DNA from: Candidatus Kerfeldbacteria bacterium
GTDB lineage: Bacteria; Patescibacteriota; Patescibacteriia; UBA9570; XYC2-FULL-38-9
Length of the DNA stretch: 64,000 nucleotides
Assembly (NCBI GenBank): GCA_043813585.1
Contig: JBDRKW010000005.1
Location: 3,409-67,408 of the forward strand
Direction: 5' to 3'
The notes below the pieces were generated by a model, which saw nothing but the letters and a program-made list of their open reading frames with translations, had not been told where the DNA came from and did no database searches. The translations under genes were made by a program, and so were the position numbers. Within the stretch, counting starts at the first letter, position 1. Each line of letters opens with the position of its first letter. This document shows positions 1 to 64,000 of the stretch, in pieces.

Positions 1-1586
1 TTATCAAAGTCCAGTCGCAAAAAGGCGTCGAACGCGACGAGATTGAACGCGCGCTCATTGAAAACGGCTGGGAAAAAAGCGACATTGACGAAGCAATGGC
101 GTCGTCCGGCCTCGCTTCTTCATCCGCATCAGAACCTGTTGCGGCTCCAAAAGAACCGATGCAACCCGCGGCGCAGCCTCTGGCAGAAATAAAGCCGGTA
201 CTGCCGGCAACGCCTCCGATAATGGAAGAACCGATCGATATTTTAGATACGACCAGCGGTCCGGCAGCCGATCTGCAGCTCCCAGGGACGCCCGCAAAAG
301 CTGCAACGCCTGCTTCTGAAGAAGCGCTTTCACAATCACTGTCAACAGCGACGGCAACGGCGACGGCAGCAATGCCAAAAACCCAGAAGCCGGAGTATGT
401 CTCGGGCCTGAGCAGGAAGAGCAAAGGACTTCTCGTTACCGTAGCGGTGGTCCTGTTGCTCAGTATTGGCGGAGGATCAGTATATGCGTATTACTACCTG
501 TACGCTTCGCCGGCGCGCATCATGAAAAATACAATGGAGAATGTCGCAAACCTCAGTTCCGCGAACTTCATTGTTGATGTATCTGTCATGGAGCTGGACG
601 GCGCTCCGCAGGATCCGGCAGCGAGATTCAATATTACAGGCGCGCTGGAAGGGTTAACCGGTTCAACGCCGCTTCAGGGGTTTGGCACGCTTGTCGTTGC
701 TGCCCCGGGAGCCGATAAATTATCCATCGAACTCCGGTTGGTCCAGCAGATGCTCTATGTCAAGGCGGCGGCCTCCGATAACGCAATCTCCGGACTGCCG
801 TTTCCGGACAGCTGGCTGCAAATTGACGCCAACTCTGCAAAACAGCTGTTCGGCGAATCGAACCCTGTGATTGAAGTTGTTGATGAAGACGGAACACAGC
901 AGCTGTCAGAAGAGGACCGCACCCTGTTGGTGCAGGCGTTCCGCAATGCGTCGATCATCACGATCACCGGAAAAGCGGGCGAAGAGGACATTATGGGCAC
1001 CAATACATCAATACTCACATTTGAGATCGACAAAGAGGGGCTGAAAGCGTTCGTCACCGAAATCTCACCGCTGCTCATGAAGTACGCGGAGTTCACGCAG
1101 GAACAGGTGACAGGCCTTCGTGCCGGCATTGATGAAATGGAGATGACCACCGGCAAGCTCTGGATTGATACGTCGAATTTCCAGCTCTATCAGGTGCAGA
1201 CAGTGAAGCCGATGAAAGATGCGAACGGCAACGTGAAGGAACAGACCGTCACGACTGTTACGCTCTGGAACCATAACGATCCGGTTGACGTACAGGTGCC
1301 TGAAGACGCCGTATCGCTTGAAGAGTATTTCAAACAACTCGGGATTTTCCTTTCGGAAGAGATTGGAAGCGCAATAGAGGAGACCCCGGAATTATTGCCG
1401 GGCCTGGAGGAAGAACCCAATAAGCCGGTTAAAGAAACAGACACGGACGGCGACGGCCTGAGCGATTCTGATGAACAGAAATACGGGTCTGACATCAACA
1501 ATCCGGATTCAGACGGCGACGGCTTCCTGGACGGGGAAGAAGTAGAAAACGGCTACAATCCAAACGGACCGGGCAAGCTCAAATAA
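1..1586 (+). CDS. Membrane-anchored hypothetical protein (5'-partial at window edge) with C-terminal thrombospondin-type-3-like Ca-binding repeats
   Basis: Reading frame is open from position 3 (IKVQSQKGVERDEIERALIENGW...), so the gene likely starts upstream of the window. Has one TM segment (LLVTVAVVLLLSIGGGSVYAYYYL). C-terminal DTDGDGLSDSDEQ...DSDGDGFLDGEE matches DxDxDG repeats. Confidence 0.5.
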   Translation, partial: IKVQSQKGVERDEIERALIENGWEKSDIDEAMASSGLASSSASEPVAAPKEPMQPAAQPLAEIKPVLPATPPIMEEPIDILDTTSGPAADLQLPGTPAKAATPASEEALSQSLSTATATATAAMPKTQKPEYVSGLSRKSKGLLVTVAVVLLLSIGGGSVYAYYYLYASPARIMKNTMENVANLSSANFIVDVSVMELDGAPQDPAARFNITGALEGLTGSTPLQGFGTLVVAAPGADKLSIELRLVQQMLYVKAAASDNAISGLPFPDSWLQIDANSAKQLFGESNPVIEVVDEDGTQQLSEEDRTLLVQAFRNASIITITGKAGEEDIMGTNTSILTFEIDKEGLKAFVTEISPLLMKYAEFTQEQVTGLRAGIDEMEMTTGKLWIDTSNFQLYQVQTVKPMKDANGNVKEQTVTTVTLWNHNDPVDVQVPEDAVSLEEYFKQLGIFLSEEIGSAIEETPELLPGLEEEPNKPVKETDTDGDGLSDSDEQKYGSDINNPDSDGDGFLDGEEVENGYNPNGPGKLK

Positions 1587-1590
1587 TTAA

Positions 1591-1617
1591 CAGCCCCTTC
1601 GCGGGGCTGTTTTTTTG
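1591..1617 (+). terminator. Rho-independent terminator (cagcccc-ttcg-cggggctg followed by T7)
   Basis: Perfect 7-bp GC stem with a tetraloop, then tttttttg, directly after the stop at 1584-1586. Confidence 0.6.
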
Positions 1618-1626
1618 TTGCTCTTC

Positions 1627-3579
1627 TTATTCTGCGTCGATGCGCATGAGGTGTTCGATCAGCGTTCCTTTGATTCGTTTCTTCTTATGCTTCAAGCGAA
1701 TGAGGAACGAATGCACCTCGCTCTGTACGCCGGCAGACAGCTGCGGCAATTCAATCTCTGCCTGAATGGTTACATACTCACCCGGTTGGACCTTCTGTTG
1801 GAGAAACGCGACCGCAATTCCGTTGACCATCAGTTTGGTCTTCTTGTTCCAGTTTTGGATGCCGTCATTCAGGAACGTAAACGTTGCCGTGACGGTCGAA
1901 CCGGAGTAGGCGACTATCGGCAGGGTGTGCTCCGCAAGCTCTCCGCGCAGCACATGCGTAAACCGCAGCTTCCGCGTAGCGTTCGTCTTCTTGACTTTAG
2001 CACCCTCGTCAAACACCTTGAAGAACAATTTCCGCTGCTTATATTTGTTCGGCGTTTTAATGACAAAATGGAACGATCCTTTTTCACCGGGCGCAACCGT
2101 TTCCTCAACCATCGCAATCTTGCCCAGGGAATCCGGCCAGCTGTTCTGCCGCAATGAGGTCGGGCGTTTTCCTGAACCGTTGTAGATCTTCAGTTTCGTT
2201 TCGCCCTGTACCCATGTTTCCGTGCCGGTATTCTTATAGCGAACGGTTATTTCATATCGGCTTCCGGCTACCAGGTTCAGCCTGTCCTGCTTAATTGTTC
2301 CGCCGAGCTTATACACATTCATATCAATAAAGGTGCCTTCCAGCGGGGGTGTAATGGCCGCTTCATATTGCTCCTGCGACAATGTGCGTATCGTACCAAG
2401 GTCATCCTGGAGCTCGCTGCCTGGACAATAGGTGGCATCCAGGTCGCGGTGGCCGACGATGCGTTTTGTCGTGGTGCCCTGAAGGGTTGTATATGATTTT
2501 GGCTGGATACCGAATGCTGCTGCCTTTGCACCAATCAGTTGACCGAGCGCTTGCTCCATTTCAGGGGTCACTTCATGCGTCGTATAGCATGCGCCGGGAG
2601 TGGATTCGAAGCATCCCATGATGGCAATGCCTACAGAGCCCTCATTGAAGTTAATATTGTTGCTGCTGTCGAAGGTATGGCCGCCGATAACGCCATCCCC
2701 GCCGGTTCGGCCCTCGTAAATGTTGCCCTGCGGGTCGATGATGTAGTTGTATCCAATATCGCCCCAGCCCAGAACCTTAGCATGCCAGTAGTAGATGGCG
2801 CGAACAGACGCAGAAGGGTCATCCCCGCCGTCCGTGCCGGCCGTATGGTGCACAATAAACGCTCGAGGGTCCAGGTACTCTGCAGGCCACTTCACGCTGC
2901 CTGTTGATGTTTCGCGATACGACTCGTCCGCGCCCCATTCTTCGCGCGAAATGATATGCAACCCGCCGTCTTTGCTGTCTGCGGTTGTGGCAGCCGCTGT
3001 TCCGCGAACCGATGGCTCCGGCGACGCGGTATTGATATAGATAATCTCCGCAGATTCCAGGACAGGGCTTGCGCCCGAAGGCAGGCGGTTCAGTTTCACG
3101 GAGAGGACGAACGATTCCGGATCCTCCACCATGACCGGCCGCGTAATATACAGGTCCGCCGGCAGCGAGTCCTTCAGGTCTTCACCAAGCGGAGGCAGTA
3201 CGCGCGATATCGTACCGTCGGCGCTTCTGATTTCAACTGCCAGTTCAATCGCTTCATTGCCCGGCATGAGGTCGCGGATATCCGGCCCTGTCAGTTTTAC
3301 GCCAATGGCGTTGAACGGGAAGTCCGGGGTATATGTTCCGGTTGTGAATGTCAGCGACTGTTCGCCTTCAGGTACTTCCAGCCGGGAAGCTTCTGCCATT
3401 GAAAAACGCCCGTCAGAAGCAGGCGTTGAAAAGTTGATTGGAATGGAACCTTCAGCAATACCGGGGGAAGCAGCGTACGCAGGAGGGGGAAGCACGGTGA
3501 ACAGCGCCGCGCACGCAACGAGAGCAACCGCAGATCGTGCGTTAAATAGGCTGTTTATATTGAAGATACCGACATTCAT
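1627..3579 (-). CDS. Secreted N-acetylmuramoyl-L-alanine amidase / PGRP (Amidase_2) domain protein with C-terminal beta-sandwich domains
   Basis: N-terminal signal peptide. GYNYIIDPQGNIYEGRTGG...HTFDSSNNINFNEGSVGIAIMGCFE and HRDLDATYCPG are typical Amidase_2/PGRP zinc-amidase motifs. Confidence 0.6.
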   Translation of the reverse strand: MNVGIFNINSLFNARSAVALVACAALFTVLPPPAYAASPGIAEGSIPINFSTPASDGRFSMAEASRLEVPEGEQSLTFTTGTYTPDFPFNAIGVKLTGPDIRDLMPGNEAIELAVEIRSADGTISRVLPPLGEDLKDSLPADLYITRPVMVEDPESFVLSVKLNRLPSGASPVLESAEIIYINTASPEPSVRGTAAATTADSKDGGLHIISREEWGADESYRETSTGSVKWPAEYLDPRAFIVHHTAGTDGGDDPSASVRAIYYWHAKVLGWGDIGYNYIIDPQGNIYEGRTGGDGVIGGHTFDSSNNINFNEGSVGIAIMGCFESTPGACYTTHEVTPEMEQALGQLIGAKAAAFGIQPKSYTTLQGTTTKRIVGHRDLDATYCPGSELQDDLGTIRTLSQEQYEAAITPPLEGTFIDMNVYKLGGTIKQDRLNLVAGSRYEITVRYKNTGTETWVQGETKLKIYNGSGKRPTSLRQNSWPDSLGKIAMVEETVAPGEKGSFHFVIKTPNKYKQRKLFFKVFDEGAKVKKTNATRKLRFTHVLRGELAEHTLPIVAYSGSTVTATFTFLNDGIQNWNKKTKLMVNGIAVAFLQQKVQPGEYVTIQAEIELPQLSAGVQSEVHSFLIRLKHKKKRIKGTLIEHLMRIDAE

Positions 3580-3697
3580 ATACCCTTGTATTTTTATTTT
3601 GTGTACCTAGTAGTATACCGCAAAAACGAGAGTTTGTCGACCCCAATAATAAAACATTGACTACAATTTGTGTTCACCCCTATTTTCGCTTCTCCTA

Positions 3698-4948
3698 TTA
3701 TTGAGAGAGTGCGCGTTCAGACCCCGTGGTGCGAGTGGAAACAACCAGCACCCCGAGCCAGGTCCAGAACAGGACAGCCAGGTCGTTCTTGAAGAACGGA
3801 ACGTCGACCAGGCCGTACACAAGAAAGCAGGCCATGACCCCAAGAAGCACAGCCGTATATCCGTCAGAGCGCTTGATCGCCCGGACTGACTTTGCGGCAA
3901 CCAGCACCAGGACAGAAACAATCCATGCCAGGCCCAGGACGCCAAGCTCCACCCAGAAGTTCAGGAAGAGGTTATGCGGGTAGAGCAGCAGCTCCACGTG
4001 CGACGGCAGCCGGTAGATATCATAGACCATGGGGAACGCCGCAAGTCCGGCGCCGAAGACCGGTTGCGCCTTGAGGAGGTTGATGGTTCCTTCCCACAGC
4101 GCGAGCCGCACGTCTCCGGACACATCCTGGAACAGCAAGATCTCGCGGACCGGCTCGAACAAGAAACCAACCGCCACGCCGGCCACTGCCAGCGCAATCG
4201 CCCACCAGCGCCACTTACTGAACAGCGCCATTACGACCGTGCCGGCTGCGACCGCGATGAACGCGCCTTCGACGCGCGCGGCAATGAGGGCAAAGAGCAA
4301 AAAGAGGATCAGGGACAGGACAAAAAGGACATTACTCTTGGTAAAAAACTTCACGTGGAAGAGCAAACCGATGAACAGCGTCAGTATAGGCGCAATGTAG
4401 AGGCCGACCGCGTTCGGATAGCCGTAAAAAGCGGTGGCGCGGCGGTCCGGCAGGTCATGCCACGGGTCCGGGATGCCCCAGCCGGTCGCATATTGCGCGC
4501 CCGCGGCAAGTGCGACCACGAATGCGGAGATTCCAAGCGCCCAAAAGCATAAACGGAGGTCTTCCTTTGACTTCACAGTATGGATAAAGACAAAAAAGTA
4601 TAAAATCGGTTCCAGGATATAGGCCTTAAAGATGCCGGCCCCCGCGCGCAGGTCCGGAGTGACAATCATGCCGAACACGCCGGCAATGACCAGCAGCGCA
4701 ACAGCCACATACCACCATTCAATCCTGCTCGGCGCCCTCAATGAAGACCGGTCCTGCACGAGAAATACCACAAACAGCGTCAGGATAAGCACTTCCAGCA
4801 TCGTCATCGGCAGCAAGCCGAATAATTCAAACCGCACCAGATAGGTCGGCAGCAGCAGCAGGACAAACGCCACGCCCCACAAGCGGTGTTTGGTGCTGAT
4901 GGCGACCAATACGGCCGCAGCGATTAATGATGCTGCAAATGCGATCAT
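3698..4948 (-). CDS. O-antigen ligase/polymerase family (Wzy_C) membrane protein
   Basis: Multi-TM protein. R..W...PVFGAGLAAF and PHNLFLNFWVELGVLGL match the Wzy_C periplasmic-loop motifs. Its last codons overlap the next gene by 4 nt. Confidence 0.5.
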   Translation of the reverse strand: MIAFAASLIAAAVLVAISTKHRLWGVAFVLLLLPTYLVRFELFGLLPMTMLEVLILTLFVVFLVQDRSSLRAPSRIEWWYVAVALLVIAGVFGMIVTPDLRAGAGIFKAYILEPILYFFVFIHTVKSKEDLRLCFWALGISAFVVALAAGAQYATGWGIPDPWHDLPDRRATAFYGYPNAVGLYIAPILTLFIGLLFHVKFFTKSNVLFVLSLILFLLFALIAARVEGAFIAVAAGTVVMALFSKWRWWAIALAVAGVAVGFLFEPVREILLFQDVSGDVRLALWEGTINLLKAQPVFGAGLAAFPMVYDIYRLPSHVELLLYPHNLFLNFWVELGVLGLAWIVSVLVLVAAKSVRAIKRSDGYTAVLLGVMACFLVYGLVDVPFFKNDLAVLFWTWLGVLVVSTRTTGSERALSQ

Positions 4949-6378
4949 GCGCGTTTTTTATGCAGGACCATATTTTGCAGGGCAATGAGCATGCCGATCA
5001 CAAACCAGATATGGACGATGTATAAAATCGAAAAGGTATTGTACTGCACAAGGATCCCTACAAACGCGGCAAAGAAGGCAACAAGGACTGTTTTAATATA
5101 CGGGTCAGCCTTAACTGTCAGCGCTTTCACGGAACGGATGATAACAACAAGAAATACTGCCACCATGGCCGCAAAACCGAGAGTGCCGTTTTCAGCCAGC
5201 AGTTCAAGGTATTCGTTGTTGACGATGCGCCAGCCCTGTTCCGGCACCACAAGCGGATGCCAGCTCTCGAACGGACCAAAGCTGCCGGAGCCGATGCCGA
5301 CCACCGGATGCTGTCGCCACGCCTCTTCCGCGACAGAAAACATGTCTACGCGCTCGGAAAACGAGGCGCCTTCAAACACGCCCGACACATGGCCCAGAAA
5401 TTGCGTCGAAATCACGTCAAACCCGATCACCTGGGTCACCAGAACAATGCCTGCAATGCCCGCCGCAGCAGCATAGAACAGGTTGCGCCAGGTAAACAGC
5501 TTCAACTGGAAGAAATAATACGCAAGAAGAACAAGCGCGCTCGCCGCAAACCCGATGTAGCCGCCGCGTGCGACAGTCAGCACCAGGTTCACAAGCCCGA
5601 GGCCGAACAATCCGATCACCATCCACGATTTCATCGAGCGGTCCCGCGCAAGAAAGAGCGAAAGCAGCACAGACAGCGGAACAAGCAGGTAGTTTGCAAA
5701 ATAGAGCGGCTCCAGCGCGGTGGACTGAACGCGCGGGAAGCCGAGTATCTCTTTCGTGTACAGCTCGCGCAGGCCGGTGATTTCCGGCGGCAGGCCGATG
5801 ATATCGCCGACAAACTGGTACAGCCCAAACAGCGTCACCAACAGCATGGAGAAGAAGAAAAACTGCAGCATCCGTTCCACGACCTCCTTCTTCTTCACGA
5901 CAAACGGAATCATGATGCCGATAAAAAAGGTGAAGATCGTAAACCCGGTGACCATAACGGAGCGCTCCAGGTTCGGGGCGTTCAGCAGGCCAAACAGCTG
6001 GATAATGACGAACAGCGCCAGCGGGAGCGCGATGGGGATGCGCGGAAGCGGGAATTTTTTCCTGCCAAGGTTGTATAGGACAACAGATATAATGACAAGC
6101 AGGGCCGTCACCTGCGACGGACGCACCGTCACGCCGGCAATGTCATACGAGCCCAGCCGTTCAAACGGAATAAAAAACACAAACAGGTACAGGCCGTGCC
6201 AGGGGTTCTCCAGGATAACCATGGCCAGCGCGACCGTCCCGAGCCCGGCAAAGATCCAGAACGGATCGACGCGCCAGCTCAAGAACCCGAGCAGCAGCAC
6301 GAGGCCGCCCAAAAGAAGAAGGGTGAAGACCGTCCGCGCCCGCAGGTATTCAAGTATTTTTTTTACTGCGGCATTCAT
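4945..6378 (-). CDS. O-antigen ligase/polymerase family (Wzy_C) membrane protein, paralog
   Basis: Multi-TM protein. RVDMFSVAEEAWRQHPVVGIGSGSFGPF and NEYLELLAENGTLGF are Wzy_C-like. It has ATGA-type overlaps with both neighbours. Confidence 0.5.
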   Translation of the reverse strand: MNAAVKKILEYLRARTVFTLLLLGGLVLLLGFLSWRVDPFWIFAGLGTVALAMVILENPWHGLYLFVFFIPFERLGSYDIAGVTVRPSQVTALLVIISVVLYNLGRKKFPLPRIPIALPLALFVIIQLFGLLNAPNLERSVMVTGFTIFTFFIGIMIPFVVKKKEVVERMLQFFFFSMLLVTLFGLYQFVGDIIGLPPEITGLRELYTKEILGFPRVQSTALEPLYFANYLLVPLSVLLSLFLARDRSMKSWMVIGLFGLGLVNLVLTVARGGYIGFAASALVLLAYYFFQLKLFTWRNLFYAAAAGIAGIVLVTQVIGFDVISTQFLGHVSGVFEGASFSERVDMFSVAEEAWRQHPVVGIGSGSFGPFESWHPLVVPEQGWRIVNNEYLELLAENGTLGFAAMVAVFLVVIIRSVKALTVKADPYIKTVLVAFFAAFVGILVQYNTFSILYIVHIWFVIGMLIALQNMVLHKKRA

Positions 6379-7448
6379 GAGCCCAGGACAGAGTCAAATA
6401 ACAAAAGCGTCTTGCGTGCCGTTTCGTGCCAGGAGAACTTCTTTGCCTGCTCAACCGACTTCCGCTGCATCTCGCTGCGGATTTCCGTGTTGTTAAAGAG
6501 AAGGTTCATGCGCTCGCGGATCGAGTCCACTTCGTACGGGTCAAACAGCACGCCGGCTTCGCCAACCACTTCCGGCAGCGACGAGTTCTGCGAAACGGCA
6601 ACAGGCGCGCCGCACTTCATCGCTTCCAGCGCGGGAAGGCCGAACCCCTCGTAGATCGACGGCATCACAAAGAACAGGCAGGCGTTGTACAGCGCGAGCA
6701 GCTGCTCGGACGAAACATAGTCCAGGCAGATCACGGTGTTCTGCAAATGGTATTTGCGGATTTTCTCGTACACGCTGTCGTAGTTCCATCCTTTCTTACC
6801 GACCAGGACGAGCTTCGCGTCGCTGCGGTCCGCATAGACGAACGCCTCCAGCAGGCGTCCGAAATTCTTGCGCGGCTCCAGCGTGCCGACGCTCAAGACA
6901 AACGGCGCTTCAACTTCCGCATCGCGTAACTGCTGTTCAATCCACTGTATGTCGCGGACGATATGGAAATCTTCAGAAGCGGCCGGGTAGATAACCTCTG
7001 TTTTGGCTTTATCGATACCCAGGTGAGTGACGATATCATCGCGCGTGTGTTCGGAGATGCACGCCAGCCTGGCCGCGCGCTTCATCGAGTTGGGAAGGAT
7101 ATTCGACCAATACCGCCGCGCCGGCCCGGAAAAATGGTCGGCATACAGCACGCCGAAAATATCATGCGCCGTCATCACAACCGGTTTGCGGAACCGGGGC
7201 GCGGAAAACGCCGGCACGAACAGTGCGTCCACGCGCTTCATGCGCGCGGCAAGCGGCAGGCCGACCTGGTCCCACAAAATCCGCTTTGGCGTATTCAGGT
7301 CTTTTTTAATGAAGTTGATCTCCTCAAACGTATAATCGCGCGACTGTTTCTTCATCTCGGACACGACATGGTCAACGTAAAAACCAAGACCGGTTTTCTG
7401 GCCGACAGCCGCAGCCATGTCAACACCAATGCGCGCATTAGGCATCAT
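6375..7448 (-). CDS. Glycosyltransferase family 4 (GT1 superfamily)
   Basis: EGFGLPALEAMKCGAPVAVS is the E-x7-E GT4 signature region. 357 aa. Confidence 0.7.
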   Translation of the reverse strand: MMPNARIGVDMAAAVGQKTGLGFYVDHVVSEMKKQSRDYTFEEINFIKKDLNTPKRILWDQVGLPLAARMKRVDALFVPAFSAPRFRKPVVMTAHDIFGVLYADHFSGPARRYWSNILPNSMKRAARLACISEHTRDDIVTHLGIDKAKTEVIYPAASEDFHIVRDIQWIEQQLRDAEVEAPFVLSVGTLEPRKNFGRLLEAFVYADRSDAKLVLVGKKGWNYDSVYEKIRKYHLQNTVICLDYVSSEQLLALYNACLFFVMPSIYEGFGLPALEAMKCGAPVAVSQNSSLPEVVGEAGVLFDPYEVDSIRERMNLLFNNTEIRSEMQRKSVEQAKKFSWHETARKTLLLFDSVLGS

Positions 7449-8934
7449 TTTTTTTGAGGCTGGTTAGGCTCCTCACATCTTTAATCGATAAGCCGCGGGA
7501 GAGAAACAGCAGTAAGACGTACACAAGGCCGCCGGCCGGTACGGCAATAGCAAGCGTATAGACCGCAGCCCACGTCGGATTGGCAAAAGAAAAGAGGATA
7601 TCCCGGCAGACCGGCGCCAGGTAGGCAAGCAGCAGGAACATGATTGCGGAAGAAAGCACCGCTTTCAGGAGCCGGTATAAGCTCAAGTGGACGCGCGATG
7701 TGTAGAGCACAATCCCGAGCGCTATCAGCAGGATTGCTATTTCAGAGTAGACCGTCACCCACGCCGCGCCGTAAATGGAATACCGCGGTATGAAAATGAA
7801 ATAGCCGACAAGAGATGTTACGGCCGCAAACGCATAACCAAAGATCATCGTGCGCTGCTTATCAAGCGCCACAACCAGGTAGGTGAAGAGCGTGCCCACA
7901 AAAATGGCGGCGGCCGCAACGATAAGGATGCGCAGGATCGGCACGGAATTGCCGAACTCGTTGCCGGCAATAACCTGGATAATATCCGGCGCAAGCACCA
8001 GCGTTCCCGCTATCATGGGAATAGCAATAAACGAAAGCGCATCAAACGACTTTTGCAGCATCCGCCTGAACCGTTCCGTGTCCGCGGTTTTCCATGCGTT
8101 GGTAATGACCGGCAGTACCAGTCCCGCAAACATCGCGGGGAACGTGATCATGACTTCCAATATCTTATACGGCGCACCGTACCAGCCAACCACCTGCTCG
8201 CTTTCAAAAAAGGTCAATATCACCGTGTCACCCTTGAAGTACATCAGCCCGAAGAAGATCGACAGCGCGATCGGCCATGCTTCCTTTATAATCTCTTTGG
8301 TCAGCGCCCAGTCCAGCGTGAACCGCAGCTTGATGTATTTGCGCGATGCCAAAAAGTTCACTAAAAAGTTCGTACCGCTCGAGACCACCCGCGTGGCCAT
8401 CACCCATATCAGGTCCAGCCCGGCCCAGATGACGTTGAGCGTGGCAAACAGTAATACCGCTTTGCCCGCGAGTTCCGCAAGCGCGATCCAGTCCGTGCGC
8501 AGGAACTTCTGGAAAATGCCGGACAGCAGCTGGTTCAGCGAAACAAAGAGGAAGAAAAAGGTCGTCAGCGCGATACTGGTGATAATTTCCGGCGTATACA
8601 GCCCGTTCCAGAAACTGATGATCCATGCGGCCAGCGGGGCAAGCGCCAGCACGCCAATACCGGAGATGACGCGCAGGGTGAAGATATTGCTGGCTGTTTT
8701 CGTGCTGTTGTCGTCGAGCACCGCCAGCTTCTTGATCATAATGATGTACAGCCCGAAATCCATCAGGATCCCGAAGACCTGCAGGAACGCGACAATGGTC
8801 GTGTATTTGCCGAACCCGGCATCGCCGAGGTAGCGGAGCACGAACCCGGCCGCAATCAAAGAAAGGACGGTGCCGATCAGCTTGCCGCCCACTTGTATTG
8901 CCGTGTTTTGTGCTATTTTTCGTGCAACAGACAT
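7438..8934 (-). CDS. Polysaccharide biosynthesis flippase (Wzx/MOP superfamily)
   Basis: MSVARKIAQNTAIQVGGKLIGTVLSLIAAGFVLRYLG... is a typical Wzx N-terminus with 12+ TM segments. Start re-set to the ATG at 8934 (the ORF track extends to 9066 across the promoter). Confidence 0.65.
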   Translation of the reverse strand: MSVARKIAQNTAIQVGGKLIGTVLSLIAAGFVLRYLGDAGFGKYTTIVAFLQVFGILMDFGLYIIMIKKLAVLDDNSTKTASNIFTLRVISGIGVLALAPLAAWIISFWNGLYTPEIITSIALTTFFFLFVSLNQLLSGIFQKFLRTDWIALAELAGKAVLLFATLNVIWAGLDLIWVMATRVVSSGTNFLVNFLASRKYIKLRFTLDWALTKEIIKEAWPIALSIFFGLMYFKGDTVILTFFESEQVVGWYGAPYKILEVMITFPAMFAGLVLPVITNAWKTADTERFRRMLQKSFDALSFIAIPMIAGTLVLAPDIIQVIAGNEFGNSVPILRILIVAAAAIFVGTLFTYLVVALDKQRTMIFGYAFAAVTSLVGYFIFIPRYSIYGAAWVTVYSEIAILLIALGIVLYTSRVHLSLYRLLKAVLSSAIMFLLLAYLAPVCRDILFSFANPTWAAVYTLAIAVPAGGLVYVLLLFLSRGLSIKDVRSLTSLKKNDA

Positions 8935-8950
8935 AGTAAAAATCGGCTGG

Positions 8951-8979
8951 ATAATACCATTTACGGCACGTCGAGTCAA
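8951..8979 (-). promoter_or_regulatory. Sigma70-type promoter of the Wzx-GT4-Wzy-Wzy operon (TTGACT-17-TATTAT, read on the minus strand)
   Basis: -35 complement at 8974-8979 and -10 complement at 8951-8956, with a 17-nt spacer. The TSS would leave only about a 10-nt leader. A divergent plus-strand TTGACA lies at 8990-8995. Confidence 0.5.
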
Positions 8980-9065
8980 CCGAAACACCTTGACATCAGG
9001 GCTGATTTTTATTACACAGAGTGCGCAATATCGGCAAACCTCAATATAGGAAAGGGAGGTGTACA

Positions 9066-9878
9066 TTGGAACCGAATATCAGGAACGAAGGACCGTTCGT
9101 CGCTCTTCATGCGCCCAGCGGCTTCATCGACGGGGACCCGAACGCGCTCGCCCAGGCGGCGATCGACCTGTGGTCGTACCGCGGGGAGAGCGAGCACATC
9201 CGCAACCCGGCGCCGCAGCTGCCCGTGCCGCCCGAGAGCGGCGGACCGGACACGATCCAGCAGTGGATCGACCGGTGCCGCACTCTGTACGCGGGTTGGA
9301 TCGAGAACTGGATCATGGGCAAGGGCAGCGCTGCGGAGTCCATCCGGATGCGGGTGAGTGAGCAGCACAACGCCCTGGTGTTGGAGCGCGGACCGTTCGG
9401 CCAGGCAGTGAACCAGCAGATGCTCGCGGACCAGGCGTACGTCGAGTGCGTGGTCTACGTCAAGGTGGTGATCTGGCCGTGGCGGGTGATGGTGCACTGG
9501 AACACCGGCACCGGGTTCCAGGAGCCGGCGGTCCTGCCTGTGGCGCAGAAGCTCGGCCCGCACTGGCGCAGGATCGAGAAGTGGTCGGACCCGGCCGTGC
9601 TCGCCACCAAGACGGTCTTCATCCGCTGCCAGGCCGACCAGTCCATGTCGCCGACGTGGGACAAGGAGACGGGGCGTGCCGTCTGGCGGGTGTGCCCTGG
9701 TCCCGACCAGATCGTCTGGGACATCGTCTGGGACGCGCGCGTCGGAGGCATTGCGCTTCTCAACAACGGCTGGCTCGCAGTCACGGTTCCCCAGTTCATA
9801 CTGGGCGAGCTGACCTACGTCATCCTGGTGGACGGGACGGTCGAGGTGGACGCTTCCCCGTTCATCCAGGTCATCTGA
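9066..9878 (+). CDS. Hypothetical protein, markedly GC/GC3-rich (candidate horizontally acquired gene A)
   Basis: GGAGG RBS at 9055-9059, then a TTG start at 9066 in frame with ORF 9021. The protein-like composition is in this frame only; other frames give R/P/L/H-rich junk typical of GC-rich DNA. No recognisable domain. Confidence 0.45.
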   Translation: MEPNIRNEGPFVALHAPSGFIDGDPNALAQAAIDLWSYRGESEHIRNPAPQLPVPPESGGPDTIQQWIDRCRTLYAGWIENWIMGKGSAAESIRMRVSEQHNALVLERGPFGQAVNQQMLADQAYVECVVYVKVVIWPWRVMVHWNTGTGFQEPAVLPVAQKLGPHWRRIEKWSDPAVLATKTVFIRCQADQSMSPTWDKETGRAVWRVCPGPDQIVWDIVWDARVGGIALLNNGWLAVTVPQFILGELTYVILVDGTVEVDASPFIQVI

Positions 9879-9949
9879 CCAGTTCAGTGTTGTCCGACCG
9901 GAGGGGTCGCGCAGCACTTCTTTTTTTGGCGCGACATTGTTTCTCATGA

Positions 9950-9978
9950 TTGACAAACCGGCCAAAATCAGCTACAAT
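9950..9978 (+). promoter_or_regulatory. Sigma70-type promoter TTGACA-17-TACAAT for the SpoIID-like gene
   Basis: TTGACA at 9950-9955 and TACAAT at 9973-9978. This shows the annotated ORF start at 9950 is not the real start. Confidence 0.6.
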
Positions 9979-10003
9979 ACATACAAATAGAAACAAAACA
10001 ACA

Positions 10004-11020
10004 ATGTATTCCCGACTGAAAAGCAATACGATTCTTGCAGGTCGTGCGCTCGGTACCATGGCACTCTTAACGGGTGTTTTTTTGGTGGCGTTCTTCATCG
10101 GGGATCCGTCGTACGCTAACGCGACGCAGTTGCCCGAACCGATCTATATCCAGCGTCCGAATAATCCGGTAATGAGCGTGCTCATTGGCGAGGCAAAGGC
10201 GAAAAATAAGTTCAGCGTGAACACGCAATACGTCATCGAAGATACGGAAGGGCGGCAATTCATAATCCTGAAAGCGCACCAGCACATGAGCATCAGCTAC
10301 GAGAACGGGATGTACATTGCAAAGCGCGGCAATAATATTATGAAATCCAACAAGCCGTTGCGCGTCACGCCCGACAGCCTCAAGAAGAAGGTTACCATAA
10401 CAAATTACGAAAACCGCCCGGCCTGGAATACGGAGCTGAACGACAACGTTTTTTTCGGCAGCATCGAGGTGGTCTATTCGGAAAATACCGGCCGCCTCCT
10501 GCTGGTGAACCATATCCCGCTCGAACGGTATGTGCGCGGCATTGCCGAGGTGAGCAACTCGCATCCGAAAGCGTATTTGAAGTCGCTGCTGGTGGCTGCG
10601 CGCACCTACGCTCTTTATAACATCCTCCACCCGACCAAGCACGCAGACGAACCGTATATCCTGGACGCAACAGATAACGACCAGATCTACCGCGGCGCGA
10701 ATTTTTCAAAGCGGTCGCCGAGGGTCCGCAAAGCGCAAAAAAAGACAAGGAAGAAAGTGATCATGTACGACGGCGAACCGATCATCGCGCCGTACTTCTC
10801 CTGTTCGGACGGCCGGACACGCGCATGGTCCGAGGTCTGGAACGGCAGCTACGCCTGGGCGCAGGCAGTTGATGACCCGTGCTGCACAACGATGACGCTA
10901 TGGGGCCACGGTGTCGGCTTAAGCGGCGAAGGCGCACGCTATTTTGCGGGCGAAGGATGGGGATACAAAAAAATCCTGAAGTATTACTATTCAGGAGTCG
11001 AGATCAAGAAAGGATATTAA
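10004..11020 (+). CDS. SpoIID/LytB domain protein (peptidoglycan amidase enhancer family)
   Basis: LERYVRGIAEVSNSHPKAYLKSLLVAARTYAL and YFSCSDGRTRAWSEVW match SpoIID motifs. Has an N-terminal TM segment. Start set to the ATG at 10004, downstream of the promoter. Confidence 0.6.
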   Translation: MYSRLKSNTILAGRALGTMALLTGVFLVAFFIGDPSYANATQLPEPIYIQRPNNPVMSVLIGEAKAKNKFSVNTQYVIEDTEGRQFIILKAHQHMSISYENGMYIAKRGNNIMKSNKPLRVTPDSLKKKVTITNYENRPAWNTELNDNVFFGSIEVVYSENTGRLLLVNHIPLERYVRGIAEVSNSHPKAYLKSLLVAARTYALYNILHPTKHADEPYILDATDNDQIYRGANFSKRSPRVRKAQKKTRKKVIMYDGEPIIAPYFSCSDGRTRAWSEVWNGSYAWAQAVDDPCCTTMTLWGHGVGLSGEGARYFAGEGWGYKKILKYYYSGVEIKKGY

Positions 11021-11034
11021 GCGCGCAATAACAC

Positions 11035-12096
11035 TCACGCGATAAACATCGCATCCCCAAAGCTGTAAAAGCGATATTTTTTATCAACCGCCTCCGCATA
11101 GGCGGCTTTTATGAAGTCGGTTCCGGCAAACGCAGCCACCAGCATAAGTAATGTGGACTTCGGAAGGTGGAAATTCGTGACCATTGCATCAATGCACTGG
11201 AATTCGTAGCCTGGCGTGATAAAAATGTCCGTCCACTTCTGGCCGGCGTGCAGTTGTCCGCGCTCCATGAACGATTCAAGCGTCCGCACCGTTGTTGTGC
11301 CAACCGCAATAATCCGACGCCCGGTGGACTTTGCCATATTCACCGCATGCGCCGTATCGTCCGGCACGATCGCATATTCAGAATGCATCTTGTGCTTTGA
11401 TACGTCGTCTTCGCGCACCGGCGCAAAGGTGCCGAGCCCGACATGCAGCGTAATCGGATGGCGCTCTACCACCATCTTCTCCAGCCGTCCAATTAGTTCG
11501 TTTGAAAAATGGAACCCGGCCGTGGGAGCTGCCGCAGAACCTTCGTGTTTGGCATAGATGGTCTGGTATTTGTCGCGCAGCTCCTGTTCTTCAAGCGGCG
11601 TTTCCTTTATATACGGAGGGATCGGCGTCCGGCCGATTTCATCCATGACATCGCGGAACTCTCTGCCATGCATATTTAACTCCACCTTCCAGGTTTCCGC
11701 AGATAACTGCTCGCCAATGCGCGCCTTCAGGCCGCTCTCGCCGAACACGACGCCGTCGCCTTCTCGAGTCCGGCGGCTGCCGACCATCGCTTCCCATACT
11801 TCGCGCGGCCCCTCATCATCGGCCGCATCATCAAAACGGCGAAGCAGCAGTAGCTCCGTCTTACCCCTGCTTTCCGCTTTCTGTCCGAGCAGGCGCGACG
11901 GCATGACCTTGGAGTCGTTGTATACGAGCACATCGCCCTCGCGCAAGAACTCCGGCAATTCAAAAAACCGACGATGGGCAATCGTCTGGTCATCACGGCT
12001 CAGAACCATCAAGCGCGAGGAATCGCGCGGGCCTTCAACCGGCTGCTGCGCAATCAATTCCTGCGGCAGCTCAAAATCAAAGTCCGAAGCCTTCAT
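11035..12096 (-). CDS. queA: S-adenosylmethionine:tRNA ribosyltransferase-isomerase
   Basis: MKASDFDFELPQELIAQQPVEGPRDSSRLMVL is a canonical QueA N-terminus. 353 aa. Confidence 0.8.
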   Translation of the reverse strand: MKASDFDFELPQELIAQQPVEGPRDSSRLMVLSRDDQTIAHRRFFELPEFLREGDVLVYNDSKVMPSRLLGQKAESRGKTELLLLRRFDDAADDEGPREVWEAMVGSRRTREGDGVVFGESGLKARIGEQLSAETWKVELNMHGREFRDVMDEIGRTPIPPYIKETPLEEQELRDKYQTIYAKHEGSAAAPTAGFHFSNELIGRLEKMVVERHPITLHVGLGTFAPVREDDVSKHKMHSEYAIVPDDTAHAVNMAKSTGRRIIAVGTTTVRTLESFMERGQLHAGQKWTDIFITPGYEFQCIDAMVTNFHLPKSTLLMLVAAFAGTDFIKAAYAEAVDKKYRFYSFGDAMFIA

Positions 12097-13007
12097 GCCG
12101 ATGGCGGTGCGGACGGGGGGAGTGTTGGTCGGTTCGGATCGCGAGGCGGAATCGGCTGCGGGCCGGAAGGGAACTGCTGCGGCTGCTGCTGCGGAAGCGG
12201 CTCAACGCGGCGCACCTGTGCCGGAGCCGGACGCTGATGCATCGGAGCCGGCTGCTGCTGTTGAGGCGGAACAACGCCCGCACCGACATTCATCTGCGCA
12301 TCAGCCTGGCTGTACCCCATCTGCGCCTGGTGCCGGTAGGCCTCCTGTTGGCGTACGCGCTCCAGCTCATTCTTCTTGAGTATGCGGTCGTGTACCTGCA
12401 AAATGACCTTTGCAACCTCTGATGGGTGCGGAACCTGTTCAAACACGAACCGCGCTTCTTCACCTGCCGTCTGGATATGCACCTGGCCGTAGTCCAAAAA
12501 CGTCTGCACCTTTCCCTTAATTTCGGACGTCACATCCTGCACGCGCGAGATGTTCAGTTCAGAAACAACGCGGTTAAACAGCCCGACCTGCTCGATCGAA
12601 ACGACGCGCTGGTCCGTCACTACCCAGATGTCCAGGTGGTAATCGACAAAGTCATGGAAAAATGCCAAAAACGAGAACAGATAATACAGGCTGAACAGTT
12701 CTACCGCCAGAACATATAATGCGCCGCCAGATTCAACCCGGATGGAGGTATAAAAATAAAGGATAGCCAAAATAACAGGCGGAAGAACCAGGGAAAGAAC
12801 GAGCTGCAAAATATCGCGCGCCAGAATTGTCCAGTGCCTCCGCAGCAGCAGCACGACATGCTCATTCGGCCGCTGGGTCGGGAAATGCAGCGGCTTGTGT
12901 TCTGCCGGATGGCGCTGCAGCTTCTGGCGCGACGTCCGGATCGGCCGTGCGGCGGTCGATTTCATTACGTGCGTCGGGTCGAATTGTGCCCTATCTTTTT
13001 TGCCCAT
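12093..13007 (-). CDS. Membrane protein with bacterial PH (bPH_2/YdbT-like) domain and Pro/Gln-rich C-terminus
   Basis: Two TM segments followed by a DUF304/bPH_2-like region (DIWVVTDQRVVSIEQVGLFNRVVSELNISRVQDV). Start set to the ATG at 13007, preceded by a GGGGGAGGA RBS. Confidence 0.5.
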   Translation of the reverse strand: MGKKDRAQFDPTHVMKSTAARPIRTSRQKLQRHPAEHKPLHFPTQRPNEHVVLLLRRHWTILARDILQLVLSLVLPPVILAILYFYTSIRVESGGALYVLAVELFSLYYLFSFLAFFHDFVDYHLDIWVVTDQRVVSIEQVGLFNRVVSELNISRVQDVTSEIKGKVQTFLDYGQVHIQTAGEEARFVFEQVPHPSEVAKVILQVHDRILKKNELERVRQQEAYRHQAQMGYSQADAQMNVGAGVVPPQQQQPAPMHQRPAPAQVRRVEPLPQQQPQQFPSGPQPIPPRDPNRPTLPPSAPPSA

Positions 13008-13008
13008 A

Positions 13009-13293
13009 TTATATTCCTCCCCCGGTTGACGGACCGCCGATCGATCCGAAATTAAAGTCGCCAAGAATGCCGAACAGGTCAAATGAATCAAACCACGGAA
13101 TGTCGGATAGCAGCATAATCGTAACCGTGATAACGGCAGCGGTAAACCCGATAAAGATGAACGCATTCAGCTTTCCGGTAAAATCAAAGAAGCCGAACTT
13201 GAATAAATGATAGAGGTTGAAAAACGTCCAAACCATGAACACAACAATGCCGAGCAGGTAGATGATGATCAGGACGTAATAGGGAACCTCCAT
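13009..13293 (-). CDS. Small hydrophobic membrane protein (94 aa)
   Basis: Two predicted TM helices. Its stop abuts the start of the downstream bPH gene, and it lies within the ruvB-queA minus-strand operon. Confidence 0.4.
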   Translation of the reverse strand: MEVPYYVLIIIYLLGIVVFMVWTFFNLYHLFKFGFFDFTGKLNAFIFIGFTAAVITVTIMLLSDIPWFDSFDLFGILGDFNFGSIGGPSTGGGI

Positions 13294-13301
13294 TTATGCT
13301 T

Positions 13302-14324
13302 TTACGTGACTAAGTTGCTTTGCTGCATCGGCGCTTTCATGCCGAGGTGGTTGTAAGCGCGTTCGGTAACCATGCGTCCACGCAGGGTGCGCTCCAGGAA
13401 CCCGATCTGCATCAGGAACGGTTCGTGGATCTCTTCAATCGTCTCCTGCTCCTCTGACGTTGCCGCTGCGATGGTTTGTACGCCGACCGGGCCGCCTTTG
13501 AACTTTTCTATGATCGCCGAAAGTATCTTGCGGTCTACATCATCCAGGCCGAGCTCGTCGACTTCCAGTAATGAAAGGGCGTCCTTGGTCATGTCGCAGG
13601 TGACTTCGCCGTTATTTTTCACCTGGGCGTAGTCGCGGACGCGCTTCAACAGCCGGTTGGCGATCCGGGGAGTGCGGCGCGCGCGCCTGGCGATCTCTGC
13701 GGCGCAGTCGCCATCAATCTCGATTGCCAGGATCTTTGCAGACCTCATGATTATTGTAGCAATTTCTGACTCTTCGTAAAAGTTCAGCTTGTAGTGCACG
13801 CCGAACCGTTCGCGCAGCGGAGCGGAAATCAGGCTCATGCGCGTGGTGGCCCCGATGATCGTGAATTTAGGGAGGTCCAGGCGCAGCGTGCGCGCTGCCG
13901 GCCCCTTTCCGGCAACCAGGTCAAGCGCAAAGTCCTCCATCGCGGGGTAGAGGATCTCTTCAATCACCTTATGCAAACGGTGTATTTCATCAATAAACAG
14001 CACATCGCCTTCTTCCAGGTTGGAGAGGATCGCCGCCAGGTCGCCCGCGCGTTCAATCGCCGGGCCGGAGGTCACCCGGATGTTTGCACCCATCTCCTTG
14101 GCTATAATATGGGCCAGCGTGGTCTTCCCGAGGCCGGGGCTGCCGTGCAGCAGCACATGCTCAATCGGTTCTTTTCGGTGCTTCGCCGCATTTATCAGGA
14201 TGTGCAGGTTATCTTTTAGCTTATTTTGGCCAATAAAATCATCGAATTTGGACGGCCGCAGCGTCAAATCCAGTGTTTTATCCTCCTCTTCCTGCCGAGG
14301 ATTCGTGACAAATTCGATACTCAT
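13302..14324 (-). CDS. ruvB: Holliday junction branch-migration ATPase RuvB
   Basis: [22 protein letters not shown] Walker A and overall RuvB architecture. 340 aa. Confidence 0.85.
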
Positions 14325-14411
14325 AATAGCGTTAGAACAGCACTAGTATACCTAAAATTAGCAAAATATGCAACTTTTTGAAGGGTATCCATTATATCCC
14401 ACCGGACGCTC

Positions 14412-14440
14412 TTGACAAATCGCCAATACTGTGATAAGCT
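14412..14440 (+). promoter_or_regulatory. Strong plus-strand promoter TTGACA-17-TGaTAAGCT (extended -10). Its -35 overlaps the -35 of a divergent minus-strand ruvB promoter
   Basis: TTGACA at 14412-14417, TG at 14432-33 and TAAGCT at 14435-40. On the minus strand, TTGTCA (14413-14418) and TATAAT sit upstream of ruvB. Confidence 0.5.
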
Positions 14441-14446
14441 CCTTGG

Positions 14447-14678
14447 TTACTGACTCCAATTGGGTCGGTAGCGATTGTTTTGTTGTCACTGATGGTTACT
14501 GATGCTCGGTAGTATTCAGCAGGCACGACAAGCATGGGAAGGTTACTTTTTGGAAAACTCAGGCTACGGCTCGAGTCCTCCAAAGTCACATTCTCTTGCC
14601 TGCTGTATATTGCGGAGCATTTTTCTTTGCCTCCGCGCAGGCGCATAAAAAAGACCTGACTTCCAGTCAGGCTTTTTT
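14447..14678 (+). ncRNA. Candidate small RNA of about 230 nt, defined only by its promoter and terminator
   Basis: Bounded by the 14412-14440 promoter and the 14645-14678 hairpin plus T6. The only ORFs are short and overlapping. No known RNA family was recognised by eye. Confidence 0.3.
14645..14678. terminator. Bidirectional intrinsic terminator (A6-cctgact-tcc-agtcagg-cT6)
   Basis: A 7-bp stem flanked by an A-run and a T-run. It embeds the TGA stop of the minus-strand VanW-like gene. Confidence 0.6.
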
Positions 14679-16691
14679 GTCGTCTTTTTTATCGCTGCTT
14701 TGCGGCTCTGGCTCAGGCTCTGGTTCAGGTTCCGGCTCATCCGGCGTTTCACCAACTAAGCACACCGCCTGCCACGGTTTGTAGACGGATGTGTAGGTTT
14801 CTTCAAATGTTTCACCGTTTGCATATTCAATACTGTACACAAAGCTTGCGGTCGTTCCGGCGTGAGCAGACTCCGTACACTTACGCTGGCCGGGCGCCAA
14901 GTCGGGTGAAGGAATCTCTTTTGTCGGAGGCGGAGAGACCCAGCCGGAAATAGTCGGCGGGCTGAACTCTGCCACGCGGCCGTCATCTGTTCCCCAGTAG
15001 TCAAAATATATATGTACGCCGTCAATGCGCGTCTGCAACAGGATATATCCGGGCGTGTCATTGATGAATCGGAAGTCAGGCCATGGATCATAGATTGTTG
15101 CGTCTGTTCCCGGCAGGCCGTTGCGGTCATCAGCATAGTACGACACGACATAAGAATGGTTCTGGCGGGAGGTAATCTCCAGTCCGCTGCCCAGTACGCC
15201 GCGGAACGTTGTTGTTCCGATCTGGCACAGGCCGCCGCCAACCTCCGGCTTGGTTTCGTTCCCCTTAATCACGAGCTCTGCCACGTATCCGTTCTCAATC
15301 GTAAATGGTTTCAATGCATCAAGTAGGGAGAACTCCTCGTCCGGGGCGATCAACAGGCCGTTTAACAGTTCGGCGCCCCGTGCGATATTCAACTGGCGGT
15401 TGTACGGGCTTCCTGACATATTGGAATGACCAGTGCCGAGAATAGTTTCTATGCCCAAATCGTTGATATTGTCAGGAGTGAATTTTGGTTCGTCGATTGT
15501 CACCACTACATTCACGGTCAGCCCGTCTTCTGCAATCTCTTCATCTTCAGCTGCAAACGTTTCGGAAAACAGGAACGCCTCAATTTGCAAACTGGTTGCA
15601 TCCAGATCGACAGAACGGCCTTCAGATGCCGGCTGCATCTCAACAATGTTTGTGAGGCCGCCGCCATCATCTGTTTCGATTTTCCATCGCGCTTCTTTCA
15701 CATCCACATTCACGGCATCAAGCACATCGGTGATCCCGGCCTCCAGCCGTTCCGGATCAACAGCAAGCGTTCCGGATTCATACGAAAGCCAGCCGCCGAC
15801 GCTGCCACGGTCATATTCCCAGTTTTGGTCTTCCCAGGAAAGGGTCACGGGAGCCTTGTCCAGGTACGATTCTATCATCACCACTTCAGCGCCAATGTCG
15901 TCAGCAGTCACAACTGGTGCATCCGGCATGAGCGCAATAGACAGCTCCTGCGCGCTAAAACGCCGCAGCTGGTTTTCCACGCCTTTTGCAATCGAGTCAT
16001 AATCAAACGCCTGGCCGGACTGTTCCGGCACGATATCAACGTCGCCAAATTCAGAAATCATGATGTCTGCGTTCACTGCAGGGAACTCGTATGCAGAAAA
16101 CACATCTTCTAGCAGCTCTTTTGTGTATTCCCGGTCAAAGGTGAACTGCAGGGCGATGCGCCGCCCGTCTTTCCATGCCCAGAACTGCTGTTTCATGTTC
16201 AGCCACCAGTCATCGCCGCGCCCGATCGCATACGCCGCATCCAGGCTGGCCTTTAAATCCACGGAATATATCTCGCGTTCATTCACGGCAGAAGAAAACG
16301 GGACAATCGTCGGCGTCAGCTGCAGCACGGGGGAAGCTGCGGCCTGCGTCGCTTCATCTTCCGCAGCCTCTGCGTCTTCCGCTTCTTCAGTTTCTACGAC
16401 TCCGTCCGGATACGTTACCGAAATGCCGTTTTCTGAAATGATGTCCACCTTTGCCTGCAGTTCATCCAGCGCTTCCATGTACGTTTTGCCGGAAAGGTCC
16501 TGCTCTTCCAGCGCCACGCCCGGATAAAACGCAACTTCATATCTGTTGAGGTACAGCGCGTATAGCGCAAAGCACACGCCGACCGCAAGTACCAGCGCGC
16601 CTCCGGCGGAAACCGACGCAATCGCAACAGCGCGCTTCTGTTTTTTGGTGAGCTTCTTCTTTTTATCCTCTTTTTTCTGTTCCTCACTCAT
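14667..16691 (-). CDS. VanW-like domain protein with N-terminal TM anchor and C-terminal (PE)n linker
   Basis: GGGLCQIGTTTFRG matches the VanW motif. Lys-rich N-terminus plus a TM segment. The C-terminus contains PEPEPEPEPEP. Confidence 0.55.
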   Translation of the reverse strand: MSEEQKKEDKKKKLTKKQKRAVAIASVSAGGALVLAVGVCFALYALYLNRYEVAFYPGVALEEQDLSGKTYMEALDELQAKVDIISENGISVTYPDGVVETEEAEDAEAAEDEATQAAASPVLQLTPTIVPFSSAVNEREIYSVDLKASLDAAYAIGRGDDWWLNMKQQFWAWKDGRRIALQFTFDREYTKELLEDVFSAYEFPAVNADIMISEFGDVDIVPEQSGQAFDYDSIAKGVENQLRRFSAQELSIALMPDAPVVTADDIGAEVVMIESYLDKAPVTLSWEDQNWEYDRGSVGGWLSYESGTLAVDPERLEAGITDVLDAVNVDVKEARWKIETDDGGGLTNIVEMQPASEGRSVDLDATSLQIEAFLFSETFAAEDEEIAEDGLTVNVVVTIDEPKFTPDNINDLGIETILGTGHSNMSGSPYNRQLNIARGAELLNGLLIAPDEEFSLLDALKPFTIENGYVAELVIKGNETKPEVGGGLCQIGTTTFRGVLGSGLEITSRQNHSYVVSYYADDRNGLPGTDATIYDPWPDFRFINDTPGYILLQTRIDGVHIYFDYWGTDDGRVAEFSPPTISGWVSPPPTKEIPSPDLAPGQRKCTESAHAGTTASFVYSIEYANGETFEETYTSVYKPWQAVCLVGETPDEPEPEPEPEPEPQSSDKKDDKKA

Positions 16692-16887
16692 GGTCTCCGT
16701 TCAATAGTTCGTTGATGATATCTGCGGCGCTGTTCATGGTGAGCGTCACTTCGTCGCCGACAGAATAAGACAATTTATTTATCTGTTCAGGTTCGGCAGG
16801 CCAGCGGAATGTCGCGCCGCCCGGGAGCTTCACCATCAATCCGTCCTCCTCAATCGCGATAATGCGGACTTTCTGTATCAATGCCAT
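16684..16887 (-). CDS. Small hypothetical protein (67 aa)
   Basis: The ORF overlaps the VanW-like start by 8 nt. A TTGACA-17-TACGTT promoter lies upstream on the minus strand. No recognisable domain. Confidence 0.35.
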   Translation of the reverse strand: MALIQKVRIIAIEEDGLMVKLPGGATFRWPAEPEQINKLSYSVGDEVTLTMNSAADIINELLNGDHE

Positions 16888-16957
16888 AGGTATTTACCAA
16901 AAATCAGCGTTTAGGACTGCTCAACGTATCAATTCGGGCGGGGGCTGTCAATATCGG

Positions 16958-17512
16958 TCAGTCCTCTACCTCGACAACTTCAATCTTGCCGTTATGTGAA
17001 CGTTGTGATTTCGGAAGTCGAATAGTCAAAATACCGTTCTCCAGCGCTGCCTTTACCTCGTCGTGCTGTATATCTACCGGAAGGATGATCGACCGGGAAA
17101 AACCGCCCCAGTAGCATTCGCGGATGAAGTAGTCGTCGTCGCGCGTCTCTTCCATCTTGTGCCTGCGCACGCCTTTGATGGTGATCATGTCGCCGTTCAT
17201 GTCGATCTCCAGGTCTTCTTTTTTCACGCCTGCAACCGTAGAGACGATGATGATTTCGTCGTCGGTCTGGAACACGTCTACCGCCAACTGTCCGTCGTAG
17301 CTGATGTTCTCCTGCATCCACTCCTCGTCAATATCCTGGTCATCGTACGTTTCGGTGATGTTGCGTTTGGAACCCTGCGCTGCGGATTGCTTCAGGGTGA
17401 CGAGGGAGCTGTCTGTGTCGCCGAACGCGGTGCGGAAAAAGTCCTCGTTGTACTCGACGTCGTCGAATGCGAGCTCTTTTATTTTCTTTGAAAATGTTTC
17501 CGGGTCTGGCAT
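16958..17512 (-). CDS. Hsp20/alpha-crystallin family small heat shock protein
   Basis: A conserved ACD region (DVFQTDDEIIIVSTVAGVKKEDLEIDMNGDMITIKG...ILTIRLPK). Start at 17512 is preceded by an AAGGAGG RBS and a TTGTAC-17-TATAAT promoter. Confidence 0.8.
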   Translation of the reverse strand: MPDPETFSKKIKELAFDDVEYNEDFFRTAFGDTDSSLVTLKQSAAQGSKRNITETYDDQDIDEEWMQENISYDGQLAVDVFQTDDEIIIVSTVAGVKKEDLEIDMNGDMITIKGVRRHKMEETRDDDYFIRECYWGGFSRSIILPVDIQHDEVKAALENGILTIRLPKSQRSHNGKIEVVEVED

Positions 17513-17645
17513 ATGTTTTCCTCCTTTATTCACACGTTATTATACAATTTTATGGAGTCGTGTACAAGATATCCACCGGTTGTTGCCACCTTTTCCACGG
17601 TTCTCGGTGGATAACTCGGTTTTTGGCTGATGTTGCGGCGGAATT

Positions 17646-17675
17646 CTTGACGTTTGGCGATTCCTTACATATAAT
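17646..17675 (+). promoter_or_regulatory. Sigma70-type promoter for tRNA-Glu (TTGACG-18-TATAAT)
   Basis: -35 at 17646-17651 and -10 at 17670-17675. The tRNA starts 13 nt downstream. Confidence 0.65.
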
Positions 17676-17687
17676 GTGCTCTGCTTT

Positions 17688-17759
17688 GCCCGCATCGTCT
17701 AATGGTTAGGACATCAGGTTTTCATCCTGGCAATCGGGGTTCGATTCCCCGTGCGGGTG
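17688..17759 (+). tRNA. tRNA-Glu (anticodon UUC); CCA not encoded
   Basis: Hand-folded cloverleaf: acceptor GCCCGCA/TGCGGGT, D-stem GTCT/GGAC, anticodon stem TCAGG/CCTGG with loop TTTTCAT, T-arm CGGGG-TTCGATT-CCCCG. Confidence 0.85.
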
Positions 17760-17800
17760 CTAAAGAAGAAACGTCTCCCATTTGGGAGGCGTTTTTCTTT
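17742..17800 (+). repeat. Direct repeat copy 1: tRNA-Glu 3' end (cgattccccgtgcgggtgc) plus terminator hairpin
   Basis: The 59 bp are identical to 22977-23035. Confidence 0.75.
17771..17800 (+). terminator. Intrinsic terminator after tRNA-Glu (acgtctccc-attt-gggaggcgt, then T5cttt)
   Basis: A 9-bp stem followed by a T-run. The same hairpin recurs at 23001-23035, and a variant at 24382-24412. Confidence 0.6.
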
Positions 17801-17891
17801 ATTATTCCTGCAACGGGGAAGCGAAGGGCAGCAGTGAGGCAAAACGCGTCAGCGTTGCAGCCGAACGCCGCTTGGGTGCCGGCGGCACGCA

Positions 17892-17926
17892 AGCGCTGCC
17901 CCGGACCCGATTCCCCGTGCGGGTGC
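17892..17926 (+). repeat. Direct repeat copy 2: agcgctgccccggacccgattccccgtgcgggtgc
   Basis: Shares a 23-nt core with tRNA-Glu 3'-end-derived copies 3 and 4, and a 35-nt block with copy 3. Confidence 0.75.
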
Positions 17927-18086
17927 CACCATAGAGCACTCCCAAGTTATCACCGGTAATCAGCGCCTATTATATTTTCGATAGGTCGGGATTTATTGCC
18001 TACGGGTTGCCCATATTGGGAGGACAAAAAAACGGCACTGCCCTGCTATACTATAGATAGAGGAGGCAAACAACTTAATCGAAAAA

Positions 18087-18287
18087 ATGACAAAACCATC
18101 AATTGTGAAAAAACATCAAGCGCAGCTCCTTCTCCGTGCCGTGCACGAGATCATGGAGAAATACGCCGGCCCAGCTGCATTCCACGACAAGATATTTTGG
18201 AAAATTCATGCTGCTTTATCCCGACATGAAATGACGATGAAAGAGGCTGAAGAATACGTTTCGGCACTGTCCTCTTCGGCAGAGTGA
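18087..18287 (+). CDS. Small hypothetical protein (66 aa)
   Basis: An ORF only. It is the first gene inside island module 2. A weak RBS is located too far upstream. Confidence 0.25.
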   Translation: MTKPSIVKKHQAQLLLRAVHEIMEKYAGPAAFHDKIFWKIHAALSRHEMTMKEAEEYVSALSSSAE

Positions 18288-18469
18288 CCGTGCAGAATTT
18301 TAGGGATTAGCGCATCGCGCCACTGTATGTTATTGCTAGAATCCTAGCCCAGTCAACAACGGATGAGAGCTCCCTGCCGCTGATCTCACTGAAGAAACCG
18401 AGCGCCTGTGCTTCACTATCAAGATTCCGATATTCTGGGTACAATTCTTTACTAATGAAGTCGAGCAAA

Positions 18470-19996
18470 TCAATCACGCGGGCGTTCCAGCACAAATATA
18501 ATGAAAAGAATGATAAACCCTATCCCTAAGGGATGACTTAAGTATGGAGTAGTAACGTGGACGAATAGAAGACACAGCAGTCCGGTCATGAAACTTAATG
18601 CAAGTACTTTGCGGCCGGTAGTCTGTGCACTGCGGACAACCCTTGCCCCGTGCCAGAACAGCACAACAAACAACACAAGGTAGGCGAGCAACCCAAGCAC
18701 GCCAAGTTCATACAGTAGATCCAAATACCCCCACTCAAATGCAAAAGTCGTGTATTGGTCCGTCCCCATCATGTCGATAGCGCGAGGATCGTCAGTGGTA
18801 TAGGTGAGCGTTGCGCCAAACCCGGAACCGGTATACAGATGCTCATTCACCACGTCCCACAACGGGGCGAGTATGTTCATGCGCGTACTGATAGCCGGTT
18901 CTTCTGCTGTATATGAGGCGCGTTCGCAGACAATCTCCGCAAAAAAGAACCCTTTCCATTGTTCGCCAAGCAGCGGCACGTTCGTAAGCAGGAACAGAAC
19001 AATAAGCGACGCAGCACCGGTTGCAACCGTTAGCACCGCAGCGTGACCAATGTCTTTCCATCGCCATAATTTCGTGCTGACGAATGCGATTGCCATTGCA
19101 ACCATGCTGACTACAAGCGCCAGCCAGAACGAACGCGACCAGCTTGTAATGATAATTGTCAACAGAAGCGCGGAAAACGCGCCGTACACAAACACCTGCT
19201 TTGTCCGTCTTTCTTGCCATGTGGCTACGCAAAATGCGAACGCCACAAAGAAAAACAGCAGGTGAAATATGTGCGACTGAAAGAAAATGCGGTAAAACTG
19301 CTCATGCGTCGGGGTGATTTCGCCCACGCCGGTAACGCGTATCCATCGGTACACTGTGCCATTGAACGCGGTGATGGAATGCGCAAACGTAAATAGCAAC
19401 AACAATGTTGTTACAGACAGCGCAATCATCGCACCGGCCGCCACCTGCAGCAGCCGTTTCAACTGATCTTTTGAAACAATACTTTGGGCAGCCGGTAGAA
19501 TTAATCCCAGAAAGAGGTAGCCGTTCATATCCAGAAAGACGGTGTATAGGTCGTTGCCATGCAGAACGCCGGAAACAGTTCCGAACGCAATGCAACATGT
19601 AAACAAAAGAATCGCTTCCCATACCGGCAGTTGAAAAAAACACACCTGGCGCATGCGAATTGCATGCATGCAGAACGCCAGCATAACCGCAGAGAAAATC
19701 GCGTGACGAACCGAAACCGCAGTGCCTGCAATGTCGATCGCAAACAGATAACCTTTGCTCCCGACCAGGAGCTCGGCAAACGCAATGTATACGCCATACT
19801 CCAGGCGCCATAAAGCAAGCGCAAACGTTGCCAGAGCAATAACCGCAAACGCAACCGTGCCGACAGCGGGATAGACAAAGACGGCAAAGGAAAGGAATTC
19901 AATGCATGCGACCGCAATAAGCGTGACGACCGTCACTTTGCCGAAAAAAAGCAGCCCCTCCCGGCCAGCCGGCTGTTGTGTTATCAGCTTGGGCAT
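18470..19996 (-). CDS. O-antigen ligase family (Wzy_C) membrane protein, third paralog
   Basis: RMNILAPLWDVVNEHLYTGSGFGAT and FAFEWGYLDLLYELGVLG match Wzy_C motifs. Start set to MPKLITQQ at 19996, where the ATG overlaps the upstream stop. Confidence 0.55.
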   Translation of the reverse strand: MPKLITQQPAGREGLLFFGKVTVVTLIAVACIEFLSFAVFVYPAVGTVAFAVIALATFALALWRLEYGVYIAFAELLVGSKGYLFAIDIAGTAVSVRHAIFSAVMLAFCMHAIRMRQVCFFQLPVWEAILLFTCCIAFGTVSGVLHGNDLYTVFLDMNGYLFLGLILPAAQSIVSKDQLKRLLQVAAGAMIALSVTTLLLLFTFAHSITAFNGTVYRWIRVTGVGEITPTHEQFYRIFFQSHIFHLLFFFVAFAFCVATWQERRTKQVFVYGAFSALLLTIIITSWSRSFWLALVVSMVAMAIAFVSTKLWRWKDIGHAAVLTVATGAASLIVLFLLTNVPLLGEQWKGFFFAEIVCERASYTAEEPAISTRMNILAPLWDVVNEHLYTGSGFGATLTYTTDDPRAIDMMGTDQYTTFAFEWGYLDLLYELGVLGLLAYLVLFVVLFWHGARVVRSAQTTGRKVLALSFMTGLLCLLFVHVTTPYLSHPLGIGFIILFIIFVLERPRD

Positions 19997-19997
19997 G

Positions 19998-20882
19998 TTA
20001 CCAGTGGGTAATGTCCTTATTACAGGTATCGTTTGGAATTTCGGTCCAGTCGATCGGGTCATCGCCGCAAATCTCGCGGCACATCTTCAGGTTCATTTTC
20101 CCACGGCGCAGGTCATGGCGCGTTTGCACAAATTCCGGATCCCACCAAATCTCGGCCAACGATTGTTCCGCAACATTCCCGAACGGGTGCCGCACAAAAA
20201 AATCATTCGTACACACGACATTGCCCGCATAATCCACCGCAATTTCATCAGAAACATAGTAGCAACACTTGAATTTATGCGCTTTGTTCACCGGCACCGT
20301 GCCGCCCCGTTCAAAAATCCCGACATTGTCGAGTAACTGCAGGGTGATATACTTCTTCGATTTATCGTCTTCCACCAGCTCCTGCACGACCTTGGGCCAG
20401 TACGCCATATGCTTAGTGATCACGAGCCCGTCCGTGCCTGCATCTATCAGGTCATGGAACAGTTCTTTCGTCAGCGCAACAGCGTTCGTGTGAATGATGA
20501 TAGAAGATTTCGGAAGTTTTTCCCGCACGTACGCCATGAGCGACGGCAGGCGTTTGTCTATCAATGGGTCGCCGTAAAAATGCGGGGAGATCCGCCCTTT
20601 ATATTCAAATGGGAATGCCACCAGGTCATCAATGATCTTTCGGAACATCTCTTCAGTCATGAAATGGTCGCCCCGGTCATAGCGCGCTACGGCACAGTAG
20701 GTGCATTTAAGGTTACAGCGCGAGTTGGTTTCAATATCGAGTGCGGTGAAAATGTCGCTCCGTCCGTAGGTGGCCAGTTTATTGAGCGAGTTGTAGTACC
20801 CGCGTAATGCCGGTTTAACAGCTTCAGGCGACAACCGACGCGCAGCACGATATACAGGATTAAGCAGATATGGTAAACGCAT
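19998..20882 (-). CDS. Radical SAM protein with SPASM/twitch-like C-terminal Cys cluster
   Basis: CNLKCTYC (CX3CX2C) near the N-terminus. C-terminal KFKCCYYVS...YAGNVVCTND...KMCREIC...C cluster. Confidence 0.7.
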   Translation of the reverse strand: MRLPYLLNPVYRAARRLSPEAVKPALRGYYNSLNKLATYGRSDIFTALDIETNSRCNLKCTYCAVARYDRGDHFMTEEMFRKIIDDLVAFPFEYKGRISPHFYGDPLIDKRLPSLMAYVREKLPKSSIIIHTNAVALTKELFHDLIDAGTDGLVITKHMAYWPKVVQELVEDDKSKKYITLQLLDNVGIFERGGTVPVNKAHKFKCCYYVSDEIAVDYAGNVVCTNDFFVRHPFGNVAEQSLAEIWWDPEFVQTRHDLRRGKMNLKMCREICGDDPIDWTEIPNDTCNKDITHW

Positions 20883-20923
20883 AAAGTTAACATATCACCC
20901 AAATGGCCTTTGTCCAAGTACTA

Positions 20924-22786
20924 TTAATTCTGTCTCGCTTCCGAATATGATTGATAAGCGGTTCGATACCAATCCCAATTATCTGGACGTTGCCACTGTA
21001 AATTTAGTTGCGAAATTTCCGCCCGGCTTAAATCAGGGCGCATAATATCAGTTATAGGCACCTCTGAAGCTTCAAGCCTTACGTTTTCATAGAAGCGCCG
21101 TTTAGCACTAATTCGGTATGAGAATGCCGCATCACTTCCTCCATTATTCGATTCAGTGACTTCAAATGATGTTATGCCACGCGTAACATAGACAGAATTT
21201 GAACCTATATCATCGTATAATGTGATCGTGACTTGTATTGGATTTTCTTGATCAATAGTTACTGTATCAAGAAAGAGTGGATCAATATTAATGTGTGCAT
21301 GACCATTTTCAAGTCGTGCTTCACCAAGGTCTTCAAACCATAGTTGTGTCGATTCAACAGCATATAATTTTGTTGGTCCTTGTGTTTGAGTATAGACAAC
21401 AGCTGGTTTTTCACCTGTAGCGCCAATATCACCATCAGCAAAAATCGCATATGCGCTTCCATTTGATGAATCCTCCCTACCGTATACACCATAAATTACA
21501 CCGGTTGTTGCTTGCGCAATTCCAGCCACTCCCGATGTGCCTGTGGCATTGGACTTCGCCTCACCATATACACCATATGTTGGACTACCTGATGTTGCAA
21601 GAGCGCTACCCCAGATACCAGAAGAGCCTTCTGCTGAAGAATATGTTTCACCCATGACACCATGACCTCTTCCAGAGAACTGGCCAGATCCATCAGGGTC
21701 GCCGATTGATCCACCCCAAACACCAGCGCCGAAAGTGTTTGCATCTTGAGTAGTTGCCCAATTAAAACCCATCACGCCGACTTGGCCATCAGTTGGATCA
21801 TCGTTAATGGCATCACCGCGCACACCCACAGGTTGTCCGAGTAGCGCCCCGGTAGCATTTGCAATGCCCCATATTCCGAATGGATTTGCTGAACCGCTGT
21901 TTGCAATACCCCTGATCGCAGTTTCATCACTGGGAGTAGAATTTTTTATTACGTATAATTTAGAATTTTTACATTGCCATTTTGGCGGAATGGATTCATC
22001 CTCACAATCAATGATTTCATCCTCATTAATAAGTACTGCACCACTATCTGTAATACGCATACGCTCATTATTTCCATCTGTATTGAAAATAATATTATCG
22101 GAGGACGTGGACTGTAATGTGAGGTCACCAGAGTTCGGTCCGTAAAGAATATCTTCAATCTTTAGATCACCAGCAACATGCAATAATTGGGCAGGACTAG
22201 TGGTGCCGATGCCTACCTTTCCATCTGACGCAAGCCGCATGCGCTCACTGTTTCCTGCGATAAGATACATATCGTCACCAGATGCACCGAGTGAAACATA
22301 GCCGGAATCAGTTGTGCTGTTGTCTATAAACGTAATACCAGCTAAAGCGTCTTCACTATGCAAACGAAGTCCGATATTCGTAGTACCACTATTTATGTGC
22401 AGCATCGATGCCGGGCTTGTTGTTCCGATTCCGACGTTTCCGGTGGAGGCAATACGTATTCGTTCCGCGTTTCCCGCTTTAAGCTGCATATCATTACCAA
22501 TTGCGCCGAGCACTACATAGCTATCTGACGTTGTTGAGTTGTCCTGAAAGGACATGTATGACATTGAATCCGTGCTTTGCAAGCGCATGCCAATATTGGT
22601 TCCACCACTGTCAATGTCCAGTTTTTTCGCGGGACTACTATTGCCAATTCCAACATTTCCAGAAACCGCGCTATACATATCAGATCCAGAAATCGTCCAG
22701 TCGCTGTCTGCCGCAACATTCGTTGCAGAAGCGATAAATAAAATCATAGCACAGAAAGTTGTTATGAAAGCGCGCGACATAGGCAT
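20924..22786 (-). CDS. Secreted tail-fibre-like repeat protein (repeated ERMRI...GNVGIGTTSPA modules)
   Basis: Signal peptide. At least 4 repeats of ...GNVGIGTTSPAxxLhV... interspersed with ERMRI/ERIRI, as seen in tail-fibre-domain proteins. Confidence 0.5.
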   Translation of the reverse strand: MPMSRAFITTFCAMILFIASATNVAADSDWTISGSDMYSAVSGNVGIGNSSPAKKLDIDSGGTNIGMRLQSTDSMSYMSFQDNSTTSDSYVVLGAIGNDMQLKAGNAERIRIASTGNVGIGTTSPASMLHINSGTTNIGLRLHSEDALAGITFIDNSTTDSGYVSLGASGDDMYLIAGNSERMRLASDGKVGIGTTSPAQLLHVAGDLKIEDILYGPNSGDLTLQSTSSDNIIFNTDGNNERMRITDSGAVLINEDEIIDCEDESIPPKWQCKNSKLYVIKNSTPSDETAIRGIANSGSANPFGIWGIANATGALLGQPVGVRGDAINDDPTDGQVGVMGFNWATTQDANTFGAGVWGGSIGDPDGSGQFSGRGHGVMGETYSSAEGSSGIWGSALATSGSPTYGVYGEAKSNATGTSGVAGIAQATTGVIYGVYGREDSSNGSAYAIFADGDIGATGEKPAVVYTQTQGPTKLYAVESTQLWFEDLGEARLENGHAHINIDPLFLDTVTIDQENPIQVTITLYDDIGSNSVYVTRGITSFEVTESNNGGSDAAFSYRISAKRRFYENVRLEASEVPITDIMRPDLSRAEISQLNLQWQRPDNWDWYRTAYQSYSEARQN

Positions 22787-22816
22787 ATAATTAATTGATT
22801 ATATGATCGTAATTCC

Positions 22817-22845
22817 ATTATAGGGGGGGGGACAGCGATAAGTAA
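22817..22845 (-). promoter_or_regulatory. Promoter of the tail-fibre-like gene: TTACTT-17-TATAAT with a C9 tract filling the spacer
   Basis: -10 complement at 22817-22822 and -35 complement at 22840-22845. The spacer (22823-22839) consists of G9 (22823-22831) plus acagcgat. Confidence 0.5.
22823..22831. repeat. Homopolymeric G9/C9 tract
   Basis: This is the longest G/C homopolymer seen in the window. It lies in the promoter spacer. Confidence 0.9.
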
Positions 22846-22958
22846 AGAATTTCAGGGCTGTAAGGAGGAGCCGCATTAATATTAATACTTAAACTGCTGG
22901 TTATTATGATTCGTACCCCATGCATTTTGGAAACGCACTGTTGTTGACACAACAGGAA

Positions 22959-23035
22959 AGCGCTGCCCCGGACCCGATTCCCCGTGCGGGTGCTAAAGAA
23001 GAAACGTCTCCCATTTGGGAGGCGTTTTTCTTTTT
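22959..23035 (+). repeat. Direct repeat copy 3: extended core plus identical terminator hairpin
   Basis: agcgctgccccggacccgattccccgtgcgggtgc followed by taaagaagaaacgtctcccatttgggaggcgtttttcttt. Confidence 0.75.
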
Positions 23036-23104
23036 CACATTTTATGCTGTAATATTATGAATCATCACTCGTATACAAAGCATATAATTAAAGAGCATAC
23101 CATC

Positions 23105-24361
23105 ATGAAAAATGTAATCATTGGCATTGCGATTGCGGCTGCGGTTGCGGGAATTGCCCTTGCCGCCTATTTTATTATTCCGGCTGTATCAGAGAACAAG
23201 CAAGTGCAGGCCGAGGCAGATGGCGTAACGGCATCCGACGAGAACAACGAAGCGACGGAAGAAGGAACGCAAGCAACGGAGGAACAGGAGGCGACGGCCA
23301 TAACAGACGTATCTCCCTACGCGGTTGTGAGCACGGAAAAAATAATGGATTTAAATGGCAGCAATAATGAATGGCTGCCCAGTCGCGTGAACGGTTGGCT
23401 GGAAAAAGGAGCGAGCTTTGAATTCGCTATTCCATTTGAAGGGTGTGAGGCATTCTGCGGGCCTGACGTTACGTATTCCTACGACATCGCAACAGGTGAA
23501 ACAGAAAAAACCTTAAACCCGCTAATGGAAGAAGGCTGGCGGCTCTCTCCGGATGAACGTCGTGCAATCCGAATTCGCAGAGTTGAAGACCATGATGACG
23601 AATCAGGCGACGGGGGAACGATTGAAATGATGGACATTCAATCAGGCAATACATATGTCATTGCTAAAGAGACATTCCTCACCGGAGCCGGCGGCACCTG
23701 GGTATCCGAAAAATATACCTATCCGCGCTGGTCGCCGGACAGCAAATGGATTGTGATGTACGACAAGAGCCAGTGGGATGAAAACGGGCCGATGGTCGTA
23801 CTGTTCCCTTCAGACGCGGCAGACCTCTCCGGTTTGGCTGAACTGGGGCAATCAATATTTATTGAGACCGAGCGTGCCCCGTACGAGCAGTACTTCATCT
23901 GGTCGCCGGACAGCACCTACTTCATTGTAAATGACAATACGGATGTATTCTCGGCAGCGGAAGGGAAGCGCATCTATGAATCCAACCGCGATGAACGTGT
24001 ATTCGCCTGGTCTCCAAAAAGCGACAAGGTACTCATCGCAACGGTCTCCGATGATGAGGACACGCGCGGCCTTTCTTCGCTCTCTATAATGAACCCGGAC
24101 GGAACCGACAGGGTATTGATATTCAAGGATGTGCTCGTTGATAGCCTCTATGATATTTTTGCCTCCTGGTCCGAAGATGGAACACAGGTATTGGTTTCAA
24201 TGAACGACCAACTCGTGATCTATGACCTGGAGAGCAAGATGAGCGGTTTGGTTGCGGCGCAGGAAGGCGGGTTCAGGAATATCGCCTGGAACAAAGACGG
24301 CAGGCAGGTACTGTTTGACCGGGATAACGCTGCATGGCTCCTGGAGTACACGCGGGAATAG
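23105..24361 (+). CDS. Membrane-anchored PD40/TolB-like beta-propeller repeat protein
   Basis: N-terminal TM segment. Recurrent WSPDSKWIV, WSPDSTYFIV, FAWSPKSDKVLI, ASWSEDGTQVLV and IAWNKDGRQVLF strands. Start set to the ATG at 23105. Confidence 0.5.
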   Translation: MKNVIIGIAIAAAVAGIALAAYFIIPAVSENKQVQAEADGVTASDENNEATEEGTQATEEQEATAITDVSPYAVVSTEKIMDLNGSNNEWLPSRVNGWLEKGASFEFAIPFEGCEAFCGPDVTYSYDIATGETEKTLNPLMEEGWRLSPDERRAIRIRRVEDHDDESGDGGTIEMMDIQSGNTYVIAKETFLTGAGGTWVSEKYTYPRWSPDSKWIVMYDKSQWDENGPMVVLFPSDAADLSGLAELGQSIFIETERAPYEQYFIWSPDSTYFIVNDNTDVFSAAEGKRIYESNRDERVFAWSPKSDKVLIATVSDDEDTRGLSSLSIMNPDGTDRVLIFKDVLVDSLYDIFASWSEDGTQVLVSMNDQLVIYDLESKMSGLVAAQEGGFRNIAWNKDGRQVLFDRDNAAWLLEYTRE

Positions 24362-24379
24362 AACATCAGCTGTGACAAT

Positions 24380-24449
24380 AAACGCCTCCCTTCCCGGGAG
24401 GTGTTTTCTTTACTATTCTTGCCTCAGACCCGATTCCCCGTGCGGGTGC
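24380..24449 (+). repeat. Direct repeat copy 4: related terminator hairpin (aaacgcctccc-ttcc-cgggagg) followed by core gacccgattccccgtgcgggtgc
   Basis: The 23-nt core is identical to copies 2 and 3. The module order is inverted (hairpin before core). Confidence 0.7.
24382..24412 (+). terminator. Intrinsic terminator (cgcctccc-ttcc-cgggaggtg, then ttttcttt)
   Basis: A hairpin plus T-run immediately after the PD40 gene. It is homologous to the tRNA-Glu terminator. Confidence 0.55.
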
Positions 24450-24771
24450 ACTAACAAGTATTGACAAATCCGGAATAAATTCGTAGGGTGCAAAGTCCGT
24501 CAAGAAGGCGGAGAGAAGCCTGTATATATGGACTATAGGCTCTTCTTCGTCTCATCCAGAAGAGGCCACTCCCAGAGCGGAACAAATGCAGCCCTGCCGA
24601 ATTCGCGGTAAACACATCTCCCCAGGAGGTGTGGGCTGTGGGATTGCACCCGGATGAAAGCGCCTCAGGCGCTGGGCGTCGCATCGTGCTGTCGGACCTG
24701 CAGCACAATGATGGCTCTCCTCAGGAGAGTTCAGACGAATCCAAAAGAGGGTCACAAGGGAGGATGACACA

Positions 24772-25566
24772 ATGTCGTCCAAGAACGAGAACGGATGGAT
24801 GGATGACCTGAAGGAGCTGCTCGTGGAATCGGATCGGGCGCTCCGGTACTTCCTCGTGCTGTTCAATGCAGCGTGCAGCCGGTCGGACCTGCGCAGGATG
24901 TGCGGGGACGACAAGGTGGTTCGCCCGAACTGCCGCCTGTTCAAGCCCGACCAGATCGAGCTCGAGAAGATCTGGATGCGCTCGTACACCGAGCAGGGCG
25001 TGAATCCCCCGACCGGCGGCAAGCGCCATCCGGATGCGGTGGTCCGCCTGATGCTCGACGAGGTCGAACCTCCGCATGGGCTCTCGGGCTACTATGCGCT
25101 CGCGATCATGCGCGCGCTGGAAGCCCGGCCGGAGCCGAACACTGAGCACGACATCTTCCACGTCACACCCGAGCGGTTGGGGGAACTCAACTGCGGTGGG
25201 CACTTTCTCTGCGCGACTCTCGAGGGCCTGGACGCGGACTTCCAGATGAAGTGCACGCTGATCAGCCGTGAAGACCGGCGGTTCCTCGTGGAGATCGAGA
25301 TCTACCAGTGGGACCTCACCCAGCAGGTCGCGACAGCACTGCGGGTCTCGGGCTGGACGCTCGATGACGCGCGTGTGTGCGGCCGCGGCAAGAAGTTCAC
25401 GTTCTGGTGGGAGGTCACTGCGCCGCAGCTGCTCGAGCACATCGAGGAGATCGACGGTGCCCTCCACGTCACGTCCGACGTGTACTACACGTCGCTGTTC
25501 ATGCTGATGCGGGCGAACGGCATTCCGGTCACCGGCGTCACCCCGAGCGAGGACTGGGTCATCTAG
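24772..25566 (+). CDS. Hypothetical protein, GC/GC3-rich (candidate acquired gene B)
   Basis: AAGGGAGG RBS 7 nt upstream of the ATG. Protein-like only in this frame. No recognisable domain. Confidence 0.45.
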   Translation: MSSKNENGWMDDLKELLVESDRALRYFLVLFNAACSRSDLRRMCGDDKVVRPNCRLFKPDQIELEKIWMRSYTEQGVNPPTGGKRHPDAVVRLMLDEVEPPHGLSGYYALAIMRALEARPEPNTEHDIFHVTPERLGELNCGGHFLCATLEGLDADFQMKCTLISREDRRFLVEIEIYQWDLTQQVATALRVSGWTLDDARVCGRGKKFTFWWEVTAPQLLEHIEEIDGALHVTSDVYYTSLFMLMRANGIPVTGVTPSEDWVI

Positions 25567-25639
25567 AAGCGTTCAACCACGCTCACCTTTCATAGCCGAT
25601 TCATTTCGGCGGCAGGTATGAAAGGCCGCAACACATCAA

Positions 25640-25668
25640 GAACCATGGGAACACCTGCCGTTCCCTTC
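25640..25668 (+). terminator. Intrinsic terminator (gggaac-acctgcc-gttccc, then cttcT9)
   Basis: A 6-bp stem plus a long T-run after gene B. Confidence 0.55.
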
Positions 25669-25673
25669 TTTTT

Positions 25674-26030
25674 TTATATCTCAATTTCCTTCCAGACGAG
25701 ATCCCTGGACTTGAAATACTTTTTTGTAAATTCTGCGGCCCGTTCAGCAGAAAACGGTTTGCAGGTATACGCATCCACGGTAAACAACGGAGGCGTTGTA
25801 TTGTTATAGGTATAGAAGTGCGCACCGGACGTGATCCAGTGGATCCATGCCCCGTGCCCGACATCTTCCGCCTGATACACAAACGGTTCCTGCAACGCAC
25901 GCATGTTCAGCTCTTCAGACAGCGCAGACAGGTACGCGGCAATCTGATCCGGCGTGATCGGTTTATCGGTCGTGCCTTCAATCACCACGCGCTGCCGAAT
26001 GATATCTGGTGCCAATTTTTTCCATTCCAT
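25674..26030 (-). CDS. S-adenosylmethionine decarboxylase-like (SpeH-fold) small protein; the canonical ESH processing site is not conserved
   Basis: GAWIHWITSGAHFYTY...FTVDAYTCKPF aligns to [20 protein letters not shown]...AIDLFTCG of class 1 AdoMetDC. 118 aa. Confidence 0.35.
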   Translation of the reverse strand: MEWKKLAPDIIRQRVVIEGTTDKPITPDQIAAYLSALSEELNMRALQEPFVYQAEDVGHGAWIHWITSGAHFYTYNNTTPPLFTVDAYTCKPFSAERAAEFTKKYFKSRDLVWKEIEI

Positions 26031-26080
26031 ATATTCGCATTACTTGTTAACGCAGAAGCATAGAAGAGGAAACAGGGGGA

Positions 26081-26998
26081 ATGCAATTTTTTTCACGAAT
26101 ATCACACATTAGTAAACAGAATGTTTACTTTTTAGGCATATTGTACTATGCTGGTGCCATGTTTTTAAGCGACGGAAAAACAATCGAGAACATCATCATC
26201 TGGCAGCTCAAATCCGGCCCGCAGAGCACGGTTGGTTTGATTGCGGCTGTGCAGAAAGAGCGCCGCGGAACCACGAAGCAGGGCGTGTACCGCGTTCTTC
26301 GCGAACTCAAGAAGCAGGAGGCGGTGGTCATCCATAAAAAAGAGGTCTCACTCAACATCCGCTGGCTGAACAAGTTGTATGACTTCACGTCGCTCGCCCA
26401 GCACTTTTATTATGAGAAAAGTATCGGCACCGGGCATTTCGCAAACCTGCAGGAAGGTGAGAAGATCAAATACACCTTCAACAACCTGTCCCTCACTGAC
26501 GCGTTCTGGAACCATGCACTGTACATTCTCCATCAGATTGTGCCGGACGCGGAGCCGTGGTACGCATACGACCCGCACGTATGGTTCTATATCGCCCGGC
26601 TTGAGGACGAAACAGCGCTCATGAAACGCATGTCCGCCCGCAGGCAGTACCTGATCACCTCCGGCCATAACGACCCGATGGACAAGGTTGTCTCGCAATA
26701 CATCGACGGCACAACCGGCCAATACCACATGTTGAAAAAGCCGCTCTTTGACGACGAGTCGTATTACTTCAATATACTTGGCGACTTCCTGATTGAGGTC
26801 TGGTTTGACAGGGAAGTGGCAAAGGCGATTACCGCGTGGTATGCATCAACGAAAAAAATGACAGATACCGCAGTTGAAGATCTACGGAAAATAATTCAGT
26901 CTGAAGGAAAAACTAAATTGGTCATTTCCTGTAACAAGAAGAAAGCCGATCGGTTGAAAAAGAGGATCTCGAGATATTTCTATATCCCGGCGGCATGA
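26081..26998 (+). CDS. Hypothetical protein (possible N-terminal winged-helix region)
   Basis: An ORF only. GTTKQGVYRVLRELKKQEAVV resembles a wHTH recognition helix. The start is uncertain (an alternative ATG lies at 26159). Confidence 0.35.
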   Translation: MQFFSRISHISKQNVYFLGILYYAGAMFLSDGKTIENIIIWQLKSGPQSTVGLIAAVQKERRGTTKQGVYRVLRELKKQEAVVIHKKEVSLNIRWLNKLYDFTSLAQHFYYEKSIGTGHFANLQEGEKIKYTFNNLSLTDAFWNHALYILHQIVPDAEPWYAYDPHVWFYIARLEDETALMKRMSARRQYLITSGHNDPMDKVVSQYIDGTTGQYHMLKKPLFDDESYYFNILGDFLIEVWFDREVAKAITAWYASTKKMTDTAVEDLRKIIQSEGKTKLVISCNKKKADRLKKRISRYFYIPAA

Positions 26999-27003
26999 AA
27001 CTA

Positions 27004-27032
27004 TTGCGCTGCGGGAGAAATGCCGATAGTAT
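27004..27032 (+). promoter_or_regulatory. Promoter TTGCGC-17-TAGTAT ending 6 nt before the tsaD ATG (leaderless)
   Basis: -35 at 27004-27009 and -10 at 27027-27032. ATG at 27039. Confidence 0.5.
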
Positions 27033-27038
27033 GGACGC

Positions 27039-28070
27039 ATGAAGATCCTGGGCATCGAGACATCCTGCGACGACACCGGAGCCGCAATCGTGGAAGCGCG
27101 CGGCGACGGCAGCTTTGACATACTCGCAAACGTCATAAAGCAGCAGGACCATACGGAAACCGGCGGGGTGGTGCCGGAGATTGCCGCGCGCCATCACGCA
27201 ACATCGGTTCTGCCGGCGATTGATGAGGCACTGAAGGAAGCCGGCATGAAAATTGGGGGCATCGATGCGCTTGCGGTCACACGCGGACCCGGGTTGATCG
27301 CCTGCCTGCTTGTCGGAGTAGAAACAGCCAAGACTATTGCCATGGCCAAGGGCATGCCGATCATAGGCGTGAACCATATGGAAGCGCATATCGCTTCCAC
27401 TTTTGTTGAACATCCGCACATGGAGTTTCCGGCAGTAGCGCTGCTGGCAAGCGGCGGACACACCATGCTCGTAGGCATCAACGAACCGGGCGATTATTAT
27501 ATGATAGGAACAACGCGCGACGACGCGGCCGGGGAAGCGTTTGATAAAGTTGCAAAGATGCTTGGGTTGTCATACCCCGGCGGACCGGAGTTGGAAAAAC
27601 TGGCAAAAAAAGGCGACCCATATGCGCACGACTTCCCAAAACCGATGATCAACTCCGACGACATTGATTTTTCTTTCGCCGGTCTGAAAACAGCAATCAA
27701 ATATTATATCCGCGACAATAGTCCACTTTCGGATGAAGGCCGCGCTGATATCGCCGCATCCTTCCAGGAGAGCATTGCGCAGGTACTGGTAAGCAAGACG
27801 CTCCAGGCAGCAGATCGGCACGAAGCGAAAACAGTAGTACTGGGCGGCGGTGTATCGGCAAACAAGATGCTTGTAGATCGGCTGCATTCCGTATTCCAAG
27901 AAGTGCGGCCGGAAACAGAAATCATGGTGCCTTCGCCCGGCTTGTTCACGGACAACGGCGCCATGATCGCGATTGCCGCGGCACCGCGCGCACTAACGGG
28001 CGACTATGACGACTGGAGAAAAATCACAGTAAACCCCAAACTGCGAATAGCAGAAAGTGAGAGTAAATAA
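27039..28070 (+). CDS. tsaD: tRNA N6-adenosine threonylcarbamoyltransferase TsaD
   Basis: MKILGIETSCDDTGAAIVE... and HMEAHI metal-binding motifs. 343 aa. Confidence 0.85.
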   Translation: MKILGIETSCDDTGAAIVEARGDGSFDILANVIKQQDHTETGGVVPEIAARHHATSVLPAIDEALKEAGMKIGGIDALAVTRGPGLIACLLVGVETAKTIAMAKGMPIIGVNHMEAHIASTFVEHPHMEFPAVALLASGGHTMLVGINEPGDYYMIGTTRDDAAGEAFDKVAKMLGLSYPGGPELEKLAKKGDPYAHDFPKPMINSDDIDFSFAGLKTAIKYYIRDNSPLSDEGRADIAASFQESIAQVLVSKTLQAADRHEAKTVVLGGGVSANKMLVDRLHSVFQEVRPETEIMVPSPGLFTDNGAMIAIAAAPRALTGDYDDWRKITVNPKLRIAESESK

Positions 28071-28100
28071 AAAAACGACGCCCAGATGGGCGCCGCTTTT
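28070..28100. terminator. Bidirectional terminator between tsaD and the DsbA-like gene (A7-cgccc-agat-gggcg-ccgcTTTT)
   Basis: A short GC stem. It has a stronger T-run on the minus strand. Confidence 0.4.
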
Positions 28101-28113
28101 ATAATCCTATTTT

Positions 28114-28875
28114 TTATTCCAGGAATGGTTCAATCTTCTGGGACATGCTGTCGAGTGAAAGCGCACCAGAGATTGTGGTGAGTACATTTCCGTCTCCGTC
28201 AACAATAACTGAGAAAGGAGTACCGTTTCCACCAAGTGACTGTGCTTCAGACGCATCAGTGCTGACCTGGCCATCAAAGTCACCCCCGTTAAGGCATTCC
28301 TCGAATTGGCCTGCATCTAAACCGGTATCACCTGCCAGAGTTACAAGCGAACCATCAGCAACCTTTTCTGTTGAGCTGTCGAACATGGCATCCAGGAATT
28401 CCCAAAACAGTCCTTGATCTCCGGCACATTCAGCAGCGTTTGCTTTGCTTGCGGCTTCTGGATGAAGACTTGTAAGCGGGAAGTGTTTATATGACAGTTT
28501 GACCCTGCCATCATACTTTTCCAGGACATCCTTTGCTGTGTCGTGGTACTGCTTGCAATATGGGCAGTCGATATCCGAATATTCGATGATAGTGACATCG
28601 CCTTCACCCCGGTTATTGCGCAGACCTTCTAGATCTACAGAACCGTCAGCTGTTGGAGCAGCGGCCCCTGTATCAGCTGCAGCAACGGTGTCAGTGTTTG
28701 TGTTTACTTTCTTATCGTTATCGTCTTTTTCGCCGTCATCTAAGACGATAACCAGCATTACGATAAAGCCGGCAATCGAGATGACCGCAGCAGACGTTAC
28801 AACACCGGCCCAAAACGCAAATTGCGGGGGCATAGTGTCGAAGAACGACTTCTTTGAAGAGGATGATCCCTCCAT
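28114..28875 (-). CDS. DsbA-like thiol:disulfide oxidoreductase with N-terminal TM anchor
   Basis: CPYC active-site motif in a thioredoxin-fold context (DIDCPYCKQYHDTAKDVLEKY). Confidence 0.65.
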   Translation of the reverse strand: MEGSSSSKKSFFDTMPPQFAFWAGVVTSAAVISIAGFIVMLVIVLDDGEKDDNDKKVNTNTDTVAAADTGAAAPTADGSVDLEGLRNNRGEGDVTIIEYSDIDCPYCKQYHDTAKDVLEKYDGRVKLSYKHFPLTSLHPEAASKANAAECAGDQGLFWEFLDAMFDSSTEKVADGSLVTLAGDTGLDAGQFEECLNGGDFDGQVSTDASEAQSLGGNGTPFSVIVDGDGNVLTTISGALSLDSMSQKIEPFLE

Positions 28876-28938
28876 ATAGTTATTACTTAACTAATAAGCC
28901 TTACTTAAAATACTGGATTTTCATGTGCGCGTCAAACG

Positions 28939-28966
28939 TTGACTTTGCGGCATAATGGGCTATAGT
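28939..28966 (+). promoter_or_regulatory. Promoter TTGACT-16-TATAGT driving the T-box leader
   Basis: -35 at 28939-28944 and -10 at 28961-28966. Confidence 0.5.
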
Positions 28967-28972
28967 ATCCTT

Positions 28973-29165
28973 ACATTATATATAGAGGTGTCTGACTGTC
29001 GGGCTGTGTCGCCGGCAGGAGCTTCCCGGGAAAGCGTTAAAAAGTCCAACCGGGACGGATAGCCGACGTCAACGGCCAACGAAGCGCCCAGCGCATGCAG
29101 ACAAACAGCGCAGGGAATTCAGGTGGTACCGCCCACAACAGGGCCCTGAAATAGAGGGCTTTTTA
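28973..29165 (+). promoter_or_regulatory. T-box riboswitch leader (likely Val-specific) upstream of the HD-valS operon
   Basis: aattcAGGUGGUACCGCC at 29116-29133 matches the T-box consensus AAnnAGGGUGGNACCGCG (UGGU pairs with the ACCA of tRNA-Val, discriminator A). Candidate specifier GUC-A at 29068-29071. Terminator hairpin gccct-gaaatag-agggc plus T5 (29145-29164) lies 9 nt before the ATG. Confidence 0.5.
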
Positions 29166-29173
29166 TTATCTCT

Positions 29174-30154
29174 ATGGACTATACCGACAAAATCTACGGA
29201 CCAATAAAAATCGATGAACCGGTCATCGAAGAGTTGATCGCAAGCAAGCCGATACAGCGCTTGAAAAACATCAACCAGTACGGCGCGTCTTTCTATCGGT
29301 TTCCGCATTTGTCAACGACGCGATTCGAGCACAGCGTTGGCGTGTATCATGTTTTGCGCCATCTTGGCGCGCCGTTACTCGAACAGGTCTTCGGTCTGCT
29401 GCACGACGCTCCGCACACGGCATTTTCCCATGTGGCCGATTTCGTATTTGAAGACGCGTCGCAGGCGTTCCATGAAAAATTTCTTGAACGAACCATATTC
29501 GAATCCGAAATTCCAAAGATCCTAAAGAAGCACGGTCTTTCAGTTTGGAAGCTGCTTGATAAGCAATCTTTCAAGCTTGCCGAACGGTCAGCGCCGGACC
29601 TGTGCGCCGACCGCATCGACTATTTTTTCCGCGATTGCGTAACAGACAAACAACTCGACCTTCCGGACGCGCGCAAGATGCTTGCCGATCTTTTTGTATA
29701 TGAAGGCGATATCGTTTTCCGATCACAAGAGCTGGCAAAGAAGTTTGCGACGACATACAGAGGCGCGAACGAGAAGCTGTGGGCCAATCCATTACAGTCG
29801 GCTGCGTATTACCTCCTGGCGCATGCCATGAAAACAGCGCTCGAAGAAGGCGTTATTACGTTTAGTGATATTTTCCTCACCGACGAAGAGGTCTACACAA
29901 AGATGAAGCAGTCCAACAACGAAGAAATCCTGCGCTACATCGAAGAGATGGAACGCGTCGTCATAAAAGAAGATGCAGATGACTACGACTACCACATCAA
30001 ACCGAAAATCAGGATCGTTGACCCGTATGTCTTAACCCGCGAAGCCGGCCGCGACATAAAAAAACGCCTCGGAGAGCTCGACCCGACATTCAGAGAACGG
30101 AACGAATCATTCTACGAGCGGCTCTCAAAAGGATATTATGTAAAAATACTATAA
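29174..30154 (+). CDS. HD-domain phosphohydrolase
   Basis: H...HD metal-binding motifs (HSVGVYHV...LLHDAPHTAFSH...DRIDY). Its stop lies 4 nt before valS. Confidence 0.65.
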   Translation: MDYTDKIYGPIKIDEPVIEELIASKPIQRLKNINQYGASFYRFPHLSTTRFEHSVGVYHVLRHLGAPLLEQVFGLLHDAPHTAFSHVADFVFEDASQAFHEKFLERTIFESEIPKILKKHGLSVWKLLDKQSFKLAERSAPDLCADRIDYFFRDCVTDKQLDLPDARKMLADLFVYEGDIVFRSQELAKKFATTYRGANEKLWANPLQSAAYYLLAHAMKTALEEGVITFSDIFLTDEEVYTKMKQSNNEEILRYIEEMERVVIKEDADDYDYHIKPKIRIVDPYVLTREAGRDIKKRLGELDPTFRERNESFYERLSKGYYVKIL

Positions 30155-30158
30155 CCGT

Positions 30159-32738
30159 ATGGAAAAAGCCTACGACCCCAAACAATACGAAGACGACATC
30201 TATAAAAAGTGGGAAGACTCCGGCTATTTTAATCCGGACAACCTGCCGGGCGACCGCACGGAGCCGTTTTCCGTGATGATGCCGCCGCCGAACGTGACCG
30301 GCGTTCTGCACCTCGGCCACGCGTTTGAGCATTCATTGATGGACACAAAGGTCCGTTTTGAGCGCATGCGCGGAAAGAAAGCCCTGCTTCTGCCGGGAAC
30401 AGACCATGCGGCGATCGCAACGCAAGCCCGCGTCGAAGACAAGCTGAAAAAAGAAGGCGTGGAGAACCCGCGCCAGGAATACGGCCGTGAGAAGCTATTG
30501 GAGATCATCCGCGAGTTTGCTGAAGAATCCAAAGCGACAATGCTGGGCCAGATCCGGAGAATCGGGACGAGCTGTGATTGGTCGCGCCTCGCATATACGT
30601 TTGACGAAGATCGCTCCCGCGCAGTAAACGCGATGTTCAAGAAGATGTATGATGACGGGCTGATTTATCGCGGGTACCGCGTGGTGAACTGGTCGGTTGC
30701 GGGGCAGTCAACCTGTTCGGAAGATGAGCTGGAATACAAAGAACAACCGACGACAATCTACACGTTTAAGTATTCAAAGGATTTTCCGATCGCGATTGCA
30801 TCCACACGGCCGGAAACAAAGCTGGGCGACACGGCAGTTGCGGTCCATCCGGAAGACAAGCGCTATAAAAAGTTCATCGGTGAGGAATTCACTGTTGACG
30901 TGGGTGCTGCTACGCCTCTTACAATTAAAATAATCGCTGACGAATCAGTCGACCCGGAATACGGTACGGGCGCGCTCGGCGTGACGCCGGCGCACAGCGC
31001 GATCGACTTTGAGATGTATGAGCGCAATAAAGAGATTGGTTTGAATCAGGTGATCGGCACGGACGGCAGGATGACCGACAACGCCGGGAAGGCCTATAAA
31101 GGGCTGACAACAGAAGAAGCGCGTGCGAAGTTCGTACAGTGGCTGCGCGATCAGAAATTATTAGTCAACGAAGAAGAGGCAATGCATAGCGTCGGCGCAT
31201 CAGACCGGTACAAGGATGTGGTTGAGGCGCTGCCCATGGACCAGTGGTTCGTGGACGTGAACAAGGAAATTCCCGGCCGCGGCAAGTCGCTGAAAGAGCT
31301 CATGAAGGACGCAGTGACGACCGGCCACAACGGTGACAAGTCGAAGAAGGTGGAGATCGCACCTGAACAGTTTCTCAAGACCTACCTGCACTGGATCGAG
31401 AACCTGAAGGACTGGTGCATCAGCCGCCAGATCTGGTGGGGCCACCGGATTCCGGTATGGACGAAAGGAGAAGATGTGCATGTGGGAGCGGAAGCGCCGG
31501 AGGGCGGCGGCTGGACGCAGGACGAAGACACGCTGGACACCTGGTTCTCCTCCGGCATGTGGGCATTTTCCACGCTCGGTTGGCCGGAAGAAACGATCGA
31601 CCTCCAAACATTTTTTCCGACGTCCTGGATGCAGATGGGATATGAAATTTTGTTCCTTTGGCTTGCGCGCATGATTCTTATGTCGACGTACGGCCTTGAT
31701 GACATCCCGTTTACGCAGGCGCACATCCACGGCATCCTTCGCGACAAGAGAGGAAAGAAGTTTTCAAAAACGGCAGGAAACGGGGTTGACCCGATTGAGA
31801 TGGCGAACAAGTACGGCACGGATGCGCTGCGCTTCAGCCTGCTTAAAGGCATTGCGCCGGGCAACGATTCGCGTTTTTATGAAGAGAAGGTGGAGGACGG
31901 GCGCAACTTTGTGAATAAGCTCTGGAATATGGCGCGGTTTATCTCCATGCAGGAGATCGATGAAGCCGGCAAGCCGTCGATTGCGGACCGGTGGATCCTG
32001 TCTCGGCTGAATGCTGTTATAAGAGAGGTGGAACAGATGTATGAAAACGACCAGTTCGGCCAGGCTGCAGACACGTTGTACAATTTCACCTGGCATGAAT
32101 TTGCCGATTGGTATATTGAGATCACCAAGGTGCAGCCGAACCCTGCAGTCACACGCGACGTGCTGGAACAGATTATAAAGCTCGCGCACCCGCTTATCCC
32201 GTTCGTGACTGAAGCGATCTGGAAGGAGCTTGGTAAAGAATCGATGCTCATTATTGAACAGTGGCCGGAAGCGGACGAGTCATTAATTGATAACGCAGCA
32301 GAAAAGCAACTCGAAGACGTAAAAGAATTGATTTCTTCCATACGTCACATCAGAAAAGAGTACAACATCAAACCAAAACAGGAGCTCGAAGCATTAAAGA
32401 GCGATATTGATGATGAAGATGCAGCACTTGTCCAACAACTCGCATCAGTTTCATTTGTCGCAGAAAAGAAGTTCACAAATAGTGCCACCGCAGTAGCAGG
32501 TGACAAGCAAATTATCATCCCGCTTGACGGAGTGATTGATGTTGAAGCAGAAAAGAAGCGCATAGAAAGAGAGATTAAAGCAAAAGAAGGATACCTGGCC
32601 GGACTAGAGAAGAAGCTGGGCAACAAGAAGTTCCTGGAGAGCGCTCCAGAAGAGGTTATCGAACAAAACAAGCAATCAAAGGCCGAAGCAGAGGCCGAAT
32701 TGAGCAATTTACAGCAAGCACTTGCAAATTTGTCGTAA
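30159..32738 (+). CDS. valS: Valine--tRNA ligase
   Basis: PPPNVTGVLHLGHA (HIGH), KFSKT (KMSKS) and a C-terminal coiled-coil. 859 aa. Confidence 0.9.
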   Translation: MEKAYDPKQYEDDIYKKWEDSGYFNPDNLPGDRTEPFSVMMPPPNVTGVLHLGHAFEHSLMDTKVRFERMRGKKALLLPGTDHAAIATQARVEDKLKKEGVENPRQEYGREKLLEIIREFAEESKATMLGQIRRIGTSCDWSRLAYTFDEDRSRAVNAMFKKMYDDGLIYRGYRVVNWSVAGQSTCSEDELEYKEQPTTIYTFKYSKDFPIAIASTRPETKLGDTAVAVHPEDKRYKKFIGEEFTVDVGAATPLTIKIIADESVDPEYGTGALGVTPAHSAIDFEMYERNKEIGLNQVIGTDGRMTDNAGKAYKGLTTEEARAKFVQWLRDQKLLVNEEEAMHSVGASDRYKDVVEALPMDQWFVDVNKEIPGRGKSLKELMKDAVTTGHNGDKSKKVEIAPEQFLKTYLHWIENLKDWCISRQIWWGHRIPVWTKGEDVHVGAEAPEGGGWTQDEDTLDTWFSSGMWAFSTLGWPEETIDLQTFFPTSWMQMGYEILFLWLARMILMSTYGLDDIPFTQAHIHGILRDKRGKKFSKTAGNGVDPIEMANKYGTDALRFSLLKGIAPGNDSRFYEEKVEDGRNFVNKLWNMARFISMQEIDEAGKPSIADRWILSRLNAVIREVEQMYENDQFGQAADTLYNFTWHEFADWYIEITKVQPNPAVTRDVLEQIIKLAHPLIPFVTEAIWKELGKESMLIIEQWPEADESLIDNAAEKQLEDVKELISSIRHIRKEYNIKPKQELEALKSDIDDEDAALVQQLASVSFVAEKKFTNSATAVAGDKQIIIPLDGVIDVEAEKKRIEREIKAKEGYLAGLEKKLGNKKFLESAPEEVIEQNKQSKAEAEAELSNLQQALANLS

Positions 32739-32858
32739 ATATTGTCTGACATGTGGATAGATCTGCTTTAATAAATATTAAATATGTACTATAATAGGGT
32801 CGTACTGACTCCGCACACAGACGGAGCAGTTTTTCTAGTTATCAAATAGGGTGTTAAA

Positions 32859-34835
32859 ATGACACAGGGAGTACAAACAAAACGCGCCGCATGGATAATT
32901 GTTTTTCTGGCGGTGTTTTTTATTCCATTAACAGCAAGCGCAGCAACTATCGTCCACGACGACATAGGCGACTTCACAGGCACATTCTCAGACACCCAGT
33001 GGGACGCAGGAAACACCTGGATCGAGCTGGACGGCACAGGAATGGGCAACGGCACAGGAACCTATTCATCGCAAAATGTTGACGCAGGATCAGCATCGTC
33101 CTGGAATTCATTATCCTGGACCCCGGAACAGCCGTTCTTCAAAGAACTGCCCAACAGCGGGAGTTCAGAATCCGGCTATCCAAACGGAAACGCCAACATG
33201 AGCAGCAATGAATTACTCATGCACATGAATGCAACCTCTTATATCGATGTAGAAGACACGTCCGGCAACACCAACGATGGAACATTTGTCGATTCCTACA
33301 CGAAATTGCTGATGCACATGGACAACACCCTCCTGCCCGATAACTCCCTAAGCGGGCATACTGTAAATATATTTTCAGATGTTGCGAGAAGCAGTGCGCA
33401 ATCAAAATATGGCGGATTCAGTGCCTTATTCAATGCCTCGGGAGATTATTTAAGCATGCCGGCAAGCAGTGATTGGGATTTTTCAGGCGGAGATTTTACG
33501 ATTGATTTCTGGTTTTACCTGAACCTGGCAGGTATTCAGCAAACACTCATCAATAGTTGGGTGAATTACCTTGATCCTGACAATTGGCATATCTATATCA
33601 CTACCGCTAATAGGTTAGCTTTCTTTTCGCACGGGTATACTGGTGATGCTGGGGTTGTCGGAACTCATGACGTAACTCCAGATGCATGGCATCATGTGGC
33701 GTATGTCTATGACGGGACTAATGTGAAAACGTATCTTGATGGGGTACTTGACGCTTCCGACGGGACTGCTCCGGGCAGTAATTCAGACCAGGCAATAGTC
33801 ATAGGTATAAATGATGCCAACAAATCAACTCAACCCCTATATGGCTATCTCGATGAGGTGAGGCTTTCAAAAGGCATAGCCAGGTGGACTTCCGACTTCA
33901 CGCCGCCGGTGCTCGCTGCCGGAAATGTGAGCTGGCCGGCAGGCACGCTGAATAACGCCTTGAGCTTTGATGGAACGAACAACTGGGTCACCGTTCCCGG
34001 CGACAGCAGCCTGGATATTACCAGCAACCTCACTGTTGAAGGATGGATATACCCCACCGACCTGACGCAGGACGGGATGATCGCGTCAAAGGAATGGTGC
34101 GATGCGTCAAGCAACTACGCCTATTCACTTGGTTATAATGCAAACGGGAAACTGCAGTTTATTTCAGACGACAGCGGAGACTGTGCTTCTGTGGATGAAT
34201 ACACGTCGGATAACATCGTTCTGACTGAAGACGAATGGAACCATGTTGCCGCTGTGCATACGAATTCATCGGTTACTCTTTATGTAAACGGGACTGCGGT
34301 TGCCGGTTCATTCACTGAGGGCGCTGCAGGAGCCATCCAGACAAATGATGAACCGCTTCGGTTAGGCGTGAACAAAGCCGCTTCAGGCTATGACAGCTTT
34401 TTTGTTGGGTCAATGGATGAAGTGGACGTGTTCAGCCGCGCACTGACCGCAGGCGAAATTGAGGACCATTACCGGCGCGGGGCAAACCGTTTGCAGATCC
34501 AGGTGCGGTCCTGCAATGACGCAGCATGCGACACAGAGACATTTAGGGGACCGGACGGAACAGCAGGAACCTACTACACAGAGTTGAGTAATACGACAAC
34601 TACAACACCGTCGTTAACCCTCACGAACGTCCCGGATAACCAATATTTTGAATACCAGGTCACCTTTGATACTGATGACGCAGTGCTCGGCCCGGAATTA
34701 AACGATATCACTATGGATTTTGGAGAAGGAGGCGGCGGAGACGCTATTCCTGAATTTTCATTACTAACATTATTTATCGCGTTCGGCTTGGGACTGGGTA
34801 CATTCGGTTATATCCGTCTTAAACAGGCGAAATGA
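32859..34835 (+). CDS. Secreted protein with two LamG/ConA-like lectin domains and a C-terminal PEF/PEP-CTERM-like sorting signal
   Basis: Signal peptide. LDEVRLSKGIARW and MDEVDVFSRALTAGEIEDHY are LamG signatures. C-terminus IPEFSLLTLFIAFGLGLGTFGYIRLKQAK. Confidence 0.6.
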   Translation: MTQGVQTKRAAWIIVFLAVFFIPLTASAATIVHDDIGDFTGTFSDTQWDAGNTWIELDGTGMGNGTGTYSSQNVDAGSASSWNSLSWTPEQPFFKELPNSGSSESGYPNGNANMSSNELLMHMNATSYIDVEDTSGNTNDGTFVDSYTKLLMHMDNTLLPDNSLSGHTVNIFSDVARSSAQSKYGGFSALFNASGDYLSMPASSDWDFSGGDFTIDFWFYLNLAGIQQTLINSWVNYLDPDNWHIYITTANRLAFFSHGYTGDAGVVGTHDVTPDAWHHVAYVYDGTNVKTYLDGVLDASDGTAPGSNSDQAIVIGINDANKSTQPLYGYLDEVRLSKGIARWTSDFTPPVLAAGNVSWPAGTLNNALSFDGTNNWVTVPGDSSLDITSNLTVEGWIYPTDLTQDGMIASKEWCDASSNYAYSLGYNANGKLQFISDDSGDCASVDEYTSDNIVLTEDEWNHVAAVHTNSSVTLYVNGTAVAGSFTEGAAGAIQTNDEPLRLGVNKAASGYDSFFVGSMDEVDVFSRALTAGEIEDHYRRGANRLQIQVRSCNDAACDTETFRGPDGTAGTYYTELSNTTTTTPSLTLTNVPDNQYFEYQVTFDTDDAVLGPELNDITMDFGEGGGGDAIPEFSLLTLFIAFGLGLGTFGYIRLKQAK

Positions 34836-36331
34836 CGAAGAGGAGACTTCTTCAATATGGAGTAATAGCTATTCTGGCGGTTTTCCCAACCGCTGTTTTT
34901 GCCGTTAATTTGTATGTTGATGATGATGGCTGCGCAGACAGCAGTAACTGCCAGACCGCCGGCAGCCCATGCTGCACGATCAATTACGCCATCGGCCAAG
35001 GCTCGAGCGGCGACAGTATGAACATTGCCGCAGGTACGTATTATGAAGATGTGAACCTGATTAAGGAAATTGACCTGCTCGGGGCAGGACGGACACAAAC
35101 TATTATTGATTGCTCAGGAGCTTCGCCTGTTGACCATTGTATCGACGCCAATGCCCTAAGTGACGCGGTAACGATTCAGGATTTACAGGTTACAGGTGCC
35201 GGAACCGGCAAAGCGGGAATCTGGGTTAGCCCTTCCGCAGCTGCGTGCCCGGTTGTTACGCGCATCTGGGCAAACCGAAATTATGTAAATGGCATTGATT
35301 CACGTAATTGTGCGAATTATACGCTTGATGACGTTTGGGCAACGCAGAATGGCACCAGCACGAACAGCGGTATTCAAGTAATAATGCATTCATCCGGCAC
35401 GTTGCAGAATTCAGAACTGGCCGGCGGCCCGATGGCCCTGGTAAGTACGTCAACCGGCGACGGCATTGCCAATATTTATCAGTCGCATATTTCAAACGGA
35501 GACGGCCAGTACCCCCCGTCATTACTGGCGTTCAATAATATTTTTGCATGGGGCGGCCCTCCCGCCTACATATTCGGTTCACCGCTGTACTATAACAACA
35601 TGTTCACCACCAACCAATTGAACCTGTATAATGTGGTGGCTCCGGTTTTCTACAATAATATGTTTTATGGAGCTGAAGGCTATGCGCTCAGAAGACTGCT
35701 GGGCGCGAATTGCGGCACCTTTGATTACAACAGCTGGTACAACAATGGGGGTGATATATATCTCGACCAGTGTTCAAAAGGAGTAAACACAAACAGTGAC
35801 GACCCGAATTTTGTGAAGAACTACACCGGTACAGTCGCTTCGCTGACAGAAAGCGGCAGCAATGCACACGACTTCGTGACAGACATCAACGTGAGCGGCA
35901 GTCCGTGGACAGCGCACCAGTTCATGATGGGCGGATATTACTTTGTCCCTGACGATGATACGCGGCATATATGGTATATCATCGATAACGATGAAAATAC
36001 ATTAAGCGTTGCGCGCGCGGAAACGGGATACGCGCCGTCTGACTATGGAGTAGGGGCTTCTGATACGTTCTATATCACGCAATACCTGCGCGACGATGCC
36101 TGGACCGGAGTTGATACGGCCTATGATTTAAGCGGAACGGTTGATATTGATATTTTCGCCAACGCTCGGCCGCTCGGCCTTGGGTACGACATCGGACCAA
36201 TGGAAGACGGGCCGCAAGATGAGGGAGGCAGTCCGGTACCGGAATATTCTTTGCTGACTTTGGTTATCGCGTTTGGCCTGGGATTAGGGGCATTTGGATA
36301 CCTGAGGAAAACTACAATAGACCGATTTTAG
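34832..36331 (+). CDS. Secreted right-handed beta-helix-like protein with PEF/PEP-CTERM-like sorting signal
   Basis: Signal peptide. N-terminal cap ...CQTAGSPCCTINYAIGQGSSGDSMNIAAGTYYEDV. C-terminus VPEYSLLTLVIAFGLGLGAFGYLRK. Overlaps the upstream gene by 4 nt. Confidence 0.55.
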   Translation: MTKRRLLQYGVIAILAVFPTAVFAVNLYVDDDGCADSSNCQTAGSPCCTINYAIGQGSSGDSMNIAAGTYYEDVNLIKEIDLLGAGRTQTIIDCSGASPVDHCIDANALSDAVTIQDLQVTGAGTGKAGIWVSPSAAACPVVTRIWANRNYVNGIDSRNCANYTLDDVWATQNGTSTNSGIQVIMHSSGTLQNSELAGGPMALVSTSTGDGIANIYQSHISNGDGQYPPSLLAFNNIFAWGGPPAYIFGSPLYYNNMFTTNQLNLYNVVAPVFYNNMFYGAEGYALRRLLGANCGTFDYNSWYNNGGDIYLDQCSKGVNTNSDDPNFVKNYTGTVASLTESGSNAHDFVTDINVSGSPWTAHQFMMGGYYFVPDDDTRHIWYIIDNDENTLSVARAETGYAPSDYGVGASDTFYITQYLRDDAWTGVDTAYDLSGTVDIDIFANARPLGLGYDIGPMEDGPQDEGGSPVPEYSLLTLVIAFGLGLGAFGYLRKTTIDRF

Positions 36332-36408
36332 AATTTGTGCTATAATACTAATGCGTTTATTGGGAGTTTCAACGTCTCCTAATTGTTTATTTTGATACTA
36401 TCAATAAA

Positions 36409-37791
36409 ATGGAAACAATACTAAAACAAAAAAGATTCGGGCTGGCGACACTAGTTGTTCTCTGCGTACTCGTACTTTTACCGAAATCTGCTTCTGCAAC
36501 TGAACTTTGGGTCGATTCTTGTATGGGAGACGACGATGGTGGTGCTAATGACTGCCAGACTGAAGCATTACCTTGTGCAACGTTAGGTCAGGCAGTATCA
36601 GAGATTACAGCAAATAACGGCGACCAGGTATGGGCAACAAGCGGCTGCATGAACGCGGCTTGTGGAATAATGCAATGCGGAGCAGCAGTTGACTTTACTG
36701 AAATGGTTTCGCTGGGTGCTGCACAAACAGGAAATGGCCCAGGCAATCAGACGCGTTTTGATTCCTGGGAATCGGCCGGTGGAAAAATTCGCGAAATGCC
36801 TGTTATTGATTGTGAAAATACGCGTGATGCAGGCTTCTGGATCGGTAATAACCCTGGTGACCCTGCAAATTATATCGGAGTTGGTACTTTTGAAATAAAG
36901 AATTGCCTTAATAGCGGTGTCATAGGGCTTCCAAATTCGAATTATGGTGACATAGAGAAAGTATATTCACACGACAACGCTGCAGACGGCATACGGATAG
37001 ACGGATCAACCGCTTGGTATTTTTATGTAAACACACTCACGGATAACGGTGGCTATGGTATTCATTACAACTCCGCAATCAACTCCAAAGCAGACGCGAA
37101 TTTGATTTCCGGAAATGACATAGGAATTTACATGTCAGTAAATTCCACTGGTCACGACATTACGAATAATTGGATTGAAGGCAGTACATCATACGGCATT
37201 CAAGTTGTGGGAAATAGCAACAATATAGTTAACAACACCACCTACGAAAACGGAACTGGAGAAATTCGGGTTGGCAATGATGTAGATGCACCTGTAAGTA
37301 ACACAACAATATTGAATAACATTCTTAACGTTCAATCCAATTATGGAATAATGGTTGAATGTAACGCGAATACAAATTTGAGCTCAAATTTTAATGATAT
37401 TTACAGAGATGGCGGCGGCATGACCGGGTGGTGGGGCCCGAGTGGCGGATGTACCGGCATTAACAGCCCTAATCTTGGTAGCTGGCAGGCAAACAGCGGT
37501 GGCGATGCAAATTCAATTGAGACAGACCCTGATTTCACGAATCCTGGTGTTGGTCCGGCAATTAATGCGACATCGCCTGCAGTAAATACAGGTACTGATG
37601 CGAGCGCATGGACGACGACGGATATCCACGCCCAATCGCGTCCTATTGGAGCCGGCTGGGAAATGGGCGCAGATGAGCGCTACGGCCCTGCAGAAGGCCC
37701 TGGTATTCCCGAATTCTCTCTTGTAACTTTAGTTATTGCATTTGGACTAGGACTCGGAACCTTCGGATACGTCCGCATCAAAAAATCATAA
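36409..37791 (+). CDS. Secreted parallel beta-helix repeat protein with PEF/PEP-CTERM-like sorting signal
   Basis: Repeated NxxG.GI...S beta-helix rungs (GNDIGIYMS, GSTSYGIQVVGNSNNIVNNTT, NYGIMVECNAN). C-terminus IPEFSLVTLVIAFGLGLGTFGYVRIKKS. Confidence 0.55.
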   Translation: METILKQKRFGLATLVVLCVLVLLPKSASATELWVDSCMGDDDGGANDCQTEALPCATLGQAVSEITANNGDQVWATSGCMNAACGIMQCGAAVDFTEMVSLGAAQTGNGPGNQTRFDSWESAGGKIREMPVIDCENTRDAGFWIGNNPGDPANYIGVGTFEIKNCLNSGVIGLPNSNYGDIEKVYSHDNAADGIRIDGSTAWYFYVNTLTDNGGYGIHYNSAINSKADANLISGNDIGIYMSVNSTGHDITNNWIEGSTSYGIQVVGNSNNIVNNTTYENGTGEIRVGNDVDAPVSNTTILNNILNVQSNYGIMVECNANTNLSSNFNDIYRDGGGMTGWWGPSGGCTGINSPNLGSWQANSGGDANSIETDPDFTNPGVGPAINATSPAVNTGTDASAWTTTDIHAQSRPIGAGWEMGADERYGPAEGPGIPEFSLVTLVIAFGLGLGTFGYVRIKKS

Positions 37792-37798
37792 ATATATA

Positions 37799-37888
37799 AA
37801 ACGAGCCCTGTAAACAGATTACTCGTACGAGCGATTGGCCCGCCAGGGTTGCCAGCGAGTGAGTAATCTGTTGGAAGGGGCTCGTTTT
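37799..37888. terminator. Long imperfect inverted repeat (about 30-bp arms) acting as a bidirectional terminator between the PEF-CTERM gene and pilB
   Basis: aaacgagcccctgtaaacagattactcg ... cgagtgagtaatctgttggaaggggctcgtttt. Confidence 0.5.
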
Positions 37889-37892
37889 GTAT

Positions 37893-39677
37893 TTACGCTT
37901 TGGCGACGCGGAAGACCTCGTCGAGCAGGGTGATTCCTTCTATTGCTTTTAACACGCCGTCCTGGCCCATAGTGACCATGCCGGCATCGTGCAGCAGCGT
38001 CTTCATGTCATATTCGGACGCTTTCCCGGAGAGCACCTGTTTCTCGATCTCCGGTATCATGGTGAAAATTTCATAAATGCCGACCCGGCCCTTGAACCCG
38101 GTGTCTTTGCAGGTCTGGCAGCCTTCGCCTTTGTACCACATGACCTTGTCCACGTCCGGCCTCTCTTCCCCGGACGCTTCCGGTATGGCGGCAACCCATT
38201 CTTTCGCGCGCTGGATCTGTTCGGCAGAAGGCGTATATTCCTTTTTACAGTCCGCGCAGATGCGGCGCACCAGGCGTTGGCCGATGACCGCATTCAATGC
38301 AGGTGCCAAGAGCGCCGGATTCACGCCCATGCCCAGGAAACGCGGGATAGCGCCGGTGGCGTCGTTCGTATGGATGGTAGAGAGCATGAGGTGGCCGGTG
38401 AGAGCCGCCTGGATAGCCGTATCGGCGGTTTCCAGGTCGCGGATTTCACCAACCATGACAATGTCCGGGTCCTGGCGCAGGATCGCGCGCAGCCCCAGCG
38501 CGAAGGTGTATTTTTTTGAATGGTCGATCTGGCTCTGGACAATGCCCTTCAGCTTATACTCAACCGGATTTTCCAGCGTGATGATTTTATTCTCCGGCTT
38601 ATTCAGCTTGTTCAAAATGGCGTAGAGCGTCGTCGTCTTTCCGGAACCGGTCGGACCGGTGGTAATGATCATGCCGTTCGGCTTTTCTATCTCAATCTTG
38701 AGGCGTTCAAACGCCAGCGGGCGCATGCCGAGGTCTTCAAACGACAGCCCCACGGATGACGATTTCAGCAGGCGGAACACGATGCTTTCTCCGTACGCGG
38801 ACGGAAGCGTGGAAACGCGAATATCCAGCTTATCGTCTTCCCCGAGCTCAATCGAGATGCGGCCGTCCTGCGGGACTGCTGTAATGTTCAGCTTCAGCCC
38901 GGCGATTCCCTTGATGCGGCTGACCAGCTTCGGCAGTTTTTCCGGCTCCATGTGCGCAACCACAGTCAGTACGCCGTCGACGCGAAAGCGCAGCACCGCG
39001 CTCTCCTCTTCCGCTTCAATATGGATATCAGAAGAACCGGCGGTCATCGCCATGGCAATGATCATGGCAAACGCTTCGGTCATGTTTACCTCGTCAATCC
39101 GCTTGTCAAAAATATCAAAAGACGTCAGTTCTTTTGCATACGCATCCAGCTGCTTTTTGGTGATATGTACGCCGCTCTCGATCTTGCGGATTTTTGCGAC
39201 TGTCTTGTACAGCTTGATCGCCTGGTCAAAGCTGTGCTGCGATATCAGGTAAAGCTTCACCTTCGAACCCTCATGCTCCTTTTGCAGCTGCGCAATAATC
39301 TCATTGATTTTCGGGTTGTCCGGATCAACCGTTGCAATGCGGATCTGGTCTTCCAAACGGAAAAATGCAACCGCTTTATTGTCGGTCGCGTCCTTTTCCG
39401 GAATCAATGATATCACCTCCGGGCCGATGGGGAACGCTTCCAGGTCAAAATACGGGATGCCGAACAGCTCCGCTTTGGCGCGCGTTTCGTCTTCCAGCGT
39501 CTGCAGGCGGATCTGCTCCATCTTCTCGCCCACATTTTCCTGCGCTTTTTCAGAACGCGTCTCTACAGGAGCCTCGCTTTCTTCGTCGTCGTCGACTGGC
39601 TGCTGTGCGCCGGCTCCTGCCGCACTGCCGGGCGTTTTCGGGATCAAATCCTCTATTGATGAAAAACCGTTGCTCAT
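37893..39677 (-). CDS. pilB: Type IV pilus assembly / type II secretion ATPase (PilB/GspE family)
   Basis: GPTGSGKTTTLYAIL Walker A, VGEIRDLETA, a C-terminal CxxC...CxxC zinc motif (CADCKK...CQTCKDTGFKGRVGIYE) and an N-terminal GSPII-like domain. TATACT -10 lies 7 nt upstream of the ATG. Confidence 0.8.
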   Translation of the reverse strand: MSNGFSSIEDLIPKTPGSAAGAGAQQPVDDDEESEAPVETRSEKAQENVGEKMEQIRLQTLEDETRAKAELFGIPYFDLEAFPIGPEVISLIPEKDATDNKAVAFFRLEDQIRIATVDPDNPKINEIIAQLQKEHEGSKVKLYLISQHSFDQAIKLYKTVAKIRKIESGVHITKKQLDAYAKELTSFDIFDKRIDEVNMTEAFAMIIAMAMTAGSSDIHIEAEEESAVLRFRVDGVLTVVAHMEPEKLPKLVSRIKGIAGLKLNITAVPQDGRISIELGEDDKLDIRVSTLPSAYGESIVFRLLKSSSVGLSFEDLGMRPLAFERLKIEIEKPNGMIITTGPTGSGKTTTLYAILNKLNKPENKIITLENPVEYKLKGIVQSQIDHSKKYTFALGLRAILRQDPDIVMVGEIRDLETADTAIQAALTGHLMLSTIHTNDATGAIPRFLGMGVNPALLAPALNAVIGQRLVRRICADCKKEYTPSAEQIQRAKEWVAAIPEASGEERPDVDKVMWYKGEGCQTCKDTGFKGRVGIYEIFTMIPEIEKQVLSGKASEYDMKTLLHDAGMVTMGQDGVLKAIEGITLLDEVFRVAKA

Positions 39678-39692
39678 GCAAAAAAGTATACC

Positions 39693-39719
39693 AAAAAACG
39701 GGCGAATATTCTAGCCCGT
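39693..39719 (-). terminator. Intrinsic terminator of the DHH gene (acgggc-gaatattcta-gcccgt, with T6 on the minus strand)
   Basis: A hairpin followed by a T-run when read on the minus strand. Confidence 0.5.
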
Positions 39720-39729
39720 TTCTGCGCCC

Positions 39730-40887
39730 TTATTTTGCTGATGTGGATCGGAGCTTTTGTAGGATGATGTCTGCCACCTGTTCAACCGTATGGTCGTGGT
39801 TATAGGTAAAGTGGATGAAATGTTCAGTGCCTTCCGGATTGAATTCGGAAAACAGGTCGATCGCGTTCGTGTACGGCGCAGTGCTCACAATCGCCTTCAC
39901 TTCGTTCGGGTTGACATTGTATACGATAAAGACGTTGCGCGCCTCCCGCGAGTTGATGATCAGCTCGTCAATTACGTCTGACAGGTCGTCTTCTGTGGCG
40001 CCGACCGATTCAAAGTCCTTGCGCGTAAGCCGCGACCAGACGATCTTGTGTTCCGTATCCACTTCCAGCGTCGTGAGCACCCGTCCCCAGAGCTTCAGCG
40101 TTGAAATCTTCTTGGACTGGTAGAGGTGCTTGACGATATCCTCGCGCCGCGCCCCCTGGGAGATCAGGTGCGATGCAATGGAAAGGGAGCGGGGAGTAAC
40201 CGAACCGGACTGGAAGCTCTTCGTCTTGCTGATCATGCCGGTCAGCAGGTTGGTGGCAATATATTCATCGAGAATGTTATCGCCCCAGTCCTTCACCAGC
40301 TCAAACAGGATCTCCGAACACGAAGTCGCCGTTACGTTGATCAGGTTCACCTGGCCGAAATGGTCGTTGGCCGGGCTCTGGTCGATATTGATCAGCGGCG
40401 TGTGGTAAAAGAAGTCGGCGTTCATCTCGTAGATGCGGCCGAGCGCATCCAGGTCCTGGGCGTCGATCACGATAATCAGGTCAAACGCGTAATCTCCGCT
40501 TGTGGTGGAAACGTCGTTCTGCGTGAAGAACCCGTCCTTGGGCGAGACATAGACGTTCAGCTTGTCGTCTTCAATCGTATACGAAAGGTCCTCAACGCTT
40601 TTGTTTGAGATATCAAGAGAGATAATAAACTTGCGCAGCGCGGTCAGGTCGTCAAAAATCTCGTTGCTCTTGGGCAGGAACGCATGCGTGGCCGGCAGCT
40701 GGAATCCGGACGAAACCACCCGGCCTTTTTTGCCAAGCTTTTCAATAACAGACAATACGGCAAGGCCTGATGCGATCGCATCAGTGGTCGGTTTTTCGGG
40801 AAGGCAAACAAGCACAGATGCGCTCTGCTTGATCATCTCCAGAATCTGGTCTTCTTTGGCTGATTTCATAGGATTAAACGATATCAT
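39730..40887 (-). CDS. DHH/DHHA1 family phosphoesterase (NrnA-like oligoribonuclease/pAp phosphatase)
   Basis: DHH-motif region (LVCLPEKPTTDAIASGLAL...IVIDAQD) and DHHA1 (GGGH-like). Start set to the ATG at 40887. The ORF-track N-terminal extension runs antisense through GC-rich gene C. Confidence 0.6.
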   Translation of the reverse strand: MISFNPMKSAKEDQILEMIKQSASVLVCLPEKPTTDAIASGLAVLSVIEKLGKKGRVVSSGFQLPATHAFLPKSNEIFDDLTALRKFIISLDISNKSVEDLSYTIEDDKLNVYVSPKDGFFTQNDVSTTSGDYAFDLIIVIDAQDLDALGRIYEMNADFFYHTPLINIDQSPANDHFGQVNLINVTATSCSEILFELVKDWGDNILDEYIATNLLTGMISKTKSFQSGSVTPRSLSIASHLISQGARREDIVKHLYQSKKISTLKLWGRVLTTLEVDTEHKIVWSRLTRKDFESVGATEDDLSDVIDELIINSREARNVFIVYNVNPNEVKAIVSTAPYTNAIDLFSEFNPEGTEHFIHFTYNHDHTVEQVADIILQKLRSTSAK

Positions 40888-40909
40888 GCGTGAACGCGCA
40901 TGACTGTTC

Positions 40910-40938
40910 ATACTACGTTGCGTGCAGACCATTGTCAA
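40910..40938 (-). promoter_or_regulatory. Promoter TTGACA-17-TAGTAT for the DHH gene
   Basis: -35 complement at 40933-40938 and -10 complement at 40910-40915. Confidence 0.5.
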
Positions 40939-41028
40939 GGAGTAAAGGTGCAGAAAAAGAGGATAGGCATCAATGCCGGGAATGTGGCGAATATTAGCGC
41001 CTATGAGGCATTTTAAGCTGCGGTTCTT

Positions 41029-41057
41029 CCTTGACAGGCGCAGCAAAGAACTGTTTA
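41029..41057 (+). promoter_or_regulatory. Promoter TTGACA-17-TTTAAT upstream of GC-rich gene C
   Basis: Located inside the ORF-track ORF 40973, which argues for the later start at 41114. Confidence 0.4.
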
Positions 41058-41113
41058 ATGTGTGCATCATTTTGATCTTCGCACAAAGCGCAAGAAGGAG
41101 GACGAAGAAGCTC

Positions 41114-41662
41114 ATGTTACCAGCAGTTACAGCAGATGTTGATGCTCCCTCAGTGCTGTTGGCCGTAGCCATGGTTAAGCATGCAGAACGGACGTTCGGC
41201 GGAGCCGTGGACCGGTTCATGCCGCACGACAGCGTCGTATTGGTGCGCGGGCAGGCCGTCAGCTTGTCCGGGCAGATCCCGCACCTGGAGAATTGTCCGG
41301 CGGCGCAGCTCCGGCAGCATGACGTGGTTCGCCGCGCCTGCCGCCTGCTCCAGGCGACCCAGCTCTGCGTCAAGATGACGCGTCAGACCGGGCGCGAGGT
41401 TCCGCGCGAGTTCTTCGACCTGAAGAGCGCCTTGCTCTCGTTCCTGCTCATGGCGTACCATCGGCGCAGGACGGACGGCCTGTTCATCTACCTCGGGATG
41501 GACGACGACATCACCAACTGCATGGCGGTTGGCGTCTACTGTCCGAGTGCGATCAAGACCCACCAGTGGTACCACTGGCCGTGTTCCGCAGTGACCCCGC
41601 AGGTCATCGTGACCATCGCCAGCCAGTACGGAAGCTGGCCGATCAAGGTCAACATGAACTAG
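41114..41662 (+). CDS. Hypothetical protein, GC/GC3-rich (candidate acquired gene C); the first 20 or so codons are host-like
   Basis: AAGGAGGA RBS 11 nt upstream of the ATG. Cys-containing (7 Cys). No recognisable domain. Confidence 0.4.
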   Translation: MLPAVTADVDAPSVLLAVAMVKHAERTFGGAVDRFMPHDSVVLVRGQAVSLSGQIPHLENCPAAQLRQHDVVRRACRLLQATQLCVKMTRQTGREVPREFFDLKSALLSFLLMAYHRRRTDGLFIYLGMDDDITNCMAVGVYCPSAIKTHQWYHWPCSAVTPQVIVTIASQYGSWPIKVNMN

Positions 41663-41726
41663 GCGTCAGGAGTCAGGCGCCAAAAAAAGGAGATGGGTTG
41701 TCGATTACCGGCATCCCTTCTTTTTT

Positions 41727-42878
41727 TTACGCAACCCAGAGGCTCATGGAATACGCGACGACTCCTATCATTTGCAGCATAATGAATGACCATTGGATGA
41801 ACCGGAACGCAAATTCCCGGTTCTTGAGCCAGCGCGCCAATGCGATGAACAGCGGAAACAGCAGCAGCATGTAGCGGGGGAAGGATGACAGGTCGCCGGA
41901 GAGCGCCGTCACCAGGCCCAGCAGGAGTGTGAATATAAAAAGCGACCGTTTAGTATATTTGTACACAAGAGGAAGCCCGGCAAGAAATCCGATAAAGAAT
42001 ACCCGGTCAATAATGCTGGTGTTAAGAGCATGAAACGACGGTTCCAGATGGATGAAGTTGCGCGTGATCCAGTCAACCGGATGAAGCAGATTTTCAATGC
42101 TGTAATTCGTGTAGAAAAAGCCCTGCGCCATAAAGCCGGAAAAGGCCGAGCCGGTTGAAAAGTGCATGATGCAAAGATATGCGGCAACGCCGCCGGCAAA
42201 CGCGGTAATGATCATGGCAGAACGCATCAATTTTCCGCGCTTCCACCGCACGAGCGAGCGGTACAAGAGCGGGACAGCTGTAAAGACGCCCTGGGGCCTG
42301 GTGAGCGGCAGGAGGAACATCGCAAGATAGGACTTCCACGCATCCTTATGACCCAAAAAATAAAAGGACGCGAGCACCAACAGGATGAAAAGGGATTCCG
42401 TATATACCAAATGGAGGTAGAACGCGGTCGGGAACGCCATGAACAGCAGCCCGGCAAGCATCGCAACCCGGTCGCCATAGGCGCGCCGGGCAAGCAGGAA
42501 CAGCATAGCCACGGCCGCAAAGGAGAAGACGGTTGAAAGAAGCAGGCCTGTAATAAGCGTATGGTTGAATGTGAGTACATTCAGCAGGCGGATCAGCAGC
42601 GGGTACAGCGGATAGAATGCATTGCTGATGTGGCCGGCCGAATACCATTCTTGCGCCAGGTAGATATAGTGCTGCGCATCCCAGGTGGAGAACGCAGTTG
42701 CCAGCGTTGGGGTTGATTCTTCCGGCCAGTGGAAGTTTGCATTGAATTCCACCTCGCGAATCCCGTACGTAGAAAATGTGATCACGACCAACAAAAAAAT
42801 AATTGCCTTGTAGCTTGCGCAGGCAATGAGCAATCGCGCCAGCGGCCGGTCATGCAGAATAGGCATTAGGAATTTCAT
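41727..42878 (-). CDS. GT-C fold membrane glycosyltransferase, PIG-V/mannosyltransferase-like
   Basis: Multi-TM protein. WDAQHYIYLAQEWY resembles the WDxxHYxxIAxxGY motif of Mannosyl_trans2 proteins. Confidence 0.4.
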   Translation of the reverse strand: MKFLMPILHDRPLARLLIACASYKAIIFLLVVITFSTYGIREVEFNANFHWPEESTPTLATAFSTWDAQHYIYLAQEWYSAGHISNAFYPLYPLLIRLLNVLTFNHTLITGLLLSTVFSFAAVAMLFLLARRAYGDRVAMLAGLLFMAFPTAFYLHLVYTESLFILLVLASFYFLGHKDAWKSYLAMFLLPLTRPQGVFTAVPLLYRSLVRWKRGKLMRSAMIITAFAGGVAAYLCIMHFSTGSAFSGFMAQGFFYTNYSIENLLHPVDWITRNFIHLEPSFHALNTSIIDRVFFIGFLAGLPLVYKYTKRSLFIFTLLLGLVTALSGDLSSFPRYMLLLFPLFIALARWLKNREFAFRFIQWSFIMLQMIGVVAYSMSLWVA

Positions 42879-42914
42879 GCTATTGATTATACTTGAAGGA
42901 CGCTATTAATAAAA

Positions 42915-42943
42915 TTGACATTTATACCTATTTAAGGTATACT
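42915..42943 (+). promoter_or_regulatory. Promoter TTGACA-17-TATACT ending 8 nt before the yidC ATG (leaderless)
   Basis: -35 at 42915-42920 and -10 at 42938-42943. ATG at 42952. Confidence 0.6.
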
Positions 42944-42951
42944 ATGAATAT

Positions 42952-43689
42952 ATGTTTGAGTTTTTGTACTACGATCTCCTCTACGAGCCGCTGTATAACG
43001 CTCTGATTTTTTTGTACACCATTTCGCCCGGCAAAGACATGGGCATGGCGGTTATTTTCCTTACCCTCGCCATCCGGCTGATGTTGCTGCCGTTCTCTAT
43101 CCGGGGCGCGCGCTCTGAATACCGCTTGGATAGAATCCGTCCGCAGATCGAAAAGCTCACGAAAAAATACAAACATAATATCCAGAAGCAGCGCGACGCG
43201 ATTAAAGAGCTGCTAAGCAAGAATAAGATCGGCGTCTTTTCAAATTTCTTCTCACTCCTGTTCCAGTTGTTCTTCCTCATCGTGTTGTATTCGATTTTTT
43301 CTTCCGGCCTGCAGCCGATCGGGCACAATATCCTCTATGTGTTCAACCTTGATCCGGGCGTAATTGATCCAAGCTTTTTCAACTGGTTTAACCTTATTGT
43401 ACCGAACCAAACAGCTTCACTAATCTGTGCTGCTGTGGTATTCTTGCAACAGGCATTGAAGCGCGCAAAGGGCATTGGCAGCGCGTCTGCAATTGATAAA
43501 GCGCTTCTGTTCGGACTGCCGATCGGTACCTATCTGGCAACGATCGTTCTGCCGTCCGGCAAAGCGGTGTTCCTGACCACGTCGGTGCTGTTCTCGCTAT
43601 GGATCAAGCTGATCAAATGGATCGTGATGAAATACATGGTTAAAGATGAAGAATTAAAAGAGAACGTTCAAAACCTATGGACAAATTAA
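42952..43689 (+). CDS. yidC: Membrane protein insertase YidC (short form)
   Basis: Five-TM Oxa1/YidC core (GMAVIFLTLAIRLMLLPFSI...). 245 aa. Confidence 0.65.
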   Translation: MFEFLYYDLLYEPLYNALIFLYTISPGKDMGMAVIFLTLAIRLMLLPFSIRGARSEYRLDRIRPQIEKLTKKYKHNIQKQRDAIKELLSKNKIGVFSNFFSLLFQLFFLIVLYSIFSSGLQPIGHNILYVFNLDPGVIDPSFFNWFNLIVPNQTASLICAAVVFLQQALKRAKGIGSASAIDKALLFGLPIGTYLATIVLPSGKAVFLTTSVLFSLWIKLIKWIVMKYMVKDEELKENVQNLWTN

Positions 43690-44225
43690 TCATATCGATC
43701 GCAATTGAGGACATACTGTTCGGCATGTTTGTATCTGTGCCGCCGGGATATGTTGCCTGCATCTACAGCCACGGCAAAGGCGTGCTGCTGAAAGTATTGC
43801 GCCCGGGCCTTCACCTTAAGATGCCGTTCTGGCACAAGGCCAAGCTGTTCAACACGCAGGTGCAGGAATACCAGATTCGGCAGGGTTTTGATATTGAAGA
43901 AAGCGAACTCGGCGACGCTGAGATTGTCGTGCCGACGACTGACGGAAAGAATGTCGGGCTTGAAATGACCGTGCTGTTCCACATCGATCCGGACAACGCG
44001 ACCCAGCTGTGGCAGAGCATCGGCGACAATTATATTGAAAAGGTCATCCGGCCGACGATTCGTTCGCGCGTGCGCACGGTCGGCTCCGAATATACCGCAA
44101 ACGACTTTTTTACGAACAAGCGCGCGGAGATCGAACGGCGCGTCCACCACGAACTGGTCACCTCGCTGTCTGCAAAAGGCATCGTCATCGTTGATGTCCT
44201 GCTCGGAAGCATTACCCCAAAGTAA
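43677..44225 (+). CDS. SPFH/band-7 domain protein (short; ends at the usual I-x-P-P boundary)
   Basis: N-terminal TM segment plus an SPFH core (IVVPTTDGKNVGLEMTVLFHIDPDNATQLWQSIGDNYIEKVIRPTIRSRVR). Confidence 0.6.
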   Translation: MDKLIISIAIEDILFGMFVSVPPGYVACIYSHGKGVLLKVLRPGLHLKMPFWHKAKLFNTQVQEYQIRQGFDIEESELGDAEIVVPTTDGKNVGLEMTVLFHIDPDNATQLWQSIGDNYIEKVIRPTIRSRVRTVGSEYTANDFFTNKRAEIERRVHHELVTSLSAKGIVIVDVLLGSITPK

Positions 44226-44249
44226 TTTGTTCTTCGCAGAACATTTCTT

Positions 44250-46010
44250 ATGAGATATTTTGTCATACTCATTTTTAGCCTACTGATCCCGTCTGCGGTT
44301 TTTGCAGGTACGGCGGATAATTTTATTTATCCATTAGGCGTGTGGCAGGTGTCGACGCACCACGGCGATGAGTATGGCTCATACTACCATATGGGCATTG
44401 ATGCAGGGTTCGAACTGGGCTCGGGCGCGCCGGTCTATGCGGTGGCTGACGGCGTTGTGCGCGAGGCGGAAGTGCGGACGCAGTTCGGGTTGGTCGTGTT
44501 GGTGGAGCATACGCTGCCTGGCGGGAAGCGGATTGTTTCATTGTACGGGCACCTTGACCCGTCCGATATTCCTGCGCCGCCGGGAACGCAGGTAACGGCA
44601 GGACAGCGGCTCGGATCGCTCGGCGACAGCACAGTCAACGGCGGATGGTCGCCGCACATCCATTTTGGCATCCATAAATCAGAGTATACGGGCGTGTGGG
44701 TCTATTACGGACATGTTTCCGACCCGGCAACAGCCGATGATTGGTATGACCCGGAGACATATATCCCAAACCACCTGAACGCCGACAGCTGGAACCCGGA
44801 CGTTTCATTTGACCTGGACGACGGGGAAATTTTAGACGACAGCCTGAATATCAAGGCGTATGTGACAGACATCGGCAGCGGCGTGGACTATGTCCAGCTG
44901 AAGATCAGCGATGACGGCCAGCAAACCTGGAAGACGCTTGTGGAAGACAGCGGCACGCACGACTATCCGTATTACCTGTATACCTCGCTTTCGGCCGTAG
45001 AAGACGGTGACGTGTACGTGCGCGTCAACGCAAAGGACGAATTCGGCAATGTAGAGATGAAAACCGTGAAGATGGTCAAGAAAGAAGACGCGTACACCAC
45101 GCGGCATTTCGCTTCCATAAAGGGGAAACCGAGCAGCGGCCTGGTGAAGACGTGGTTCCAGGCCGGAAATAAGGACAAGAAGTTTTATCCATACAAGAAA
45201 AAATGGAAGAATAGCGGCGATGTTGCAGTGGGCGATGTCACCGGCAACGGCGTGAATAATATTATTACGGTAAAGAATGGAAAGAATCCTATTGTGAACG
45301 TGTTTTCGCGCAACGGCGAGCTGCAGAATTCGTTTAAGGCGTTCCCGTACGGCAAGCAGAAAGGCGCGCGGGTTGCGACCGGCGATATTGACGGCGACGG
45401 CGTGCAGGAGATTATTGTCGGGTCGGGCCGCGGCATGAAGGCGCGGGTGAAGGTCTTTGACCGGTTCGGAGTACTAATGCTGACCTTTGACGCATTCAAC
45501 GGCACGCATACCGGCGGGCTGGATGTTGCGGCAGGCGATGTAGACGGCGACGGTTTGGATGAGATTGTTGCAGGTGTTGCCGGCAGCGGCAAATCGAAGT
45601 TTGGCGTATTCGATGAGACCGGAGCGCAGCTGGAGGTGACGCGGGCATTCGGCAAGAAATATACCGGCGGCATAAATGTTGCAGTAGGGAATATTGATAA
45701 GGATGAAGGAGCCGAGATCATTGTCGGCACAAACGGCGGCAAGACAGGAACCGTGCGCGTGTTCGAATGGGAAGGTGAGTTAAAGAAGTACGATTACGAA
45801 CCGTTTGGTGACGATTTCACAGGACCGGTAGACGTTACCTGCGCCGATTGGGAGGGTGACGGCAAGGACGAAATCCTCATGAGCCAGGCCGGGGACGGCG
45901 AAGCGTGGGTGAAGACATACCGCTACGGTCCGTCGCGAACCGTATTGGCTACAGAGCGCGTGTACAAGGAAGGGTTTGAAGGCGGTGCCAGGATTGACGG
46001 CTGGCGGTAA
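44250..46010 (+). CDS. Secreted M23 peptidase fused to FG-GAP/VCBS-type beta-propeller repeats
   Basis: HMGIDAG...LYGHL...SPHIHFG is the M23 signature. Later TGDIDGDGVQEIIVG, AAGDVDGDGLDEIVAG, AVGNIDKDEGAEIIVG and CADWEGDGKDEILM are FG-GAP repeats. Confidence 0.7.
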   Translation: MRYFVILIFSLLIPSAVFAGTADNFIYPLGVWQVSTHHGDEYGSYYHMGIDAGFELGSGAPVYAVADGVVREAEVRTQFGLVVLVEHTLPGGKRIVSLYGHLDPSDIPAPPGTQVTAGQRLGSLGDSTVNGGWSPHIHFGIHKSEYTGVWVYYGHVSDPATADDWYDPETYIPNHLNADSWNPDVSFDLDDGEILDDSLNIKAYVTDIGSGVDYVQLKISDDGQQTWKTLVEDSGTHDYPYYLYTSLSAVEDGDVYVRVNAKDEFGNVEMKTVKMVKKEDAYTTRHFASIKGKPSSGLVKTWFQAGNKDKKFYPYKKKWKNSGDVAVGDVTGNGVNNIITVKNGKNPIVNVFSRNGELQNSFKAFPYGKQKGARVATGDIDGDGVQEIIVGSGRGMKARVKVFDRFGVLMLTFDAFNGTHTGGLDVAAGDVDGDGLDEIVAGVAGSGKSKFGVFDETGAQLEVTRAFGKKYTGGINVAVGNIDKDEGAEIIVGTNGGKTGTVRVFEWEGELKKYDYEPFGDDFTGPVDVTCADWEGDGKDEILMSQAGDGEAWVKTYRYGPSRTVLATERVYKEGFEGGARIDGWR

Positions 46011-46050
46011 ATTGCCTATACTTTTTTTCGTGTCCGAAACAGGGCACTAC

Positions 46051-46124
46051 GACAGGGTAGCTCAGCTGGTTAGAGCACGGGACTCATAAGCCCGGGGTCG
46101 AGAGTTCGAATCTCTCCCCTGTCA
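46051..46124 (+). tRNA. tRNA with CAU anticodon (elongator Met or lysidine-modified Ile2); CCA not encoded
   Basis: Cloverleaf: acceptor GACAGGG/CCCTGTC (G1-C72, so not the initiator), D-stem GCTC/GAGC, anticodon loop CTCATAA, T-arm GAGAG-TTCGAAT-CTCTC. Confidence 0.8.
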
Positions 46125-46249
46125 CATTACTAAAAAAAAGAACCTGCGGCCGCACCCTTCACATTGGCGTGAGGGGCGGGAGTTGCCACGCAAAGAGCGC
46201 AGCCGCAGGATCGGGAGGCCTCGTCCGCCAGTCGGGGACGGGCCAATTC

Positions 46250-46642
46250 TCAGTTCAGGCAGTACCTCTCGTACGCCTTGTTGTCTTCCTCGTGGTCGTA
46301 GAGGCCCTCGTCGTAGTACTGTGCCTCGTACCCGCACCGCAGCTCGCAGATGTCGTTCCAGTAGAGCTGGCAGTAGTCGTCCCACACCAGCTCCGGGTTG
46401 CCCATGGCGTCGGTGCCAGAGCACTCGAACACCTCGTACACGGCGGGGTCGTAATCGTCCCGGTCGTAGGTGGCCGGAACCCCGTCGTCGTCGATGTCGA
46501 CCTGGTCGCACACCAGACCGTTGGCCTGCCCGATCTCGCACGGGAAGTACCAACTGTCCTGGTCGCAGGGGTTCAGTGTTGCCGGGCCGCAGCCGAGCGA
46601 AGCCTGCATCAGCAGAAGCGCGAAAGCAATAAGCTGCCGCAT
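46250..46642 (-). CDS. Small secreted Cys-rich, Asp/Tyr-rich protein, GC/GC3-rich (candidate acquired gene D)
   Basis: Signal peptide MRQLIAFALLLMQASLG. 10 Cys in 130 aa, with many D/E/Y. Sits in a GC-rich block about 15 nt from the tRNA 3' end. Confidence 0.45.
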   Translation of the reverse strand: MRQLIAFALLLMQASLGCGPATLNPCDQDSWYFPCEIGQANGLVCDQVDIDDDGVPATYDRDDYDPAVYEVFECSGTDAMGNPELVWDDYCQLYWNDICELRCGYEAQYYDEGLYDHEEDNKAYERYCLN

Positions 46643-46734
46643 GGTTTATCCTCCTGGTTGCAAAGACCTGGGCGTGCATTGCCGCATGCACCGCACCCGC
46701 TTTTTGACTGTGACGCGGCTGGGTAACGTATGAT

Positions 46735-46768
46735 AAAAAAGCCGCGCTGTCAAGGCGCGGCTTTTTTT
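46735..46768. terminator. Bidirectional terminator (A6-gccgcgc-tgtcaag-gcgcggc-T7)
   Basis: A perfect 7-bp GC stem flanked by an A-run and a T-run. Confidence 0.6.
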
Positions 46769-46775
46769 CATCTCG

Positions 46776-47951
46776 TTATTTTTTCCCTCCAAGCGGTTCC
46801 TCCTCAATAAGTTCATAGTCCTGGTACCAGCCCTTCATGTCAGATTTCTCGCCCCTTGGAAGGCGGCGGAAGCGTTTTCTCGTGCTTTCCCTAAAACTCT
46901 CTTCAGTTACAAATGAATCCAGATCGTCATCACCTTTATATTCATATTCAATCCTATAGCTGCGTTCGCCGTTAAAGGTGCGTTCAGATTTGGTCACGCG
47001 GCCTGCCGCATCGTGCATATACCTGTACTGGTCATCAATGGTATGATCGCCGGTTGTATCTATTTCCCTCTTATACGTTACCCGGCCACCGCTGTCATAC
47101 TCCCATTGTTTCTGAACCCTTTTCCTCTCTTTTTTTGTTTGACTCTCAAGTGTTCCGTCAGGGCCTCGCGTCTGCAGGACTTCAACGTACGCGGTGTCAT
47201 GTTTGACCGGCCGGCCGTATTCACTATTTTTATCTTCCTTGATAATGCCGGTTACTTCCCTGTCCGGGTTTTCTTTCATTGATTCCCGGCCTTTGAATAA
47301 CGTGGTTTCAGCAGTCACGGTTGATTTGTCCGGATCCTCCGGATCGTAGGTGTACTTTGCCCGCGTTTCGAGCCGTTTACCTTCCATTTGGCCCAAATAG
47401 CTGAATTTGTCCTCTGCGACGCGCGACGTGAATTCTGTCGCCGGACGGTTTTTTTCATCATAGGAGATCTCCTTCACTGCCGTTTCCTGAAGCGATCCGT
47501 TTGAATATTTTTTTTCTATGGTCGCTTTTGGGAGCTGGCCCGGCTCAACCTGCTCGTACTGGTATTCCGTGTCTGTAAACATCCCTTCTCCTCCGACGGT
47601 GACTTCGCGCAACACAACGCCGTTCGGCGCCTCGCGCCGGTACTCCCTAACTTTGCCTGAGCCCGTTTCGAATGTTGTCCTGCTGACCCCTACCAACTTG
47701 CCGTCGACAACAGTCTGAACACGCTGTTCGCTGCTGATGGAGTCCATTTTCTGGTGCGTAATAATTTCTTGCGCAACGACCTTGCCACTTTTATCCGTAA
47801 CATCATTTGTTTCGTGTTTTTTTCCGCTAAGGAAATCAAACATCCGCGGCTGTTCAGGCGTGCCCGGTTTGACCTGGCCCTCCCGTTCATGCTTCGTGGG
47901 CGCCAGCGCGCTTGGAGGAAAGCTTTTCATTCTCGGCTCTCTTGTTGCCAT
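46776..47951 (-). CDS. Hydrophilic repeat protein with YD/Rhs-like repeats; no signal peptide
   Basis: GRVTYKREIDTTGDHTIDDQYRYMHDAAGRVTKSERTFNGERSYRIEYEY resembles YD-repeat units (xYxYDxxGR). Confidence 0.35.
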   Translation of the reverse strand: MATREPRMKSFPPSALAPTKHEREGQVKPGTPEQPRMFDFLSGKKHETNDVTDKSGKVVAQEIITHQKMDSISSEQRVQTVVDGKLVGVSRTTFETGSGKVREYRREAPNGVVLREVTVGGEGMFTDTEYQYEQVEPGQLPKATIEKKYSNGSLQETAVKEISYDEKNRPATEFTSRVAEDKFSYLGQMEGKRLETRAKYTYDPEDPDKSTVTAETTLFKGRESMKENPDREVTGIIKEDKNSEYGRPVKHDTAYVEVLQTRGPDGTLESQTKKERKRVQKQWEYDSGGRVTYKREIDTTGDHTIDDQYRYMHDAAGRVTKSERTFNGERSYRIEYEYKGDDDLDSFVTEESFRESTRKRFRRLPRGEKSDMKGWYQDYELIEEEPLGGKK

Positions 47952-47978
47952 ATAGTTGAATATTAAGATTAGGTGAAA

Positions 47979-48164
47979 TTAACCCTCCCTATTGATATAT
48001 CGGCAGATGCATTCTGACTGCGGGAGCAGGCACTCTGGGCATTGGGGAACCATGAGCATCCCGCAATTCGGACAGGCCGTCTCTTTTGCCGTCCCTTGAT
48101 AGCGGCAACTTAAACAGATAGTTGAAGTCGTTTCTTGTTTATTTGTTGCCGGCGTTGTTCGCAT
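47979..48164 (-). CDS. Small zinc-ribbon protein (61 aa; CxxC...CxxC...CxxC...CxC)
   Basis: Start reset to MRTTP, downstream of a TTGACT-17-TACAGT promoter (complement 48184-48212). Confidence 0.4.
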   Translation of the reverse strand: MRTTPATNKQETTSTICLSCRYQGTAKETACPNCGMLMVPQCPECLLPQSECICRYINREG

Positions 48165-48245
48165 TGATGCATTGTACTTATTTACTGTACCAAAAAAGCA
48201 GGTAAAAGTCAAGAATTACCCGTAAAAAATGAGGCCTAGCTTATG

Positions 48246-51200
48246 CTATCCGCGTGCGCGGTCGCCGACTTTTTTACACCGACTCAGGATAATTTCAGCC
48301 CACGACAGGAATACCGGAAGGATGATCAGCGTTCCCGCGGTCGCGCAGATAAGCCCGGCAATCAGGGCAGTGCCAAGCCCGCGCCAGAATGGATCCATAA
48401 TGGTGAGCGGCAGGATGCCGAATACGGTTGTAATGGAGGTGGAGAGAATTGGTTTGAAGCGCGCGCGTCCTGTTTCCACCAGGTCCTGCGCCATGGTCTT
48501 CAACCCTTTACCCTTGATGCGGTTGTAATAGTCCATGAACACAATCGCGTCATTCACCACAATGCCAACCAGTGCGATAATCCCGAGCCCTGAAACCATA
48601 TTAATCGAACTGCCGATGTAATACAGCGCCGGGAAGACGCCGATCATCGCAAGCGGCACCGCAAGCATGATCAGGCCCGGCTGCAGGAAGGAGTTGAACT
48701 GGTACACGAGGATCAAGTACACAGCTATCACGGCAATGATGAAGACAATTACGAGATTATCAAAGCTTTCGTTAATGGATGCGGTGAAGCCGCCGTATGC
48801 AATATCGTCAGCAGACAGGTTGAACTGTTCCAGGTGCCCGTCATTCAGGTACTCTTTAATATCACTTTCAACAACCGCAGCATCCGTGTTCTCGTCGACC
48901 TTCACCCGTACGGCAACCATGCGCAGCTGGTTTAAGCGTGAGATGGAACGCAGCGTCTGCTCGGTGCGGACATCCGCGATATCCTGCACTGTAACAAGCT
49001 CCGGCGGAAAGCCGCCGGCAACGCCGACAACCAGTCCGTTAATGTCGTCAACGGATGTTTTCGAATCTTCCGAATACTCGACAATAATGTCATCAGAGAC
49101 GCCGTCGTCGCGCACCACAATCGATCCGACCGTCTGCTTGCTGAAGACGCTGTTGATCACCGCGCTTGCCACAAACGGATCAACGCCTTTTTCTTCGAGC
49201 GCCTCGCTGTCGAGATCCACCGTTATGCCTTCAACCGCGTCATCCTCAGAACTTACCGCGACTTCCGTAACCCCCTCCTTTGAAAGCGCCCATTCCTTCA
49301 GGTCGGCGGCCGCTTCATCAAGGCCTTCGAAATGCTGGCCGCGCATCTCAATAACTACATCGTATTCTTCTTCCGGAGGCCCAATTCCAAGTGGGCTGGT
49401 TTTAACGGCCACGCCTTCCTTGTCCAGGAGTTTTTGCTCGTTGGCCACCAGCCGGTCCATCTCTTCGACGATTGTGAAGACATCATCGCCTTCCGCGCGT
49501 TCATTTGGATCTTCAAGGATAACCAGGAACTGCCCTTCAAACTGGTAATAGCTTTTAAAATACGGGGTTTTGACCGTCTGCGCCATGACCTTGCTGACAA
49601 TATCGGATTGCTTTTCAAAGCTCAATGTTGCAGGGAACTTAAAGTTCACGGAAACAATATTGCCGTCGTCTGTCGGCAGCAGCAGGATTTCACTGCGGAC
49701 TGCGTATGCGCCGATGCTCACGCCCAGCAGTACGACAGCGGCCACCACAACAGTGATTTTCTTCCAGAGGTTGCTGTAGACGGATGCCATCATCCGGGCA
49801 TAGTGCTCTTCAAGCAAGTCGATGCTGCGTTGTCCGTAGTGCACGATTGCCGGCAGCACGGTCACCATTTGCCATATGGGGAGCTTCTTGCTCAGGCGCT
49901 GTTCCTTTGTCTGTTCCTTCAGGAGCAACCGCGCCATCACCGGCATGACCGTAATCGCCAGTAGGTACGACACGACCAGCATGATGATAATGGTAATCGG
50001 AACATACTTGAGGAACTCGCCGATCAATCCGCCGATCATCGCAAACGGGATGAACGCAACAATCGTCGTCAGCGTTGCAGTCGTAATCGCCGGCCCGTAA
50101 TTCTTCACCGTTTCAATGACTGCTTCGCGCTTTTTCTTGCCTGCATCAAGCGCATGGTTCACGCCTTCCCCGATGACAATGGCGTTATCGACGAGAATAC
50201 CAAGCACCAACAACAACCCGAACAGCGTCATGATGTTGATGGTGAAGCCGATGAAGTAGAGGACGCCCAGCGTCGCAAGGAACGCGAGCGGGATAATGGT
50301 CGCGACTGCAATGCCGGTGCGCAGGTTGATGAAGAACATTAGAACCACAAGAATCAGAATCAAACCCAGCCATCCGTTATAGAGCAGGTCGCTGATCTGC
50401 TGCTGCGTATATTCGGAATTGTCATAAACGAGCGAAAGCGCCATGCCTTCGGGAAGCGATCCGTCTTCTTCAATCTGCTCAACCTCGCTCTTCAGATCAT
50501 TGGCAATGGTGATAATATCTCCATCGTCCTTTTTCATCACTTCCAGGTACACCGCCTCTTTGGATACCGGGTTTCCGTCACTGTCAATAAAGCCGGCGTA
50601 GCTCAACTGTTCCTGTTCTTTCGGCTCCCGGACGATCTCTGCAATTTCGCTCAAGGCGACGCCGTTGATTTCGATCTCTTTAATATCGTCAAGCGAGCGC
50701 GCCGACGGTTCAATGCTGATCGCAAGCGTCTCGCCCGAGTCATTGGTGATGGAACCTCCGGGCAGCGACGCGATCGCAGACCGGATCGCATCCGTAACCT
50801 GCTGGGACTGGAGGTTGTTGTCATTCATTTTTTCCGCGTCCAGCCGGACAAACACCACAAATTCGTTCTTCGGTGCGATGTCAATCCTTTTTACGTCATC
50901 TGATGCGTTCAGCAGCCGTTCGCGGAGCTGTTCCGCTTCCGCGAGGATCTTCGCCTTGTCAGCGCCGCCGTTTGAAAGGGCATACACCACGGATGGCCCG
51001 GCGACGTCGTAGATTTTCGCTGTCGTTTCCACATCAGCCGGCAACCCTGCCTGCGCGATCATATCTTCAATATTGGATACAATCTCCTTCTGGTTGTTGA
51101 AATCATCCAGCTCGATGAAGAGGGAGGCAAAGTTGTTGGAAGCGCTCGACCGGATGAGCTTGACGCCCTCAACATCAGTGATCAGCTGTTCGACCGGCGC

Positions 51201-51413
51201 CAAGATCTCCTGCTCAACATCTTCTGCGGACGCGCCGGGATAGATCGACTGGACAAAGACATAATTGGATTGAATCGGCGGGAAATCCTGCCGCTGGTTG
51301 TTTAAAACGCCCCAGATGCCGGCAATCGAAATGGCAATAATAAGGAGAACTGTCGTCTTGTATCTGGTGATGAAGAATGACGACCATTTTGCGAAAAATC
51401 CTTTCAGTTCCAT
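48246..51413 (-). CDS. RND superfamily efflux transporter (AcrB-like, 12 TM)
   Basis: 1055 aa. Two large periplasmic loops. A conserved TM4-like region is also present. Confidence 0.8.
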   Translation of the reverse strand: MELKGFFAKWSSFFITRYKTTVLLIIAISIAGIWGVLNNQRQDFPPIQSNYVFVQSIYPGASAEDVEQEILAPVEQLITDVEGVKLIRSSASNNFASLFIELDDFNNQKEIVSNIEDMIAQAGLPADVETTAKIYDVAGPSVVYALSNGGADKAKILAEAEQLRERLLNASDDVKRIDIAPKNEFVVFVRLDAEKMNDNNLQSQQVTDAIRSAIASLPGGSITNDSGETLAISIEPSARSLDDIKEIEINGVALSEIAEIVREPKEQEQLSYAGFIDSDGNPVSKEAVYLEVMKKDDGDIITIANDLKSEVEQIEEDGSLPEGMALSLVYDNSEYTQQQISDLLYNGWLGLILILVVLMFFINLRTGIAVATIIPLAFLATLGVLYFIGFTINIMTLFGLLLVLGILVDNAIVIGEGVNHALDAGKKKREAVIETVKNYGPAITTATLTTIVAFIPFAMIGGLIGEFLKYVPITIIIMLVVSYLLAITVMPVMARLLLKEQTKEQRLSKKLPIWQMVTVLPAIVHYGQRSIDLLEEHYARMMASVYSNLWKKITVVVAAVVLLGVSIGAYAVRSEILLLPTDDGNIVSVNFKFPATLSFEKQSDIVSKVMAQTVKTPYFKSYYQFEGQFLVILEDPNERAEGDDVFTIVEEMDRLVANEQKLLDKEGVAVKTSPLGIGPPEEEYDVVIEMRGQHFEGLDEAAADLKEWALSKEGVTEVAVSSEDDAVEGITVDLDSEALEEKGVDPFVASAVINSVFSKQTVGSIVVRDDGVSDDIIVEYSEDSKTSVDDINGLVVGVAGGFPPELVTVQDIADVRTEQTLRSISRLNQLRMVAVRVKVDENTDAAVVESDIKEYLNDGHLEQFNLSADDIAYGGFTASINESFDNLVIVFIIAVIAVYLILVYQFNSFLQPGLIMLAVPLAMIGVFPALYYIGSSINMVSGLGIIALVGIVVNDAIVFMDYYNRIKGKGLKTMAQDLVETGRARFKPILSTSITTVFGILPLTIMDPFWRGLGTALIAGLICATAGTLIILPVFLSWAEIILSRCKKVGDRARG

Positions 51414-51451
51414 AGAGTGAATATTATATGTAAAACTGAACTAGTATAGTC

Positions 51452-51486
51452 ATGCCCGACGAAAAAAGCAAGGCGCGCGACCCTGC
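51452..51486. terminator. Bidirectional terminator (A6-gcaggg-tcgcgcg-ccttgc-T6)
   Basis: An imperfect stem with a T-run on both strands. Separates the 163-aa gene from the RND gene. Confidence 0.45.
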
Positions 51487-51506
51487 TTTTTTGCAATAGA
51501 AACCGG

Positions 51507-51998
51507 TTATATTGTTTTCTTCTTGGCAATCATTTTTATGATGATGCTGACGATCAATGCCGACAGGTAGAACAGCGCGCCGTAGAAACACGGGGTCGAG
51601 AACGGGTTATCGACAACTACGCCCGAGCAGCCGGCAGTCGGCGCCATGTCGTTCTGCCAGAACTTGTAGAAGCCCCAGCCAAAGTTGCCCCAGGCAAACA
51701 GCGTGCCGGCAAGCAGCAGCCAGAACAGCCGCTTATGCTGCAGCATTTTCTGGTCGAGTTTTTTCCGGAGAATGATTATCGACCAGACAAGGGCGATTAA
51801 AAATGCGATCGCTCCATAGAAACATGGAGTCGCCAGCGGATTCGGAACGATGCAATCGGTGAATTTGAAGAATGACCCTTCATATTGATAGTGGCGCGCG
51901 AAGTCGCCGTAGACGGTGTACCAGGCAAAAATGGTCCCGCCAAGCAGGACAAGCGTTTGCAATGGGTACAATACTTTGAGAGCTTTGGACATATGCAT
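51507..51998 (-). CDS. Membrane protein with internal duplication, each half carrying a conserved Cys pair (..PNPLATPCFYGA.. / ..DNPFSTPCFYGA..)
   Basis: Four TM segments in two homologous halves. No family was recognised. Confidence 0.45.
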   Translation of the reverse strand: MHMSKALKVLYPLQTLVLLGGTIFAWYTVYGDFARHYQYEGSFFKFTDCIVPNPLATPCFYGAIAFLIALVWSIIILRKKLDQKMLQHKRLFWLLLAGTLFAWGNFGWGFYKFWQNDMAPTAGCSGVVVDNPFSTPCFYGALFYLSALIVSIIIKMIAKKKTI

Positions 51999-52019
51999 TA
52001 TTTATTTATTAATGTTTCC

Positions 52020-52913
52020 TTACTGAGCCGTGAAGTCCACGGTGTCAGCATCTTTCCATCCGTCAACAACGTAGTAGGTGTCTTCTGTTTCGGCAGCCGT
52101 CGTTTGTTCTCCGGATTCAATATTGATGATAATCACAACGCCGGCCTCGCCTTCCGGTTCGCCGATCGCCGCTCCGTAGGCGATTTTTGTCCCGTCAGGG
52201 GAAAAGACCGCATCGCCGACCTGGTTGTATTTCTCGTCAACCGGGAATTCCTGTTCCGATTCGTCTTCCAGATTGCGTACGATAACCGAGCGTGAAACGG
52301 TATCCCCAAGATTCACTTTGATATACGCCATCATTGAGCCGTCAGAAGAGATGTCGGCAATAAATCCTTCAACCACTGTTTTTGTGAGTTTGTCTGTGGC
52401 GAAGTTGAGCCGGTACATCGACTCCGGCCCCCAATAGAGGATATACCCGCCTAAGCCGGTCCTGCTCAACCCAATATATACATCCTCGTTTGTCAGCGAC
52501 AGGATAGACACATCCGTTTCACCGTCGGTTTCAAATGTTGCCCGCTCCGTGCCGTCAACCGTAATGGTGAATTCCGTAAACTCTTCATTGCTGGTAAGCC
52601 GGACAAGCGGTTTTTCCGCCGGCACTGTTTCAGAATCCGGCTTTTCTGCATCACCATCAGATTTTTCCTGGCTGCCGTCTTCGTCGCTGTTCTTCGGCGC
52701 TGCATTTACATTTGCGTTTGTGTTCGTTTTTTCGCCAGACCTATTTGTAGCGCCTCTATTCAATGCGGGTTCAGCAGAAACAGTAGGTTCCGGTTCCTGG
52801 AATTCCAGCACCGGCGGGTCCATGGTCTGAAATTCCCAGTACACGACAATACCAGCCAATGCCAATACTGCCACAAGGAACACAATGCTTAAGATAGGCA
52901 CATTTTTTTTCAT
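52020..52913 (-). CDS. Membrane-anchored secreted hypothetical protein (beta-propeller-like C-terminal region)
   Basis: N-terminal TM segment, an Asn/Ser-rich linker and a FSPDGTKIAY PD40-like strand. Confidence 0.4.
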   Translation of the reverse strand: MKKNVPILSIVFLVAVLALAGIVVYWEFQTMDPPVLEFQEPEPTVSAEPALNRGATNRSGEKTNTNANVNAAPKNSDEDGSQEKSDGDAEKPDSETVPAEKPLVRLTSNEEFTEFTITVDGTERATFETDGETDVSILSLTNEDVYIGLSRTGLGGYILYWGPESMYRLNFATDKLTKTVVEGFIADISSDGSMMAYIKVNLGDTVSRSVIVRNLEDESEQEFPVDEKYNQVGDAVFSPDGTKIAYGAAIGEPEGEAGVVIIINIESGEQTTAAETEDTYYVVDGWKDADTVDFTAQ

Positions 52914-53004
52914 ATATTTTTGTTTATGAATGCGATACCGTCATATAGTGTACACGGAACACTTTCGTTGGTAAAGACAGCGCGTTCCATGGTATTATAG
53001 GGGC

Positions 53005-54735
53005 ATGAAACGCCTGATACTCACCGGGTGTGCCCTCCTGCTTCTCATGCTTCTGCCCGCAGGAGCGCATGCAAAAGGAGAGCCCATAAAACAAGCATTC
53101 GGGGCCAATATCCACCTGCGCCAGCGCATTGACGAAAGCGACTGGGACGTTGTGTTGCGTAAAGCGGAAAACGCCGGCGTGCAGTGGGGACGCGAAGAGT
53201 TTTCCTGGGATGTTATTGAGCCCGCGGACAATTCATTTTCCTGGGCCGCCTATGACAGCGTTGTTGACGCCTACGAAGCCCGGGGAATCCGGATGGTGGG
53301 CCTGCTTTCTTACAGTTCATCTTGGGCATCCGACTTGCCGGGGTCCTCGGACTCGGAGTTTTATCCGCCGGACATTAAAGCGTGGAAGGATTATGTCGGC
53401 CGGGCGGCCAAGCGTTATGCGGGACGGGTAGACCACTGGGAAATCTGGAACGAGCCGAACCACGCCGGGTTCTGGAAAGGGTCACTCAGTGAATATGCGA
53501 CGTTATTGGAAGCGGCGTCTGTCGCTATTAAAGAAGAGAATCCAAACGCGAAGATCGTACTCGGCGGACTGTCGGGCGCGGACAGCGACTTTATAGACAA
53601 ACTCTACGACGAGCTGGATAATCCGGATATTATTGATATCGTCGCCATCCATCCCTACCGTGAAAAAAGCGGCAACTTCAACTACGCGCCGGAAGAATCG
53701 CTGACTGGACTGAATTTGCTGATGACGGATTTATATAATGTGAAGGCTGCAGTGGAGCGCAACGACAGCAACTCGACGCCGATCTGGCTGACCGAACTCG
53801 GATGGACGACCTACAAAAACGGCGTAACGGACAAGCGCCAGGCCGCGTTCCTCATGCGCGCGTATGCCATCGCCCTTTCCGTGCCAACTGTTAAGAAGGT
53901 GTTCTGGTATGCGTTGAACGATACCTCATCCGACACGTCGTACGCTGAAGCGCATTTTGGCCTGCTCGACCATGCGAATGCAAGGAAAACGTCATGGCAT
54001 GCCTACAAGTTCATGAGGAGCTACCTGACCAGGGCGCGGTCGAACGGACAGCGCCTGCCGAAGCAGCAGAAGGTTGATGATTTTTCATCCAACAAGGGCT
54101 GGGAGTTTTCCGGAACCGTCTGCACGGACGGGTCGGTCACCGTGCCCTCTGACGGCCGGATGAAGGTTTCGTACGCGTATACGGGGCCTGGCAACTGCTA
54201 CGCGCCGGTTGCGCTGCGGAAGCAGCTGCCGGAACAGTCGAAAGTGCTGCAATTCAAGGCTCGCGGTTCGAGCGACCACACGACGCTTCGCGTGCGCGTT
54301 ACGGACCGGTGGGGTGAAACGTTCCAGTATACGCTTGGCCAGCTTCCTGACCGGTGGCTGCACTACACCATTCAGCTGAACAGTTACAACGACCGGTGGG
54401 GCGGCGATAACGACGGCGCGCTGGATCGGCCGCTGACGTTCAATTCGTTTGTCCTGGATAATAAGGACGGCGCCAAGGAGAGCGGCACCGTTTATTTTGA
54501 CAATCTGTATTCTTCACGCGTTCCCGACACCTACCTGTACAAGTTCCGAAAGAACAGGAGGTCGCGGTATGCGTACTGGACAACCACCAAACCGAAGGCT
54601 CTGGAGCTGAACCTCGCAGGGGACACCGCGATACGCGTCAAACGGCTGCTGAAGTCCAGCATACGGAAGAACAATTCCAACGGATTGTTCCGGGTGCGCG
54701 CAACAAAGATCCTGAAAATAATCCAGGCGCTGTAG
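53005..54735 (+). CDS. Secreted glycoside hydrolase, clan GH-A (GH5/GH39-like) with C-terminal beta-sandwich domains
   Basis: Signal peptide. HWEIWNEPN (acid/base NEP) and IWLTELGWTT (nucleophile). An extended -10 TGgTATTAT ends 6 nt before the ATG. Confidence 0.65.
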   Translation: MKRLILTGCALLLLMLLPAGAHAKGEPIKQAFGANIHLRQRIDESDWDVVLRKAENAGVQWGREEFSWDVIEPADNSFSWAAYDSVVDAYEARGIRMVGLLSYSSSWASDLPGSSDSEFYPPDIKAWKDYVGRAAKRYAGRVDHWEIWNEPNHAGFWKGSLSEYATLLEAASVAIKEENPNAKIVLGGLSGADSDFIDKLYDELDNPDIIDIVAIHPYREKSGNFNYAPEESLTGLNLLMTDLYNVKAAVERNDSNSTPIWLTELGWTTYKNGVTDKRQAAFLMRAYAIALSVPTVKKVFWYALNDTSSDTSYAEAHFGLLDHANARKTSWHAYKFMRSYLTRARSNGQRLPKQQKVDDFSSNKGWEFSGTVCTDGSVTVPSDGRMKVSYAYTGPGNCYAPVALRKQLPEQSKVLQFKARGSSDHTTLRVRVTDRWGETFQYTLGQLPDRWLHYTIQLNSYNDRWGGDNDGALDRPLTFNSFVLDNKDGAKESGTVYFDNLYSSRVPDTYLYKFRKNRRSRYAYWTTTKPKALELNLAGDTAIRVKRLLKSSIRKNNSNGLFRVRATKILKIIQAL

Positions 54736-54770
54736 CGGCGGCTGTTTGCCGGGGGCAGGTTGCAGTCAAA

Positions 54771-54792
54771 CAGGGCAATGCCCTGTTTTTTT
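54771..54792 (+). terminator. Intrinsic terminator (cagggc-aat-gccctg-T7)
   Basis: A perfect hairpin followed by T7. It overlaps the -35 TTGACA (54791-54796) of the PurM-like gene promoter (TACCAT at 54814-54819). Confidence 0.6.
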
Positions 54793-54875
54793 GACACTGC
54801 GCCTTGTTTTCCGTACCATGGTACGGCTCTGTGAAAAAACAACATCTTTCGGGAAACCGGAAAGGAGTCAGGTAG

Positions 54876-55934
54876 ATGACCCAGTCGAAAGCGTATTCGG
54901 ATGCCGGCGTGGACATCGACGCGGGCGAGAGGTTCGCCGACATGATCAAGGCGCTGGTGGCCAAGGCCTGGGGGAGCGGCGACGAGATCGGCGGGTTCGC
55001 CGGCGGCGGACCGATCCCCCTCAAGGTCAGGAAGGTCGCGGGGTCGGTGGACGGCACCGGCACCAAGGCCATCCTCGCCGCGCTCGCCAACAACCACGAC
55101 GGCATCGGCATCGACGCGGTGGCGATGGGTGCGGTGGACATGTACGTGGCCGGCTACAGCCCCGCGTTCGCCCTGGACGTGCTGAACGTGGCCGCGCTGG
55201 TCCCGAACCGGCACATCCAGGTGATCGAGAGCGTCATCCGCGGCTGCCAGATGTGCGGCTGCCGGCTGATCGGAGGCGAGACGGCCGAACTGCCCGACAT
55301 GTTCCCGGCCAACTGGATGTTCAACCTCGACGTCACGGTCATCGGTTTCGACAACCCGGACGCGGGCGAGGCGCTGCCGGTGGAGCCGGGCCAGCTGGTG
55401 CTCGGCTGGAACTCGAACGGCGTGGCGAGCAACGGCTTCTCGCTCGTGCGCAAGATCTTCGGTTTCAAGGGGCCGGACTGGAGACCGGTCAGGGAAATGC
55501 TCGCGTGCGAGTACGACCAGCTGGACGGAGAGCCGATCTCCAGGCACCTCCTGCGGCCGACCCCTATCTGGATCCCCAACGTGGAGACGCAGAAGCTCCG
55601 CGGCGTCGAGTTCAGCCGGCACGCCCACATCACCGGCGGCGGCCTGCCCGGCAATATCCCGCGCATCCTCCCGCCCCACTGCAGGGTGATGCTCGACCGC
55701 AGCGCATGGACGCGGCCGCCCATCTTCCGGCTCATCCAGGACCGGGGAGGCCTGGCGGACGAAGAGATGGACCCGGTGTTCAACCAGGGCATCATGATGG
55801 TCAGCCTGGTCCCCAGGGACGGAGTGCAGTGCAACGACCCCAACGCCCGGGTGATCGGCATGGTCCAGCACCGGGAGGGCAACGAGCCGCAGGTCAAGCT
55901 GGTCAACCGCTTCCCTGACGATTGCGGCGACTGA
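54876..55934 (+). CDS. PurM-like protein (AIR synthase family), GC/GC3-rich (candidate acquired gene E)
   Basis: AYSDAGVDIDAGERFADMIK and GGFAGG... match PurM N-terminal motifs. AAAGGAG RBS. Confidence 0.7.
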   Translation: MTQSKAYSDAGVDIDAGERFADMIKALVAKAWGSGDEIGGFAGGGPIPLKVRKVAGSVDGTGTKAILAALANNHDGIGIDAVAMGAVDMYVAGYSPAFALDVLNVAALVPNRHIQVIESVIRGCQMCGCRLIGGETAELPDMFPANWMFNLDVTVIGFDNPDAGEALPVEPGQLVLGWNSNGVASNGFSLVRKIFGFKGPDWRPVREMLACEYDQLDGEPISRHLLRPTPIWIPNVETQKLRGVEFSRHAHITGGGLPGNIPRILPPHCRVMLDRSAWTRPPIFRLIQDRGGLADEEMDPVFNQGIMMVSLVPRDGVQCNDPNARVIGMVQHREGNEPQVKLVNRFPDDCGD

Positions 55935-56023
55935 CACGCAGAACAACAACACCGCCAAGGGGCGGCAGACACAAACCGACCTGCAGCACACGGCTCAGGC
56001 GGTTCTTTTTTTACGGAAAACCC

Positions 56024-56052
56024 TTGTAAAACGGGGATAGAGCCCGTACAAT
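56024..56052 (+). promoter_or_regulatory. Promoter TTGTAA-17-TACAAT ending 8 nt before the ATG at 56061 (leaderless)
   Basis: -35 at 56024-56029 and -10 at 56047-56052. Confidence 0.5.
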
Positions 56053-56060
56053 GCAACAGT

Positions 56061-58043
56061 ATGAGTGAAGTGCATAAACAGCTTTCCGCCTTCCGACGGT
56101 TTCCCTATGCCATGGGCGTGATTATGCTCGCCGGTCTGGCGTATTGCGTGCTGGCGTTCGGCATAACGTTTTTGGGCGATGACTGGCGGTATCTGTATGA
56201 ACTATCCAGCGCGGCCCGCCTGCTGCAGTTTGTAACAGACCCATTTGTGACGTCGTTTGCCTGGCGGCCGCTTACCGACCTGGTCTGGGTAATTGATTAT
56301 TCGGTTTGGGGAAGCTGGGCGCCCGGCTACCACCTGACAAACCTCCTGATTTTTTTTGCCACGACCTACCTGTTGTTCGCGATCATCAACCAGATCGCGA
56401 CAAAGCGCATCGCCGTGTACGCGGCCATGCTTTTTTTCATTATGCCGACGCACTGGGAGAATATCATCTGGCTCGCCGGCCGCACCGACACGCTCGCGAT
56501 CCTGTTTGCGCTCGCATCGATCCTGCTGTTCATTTTTTACCGGCAACATAAATCCTGGTGGCTGATTGCGCTGTCGCTTTTAGCATTTGCACTGTCCTTG
56601 CTCGCGAAAGAATCAGCCGTGCTCACGCCGGCGGGTATTCTTCTGGTTGATATCCTGTTTCTTGGACAGAAAAAAGAAAAGGGAAATCAGCAAAACGTCA
56701 GCACCATGCTGAAGCGTGCAGCCAAACAGTACTGGAGTTACATCGCGTTTGGATTCCTTGTCCTGGGATTATTGTTCGCGCGTTCGCTCATCATCGGGGA
56801 CGTCATTGCGAAGGATTCTTCGTTCATAAACTCCATTGCGCTGCTGCCGACGTTCGAAACGATCCGCCTTGTCATCAGCCTGTCCACGCTGCAGCTCAAC
56901 TTTTCAATATTGAATGACGTTTCCGAGTGGTTCCGTTCGTTGTGGGGCGGTGCGCATAACTGGATCGTCTTTGCCTACCTCGGTATCATCCTCCTCCTGC
57001 AGATCCGCTCATGGAAGCAGCGGCAGTTCTGGCGCCTTATCCTGCTCGGCGTCGCAGTTATGGTGCTGTATATTGCGCCGGTCCATTTCTTGCTCGAAAA
57101 CATCACCACCGAACTCAAACACATCCGTTTTTTTTACGCGTACTCCATCGGTGACGCTATTTTCCTCGGTGCGCTGCTCGGGTATGAGACCGTGCGCCAG
57201 GAAGGAGCGAAATACCTGGTACGGATCGGACTGTTTGCCATCACGGCGTTTTTCATCTTTGGTTCTGTGATCAATTTTATCCCCTGGAAGAATGCCAGCG
57301 ACCAGAGCCATGTGGTCATCAACCAGCTGGGCGTGCAATACCCCAACCTTGTTGTCGCCCAAGAGCCGCAGACAGTGTACGTTATCAGCACGCCGGGCGA
57401 GATGCAGGGCGCCTACATGTTCCACGACTACCTGAGCCTGCACCAGGCCATGGCGATGAACTACGGCAACCCAAACCTCGAGGTCTTTGCCGTGGGCGCG
57501 CATGCGTTCGAACCCGCGCCGTTCTGCGGCGACAGTGAACGCACGGTAACGGTCCTTAAATGGCACAAGAAGAAATACACCGACGAGCAGTATCTTGCAG
57601 ACCAGTGGGGGGAGGATCCGGGCGATACGGCGCGCTCGTTTACCGGATACAATGAAATCATGAAGTCGGGCTGGTTTGTGCAGGATGCGGAGATTATCAG
57701 CGACGAAGGCCGGCTGCGACTGACGAACCTTGGCGAAACGCCTCGCCTGTACTACAATCTGCCGGACGGATCGTTTGCCCGCGACTGGCGCAATGCCGTC
57801 ATTTCCATGCAGGACGAGAACGGCGATCCGGTCGAGCGGTCGGCGTTTATCTGGCGGCCGGCAAAAGCGGAATCGTTCAGCCAGTTCAGCCGCATCGAAC
57901 TGCCGGAAGACACGGACGCGCAGCTGCGCCTGTGCGCCTACCCAAACTGGATTATCGGGGGAAAGCTGAACGCAATCGCGTTCCAGTTCCCCTCACATTA
58001 TGGCCATGACATCATCATCAACACCATCAGCTTCACACGATAA
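56061..58043 (+). CDS. Large GT-C-type membrane glycosyltransferase-like protein (ArnT/PMT-like)
   Basis: About 12 N-terminal TM segments with an early D-x-Y loop (FVTDPFVTSFAWRPLTDLVWVIDYSVWG) and a C-terminal soluble domain. Confidence 0.4.
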   Translation: MSEVHKQLSAFRRFPYAMGVIMLAGLAYCVLAFGITFLGDDWRYLYELSSAARLLQFVTDPFVTSFAWRPLTDLVWVIDYSVWGSWAPGYHLTNLLIFFATTYLLFAIINQIATKRIAVYAAMLFFIMPTHWENIIWLAGRTDTLAILFALASILLFIFYRQHKSWWLIALSLLAFALSLLAKESAVLTPAGILLVDILFLGQKKEKGNQQNVSTMLKRAAKQYWSYIAFGFLVLGLLFARSLIIGDVIAKDSSFINSIALLPTFETIRLVISLSTLQLNFSILNDVSEWFRSLWGGAHNWIVFAYLGIILLLQIRSWKQRQFWRLILLGVAVMVLYIAPVHFLLENITTELKHIRFFYAYSIGDAIFLGALLGYETVRQEGAKYLVRIGLFAITAFFIFGSVINFIPWKNASDQSHVVINQLGVQYPNLVVAQEPQTVYVISTPGEMQGAYMFHDYLSLHQAMAMNYGNPNLEVFAVGAHAFEPAPFCGDSERTVTVLKWHKKKYTDEQYLADQWGEDPGDTARSFTGYNEIMKSGWFVQDAEIISDEGRLRLTNLGETPRLYYNLPDGSFARDWRNAVISMQDENGDPVERSAFIWRPAKAESFSQFSRIELPEDTDAQLRLCAYPNWIIGGKLNAIAFQFPSHYGHDIIINTISFTR

Positions 58044-58053
58044 AAAGCCGGCA

Positions 58054-59085
58054 ATGCTCCTGTCGCTATCCGTCGCCAAGGCGGTCGGCATTGTTTTGAT
58101 TATTGTCGCGCACACCGACCAGGTGTTCGGGTTTTCCGACAGCTTTGATACGTCCTTGTTTTCGTATCATCTACTGGAGCGGCTGCTTCATGTCATCGGC
58201 CACTACGGCGTGTCGCTGTTTCTGGTGGCATCCGGCTTTGGGCTGACCTATTCCCTCTGCAGGAAAGGCGCAACAGTCACCCTGGGCTGGTACCTGAAGC
58301 GGTTTATGCGCATCTACCTCCTGTTCTGGGTGAGCTACGCGTTCTTTATTGCGCTTTTTTCCATAACGAAAGGCTCACTCGGCATCTCGGGAAGGGAATT
58401 CGTGTTTACGCTGCTCGGCATTCAGGCATTTTTCGGATACTGGGGCGGCCATGTCAACGGCGTGTACTGGTTCAACACGCTGATCCTGTCGCTGTATGCC
58501 GTGTTCCCCCTGCTGTTCTGGTTTTTGCGCACCCCGCGGTGGTGGAAGATGGCGCTGCTGCTGGCGATCAGCATTGGCGCGGGCATTATCATCATTGATC
58601 ATGACTTGCAGGCATTCCGGTACCTGTTCATTGACCGCCTGTTTGAGTTCGGGTCGGGGATCGCGCTTGCAGTCCTCTACCATGCGCGCGGGAAACTGTT
58701 AAATACAGCAGCTTCCGGATGGCTCTTTCTCGCCGCCGCCGCCGCGGTCTTTGCCGCGTACCTCTGCTTCCTGAACGACGCCGCAACCGTGGCGCTGGTT
58801 GTCCTCTCCGGACCGTTGCTGTTTATCGCGCTCTTCCAGCTGGTCAGGCTGGTCAGTGAGGCGTCGCTTACCGCACGCGCCGTCATATTGCTTGAACGCT
58901 ACGCGCATGCGCTGTTTCTCTTCCACCTGCCGCTGTTGTCGCTCCTCTGGAAAAACGTGCCGGGGCCAAAAGTGGAATTTTTACTGGTGTACGCAACGGC
59001 AATTGCCGTTGTTTCCATTGCCGGACACCATCTTTCCGGCTGGATTATTGAAAAAGCGTTCCGCTCCGTAAAAAGGCCGAGTTGA
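58054..59085 (+). CDS. Acyltransferase family 3 (OafA-like O-acyltransferase) membrane protein
   Basis: LSVAKAVGIVLIIVAHT is an AT3 N-terminal motif. About 10 TM segments. Confidence 0.55.
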   Translation: MLLSLSVAKAVGIVLIIVAHTDQVFGFSDSFDTSLFSYHLLERLLHVIGHYGVSLFLVASGFGLTYSLCRKGATVTLGWYLKRFMRIYLLFWVSYAFFIALFSITKGSLGISGREFVFTLLGIQAFFGYWGGHVNGVYWFNTLILSLYAVFPLLFWFLRTPRWWKMALLLAISIGAGIIIIDHDLQAFRYLFIDRLFEFGSGIALAVLYHARGKLLNTAASGWLFLAAAAAVFAAYLCFLNDAATVALVVLSGPLLFIALFQLVRLVSEASLTARAVILLERYAHALFLFHLPLLSLLWKNVPGPKVEFLLVYATAIAVVSIAGHHLSGWIIEKAFRSVKRPS

Positions 59086-59145
59086 AAGAAAACCGCGAGC
59101 CATTGCGTACTAGTATGATAGGGTGTACGCTCTCGCCAACCCATT

Positions 59146-59721
59146 ATGGAATTTGAACATCTGAAGGAAAAAACCGACGAAGAGCTTGTCGCGCTTGCCA
59201 TCGACTTCCAGGCCGCGTTTTCGACGTTGATCGACCGGTATTCGGACAAGCTGACGTGGTACATCCGGCAGATCACCAATGTCAGCCGCGAGGAAGCGGA
59301 AGATATCCTCCAGGAGACGTTCATCAAGGCCTATACCAACATCAACAGCTTCGACCCGTCGCTGAAATTTTCCAGCTGGATCTACCGTATCGCCCATAAC
59401 GAAGTCATCAGCAACTACCGCAAGCGAAAGGCGCGGCCGCAGGACGATGCCAACGACATTGACGACAAACTCGTCGATTCGCTCGTTGCCGAGGTGGACC
59501 TGGACAAAGAGGTTGACCGCGAATTCTTGCGCAAGCATCTTTTGGACATTCTTGGCGGCATCGACATGAAATACCGCGAGGTCCTGGTGCTCCGCTATTT
59601 CCAGGACCGCAGCTACAAGGAGATATCGGACATCATCAAAAAGCCGGAAGGAACCGTGGCCACGCTCATCAACCGGGCAAAGAAGGAATGCCGCAAGCAG
59701 ATCGAGAAAAAAAGGAAATGA
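59146..59721 (+). CDS. ECF-type RNA polymerase sigma factor (sigma-70 regions 2 and 4)
   Basis: Region 2 (ILQETFIKAYTNINSFDPSLKFSSWIYRIAHNEVISNYRKRK) and region 4 (REVLVLRYFQDRSYKEISDIIKKPEGTVATLINRAKK). Confidence 0.75.
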   Translation: MEFEHLKEKTDEELVALAIDFQAAFSTLIDRYSDKLTWYIRQITNVSREEAEDILQETFIKAYTNINSFDPSLKFSSWIYRIAHNEVISNYRKRKARPQDDANDIDDKLVDSLVAEVDLDKEVDREFLRKHLLDILGGIDMKYREVLVLRYFQDRSYKEISDIIKKPEGTVATLINRAKKECRKQIEKKRK

Positions 59722-59731
59722 TTTCAATACT

Positions 59732-60532
59732 ATGAACAAGACAACCATCAGCCAGGAGGTCCTGAAGCAGATTCAGGAGAAAAAGATAGAGCCAAAGCCG
59801 AAATGGCAGTTTTTGGCCAGGAATTATATGGTGTGGGGAGCGGGCAGCGTCTGCGTTGTGGTTGGCGGGTTGTCGCTGTCGGTGATGGCGCATATGGCGC
59901 GCGTGAGCGACTGGGAGCTCTATGCCAACGCGGACGGGAGCGCACTGACGTTTGCCATTGAAAACATGCCGTACCTCTGGATCGTGGTGATGGTGCTGTT
60001 TATCCTGCTTGCCAACTATAACCTCAAGCATACAAAGAGCGGATATAAGTACCGGCTCGCGTCGGCTGTTGTTGTGGTTATCGGCGCAAGCGTGTTTGTC
60101 GGCGGGATTTTCCATGTCATGAATATCGGACGCGCGCTCGATTCGCTATTCGAAGAGCGGGTGCCGTATTACGCGCAGTTTATGGCGCCGCGGCATGCCG
60201 TTTGGATGAATCCGGAACAGGGGCTGTTGACCGGAAAAATTACGGACGATGCATCAGATGATTCATTCATCATGGTTGATATATACGGCGGCGAGTGGGA
60301 AGTGCTTTTTGAAAAGCCCGAACTGCGGGGCATGGAAATAATCAAAGCAGGGCTGCCGGTGCGCATCATAGGCGAGGCGATTGATGATTATCTTTTTAAG
60401 GCATACATCATCAAAGTGCTTCCGCCGGAACAGCCGTTCGGCCCAAAGGAGAAGTTCTACTACCGGTTCAAGAAAATAAAGAAGGGTGAACCGGTGAGTG
60501 AAAGTTTTTTCGGCAGGCCGCGTACTATCTAG
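59732..60532 (+). CDS. Membrane protein downstream of the ECF sigma gene (possible anti-sigma factor)
   Basis: Four TM segments then a soluble domain. The assignment rests on position only (10 nt after the sigma gene). Confidence 0.3.
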   Translation: MNKTTISQEVLKQIQEKKIEPKPKWQFLARNYMVWGAGSVCVVVGGLSLSVMAHMARVSDWELYANADGSALTFAIENMPYLWIVVMVLFILLANYNLKHTKSGYKYRLASAVVVVIGASVFVGGIFHVMNIGRALDSLFEERVPYYAQFMAPRHAVWMNPEQGLLTGKITDDASDDSFIMVDIYGGEWEVLFEKPELRGMEIIKAGLPVRIIGEAIDDYLFKAYIIKVLPPEQPFGPKEKFYYRFKKIKKGEPVSESFFGRPRTI

Positions 60533-60572
60533 TAGAGGGGCCTCACTCTACTAACAAGTAAGCAACATTTAC

Positions 60573-61184
60573 ATGGAACATACTTCAAAAAAGAAGAATG
60601 CACTCCCGATTGCCATCATGGCATCAGCTATCCTGATTACTGGTGGTATCGCTACAGCATCTTTCGCCGCAAGTGGCGAAGACGGAAGCGGCAACAGCAA
60701 ATTCAAGGAGTCCTTCCGGGCAATAAAAGATGCGCTCGATACCAATGACTATGACACGTGGTCGTCACTCGTGAATGGGCAAATCGATGAGCGGTCAACC
60801 GAGGCGAAAGAGAAGGTTACCGAGGATACCTTCAATACGCTTCAGGAAATAAAACAGCTCAAAGAGGACGGCAAGTTCGAAGAGGCCAAGGAGCTCATGC
60901 AAGAGCTCGGTCCGATGCCCGGAATGCCTGGAAAAGGGCACATGGGGAAGATGCAGGGCATGAAGGGGGAACACCGCGCAGAGATGATGCAGGTGTTCGA
61001 AGACGGGGATTATGAAGCATGGGCTGCGCTTATGCAGGAACGCATGAACAACCGGATGGGCGAGGAAGACATCAGCGAAGATACCTTCAATAAGCTCAAA
61101 GAGGCGCATGACCTGCGCCAGTCCGGCGACTATGACGCGGCGCGCGATATCATGGAAGAGCTCGGCTTCGGCCCTAAGTTCTAA
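60573..61184 (+). CDS. Secreted/anchored protein with internal repeats (GDYDxW ... EDTFNxLxE ... MxELG)
   Basis: N-terminal hydrophobic segment. Two repeat units rich in E/K/M. Followed by terminator agccggc-aagcaac-agccggct plus T6 (61229-61258). Confidence 0.35.
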   Translation: MEHTSKKKNALPIAIMASAILITGGIATASFAASGEDGSGNSKFKESFRAIKDALDTNDYDTWSSLVNGQIDERSTEAKEKVTEDTFNTLQEIKQLKEDGKFEEAKELMQELGPMPGMPGKGHMGKMQGMKGEHRAEMMQVFEDGDYEAWAALMQERMNNRMGEEDISEDTFNKLKEAHDLRQSGDYDAARDIMEELGFGPKF

Positions 61185-61288
61185 CGACAATCCAACAAAG
61201 CGACAACAGGCGATGCAAAAAAGAGCCGGCAAGCAACAGCCGGCTTTTTTGTTTGAGTAAAAAAAGAAGGGCGTTCGGCGGAAACCAC

Positions 61289-62209
61289 CTAGCCCTCGGG
61301 AATCTGGCCTTCGCCAGAGCCCCACACCCCCAGACCGGTTGGGGAGTCCATCCGGAAAATATACAGCTGTTCCAGCGCGTGCGCGAGCGCGAATACCGAC
61401 CTGAAGGTGCGGTCGATGATCTCGCTCACCGTCTCAACCGGCTGTTCAAGCAGCGGCGTGCGCTCGATATGCGCCATCGCGAGCGCCGCATTGATGGTGA
61501 ACCGGTGTCCCGGCAAGAGCAGCAGGTCGATGGTCGACTCGGTCGCGTTTTCCACTTCGTACGCGCTGTGGATGAGGTCTGACTGGAGGATCTGAATGCA
61601 GGATTCCGCAGCCGCCTCGCTGTAGAATTCGCCGGTGAACCCCGCATCTCGGTATGCGCGCCAGTGCCTTCGGGGGTCGAAGTAGCTCATGACGTCCGCC
61701 AGGCAGCACGTCCGGGGGCTTGCCGCCTGATGCGTCTCCAGCACTGTCAGCCACATCCCCAGCGCCGACCATAGGCGGGTGAGCAACGCCACCGACTCCA
61801 GGAAGTCATTGGCAGACATGAGGTTGGCTTGCGACGCAATGACCGCGATCCGCGTATGGTGCGTAGGCTCATAGAGCGACAGCTTGGACTGCTTCATCAC
61901 ATGGAGGATCTTCATAACCTGGATGTGGCCGGTGAGGAAGGTGACCAGGCTGGATTTCTCGAGGTGATTCCAGATGCAGGTACTCTCTTCGGTGGCCACG
62001 CAGAGCTCGGTCGCGATGAAGTCCCGCAGCCATCGAATCGCTGTCACGTCCGCATCCAGGTCCGGCACGTCCGCATAGGTAGTCAGGAACTCGTCGTAGT
62101 CGGCCGCATGACGAAGAGTGTCGATGATGACATTAATTGCATCAGGACAGAGAATGTTTTTCTGTGGCTTCAAAGTGCGCCCTCCCTGTTGTTGTTCGTG
62201 GAACGTCAA
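61289..62209 (-). CDS. Hypothetical protein, moderately GC/GC3-rich (candidate acquired gene G)
   Basis: An ORF with protein-like composition. No recognisable domain. Confidence 0.35.
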   Translation of the reverse strand: MTFHEQQQGGRTLKPQKNILCPDAINVIIDTLRHAADYDEFLTTYADVPDLDADVTAIRWLRDFIATELCVATEESTCIWNHLEKSSLVTFLTGHIQVMKILHVMKQSKLSLYEPTHHTRIAVIASQANLMSANDFLESVALLTRLWSALGMWLTVLETHQAASPRTCCLADVMSYFDPRRHWRAYRDAGFTGEFYSEAAAESCIQILQSDLIHSAYEVENATESTIDLLLLPGHRFTINAALAMAHIERTPLLEQPVETVSEIIDRTFRSVFALAHALEQLYIFRMDSPTGLGVWGSGEGQIPEG

Positions 62210-62287
62210 CTACCATATAGAATTGAGCGCTGCCTGTCAAAAAAGGACATGCGCTTTGCATGCCCTTCTTTTCAACTATTGGTAGTT

Positions 62288-63100
62288 TTACCGGACGCCC
62301 GTAAGGCTTAGCTCCGAAACGCTGCCGCTGCGGGACTGCCAGCCGGCGCCTTCCAAGCCGACGTAATGGATCATTACCGGTTTCGGATCCAGTGTTATAA
62401 GATCGAAATCGTACGAAGTGTACTGTCCTTGTTTGACCTTCACGCCGTTGGTGTCTACCGAGCTGTCTGTAGGATCCGGGTAGTAGAACCCGCGCCAGAA
62501 CATCTGGCCTGCGGCTGACGGGTCTTCACCCAGAAGGTTATGGACCACACCGTCCGCATCCGTGTACGCAACCGCAACCGCCACGGGTGCTTCGCGCCCG
62601 TTCCAGCCGGTGCCGGTGAGCGTCTGGTCATGCGCAGCCACATCAACATGCAGATTCAGTTCGGAAAAACCGGACACGTCCTGTTCCACATCAACCATGA
62701 TCCCGCTTCGGGAATTTGCCTTGACCGCGGCAAAGGTCACTCCTTCGTCATTATAGGTCACTTCGCCTCCGGAATCTGCCGCCTTATACCACACATGTTC
62801 GTACCATCCGCTCGGCTGGCTTGCAAATGAAGCTACTGCCACAAGTTCGATCGTTTGGCCGGAAGTGCCGTTGGCAGCTGTTGTATCATCGACCGTACCA
62901 TCGCCGTCATTATCAACACCGGCTGGGCTGGCAGTGTCAGCTGCTGCATTTGTGTTTGTATTCGTGTCAGTGCCTGTGTCTGCAGGTGTTCGCAGAGCAA
63001 ACCACCAGAGCACGAAGCCGAGTAATAACAGCACAAGAATGACCAGGAGAATCCATAGCCACGATTTTGAGCCGCTTGTTGATTCTTGTTCGTTGTCCAT
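62288..63100 (-). CDS. Membrane-anchored hypothetical protein
   Basis: N-terminal TM segment, a Thr/Asn/Asp-rich linker and a beta-rich C-terminal domain. Confidence 0.4.
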   Translation of the reverse strand: MDNEQESTSGSKSWLWILLVILVLLLLGFVLWWFALRTPADTGTDTNTNTNAAADTASPAGVDNDGDGTVDDTTAANGTSGQTIELVAVASFASQPSGWYEHVWYKAADSGGEVTYNDEGVTFAAVKANSRSGIMVDVEQDVSGFSELNLHVDVAAHDQTLTGTGWNGREAPVAVAVAYTDADGVVHNLLGEDPSAAGQMFWRGFYYPDPTDSSVDTNGVKVKQGQYTSYDFDLITLDPKPVMIHYVGLEGAGWQSRSGSVSELSLTGVR

Positions 63101-63199
63101 AATGAATTGTTAATGATGAACTTCCTTATTATAAGGAAAACCGCGAATTGACACAAAAAAAATATCCCCGCCAGAGCGCAGAGCTCCGGAAGGGTCCTC

Positions 63200-63724
63200 C
63201 TATGCGGCGTTCACCCACGTCACCAGCGAACCCTTGGCCTTGGGGATGCGGATCAGGAACCTCCAGTACTCGCTGAAGTTGTGCTCCGCCGTGAACAGGG
63301 TGAGCCTGCGTTCGTCGTCGACGAAGGTGAGGCAAGGGATCACCAGACCGCCGCTCTTGGTGAGCCAGGGCTCGCACATGATCGCGACCGGGTGCCGCAG
63401 CTGCTCCTCCGGGAACCGGTGCGCGAACGCCATCGCGTCGCCGAAGGACGGCCGCTCGAACTGGTTGGCTGCAAACGCGGTCAGCAGATCGTTGGTGAAC
63501 ATCCACCGACCCGGAGTCACGAGCGCCAGGCGGTACCGCTTGTAGCGCTGCAGAGGATCGCCAATTCCCATCAGAGGGAAGCGACTCTCATTGATGTCCG
63601 GGTCGACGCGGTGGAAGCCGCAGGCGTTCACCGCACGTTCCCACTTGCGCAACGGGTTCCAGTCGGTGCTCATCCGTTCCCCGACGTACAGCGGCCACAA
63701 TGTGCTGTTACCTCTCGCTTGCAT
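63200..63724 (-). CDS. Hypothetical protein, GC/GC3-rich (candidate acquired gene F2)
   Basis: Protein-like in this frame only. Overlaps the upstream 72-aa ORF by 17 nt. Confidence 0.4.
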   Translation of the reverse strand: MQARGNSTLWPLYVGERMSTDWNPLRKWERAVNACGFHRVDPDINESRFPLMGIGDPLQRYKRYRLALVTPGRWMFTNDLLTAFAANQFERPSFGDAMAFAHRFPEEQLRHPVAIMCEPWLTKSGGLVIPCLTFVDDERRLTLFTAEHNFSEYWRFLIRIPKAKGSLVTWVNAA

Positions 63725-63926
63725 GTTCGACCTCCGTCAGCCGAGCTTCGCTCATCTCCTTGCTGCCAAGAACTCTGAGCAGGTCGGCGATATCGAGGAT
63801 TTGCTCGTCCGTCAGCCCGTTGTCGCGCAGTTCCTTGAGGAACGCACGAGCCATCGCCATCTTCCGCACCTGCCAGTTCTTCGGGTTGTCCTCCGTGCCG
63901 GTACTGGTGAACTTGGTATCAAGCAT
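63708..63926 (-). CDS. Small hypothetical protein (72 aa), GC-rich, first gene of a two-gene unit (F1)
   Basis: GGGGG RBS-like stretch immediately upstream. TAGTAT at the window edge. Confidence 0.3.
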   Translation of the reverse strand: MLDTKFTSTGTEDNPKNWQVRKMAMARAFLKELRDNGLTDEQILDIADLLRVLGSKEMSEARLTEVEHASER

Positions 63927-64000
63927 TCCATGCCCCCTTCAAAGGCAAAGCGCAGAATATGCGCGGTGTTTATGAGGTGTTTCCACATACTACCATCAAT

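What the first reader, a model, noticed from the sequence alone, without database searches (positions are those of the whole stretch)
28939..29176. T-box riboswitch leader controlling an HD-domain gene fused in an operon with valS
A consensus-like promoter is followed by a roughly 190-nt GC-rich leader.
- It contains aattcAGGUGGUACCGCC, which matches the T-box motif 12/14; the UGGU bulge pairs with the tRNA-Val ACCA end.
- A terminator hairpin plus U5 ends 9 nt before the HD-gene ATG.
- valS starts 4 nt after the HD stop.
- A GUC-A candidate specifier lies at 29068-29071.

A T-box on an HD-valS operon is unusual (valS T-boxes normally abut valS directly). It would also be taxonomically informative.
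Basis: partly seen in the sequence, partly recalled or inferred. Interest (0 to 1): 0.55.

Follow-up and report, generated by a model that had tools for sequence, protein, structure and literature searches.

The report
Short-stem valine T-box in CPR bacterium
The leader before the HD-valS genes of this Kerfeldbacteria (CPR) genome is a real tRNA-sensing T-box riboswitch, unusual because it joins the very short decoding stem known only from translational ileS T-boxes of Actinobacteria to a transcription terminator and a valine codon.

Summary
A sigma-70-like promoter (28939-28966) drives a ~200-nt leader that carries the T-box core, then a hairpin plus U5 ending 9 nt before the HD gene. valS starts 4 nt after the HD stop.

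Rfam RF00230 scores it 28.7 bits against a gathering score of 93, because Stem I is ultrashort. It has a K-turn, 7 bp and a 9-nt apical loop, with no elbow-binding distal domain.

Twelve homologous leaders from Patescibacteria support every helix. On the MAFFT alignment of seven leaders, 89.8% of cells pair versus 23-46% in shifted registers; 20-24 pairs carry compensatory changes.

The specifier is GUC at 29008-29010 in the apical loop (Val codon plus purine in 12/12).

The expression platform is an antiterminator (29120-29148) competing with a more stable terminator (29140-29162 plus U-tract). Few genes here have an SD-like motif, so SD sequestration is unlikely.

The published ultrashort class is translational, ileS-only, and known mainly from Actinobacteria. 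This is therefore a new variant of a known kind. It always sits before the SAMHD1/EF1143-like HD gene.

The parts
28939..28966 (+). Sigma-70-like promoter: -35 TTGACT (28939-28944), 16-nt spacer, -10 TATAGT (28961-28966). The likely transcript start is the conserved 'ACA' at about 28973.
   Evidence: 10 of 12 consensus matches. The same TTGACw-spacer-TAnnnT plus ACA layout is seen in the 11 related leaders.
28986..29024 (+). Ultrashort Stem I. K-turn base: C-stem AGGU 28986-28989 with GCUU 29021-29024, a bulge, and tandem GA 28994-28995 with GA 29019-29020. Then a 7-bp helix, CUGUCGG 28996-29002 with CCGGCAG 29012-29018, and a 9-nt apical loop at 29003-29011.
   Evidence: The helix is 91-94% paired, and 3 to 5 of its 7 pairs have changes on both sides. 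No distal T-loop (IDTM) domain is present.
29008..29011 (+). Specifier codon GUC (valine) followed by the conserved purine G29011, at the 3' edge of the apical loop.
   Evidence: a Val codon plus purine sits at this position in 12 of 12 leaders (GUC x9, GUU x1, GUG x2). The next-best amino acid scores 2 of 12. The codon column is aligned.
29025..29054 (+). Stem II: CCCGG 29025-29029 pairs with CCGGG 29050-29054. A conserved 5' purine string GAAAG lies at 29030-29034.
   Evidence: 100% paired, and 3 to 4 of 5 pairs have changes on both sides. The purine string is conserved.
29055..29076 (+). Stem IIA/B pseudoknot. IIA: ACG 29055-29057 with CGU 29067-29069. IIB: GCCG 29062-29065 with CGGC 29073-29076.
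   Evidence: One search aligns it to the model's CGUUA. One search shows the IIB pairs as GCCG/CGGC, CGCC/GGCG, GUCA/UGAC, ACUC/GAGU, UAGU/ACUA and GCUA/UAGC. In one search all 4 IIB pairs have changes on both sides.
29082..29117 (+). Discriminator brace: purine string AAGCG (RRRNG) 29082-29086; Stem III, CCCAGCGC 29087-29094 with GCGCAGGG 29108-29115; then AA at 29116-29117.
   Evidence: The motif definition comes from PMC7778990 and PMC7583486. In some searches all 5 basal pairs of Stem III have changes on both sides.
29120..29148 (+). Antiterminator. Helix A1: CAGG 29120-29123 with CCUG 29145-29148. The 7-nt T-box bulge UGGUACC lies at 29124-29130, and its UGGU would pair with a tRNA 3'-ACCA end. 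Helix A2: GCCC 29131-29134 with GGGC 29141-29144.
   Evidence: 100% paired in 11 leaders, and 4 of 8 pairs have changes on both sides, versus 11-62% paired when slid.: -9.0 kcal/mol.
29140..29164 (+). Intrinsic terminator. AGGGCCCU 29140-29147 pairs with AGGGCUUU 29155-29162 across the loop GAAAUAG, and is followed by U5 at 29160-29164. It shares 29141-29147 with the antiterminator.
   Evidence: -10.9 kcal/mol. The terminator is more stable than the antiterminator in 9 of 9 Kerfeldbacteria-type leaders. Per-sequence parses show 7-9 bp plus a U-tract in each.
29174..30154 (+). First regulated gene: a 326-aa HD-domain phosphohydrolase with a compact EF1143/SAMHD1-like fold.
   Evidence: Model pLDDT is 91.6. 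Foldseek TM-score is 0.73-0.75 to EF1143 and to Aquifex 2hek. The H..HD..D residues are invariant.
30159..32738 (+). valS, valyl-tRNA synthetase (859 aa), starting 4 nt after the HD stop codon.
   Evidence: tRNA-synt_1, Anticodon_1 and Val_tRNA-synt_C domains. The HD-to-valS order is conserved in 26 of 27 related loci.

Best explanation
This is a valine-responsive T-box riboswitch that most likely works by transcription attenuation, and its decoding module is of the 'ultrashort Stem I' type.

1. Transcription starts near 28973.
2. The nascent leader folds into a K-turn-based 7-bp Stem I. Its 9-nt apical loop presents the codon GUC (29008-29010) followed by a purine.
3. [quoted passage not shown] There is no distal domain to hold the tRNA elbow.
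4. tRNA-Val docks by its anticodon.
5. If the tRNA is uncharged, its 3'-ACCA end pairs with UGGU (29124-29127) in the T-box bulge. This stabilises the antiterminator (29120-29148), braced by the AAGCG-Stem III-AA purines, and RNA polymerase reads through into the HD gene and valS.
6. If the tRNA is charged or absent, the more stable terminator hairpin (29140-29162) plus U5 forms, and transcription stops before 29174.

Shown here: the sequence elements, a conserved and covarying secondary structure, codon identity, the mutually exclusive hairpins with their relative stabilities, and the gene context.

Inferred: tRNA binding, discrimination between charged and uncharged tRNA, and termination in vivo.
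For: - RF00230 aligns over its full length at 28982-29151, with E = 1.1e-4 locally and 0.018 window-wide.
- Twelve homologous leaders lie upstream of HD-valS in Patescibacteria.
- On a plain MAFFT alignment of 7 leaders, 89.8% of cells pair versus 23-46% in slid registers. Twenty pairs have changes on both sides versus 2-5 when slid, and 0 of 500 shuffles reach this.
- On the model-based alignment of 12 leaders, 93.3% of cells pair and 24 of 32 pairs have changes on both sides.
- The antiterminator is 100% paired in 11 leaders, with 4 of 8 pairs changed on both sides.
- A Val codon plus purine sits at the 3' edge of the apical loop in 12 of 12 leaders, with third-position drift C/U/G. This matches the valS gene downstream.
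- The motifs that the literature lists as defining are present: K-turn GA/GA, F-box-like CGUCA in a covarying pseudoknot, RRRNG-Stem III-AA, and the UGGNACC bulge.
- The terminator overlaps the 3' half of the antiterminator and is more stable in 9 of 9 leaders, -10.6 to -15.3 versus -7.4 to -9.5 kcal/mol. Each is followed by a U-tract.
- Changes in the A2 3' strand (GGGC, GGAC, GGGU) are matched in both the A2 5' strand and the terminator 3' strand.
- Against SD control: only 6 of 38 gene starts in the window have an SD-like motif, and the distance from the core motif to the HD start varies from 50 to 129 nt among relatives.
Against: - The Rfam score is far below the curated threshold (28.7 versus 93).
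- The terminator helix could not be confirmed by the column-based covariation test, because the alignment register was poor there. It rests on per-sequence folds and my own parses.
- The terminator is short (7-9 bp, including G-U pairs).
- The A2 pair next to the bulge is G-C in the window and in 7 of 9 relatives, not the G.U wobble described as the main aminoacyl sensor.
- Published work holds that transcriptional T-boxes need the elbow-binding distal Stem I for fast tRNA capture (PMC7583486). A terminator-type T-box without it is therefore mechanistically unproven.
- No tRNA-Val gene was available to check the pairings.
- About half of the related loci lack the leader, so it is dispensable.
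Confidence: 0.8

Rival explanations
1. It is the same T-box but acts on translation. On this view the 29140-29162 hairpin is a sequestrator that hides a ribosome-binding site (the GAGGG at 29156-29160), as in the ileS T-boxes of Actinobacteria, which share the ultrashort Stem I.
For: - Every described ultrashort-Stem-I T-box is translational (bioRxiv 10.1101/2023.02.28.530422; PMC7583486).
- The 3' strand of the hairpin contains an SD-like AGGG or GAGG in most Kerfeldbacteria-type leaders.
- Lack of the elbow-binding domain is argued to suit translational control, which is not under time pressure.
Against: - The GAGG lies 13 nt from the ATG in the window.
- In relatives the whole hairpin lies much further from the start: the core-to-start distance is 50-129 nt, and the terminator-to-ATG distance is roughly 20 to 80 nt.
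- Every hairpin is followed by a U-tract.
- Only 6 of 38 genes in the window have any SD-like motif, and many starts look leaderless.
Confidence: 0.1
2. One reading: a canonical T-box with a long Stem I (specifier internal loop, AG bulge, distal loop) and the specifier GUC-A at 29068-29071.
For: GUN-A occurs at this site in all ten leaders that have the element: GUC, GUG, GUU or GUA followed by A.
Against: - The site aligns to the CGUUA of the RF00230 model.
- Its C-G-U are base-paired in Stem IIA, with invariant C-G and G-C pairs.
- L004 and L010 lack the element but keep the loop codon.
- There is no room for a long Stem I: 17 nt where the model has 80.
Confidence: 0.03
3. It is a decaying or non-functional remnant of a T-box, or a leader that uses the conserved hairpins for something other than tRNA sensing, such as a protein-dependent attenuator.
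For: - The Rfam score is sub-threshold.
- The leader is absent from 15 of 27 related HD-valS loci.
- It has a G-C pair in place of the sensor G.U pair.
- One relative (L010) has lost Stem II and the pseudoknot.
Against: - Compensatory changes maintain all seven helices plus the pseudoknot across hosts whose HD proteins are only 48-77% identical.
- The UGGUACC bulge is invariant.
- A valine codon is kept in 12 of 12 leaders despite third-position drift.
- These are signs of purifying selection on tRNA-sensing features.
Confidence: 0.05

Closest known systems
Ultrashort (US) Stem I T-box riboswitches of Actinobacteria ileS (Mycobacterium smegmatis, M. tuberculosis, Nocardia farcinica; Sherwood 2015, PDB 6UFG/6UFM as cited in PMC7583486)
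   Same: - The specifier sits in the terminal loop of a short Stem I.
- There is no distal double-T-loop domain.
- Stem II, the Stem IIA/B pseudoknot with F-box, the linker purines, Stem III and the UGGN bulge are all present, so the decoding module has the same architecture.
   Different: - That class is described as translational (SD sequestrator), as regulating only ileS with tRNA-Ile, and as found in Actinobacteria.
- The element here has a terminator hairpin plus U-tract and a valine codon.
- It precedes an HD-valS unit and sits in a Patescibacteria genome that makes little use of SD sequences.
Class I transcriptional T-box leaders (Rfam RF00230; e.g. Bacillus subtilis tyrS, and valS leaders of Bacillota)
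   Same: - The same discriminator: RRRNG-Stem III-AA, and a T-box sequence with a 7-nt bulge flanked by helices A1 and A2.
- An overlapping intrinsic terminator that is more stable than the antiterminator.
- A K-turn at the base of Stem I, and a codon that matches the regulated synthetase.
   Different: - Stem I is about 60 nt shorter and lacks the specifier internal loop, the AG bulge and the distal loop that bind the tRNA elbow.
- The score is 28.7 bits against a gathering score of 93.
- The A2 closing pair is G-C, not G.U.
- The first regulated gene is an HD phosphohydrolase rather than the synthetase.
glyQS T-box (minimal class I T-box lacking Stem II and IIA/B)
   Same: It is another natural example of a T-box that dispenses with one tRNA-contacting module while still acting by termination.
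   Different: glyQS keeps the long Stem I and loses Stem II. The element here does the opposite: it keeps Stem II and IIA/B and loses the distal Stem I.
EF1143 (Enterococcus faecalis), Aquifex O67745 (2hek) and SAMHD1 HD-domain dNTP triphosphohydrolases (for the first regulated gene)
   Same: The same fold (Foldseek TM-score 0.73-0.75 normalised to the query), N-terminal sequence similarity, and invariant H..HD..D metal-binding residues.
   Different: - It is 326 aa versus 370-480 aa, with only 17-23% identity.
- No NCBIfam family matches.
- Neither allosteric sites nor activity were assessed.
- It is fixed next to valS in this clade, which I have not seen described for this family (from my own knowledge).

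Membership tests
T-box leader (Rfam RF00230) | Score at or above the curated gathering threshold of the covariance model | tested here: not met
   28.7 bits versus 93. There is no hit in the gathering-mode scan. E = 1.1e-4 in a 401-nt search and 0.018 over 64 kb.
T-box leader (Rfam RF00230) | T-box sequence forming an antiterminator: helices A1 and A2 flanking a 7-nt bulge UGGNACC | tested here: met
   CAGG-UGGUACC-GCCC...GGGC-CCUG at 29120-29148. It is 100% paired in 11 leaders, 4 of 8 pairs have changes on both sides, and the bulge is invariant.
T-box leader (Rfam RF00230) | Specifier codon that matches the regulated gene's amino acid, followed by a purine | tested here: met
   GUC-G at 29008-29011, with valS downstream. 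Val codon plus purine in 12 of 12 leaders.
T-box leader (Rfam RF00230) | K-turn (GA motif) at the base of Stem I | tested here: met
   5' GA at 28994-28995 after a 4-nt bulge, and 3' GA at 29019-29020 before the C-stem. GA or a close variant is present in most of the 12 leaders. This was judged by sequence only.
T-box leader (Rfam RF00230) | Long Stem I with a specifier internal loop and the distal double-T-loop (AG bulge plus distal loop) that binds the tRNA elbow | tested here: not met
   Only 17 nt stand where the model has 80. Stem I ends in a 9-nt loop in all 12 leaders.
T-box leader (Rfam RF00230) | Stem II with S-turn and 5-purine string | tested here: inconclusive
   The helix covaries (100% paired), and the 5' purine string GRAAA is conserved. 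The canonical 3' AGUA is not conserved among relatives, and S-turn geometry cannot be tested here.
T-box leader (Rfam RF00230) | Stem IIA/B pseudoknot with F-box | tested here: met
   CGUCA at 29067-29071 aligns to the model's CGUUA. The IIB pairs covary in 6 different sequence versions, and 4 of 4 pairs have changes on both sides.
T-box leader (Rfam RF00230) | 5'-RRRNG-Stem III-AA-3' purine brace | tested here: met
   AAGCG 29082-29086, Stem III 29087-29115 and AA 29116-29117. Stem III covaries.
T-box leader (Rfam RF00230) | G.U wobble closing helix A2 next to the bulge (steric sensor of the aminoacyl group) | tested here: not met
   The window has G29131-C29144. The pair is G-C in 7 of 9 Kerfeldbacteria-type leaders, A-U in L169 and G.U only in L163.
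T-box leader (Rfam RF00230) | Intrinsic terminator mutually exclusive with the antiterminator | tested here: met
   The hairpin at 29140-29162 plus U5 shares 29141-29147 with the antiterminator. It is more stable in 9 of 9 leaders. The column-based covariation test was uninformative.
T-box leader (Rfam RF00230) | Binding of the cognate uncharged tRNA, and tRNA-dependent readthrough | not testable with these tools
   No tRNA-Val gene is present in the window or in any locus. No experiment was possible.
Ultrashort-Stem-I translational T-box class (Actinobacteria ileS) | Specifier in the terminal loop of a short Stem I, with no elbow-binding domain and with Stem II and IIA/B present | tested here: met
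Ultrashort-Stem-I translational T-box class (Actinobacteria ileS) | Expression platform is an SD sequestrator/antisequestrator | tested here: not met
   The platform is a hairpin followed by a U-tract. The hairpin lies at variable and long distances from the start codon. SD-like motifs occur at only 6 of 38 gene starts.
Ultrashort-Stem-I translational T-box class (Actinobacteria ileS) | Regulates ileS and responds to tRNA-Ile | tested here: not met
   The codon is GUC (Val), and the downstream genes are HD and valS.
SAMHD1/EF1143-type HD dNTP triphosphohydrolases (HD gene) | HD fold with H..HD..D metal ligands | tested here: met
   Pfam HD at 23.4 bits. H53, H77, D78 and D146 are invariant. 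Foldseek TM-score is 0.73-0.75 to 2o6i, 4lrl and 2hek.
SAMHD1/EF1143-type HD dNTP triphosphohydrolases (HD gene) | dNTP triphosphohydrolase activity and allosteric nucleotide sites | not testable with these tools
   No assay was possible, the protein is about 120 aa shorter than EF1143, and no NCBIfam family matches.

The most novel reading that the evidence does not exclude
Kerfeldbacteria and related Patescibacteria carry a previously undescribed T-box class. It combines the elbow-independent, ultrashort-Stem-I decoding module, so far tied to translational ileS control in Actinobacteria, with an intrinsic terminator and valine specificity.

If it works as predicted, it is a natural counter-example to the view that transcriptional T-boxes need the distal Stem I to capture tRNA fast enough. 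It would also be the first native riboswitch-type nutrient sensor described in CPR bacteria.

Its tight linkage to a compact SAMHD1-like HD hydrolase, rather than to valS itself, would point to an unknown link between tRNA-Val charging and nucleotide metabolism.
Probability: 0.4. Interest if true: 0.75.

Novelty: new variant of a known kind. Interest (0 to 1): 0.6.

Why it matters
- **A test of a current model.** T-box reviews explain the long Stem I of transcriptional T-boxes by kinetic pressure: tRNA must be caught before the polymerase reaches the terminator. They treat the short Stem I as a luxury of translational switches (PMC7583486). A terminator-type T-box without the elbow-binding domain tests that idea directly, with a 200-nt RNA that is easy to assay in vitro.
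- **A gap in annotation.** Rfam-based annotation misses this class (28.7 versus 93 bits). T-box regulation in CPR genomes, whose regulation is described as virtually unknown (PMC11665869), is therefore probably under-counted. The covariance model built here, or a better one, could be run over all CPR genomes.
- **A compact natural tRNA sensor.** The class widens the set of compact natural tRNA sensors available for engineering.
- **A lead on the HD protein.** The leader always precedes the HD gene. That flags a SAMHD1-like hydrolase as part of the valine-starvation response in organisms that must scavenge both amino acids and nucleotides.

Tried and rejected
- **Default Rfam scan of the window:** no T-box. 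A permissive search was needed.
- **Plain MFE fold of 28973-29170:** z = -1.37 and not informative. It mixes the two alternative states.
rejected. It is the F-box in Stem IIA.
- **Cys (UGU) as an alternative codon in the loop:** present in 12 of 12 loops, but followed by a purine at the right place in only 2 of 12.
- **GGTGGNACC cores near distant HD homologs in Bacillaceae, inside L006, and on the window's minus strand (17922, 22598):** chance matches or a tRNA. No Rfam T-box was found in the Bacillaceae and other distant loci, the L006 cores lie in what reads as coding sequence, and no R1 hit occurs at the L006 or window sites.
- **A second T-box directly upstream of valS in loci where HD and valS are separated:** none. 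No promoter or terminator signals were found in those gaps, the ORFs in the gaps have no Pfam family, and the inserts are not homologous between lineages.
- **Column-based covariation test of the terminator:** uninformative because of register problems in the MAFFT alignment. One call failed on a length error.
- **tRNA-Val gene to test the pairings:** none in the window or the loci.
- **Papers not held:** Sherwood 2015, Sherwood 2018 and Vitreschak 2008. The definition of the US class therefore rests on a review and a preprint.
- **Literature searches for T-box together with Patescibacteria or CPR:** no paper found.
- **Only 3 close loci came from the metagenome scan.** The remaining leaders came from exact-protein look-ups.
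Full report
**1. The observation**

- A promoter TTGACT-16 nt-TATAGT lies at 28939-28966 and matches 10 of 12 consensus positions.
- The string aattCAGGTGGTACCGCC lies at 29116-29133.
- A hairpin, AGGGCCCT-gaaatag-AGGGCTTT, lies at 29140-29162. It runs into T5 at 29160-29164, which ends 9 nt before the ATG at 29174.
- The ORF at 29174-30154 is an HD-domain protein. The ORF at 30159-32738 is valyl-tRNA synthetase, 4 nt downstream.
- The HD protein is 100% identical to an NCBI entry from a Candidatus Kerfeldbacteria MAG, so the window comes from a Patescibacteria (CPR) genome.

**2. Is it a T-box?**

- At Rfam's curated threshold the window holds only two tRNAs and no T-box.
- With permissive filters, RF00230 aligns over its whole length to 28982-29151. 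The score is only 28.7 bits against a gathering score of 93. E is 1.1e-4 in a 401-nt search and 0.018 over the whole window.
- The score is low because the model's roughly 80-nt distal Stem I is replaced here by 17 nt.

I therefore looked for comparative evidence.
- Relatives of the HD protein were fetched from species-representative genomes, from metagenomes and by exact-protein look-ups.
- In 26 of 27 Patescibacteria loci whose HD protein is at least 47% identical, valS follows HD on the same strand, usually after 1-30 nt.
- Twelve of these loci carry a homologous leader upstream of HD: the window, L001 (= L081), L004, L007, L010, L011, L161, L162, L163, L167, L168 and L169.
- In L163 the gene caller had extended the HD ORF over the leader.
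- The other 15 loci have only a promoter and a short untranslated region.
- The 11 leaders aligned start behind the same TTGACw-spacer-TAnnnT promoter, with a conserved ACA about 6 nt after the -10. That puts the window's transcript start near 28973.

**3. Structure**

I projected a structure drawn on the window sequence onto a plain MAFFT alignment of seven leaders.
- 89.8% of cells form standard pairs, against 23-46% when the 3' partners are slid by 1-3 columns.
- Twenty of 38 pairs show changes on both sides, against 2-5 in the slid controls.
- None of 500 shuffles reaches these values.

I then built a covariance model from that alignment (R1).
- It recovers all 12 leaders and nothing else in 291 kb, including the rest of the window.
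- On its alignment, 93.3% of cells pair and 24 of 32 pairs have changes on both sides. That alignment leans towards the structure.

The elements, in window coordinates:
- **K-turn base of Stem I:** AGGU 28986-28989 with GCUU 29021-29024, and GA 28994-28995 with GA 29019-29020.
- **Stem I helix:** 28996-29002 with 29012-29018.
- **Apical loop:** GCUGUGUCG at 29003-29011.
- **Stem II:** 29025-29029 with 29050-29054, with a conserved purine string GAAAG.
- **Stem IIA:** 29055-29057 with 29067-29069.
- **Pseudoknot IIB:** GCCG 29062-29065 with CGGC 29073-29076. In relatives this pairing appears as CGCC/GGCG, GUCA/UGAC, ACUC/GAGU, UAGU/ACUA and GCUA/UAGC.
- **Discriminator brace:** AAGCG 29082-29086, Stem III 29087-29115, then AA 29116-29117.
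- **Antiterminator:** CAGG-UGGUACC-GCCC...GGGC-CCUG at 29120-29148.

The antiterminator is 100% paired in 11 leaders, and 4 of its 8 pairs are changed on both sides.

These are the motifs the literature lists for T-boxes: K-turn, F-box pseudoknot, the 5'-RRRNG-Stem III-AA-3' brace and the UGGN bulge (PMC7778990; PMC7583486; PMC11297988). I conclude with high confidence that this is a genuine T-box.

**4. The specifier**

- The Rfam model aligns it to its conserved CGUUA.
- C29067, G29068 and U29069 are the 3' strand of Stem IIA, where the C-G and G-C pairs are invariant.
- L004 and L010 lack the element altogether.
- The GU is fixed by the F-box, which explains why 'GUN-A' looks conserved there.

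All 12 leaders instead carry a valine codon followed by a purine at the 3' edge of the Stem I apical loop.
- GUC-G occurs eight times, GUC-A once, GUU-A once and GUG-A twice.
- No other amino acid exceeds 2 of 12.
- The first two bases are fixed and the third drifts, as expected for a codon read by tRNA-Val.
- In the window the specifier is GUC at 29008-29010, followed by G29011.

An apical-loop specifier on a short Stem I without the elbow-binding double T-loop is the signature of the 'ultrashort' class (PMC7583486).

**5. Expression platform**

- In the nine Kerfeldbacteria-type leaders, the 3' half of the antiterminator can instead pair with a downstream strand. This gives a 7-9-bp hairpin directly followed by a U-tract.
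- That hairpin is more stable than the free antiterminator in 9 of 9 leaders: -10.6 to -15.3 versus -7.4 to -9.5 kcal/mol. In the window it is -10.9 versus -9.0. The default state is therefore OFF, as T-box logic requires.
- Where the shared strand changes (GGGC, GGAC in L004, GGGU in L169), both partners change with it.
- The column-based test of the terminator was uninformative because of register problems. This part rests on per-sequence folds.

Translational control is unlikely.
- The distance from the hairpin to the start codon is variable and long. The core-to-start distance is 50-129 nt.
- Only 6 of 38 gene starts in the window have any SD-like motif.
- Many starts sit just behind a -10-like hexamer, which suggests leaderless mRNAs.

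I put transcription attenuation at roughly 0.8 and translational control at 0.1.

**6. Comparison with what is known**

- The decoding half matches the ultrashort ileS T-boxes of Actinobacteria. The discriminator and terminator half matches class I transcriptional T-boxes.
[quoted passage not shown] - I found no paper that links T-boxes with Patescibacteria or CPR.
- One further deviation: the A2 pair next to the bulge is G-C here and in 7 of 9 relatives. The review calls the canonical G.U pair at this position the primary aminoacyl sensor.

The element is therefore a member of the T-box superfamily by its defining discriminator and specifier features. It fails the Rfam threshold and the long-Stem-I feature. 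It also fails three defining features of the published ultrashort class: platform, amino acid and taxon. I file it as a new variant of a known kind.

I could not read Sherwood 2015 or Vitreschak 2008. An earlier mention of terminator-type short-stem T-boxes cannot be excluded.

**7. The regulated genes**

- The leader always precedes the HD gene and never lies between HD and valS.
- In four leader-bearing loci (L162, L163, L167, L169), valS is 355-1083 nt further on, beyond lineage-specific inserts that carry opposite-strand ORFs of no known family. There is no second leader, and no promoter or terminator signal was found in the three gaps scanned, L162, L167 and L169. Co-transcription of valS in those loci is unresolved.
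- In the window the 4-nt gap makes an HD-valS operon very likely.
- The HD protein gives a confident model (pLDDT 91.6). It has the fold of the EF1143/SAMHD1 dNTP triphosphohydrolases and of Aquifex 2hek (TM-score 0.73-0.75 normalised to the query; sequence matches). The H..HD..D residues are invariant. It is about 120 residues shorter than EF1143 and matches no NCBIfam family.
- Its activity is unknown. A role linking valine starvation to nucleotide pools is only an inference.
- Distant homologs in Bacillaceae are not T-box controlled.

**8. Verdict**

The finding is real and its main interpretation is right: a T-box in front of an HD-valS unit.
- It has an ultrashort Stem I with an apical-loop valine specifier.
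- It is joined to a terminator, in a CPR bacterium, and current Rfam annotation does not detect it.

My confidence that it is a T-box is about 0.95. That it is valine-specific through 29008-29010, about 0.9. That it acts by termination, about 0.8. That this combination is undescribed, about 0.5.

Noticed in passing
L007:3782-3941, L010:322-480, L011:3841-3988: This is a shorter subclass of the same leader (HD proteins about 50% identical). It has no Stem III, so RRRNG runs straight into AA. Its 'GAAGUGA' is complementary to 'UCACUUU' just before the U-tract. In L010 and L011 the GGUGG of the T-box can also pair with a downstream CUACC or CCACC. The terminator therefore seems to wrap around the antiterminator rather than overlap its 3' half. 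L010 also lacks Stem II and the IIA/B pseudoknot, which would make it the most minimal T-box-like leader I have seen.
   Followed up: partly
window, many gene starts (e.g. 36409, 39677(-), 42878(-), 51413(-)): Only 6 of 38 long ORFs have an SD-like motif within 25 nt of the start. Many have a TATAAT- or TATACT-like hexamer 6-12 nt before the ATG. This suggests widespread leaderless or very short-leader mRNAs in this Kerfeldbacteria genome.
   Followed up: partly
L162:2485-2839, L167:2485-3079, L169:2485-3556, L163:2653-3735 (= L082:923-2005), L012:4973-7802: The HD-valS junction is a hot spot for lineage-specific insertions of 355-2830 nt. The inserts carry opposite-strand ORFs with no Pfam family and are not homologous between lineages. 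No promoter or terminator consensus was found in the three gaps scanned (L162, L167, L169).
   Followed up: partly
L163:1501-2652 (protein P0009, 383 aa): The public gene call for this HD homolog starts 177 nt too far upstream and swallows the whole T-box leader. The over-long homologs P0018 (351 aa) and P0048 (418 aa) may have the same problem.
   Followed up: partly
window:29131 and 29144: The helix A2 pair next to the T-box bulge is G-C rather than the G.U wobble described as the steric sensor of the aminoacyl group. Among relatives only L163 has G.U, and L169 has A-U.
   Followed up: partly
L014-L080 and L084-L160: The next-closest relatives of this Patescibacteria HD protein (38-46% identity) are mostly from DPANN archaea (Nanoarchaeota, Woesearchaeota, Aenigmatarchaeota, Nanohaloarchaea), ahead of Bacillota. 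That hints at gene exchange between the two groups of ultrasmall episymbionts. None of these has valS directly downstream.
   Followed up: no
window:27039-28875; L162 and L168, 5' parts: The synteny tsaD (+), DsbA-like thioredoxin-fold gene (-), then leader-HD-valS (+) is shared by the window, L162 and L168. L165 and L166 keep the DsbA-like gene but have no leader.
   Followed up: no
window:22997-23128 (-) and 46662-46830: There are weak sub-threshold Rfam matches to amino-acid operon leader families: Phe_leader at 34 bits (E = 0.07), and Thr and Leu leaders (E = 0.3-0.5). They are probably chance hairpin-plus-U matches. The flanking ORFs 20924-22786(-) and 23015-24361(+) have no Pfam family.
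   Followed up: no

What the first reader, a model, noticed from the sequence alone, without database searches (positions are those of the whole stretch)
32859..37791. Three tandem secreted LamG/beta-helix proteins share a PEF/PEP-CTERM-like sorting signal; no cognate sortase is recognised
The C-termini align as PE[FY]SL[LV]TL[FV]IAFGLGLG[TA]FGY[IVL]R[LIK]K, that is, a Pro-Glu motif, a TM helix and a basic tail. This is the architecture recognised by exosortase/archaeosortase systems (PEP-CTERM, PEF-CTERM, PGF-CTERM).

The exact variant (IPEFSLLTL...FGYxR) may define a distinct family. The processing enzyme is not obviously encoded in this window; the 383-aa multi-TM protein at 41727-42878 is the only weak candidate.
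Basis: partly seen in the sequence, partly recalled or inferred. Interest (0 to 1): 0.6.

Follow-up and report, generated by a model that had tools for sequence, protein, structure and literature searches.

The report
PEF-type exosortase sorting tails, CPR bacterium
Three neighbouring secreted surface proteins of an ultra-small (Candidatus Kerfeldbacteria) bacterium end in the same "PEF + membrane helix + basic" tag, and the enzyme predicted to recognise it is an exosortase/archaeosortase-family protein encoded elsewhere in the same genome; this is a further, not yet catalogued, member of a well-known kind of protein-sorting system.

Summary
Three tandem genes (32859-34835, 34832-36331, 36409-37791, + strand) encode proteins with N-terminal signal-peptide-like starts. 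All three end in [IV]PE[FY]SL[LV]TL[FV]IAFGLGLG[TA]FGY.R. The tail is the only similarity between the LamG protein and the other two. It is kept by purifying selection: 11-16 of 26 tail codons differ only synonymously.

The tails match no curated sorting-signal model (PEP-, PEF-, PGF-CTERM, LPXTG).
- At least six proteins of the source MAG (Candidatus Kerfeldbacteria), on four contigs, carry the tail.
- One of them (MFH1426355.1) has the accession next to a 341-aa archaeosortase/exosortase family protein (MFH1426356.1). That enzyme has the invariant Cys/Arg/His motifs.
- In related Patescibacteria contigs, the orthologues sit directly beside this enzyme and a GT4 glycosyltransferase.
- Tail type follows the enzyme clade, not passenger-domain similarity.
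- More distant enzyme relatives in DPANN archaea sit beside [IV]PEF-tailed proteins. One of those tails passes the PEF-CTERM model.

The 383-aa membrane protein at 41727-42878 is GT-C-like, not a sortase.

Verdict: a new, uncurated member of the exosortase/archaeosortase and C-terminal-tag kind, closest to ArtC/PEF-CTERM. Tail cleavage and the anchoring chemistry are inferred, not shown.

The parts
32859..34835 (+). p1, 658 aa: secreted protein with two Laminin_G_3 (LamG/concanavalin-like) domains and the PEF tail. It equals MFH1426023.1.
   Evidence: ORF. Pfam Laminin_G_3 E 1.7e-48, two stretches. Identity to P0003/MFH1426023.1. A 75%-identical orthologue lies in L042, three genes from an exosortase gene.
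32859..32942 (+). Putative Sec signal peptide of p1 (aa 1-28, ...PLTASA|A).
   Evidence: Read from the sequence: basic n-region (K8, R9), hydrophobic core, A-S-A. This is inference; no predictor was available.
34749..34832 (+). p1 sorting tail: PEFSLLTLFIAFGLGLGTFGYIRLKQAK (motif, TM helix, basic end).
   Evidence: (90.7 bits to the tail profile).
34832..36331 (+). p2, 499 aa: secreted protein, probably beta-helix-like, with the PEY tail. It equals MFH1426024.1 (locus tag ABIG66_01170).
   Evidence: ORF. Accession. Weak NosD match. N- and C-terminal similarity to p3. The 82%-identical orthologue P0015 passes choice-of-anchor Q (25.9 vs 25) and lies two genes from an exosortase gene.
34832..34903 (+). 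Putative signal peptide of p2 (aa 1-24, ...TAVFA|V).
   Evidence: Read from the sequence; inference.
36239..36328 (+). p2 sorting tail: PEYSLLTLVIAFGLGLGAFGYLRKTTIDRF.
36409..37791 (+). p3, 460 aa: secreted right-handed beta-helix protein with the PEF tail. It equals MFH1426025.1.
   Evidence: ORF. Pfam Beta_helix E 5.6e-10. 100% identical to P0001.
36409..36498 (+). Putative signal peptide of p3 (aa 1-30, ...PKSASA|T).
   Evidence: Read from the sequence; inference.
37558..37677 (+). Choice-of-anchor-Q-like segment of p3 (aa 384-423), directly upstream of the linker and tail.
   Evidence: NF041518 scores 24.6 bits against a cutoff of 25. The same segment passes the cutoff in relatives P0006, P0015 and two L042 proteins.
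37708..37788 (+). p3 sorting tail: PEFSLVTLVIAFGLGLGTFGYVRIKKS.

Best explanation
The three proteins are substrates of an exosortase/archaeosortase-family enzyme encoded elsewhere in the same Candidatus Kerfeldbacteria genome.

Proposed course of events:
1. Each protein is exported through Sec by its N-terminal signal peptide (inferred).
2. It is held transiently in the cytoplasmic membrane by the C-terminal helix. The basic residues stay inside. The Gly/Pro/acidic linker and the [IV]PE[FY]S motif sit at the outer membrane face (inferred from the sequence).
3. The polytopic enzyme (P0017, MFH1426356.1, 341 aa; invariant Cys222 in P-C-S-G, Asn266/Arg269, His290 in H-T-N-A-G-W) recognises the motif together with the adjacent helix. 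It cleaves the tail off and passes the mature protein to an acceptor on the cell surface. This step is by analogy with Haloferax ArtA, where cleavage and ArtA-dependent lipid attachment were shown. The acceptor here is unknown.

The result is surface display of lectin-like (LamG) and beta-helix proteins. For an ultra-small, probably episymbiotic bacterium these are plausibly adhesins or glycan-binding or glycan-degrading proteins.

Shown here: the shared modular tail under purifying selection; its presence on at least six proteins of the genome; an enzyme of the right superfamily in the genome; gene adjacency of enzyme and tail-bearing genes in relatives; and tail type tracking enzyme clade.

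Inferred: export, topology, cleavage and the anchoring chemistry.
For: 1. Tripartite tail on non-homologous passenger domains. The tail is under purifying selection.

2. The tail profile finds only C-terminal matches in family members among 1.84 billion representatives: P0001, P0003, P0004, P0006 and P0008. P0004 is MFH1425947.1, P0008 is MFH1426281.1 and P0002 is MFH1426355.1. All are named Candidatus Kerfeldbacteria, and their accessions bracket those of the window proteins, MFH1426023-025. That gives at least six members on four contigs.

3. P0017, 'archaeosortase/exosortase family protein [Candidatus Kerfeldbacteria bacterium]', is MFH1426356.1. It scores 55.8 bits on TIGR04178 against a cutoff of 23 and has PF09721. 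Cys, Asn/Arg and HTNAGW are invariant across 10 CPR and DPANN homologues. The AlphaFold model is an all-helical polytopic protein, pLDDT 81.

4. In related contigs the tail-bearing LamG and beta-helix genes flank the enzyme gene and a GT4 gene. L041/L042 hold five tailed genes; L043/L044 and L068 also show this.

5. Tail type follows the enzyme clade.
- Clade A (P0017/P0016, 60% identical) goes with ...A[FI]GLGLGTFG tails.
- Clade B (P0018/P0020/P0021, 78-84% identical) goes with PEFT..T..L.L..G.G.I.LI tails.
- Passenger orthologues between the clades are 75-82% identical, but their tails are only 28-40% identical.

6. More distant enzyme relatives (27-37% identity) in DPANN archaea and metagenome contigs also sit beside [IV]PEF[SGT]-tailed proteins. 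There are eight in tandem in a Woesearchaeota contig, and one of them passes TIGR03024 PEF-CTERM at 24.1 vs 23.

7. Choice-of-anchor Q occupies the pre-tail position.

8. The best hit of the tail profile outside the family, apart from Gly/Leu-repeat proteins, is a classical PEP-CTERM repeat protein (41 bits).

9. Literature: ArtC pairs with PEF-CTERM (PMC5244752). ArtA-dependent tail cleavage and lipidation, and the sortase-like triad, are described in PMC6098224.
Against: - No curated sorting-signal model matches the window tails, even at E <= 10.
- The enzyme fails every curated subfamily cutoff. The best is ArtC at 64.2 vs 100.
- The enzyme is not in the window. Its placement in the same genome rests on consecutive GenBank accessions, the organism name and contig lengths; I could not read that contig.
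- No exosortase of any kind has been shown biochemically to cleave a PEF tail in bacteria.
- According to the 2018 review PMC6098224, exosortases themselves had not been analysed experimentally.
- The acceptor in a bacterium of this envelope type is unknown.
- The very strong conservation of the helix (IAFGLGLGxFG) exceeds what most known sorting tails show. It could reflect an additional role.
Confidence: 0.8

Rival explanations
1. The tail is simply a permanent C-terminal transmembrane anchor. It may be a glycine-zipper (GLGLG) helix that lets these surface proteins associate with each other. It is never cleaved, and the exosortase-family gene nearby in relatives serves something else, for example polysaccharide export.
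For: - The helix is conserved more strongly (IAFGLGLGxFG invariant in four proteins) than needed for a mere stop-transfer segment.
- No curated sorting model matches it.
- Cleavage is not shown.
- The enzyme sits beside a GT4 glycosyltransferase in relatives.
Against: - The part that stays constant across enzyme clades and across CPR and DPANN is the extracytoplasmic [IV]PEF[ST] motif. The helix is replaced wholesale between genomes. A helix-packing role predicts the opposite.
- Tailed genes and the enzyme gene are adjacent in at least four independent CPR contig types and in DPANN contigs.
- Tail type tracks enzyme clade rather than passenger ancestry.
Confidence: 0.12
2. The shared tail is a by-product of recent tandem duplication or gene conversion among neighbouring genes and has no function of its own.
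For: The three genes are tandem. p2 and p3 also share N-terminal and pre-tail similarity.
Against: - Tail DNA is only 63-68% identical, and 11-16 of 26 codons differ synonymously.
- p1 is unrelated to p2 and p3 outside the tail.
- The same tail occurs on three further proteins on other contigs, and in another organism.
Confidence: 0.02
3. The tails are substrates of a classical (LPXTG-type) sortase, or are tied to the type IV pilus / type II secretion machinery whose PilB/GspE-like ATPase gene lies just downstream (37893-39677, - strand).
For: - CPR bacteria are generally regarded as having Gram-positive-like envelopes (my own knowledge).
- The LamG protein weakly resembles a TafC family fimbrial protein (73.5 bits vs cutoff 410).
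- The ATPase gene is adjacent.
- Some archaeal relatives' tails graze the LPXTG anchor model through their helix plus basic end.
Against: - The tails contain no LPXTG-like motif, and the window tails give no hit to TIGR01167.
- The ATPase neighbour is not conserved in any related locus, whereas the exosortase gene is.
- The TafC match covers only the LamG domain and is far below the cutoff.
Confidence: 0.04

Closest known systems
PEF-CTERM / archaeosortase C (ArtC; TIGR03024 / TIGR03762), described for methanogens and ANME archaea
   Same: - Same signature tripeptide (P-E-F) at the start of a C-terminal helix, followed by basic residues.
- ArtC is the best-scoring specific model for the CPR enzymes (64-69 bits).
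- DPANN relatives of the enzyme sit beside tails that reach or approach the TIGR03024 cutoff.
- The pairing ArtC <-> PEF-CTERM is stated in PMC5244752.
   Different: - The host is a bacterium (Candidatus Kerfeldbacteria, Patescibacteria), not an archaeon.
- The window tails give no TIGR03024 hit at E <= 10.
- The enzyme is below the ArtC cutoff of 100.
- The helix has its own genome-specific consensus (IAFGLGLGTFGY).
PEP-CTERM / exosortase (EpsH, XrtA; TIGR02595 / TIGR02602 / TIGR03109)
   Same: - Bacterial system with the same tripartite tail logic: [VI]PE-x-S, helix, Arg/Lys.
- Many unrelated secreted proteins per genome carry the tail.
- A glycosyltransferase is a neighbour. The GT4's best NCBIfam hit is a PEP-CTERM/XrtA-system glycosyltransferase family, far below its cutoff.
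- The tail profile cross-hits a classical PEP-CTERM protein.
   Different: - The motif is PEF/PEY, not PEP.
- The tails fail TIGR02595.
- The enzyme scores 36.8 vs 105.55 on TIGR02602 and 19.3 vs 208 on XrtA.
- The host is a small-genome CPR lineage, not one of the organisms for which PEP-CTERM was described.
PGF-CTERM / archaeosortase A (ArtA) of Haloferax volcanii
   Same: - This is the only member of the superfamily with experimental support for tail cleavage, motif dependence, critical conserved residues and enzyme-dependent lipid attachment (PMC6098224).
- The equivalent conserved residue types (Cys, Arg, His) are invariant in the CPR/DPANN enzymes.
   Different: - The motif differs (PGF).
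- There is no TIGR04126 hit on the window tails.
- The lipid attached in Haloferax is an archaeal prenyl lipid, which a bacterium would not be expected to use (inference).
LPXTG / sortase A of Gram-positive bacteria
   Same: Same overall tripartite C-terminal design and the same end result: covalent surface display after cleavage.
   Different: The enzyme is non-homologous. There is no LPXTG-like motif and no TIGR01167 hit for the window tails.

Membership tests
Exosortase/archaeosortase-dependent C-terminal sorting signals (generic kind) | Tripartite extreme C-terminus: short signature motif, a helix of about 20 hydrophobic residues, then a basic cluster, ending at or near the stop codon. | tested here: met
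   PE[FY]S, then LLTLxIAFGLGLGxFGY, then R/K-rich end, 27-30 residues from motif to stop.
Exosortase/archaeosortase-dependent C-terminal sorting signals (generic kind) | Carried by several otherwise unrelated secreted proteins of one genome. | tested here: met
   LamG and beta-helix passengers share only the tail. At least six proteins with MFH14259xx-MFH14263xx accessions carry it. The N-terminal signal peptides were read by eye only.
Exosortase/archaeosortase-dependent C-terminal sorting signals (generic kind) | Co-occurrence with an exosortase/archaeosortase gene in the same genome. | tested here: met
   P0017 is MFH1426356.1, accession-adjacent to tail-bearing MFH1426355.1 on a 25,625-bp contig. 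Gene adjacency is seen directly in relatives L041-L044 and L068. The same-genome assignment is inferred from accessions, not from reading the contig.
Exosortase/archaeosortase-dependent C-terminal sorting signals (generic kind) | The tail is removed from the mature protein by the enzyme. | not testable with these tools
   This needs proteomics or genetics.
Exosortase/archaeosortase superfamily (TIGR04178 signature, PF09721), applied to the off-window enzyme P0017 | Score above the curated cutoff, and conserved Cys, Arg and His. | tested here: met
   TIGR04178 scores 55.8 vs 23. PF09721 is precomputed. C222, N266/R269 and H290-T-N-A-G-W are invariant in 10 sequences.
PEF-CTERM (TIGR03024) | Tail scores at least 23 bits on the model. 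| tested here: not met
   No hit at E <= 10 for the three window tails. Related CPR tails give none either. One Woesearchaeota tail passes at 24.1, and others reach 11.7-16.7.
Archaeosortase C (TIGR03762) | Enzyme scores at least 100 bits. | tested here: not met
   P0017 scores 64.2, P0016 68.6 and P0020 50.0. It is the best specific model but stays below the cutoff.
PEP-CTERM (TIGR02595) / exosortase EpsH-XrtA (TIGR02602, TIGR03109) | Tail at least 16 bits; enzyme at least 105.55 (TIGR02602) or 208 (XrtA). | tested here: not met
   No tail hit; the P0006 tail reaches 10.8 bits. The enzyme scores 36.8 and 19.3.
PGF-CTERM (TIGR04126) / ArtA | Tail at least 24.5 bits, with a PGF motif. | tested here: not met
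   No hit. The motif is PEF/PEY.
LPXTG cell-wall anchor (TIGR01167) / sortase | LPXTG-like motif before the helix, and a model hit. | tested here: not met
   No motif in the sequence and no hit for the window tails.
Choice-of-anchor Q domain (NF041518) | At least 25 bits, located just upstream of a C-terminal anchor. | tested here: inconclusive
   p3 scores 24.6, just under the cutoff, and p2 gives no hit. The p2 orthologue P0015 scores 25.9, P0006 26.0, and two L042 proteins 33.7 and 39.1.

The most novel reading that the evidence does not exclude
The [IV]PEF tag and its roughly 320-340-aa enzyme form one system shared by the two radiations of ultra-small symbionts, CPR bacteria and DPANN archaea, possibly exchanged between them. 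In this system each genome's enzyme and the helices of all its substrates co-evolve as a lock-and-key set, so the tails are re-fitted even on passenger genes that are otherwise 75-82% conserved. Because a bacterium lacks archaeal lipids, the anchoring chemistry in the CPR version would have to differ from that of ArtA. The displayed LamG and beta-helix proteins would be candidates for host attachment.
Probability: 0.35. Interest if true: 0.6.

Novelty: new member of a known kind. Interest (0 to 1): 0.4.

Why it matters
Surface proteins are the likely interface between ultra-small CPR bacteria and their hosts. How those proteins are attached is largely unknown.

This finding gives a concrete, testable sorting pathway: a defined tag, a defined enzyme, and a defined set of at least six substrates in one genome. 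It also shows that current curated models miss both the tag and the enzyme subfamily. The substrates are annotated only as 'beta-helix', 'LamG' or 'hypothetical' proteins.

A dedicated pair of models would let such surface proteins be listed across Patescibacteria and DPANN genomes. The genome-specific re-fitting of tails to enzymes is a tidy natural experiment on what exosortases recognise beyond the three-residue motif.

The system is nevertheless a further instance of a kind described many times since 2006. The held literature has no paper joining 'exosortase' with 'Patescibacteria', or 'archaeosortase' with 'candidate phyla radiation'. That says little about novelty beyond this library.

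Tried and rejected
- The look-up of encoding contigs for window proteins and for P0001/P0002: not on record. I could not read the rest of the source contig or the 25.6-kb contig that holds the enzyme.
- Word-indexed protein search with the tail alignment: nothing found, not even the query proteins. A local hmmsearch gives 75-91 bits for those proteins. This null is a limit of the tool, not a result.
- Genome-contig scan with PE[FY]-x8-FG[LF]G[LF]G: 40 hits, all chance. None is C-terminal, and they are scattered over unrelated phyla. The source MAG is evidently not a GTDB species representative, and this exact helix is very rare.
- Search for an exosortase in the window:
  - Eleven membrane proteins were scanned. 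They are Wzy_C/O-antigen-ligase-like (three), a flippase, two PMT_2/GT-C-like proteins, an acyltransferase-3, an SPFH protein and three without a significant family hit.
  - tblastn with 32 exosortase-family proteins found nothing significant.
  - The exception is a weak hit at 17426-17611 (E 0.002-0.3). It comes only from DPANN queries, lies in a non-catalytic segment, is interrupted by a stop codon and overlaps an opposite-strand gene. I judge it to be chance.
- The 383-aa protein as sortase: rejected.
- Link to the PilB-like ATPase: rejected, because the neighbourhood is not conserved.
- AlphaFold of p2 without an alignment: unusable, pLDDT 35.
- Foldseek of the P0017 model against the PDB: no match at E <= 0.001. 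The afdb50 library was unavailable.
- Promoter and terminator scan of 32600-38000: no more sites than in shuffles.
- Haft et al. 2012 (PMC3256604) is not held. The ArtC/PEF-CTERM pairing is therefore cited through PMC5244752.


Full report
**What is there**

The window carries three co-oriented genes: 32859-34835 (p1, 658 aa), 34832-36331 (p2, 499 aa; its ATG overlaps the p1 stop) and 36409-37791 (p3, 460 aa). Each begins with a basic stretch, a hydrophobic stretch and an A-x-A-like site, typical of Sec signal peptides. I read this by eye; no predictor was available.
- p1 has two Laminin_G_3 stretches (E 1.7e-48).
- p3 has a right-handed beta-helix (E 5.6e-10).
- p2 has no Pfam hit. It has a weak NosD-like match and resembles p3 at its N-terminus and just before the tail.

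All three end in a Gly/Pro/acidic linker, then [IV]PE[FY]SL[LV]TL[FV]IAFGLGLG[TA]FGY.R, then a few basic residues. No other ORF of the window has this ending. Other proteins of the window with signal-peptide-like starts lack it.

**Is it more than chance or recent copying?**

p1 has no detectable similarity to p2 or p3 outside the last 30 or so residues. There it is 74-75% identical (E 2e-10 and 2e-12).

The tail DNA is only 63-68% identical. Of 26 tail codons, 11-16 differ synonymously and only 5-8 are identical. The peptide is therefore held by purifying selection.

A profile of the tail was run by HMMER against 1.84 billion representative proteins. It returned five C-terminal matches at E <= 1e-10, plus Gly/Leu-repeat proteins. 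At 41 bits it also returned a classical multi-copy PEP-CTERM protein.

**Known tail families**

The tails alone give no hit at E <= 10 to any NCBIfam or Pfam sorting-signal model. That includes TIGR02595 (PEP-CTERM), TIGR03024 (PEF-CTERM), TIGR04126 (PGF-CTERM) and TIGR01167 (LPXTG). Membership in each of those families was therefore tested and not met.

**Whose genome, and how many members**

p3 is 100% identical to MFH1426025.1, p1 to MFH1426023.1 and p2 to MFH1426024.1. All three are from a 94,281-bp contig of a 'Candidatus Kerfeldbacteria bacterium' MAG.

Three further proteins carry the same tail:
- MFH1425947.1 (822 aa, 133-kb contig)
- MFH1426281.1 (447 aa, 219-kb contig)
- MFH1426355.1 (472 aa, 25.6-kb contig)

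All three are beta-helix proteins with the same organism name. Their accession numbers bracket those of the window. The genome therefore has at least six members on four contigs. This is a lower bound, because the search saw only 50%-identity cluster representatives.

**The enzyme**

The window has no exosortase.
- The membrane proteins scanned are O-antigen-ligase-like, flippase, GT-C/PMT_2-like, acyltransferase-3 or SPFH proteins, or have no significant family hit.
- tblastn with 32 exosortase-family proteins finds nothing significant.

Relatives settle the matter. The 82%-identical orthologue of p2 (P0015) comes from 'Patescibacteria group bacterium' GCA_018822435.1. A tail-bearing protein from a Logan assembly (P0006) was also located. 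Both lie next to a 325-339-aa gene with PF09721 Exosortase_EpsH and a GT4 glycosyltransferase.

Using that enzyme as a query returns P0017, which is 341 aa and 60% identical. It is annotated 'archaeosortase/exosortase family protein [Candidatus Kerfeldbacteria bacterium]' and sits on a 25,625-bp contig. Its accession is MFH1426356.1, the number directly after tail-bearing MFH1426355.1 on a contig of the same length.

Properties of P0017:
- It passes the superfamily signature TIGR04178 (55.8 vs 23).
- It fails every subfamily model. The best is archaeosortase C, 64.2 vs 100.
- Cys222 (P-C-S-G), Asn266/Arg269 and His290 (H-T-N-A-G-W) are invariant across ten CPR and DPANN homologues.
- The AlphaFold model built with that alignment is a confident all-helical polytopic protein (pLDDT 81).
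- No solved structure resembles it.

**Functional coupling of tail and enzyme**

In L042, five genes flank the enzyme gene: one LamG and four of the beta-helix or choice-of-anchor-Q kind. All five end in GVPEFT..T[LM].L.L..G.G.I.LI.K. L068, whose enzyme is 84% identical to that of L042, has the same tail type. L043, whose enzyme is 60% identical to P0017, has the window's tail type (...A[FI]GLGLGTFGF).

Between the window genome and the L042 genome:
- the orthologous passenger domains are 75% (p1) and 82% (p2) identical;
- their tails are only 40% and 28% identical;
- within a genome, tails of unrelated proteins are 78% (window genome) and 61% (L042 type) identical on average.

The helix therefore follows the enzyme, not the ancestry of the protein it is attached to. 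This is what a recognition element would do.

**The wider family**

A metagenome scan with the enzyme alignment gave 16 distant loci (27-45% identity). Four of them have [VAT]PEF[SG]-tailed ORFs beside the enzyme gene.

Named relatives are DPANN archaea.
- In a Woesearchaeota contig, eight small secreted proteins in tandem next to the enzyme end in [IV]PEF[SGT], a helix and basic residues.
- A Nanoarchaeota contig has one such protein.
- One of the Woesearchaeota tails passes the curated PEF-CTERM model (24.1 vs 23). Four others align full-length below the cutoff.

The constant element over this whole range is the [IV]PEF motif. The helix is free to change.

The beta-helix members also carry the 'choice-of-anchor Q' domain immediately before the linker. 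It scores above the cutoff in four relatives and 24.6 vs 25 in p3. By my understanding of how NCBIfam names such domains, they sit upstream of interchangeable C-terminal anchors.

**Mechanism**

By homology to the only experimentally studied member (Haloferax ArtA), I infer the following sequence:
1. Sec export.
2. Transient anchoring by the C-terminal helix.
3. Recognition of PEF plus the helix by the polytopic enzyme.
4. Cleavage.
5. Transfer to a surface acceptor.

For ArtA, the published evidence covers tail cleavage, dependence on the motif, the need for conserved residues, and enzyme-dependent lipid attachment (PMC6098224). The pairing of a PEF motif with ArtC is stated in PMC5244752. 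None of these steps is shown for this system, and the acceptor in a bacterium is unknown.

**Rivals**

A permanent anchor without cleavage remains possible (about 0.12). It explains poorly why the motif is constant and the helix is not. Recent duplication, a classical sortase and a pilus link are each contradicted by tested evidence.

**Novelty and verdict**

The kind of system is well known. What is new:
- Both the tail and the enzyme fall outside all curated subfamily models.
- The host is a CPR bacterium.
- The nearest relatives outside CPR are DPANN archaeal systems.

The held literature has no paper combining 'exosortase' with 'Patescibacteria', or 'archaeosortase' with 'candidate phyla radiation'.

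I file it as a new member of a known kind. Confidence in the sorting-signal reading is about 0.8. Interest is moderate (0.4).

Noticed in passing
window 17426-17611 (+): Six DPANN exosortase-family proteins give weak tblastn hits here (E 0.002-0.3; 25-41% identity over 40-83 aa). They match a non-catalytic helix region. The frame contains a stop codon and overlaps the 5' end of an opposite-strand gene (16958-17533), next to a tRNA gene (17688-17759). The CPR enzymes do not hit it. It is probably chance, but a decayed gene fragment is not excluded.
   Followed up: partly
window 3698-9066, 18470-20062, 41727-42878 and 56061-59085: There is a dense surface-glycan gene set. It comprises three Wzy_C/O-antigen-ligase-like proteins (3698-4948, 4945-6378, 18470-20062), a MOP flippase (7438-9066), two PMT_2/GT-C-like proteins (41727-42878, 56061-58043) and an acyltransferase-3 (58000-59085). 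These could glycosylate, or build the acceptor for, the sorted proteins. In relatives the enzyme gene sits next to a GT4 gene.
   Followed up: no
L041/L042 versus window 32859-36331: Orthologous passenger domains are 75-82% identical between two genomes, while the enzymes are only 54% identical and the tails 28-40%. Either the surface-protein genes moved between lineages and their tails were re-fitted, or the enzyme and tails evolve much faster than the passenger domains.
   Followed up: partly
L063:10595-15279 (Woesearchaeota GCA_026002815.1): Eight tandem genes for small proteins (127-371 aa) with signal peptides and [IV]PEF[SGT] tails lie next to the exosortase-family gene, a 937-aa beta-helix protein, a flippase and three GT4 genes. 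Only one of the tails passes the curated PEF-CTERM model.
   Followed up: partly
L044 and L067 (both from run SRR17165146): One sample holds contigs with both enzyme clades: P0016 of clade A and P0021 of clade B. Organisms with the two tail dialects therefore coexist.
   Followed up: no
window 54000-56000: This is the G+C peak of the window (0.629 against about 0.52 elsewhere). It has long overlapping ORFs on both strands (54531-55991 -, 54746-55918 +, 54876-55934 +). There is no Rfam match at gathering threshold.
   Followed up: no
window 32859-34835 (p1) and L042:2646-4625: The second LamG region matches NF052521 'TafC family fimbrial protein' at 73 bits, far below the cutoff of 410. This is probably shared LamG fold only.
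   Followed up: no
L043:293-1536: A beta-helix gene upstream of P0006 appears frame-shifted. A 385-aa ORF lacks a tail, and an overlapping 82-aa ORF in another frame ends in DVPEFSLITLIVAIGLGLGTFGFVRRR. This is either an assembly error or a pseudogene.
   Followed up: no
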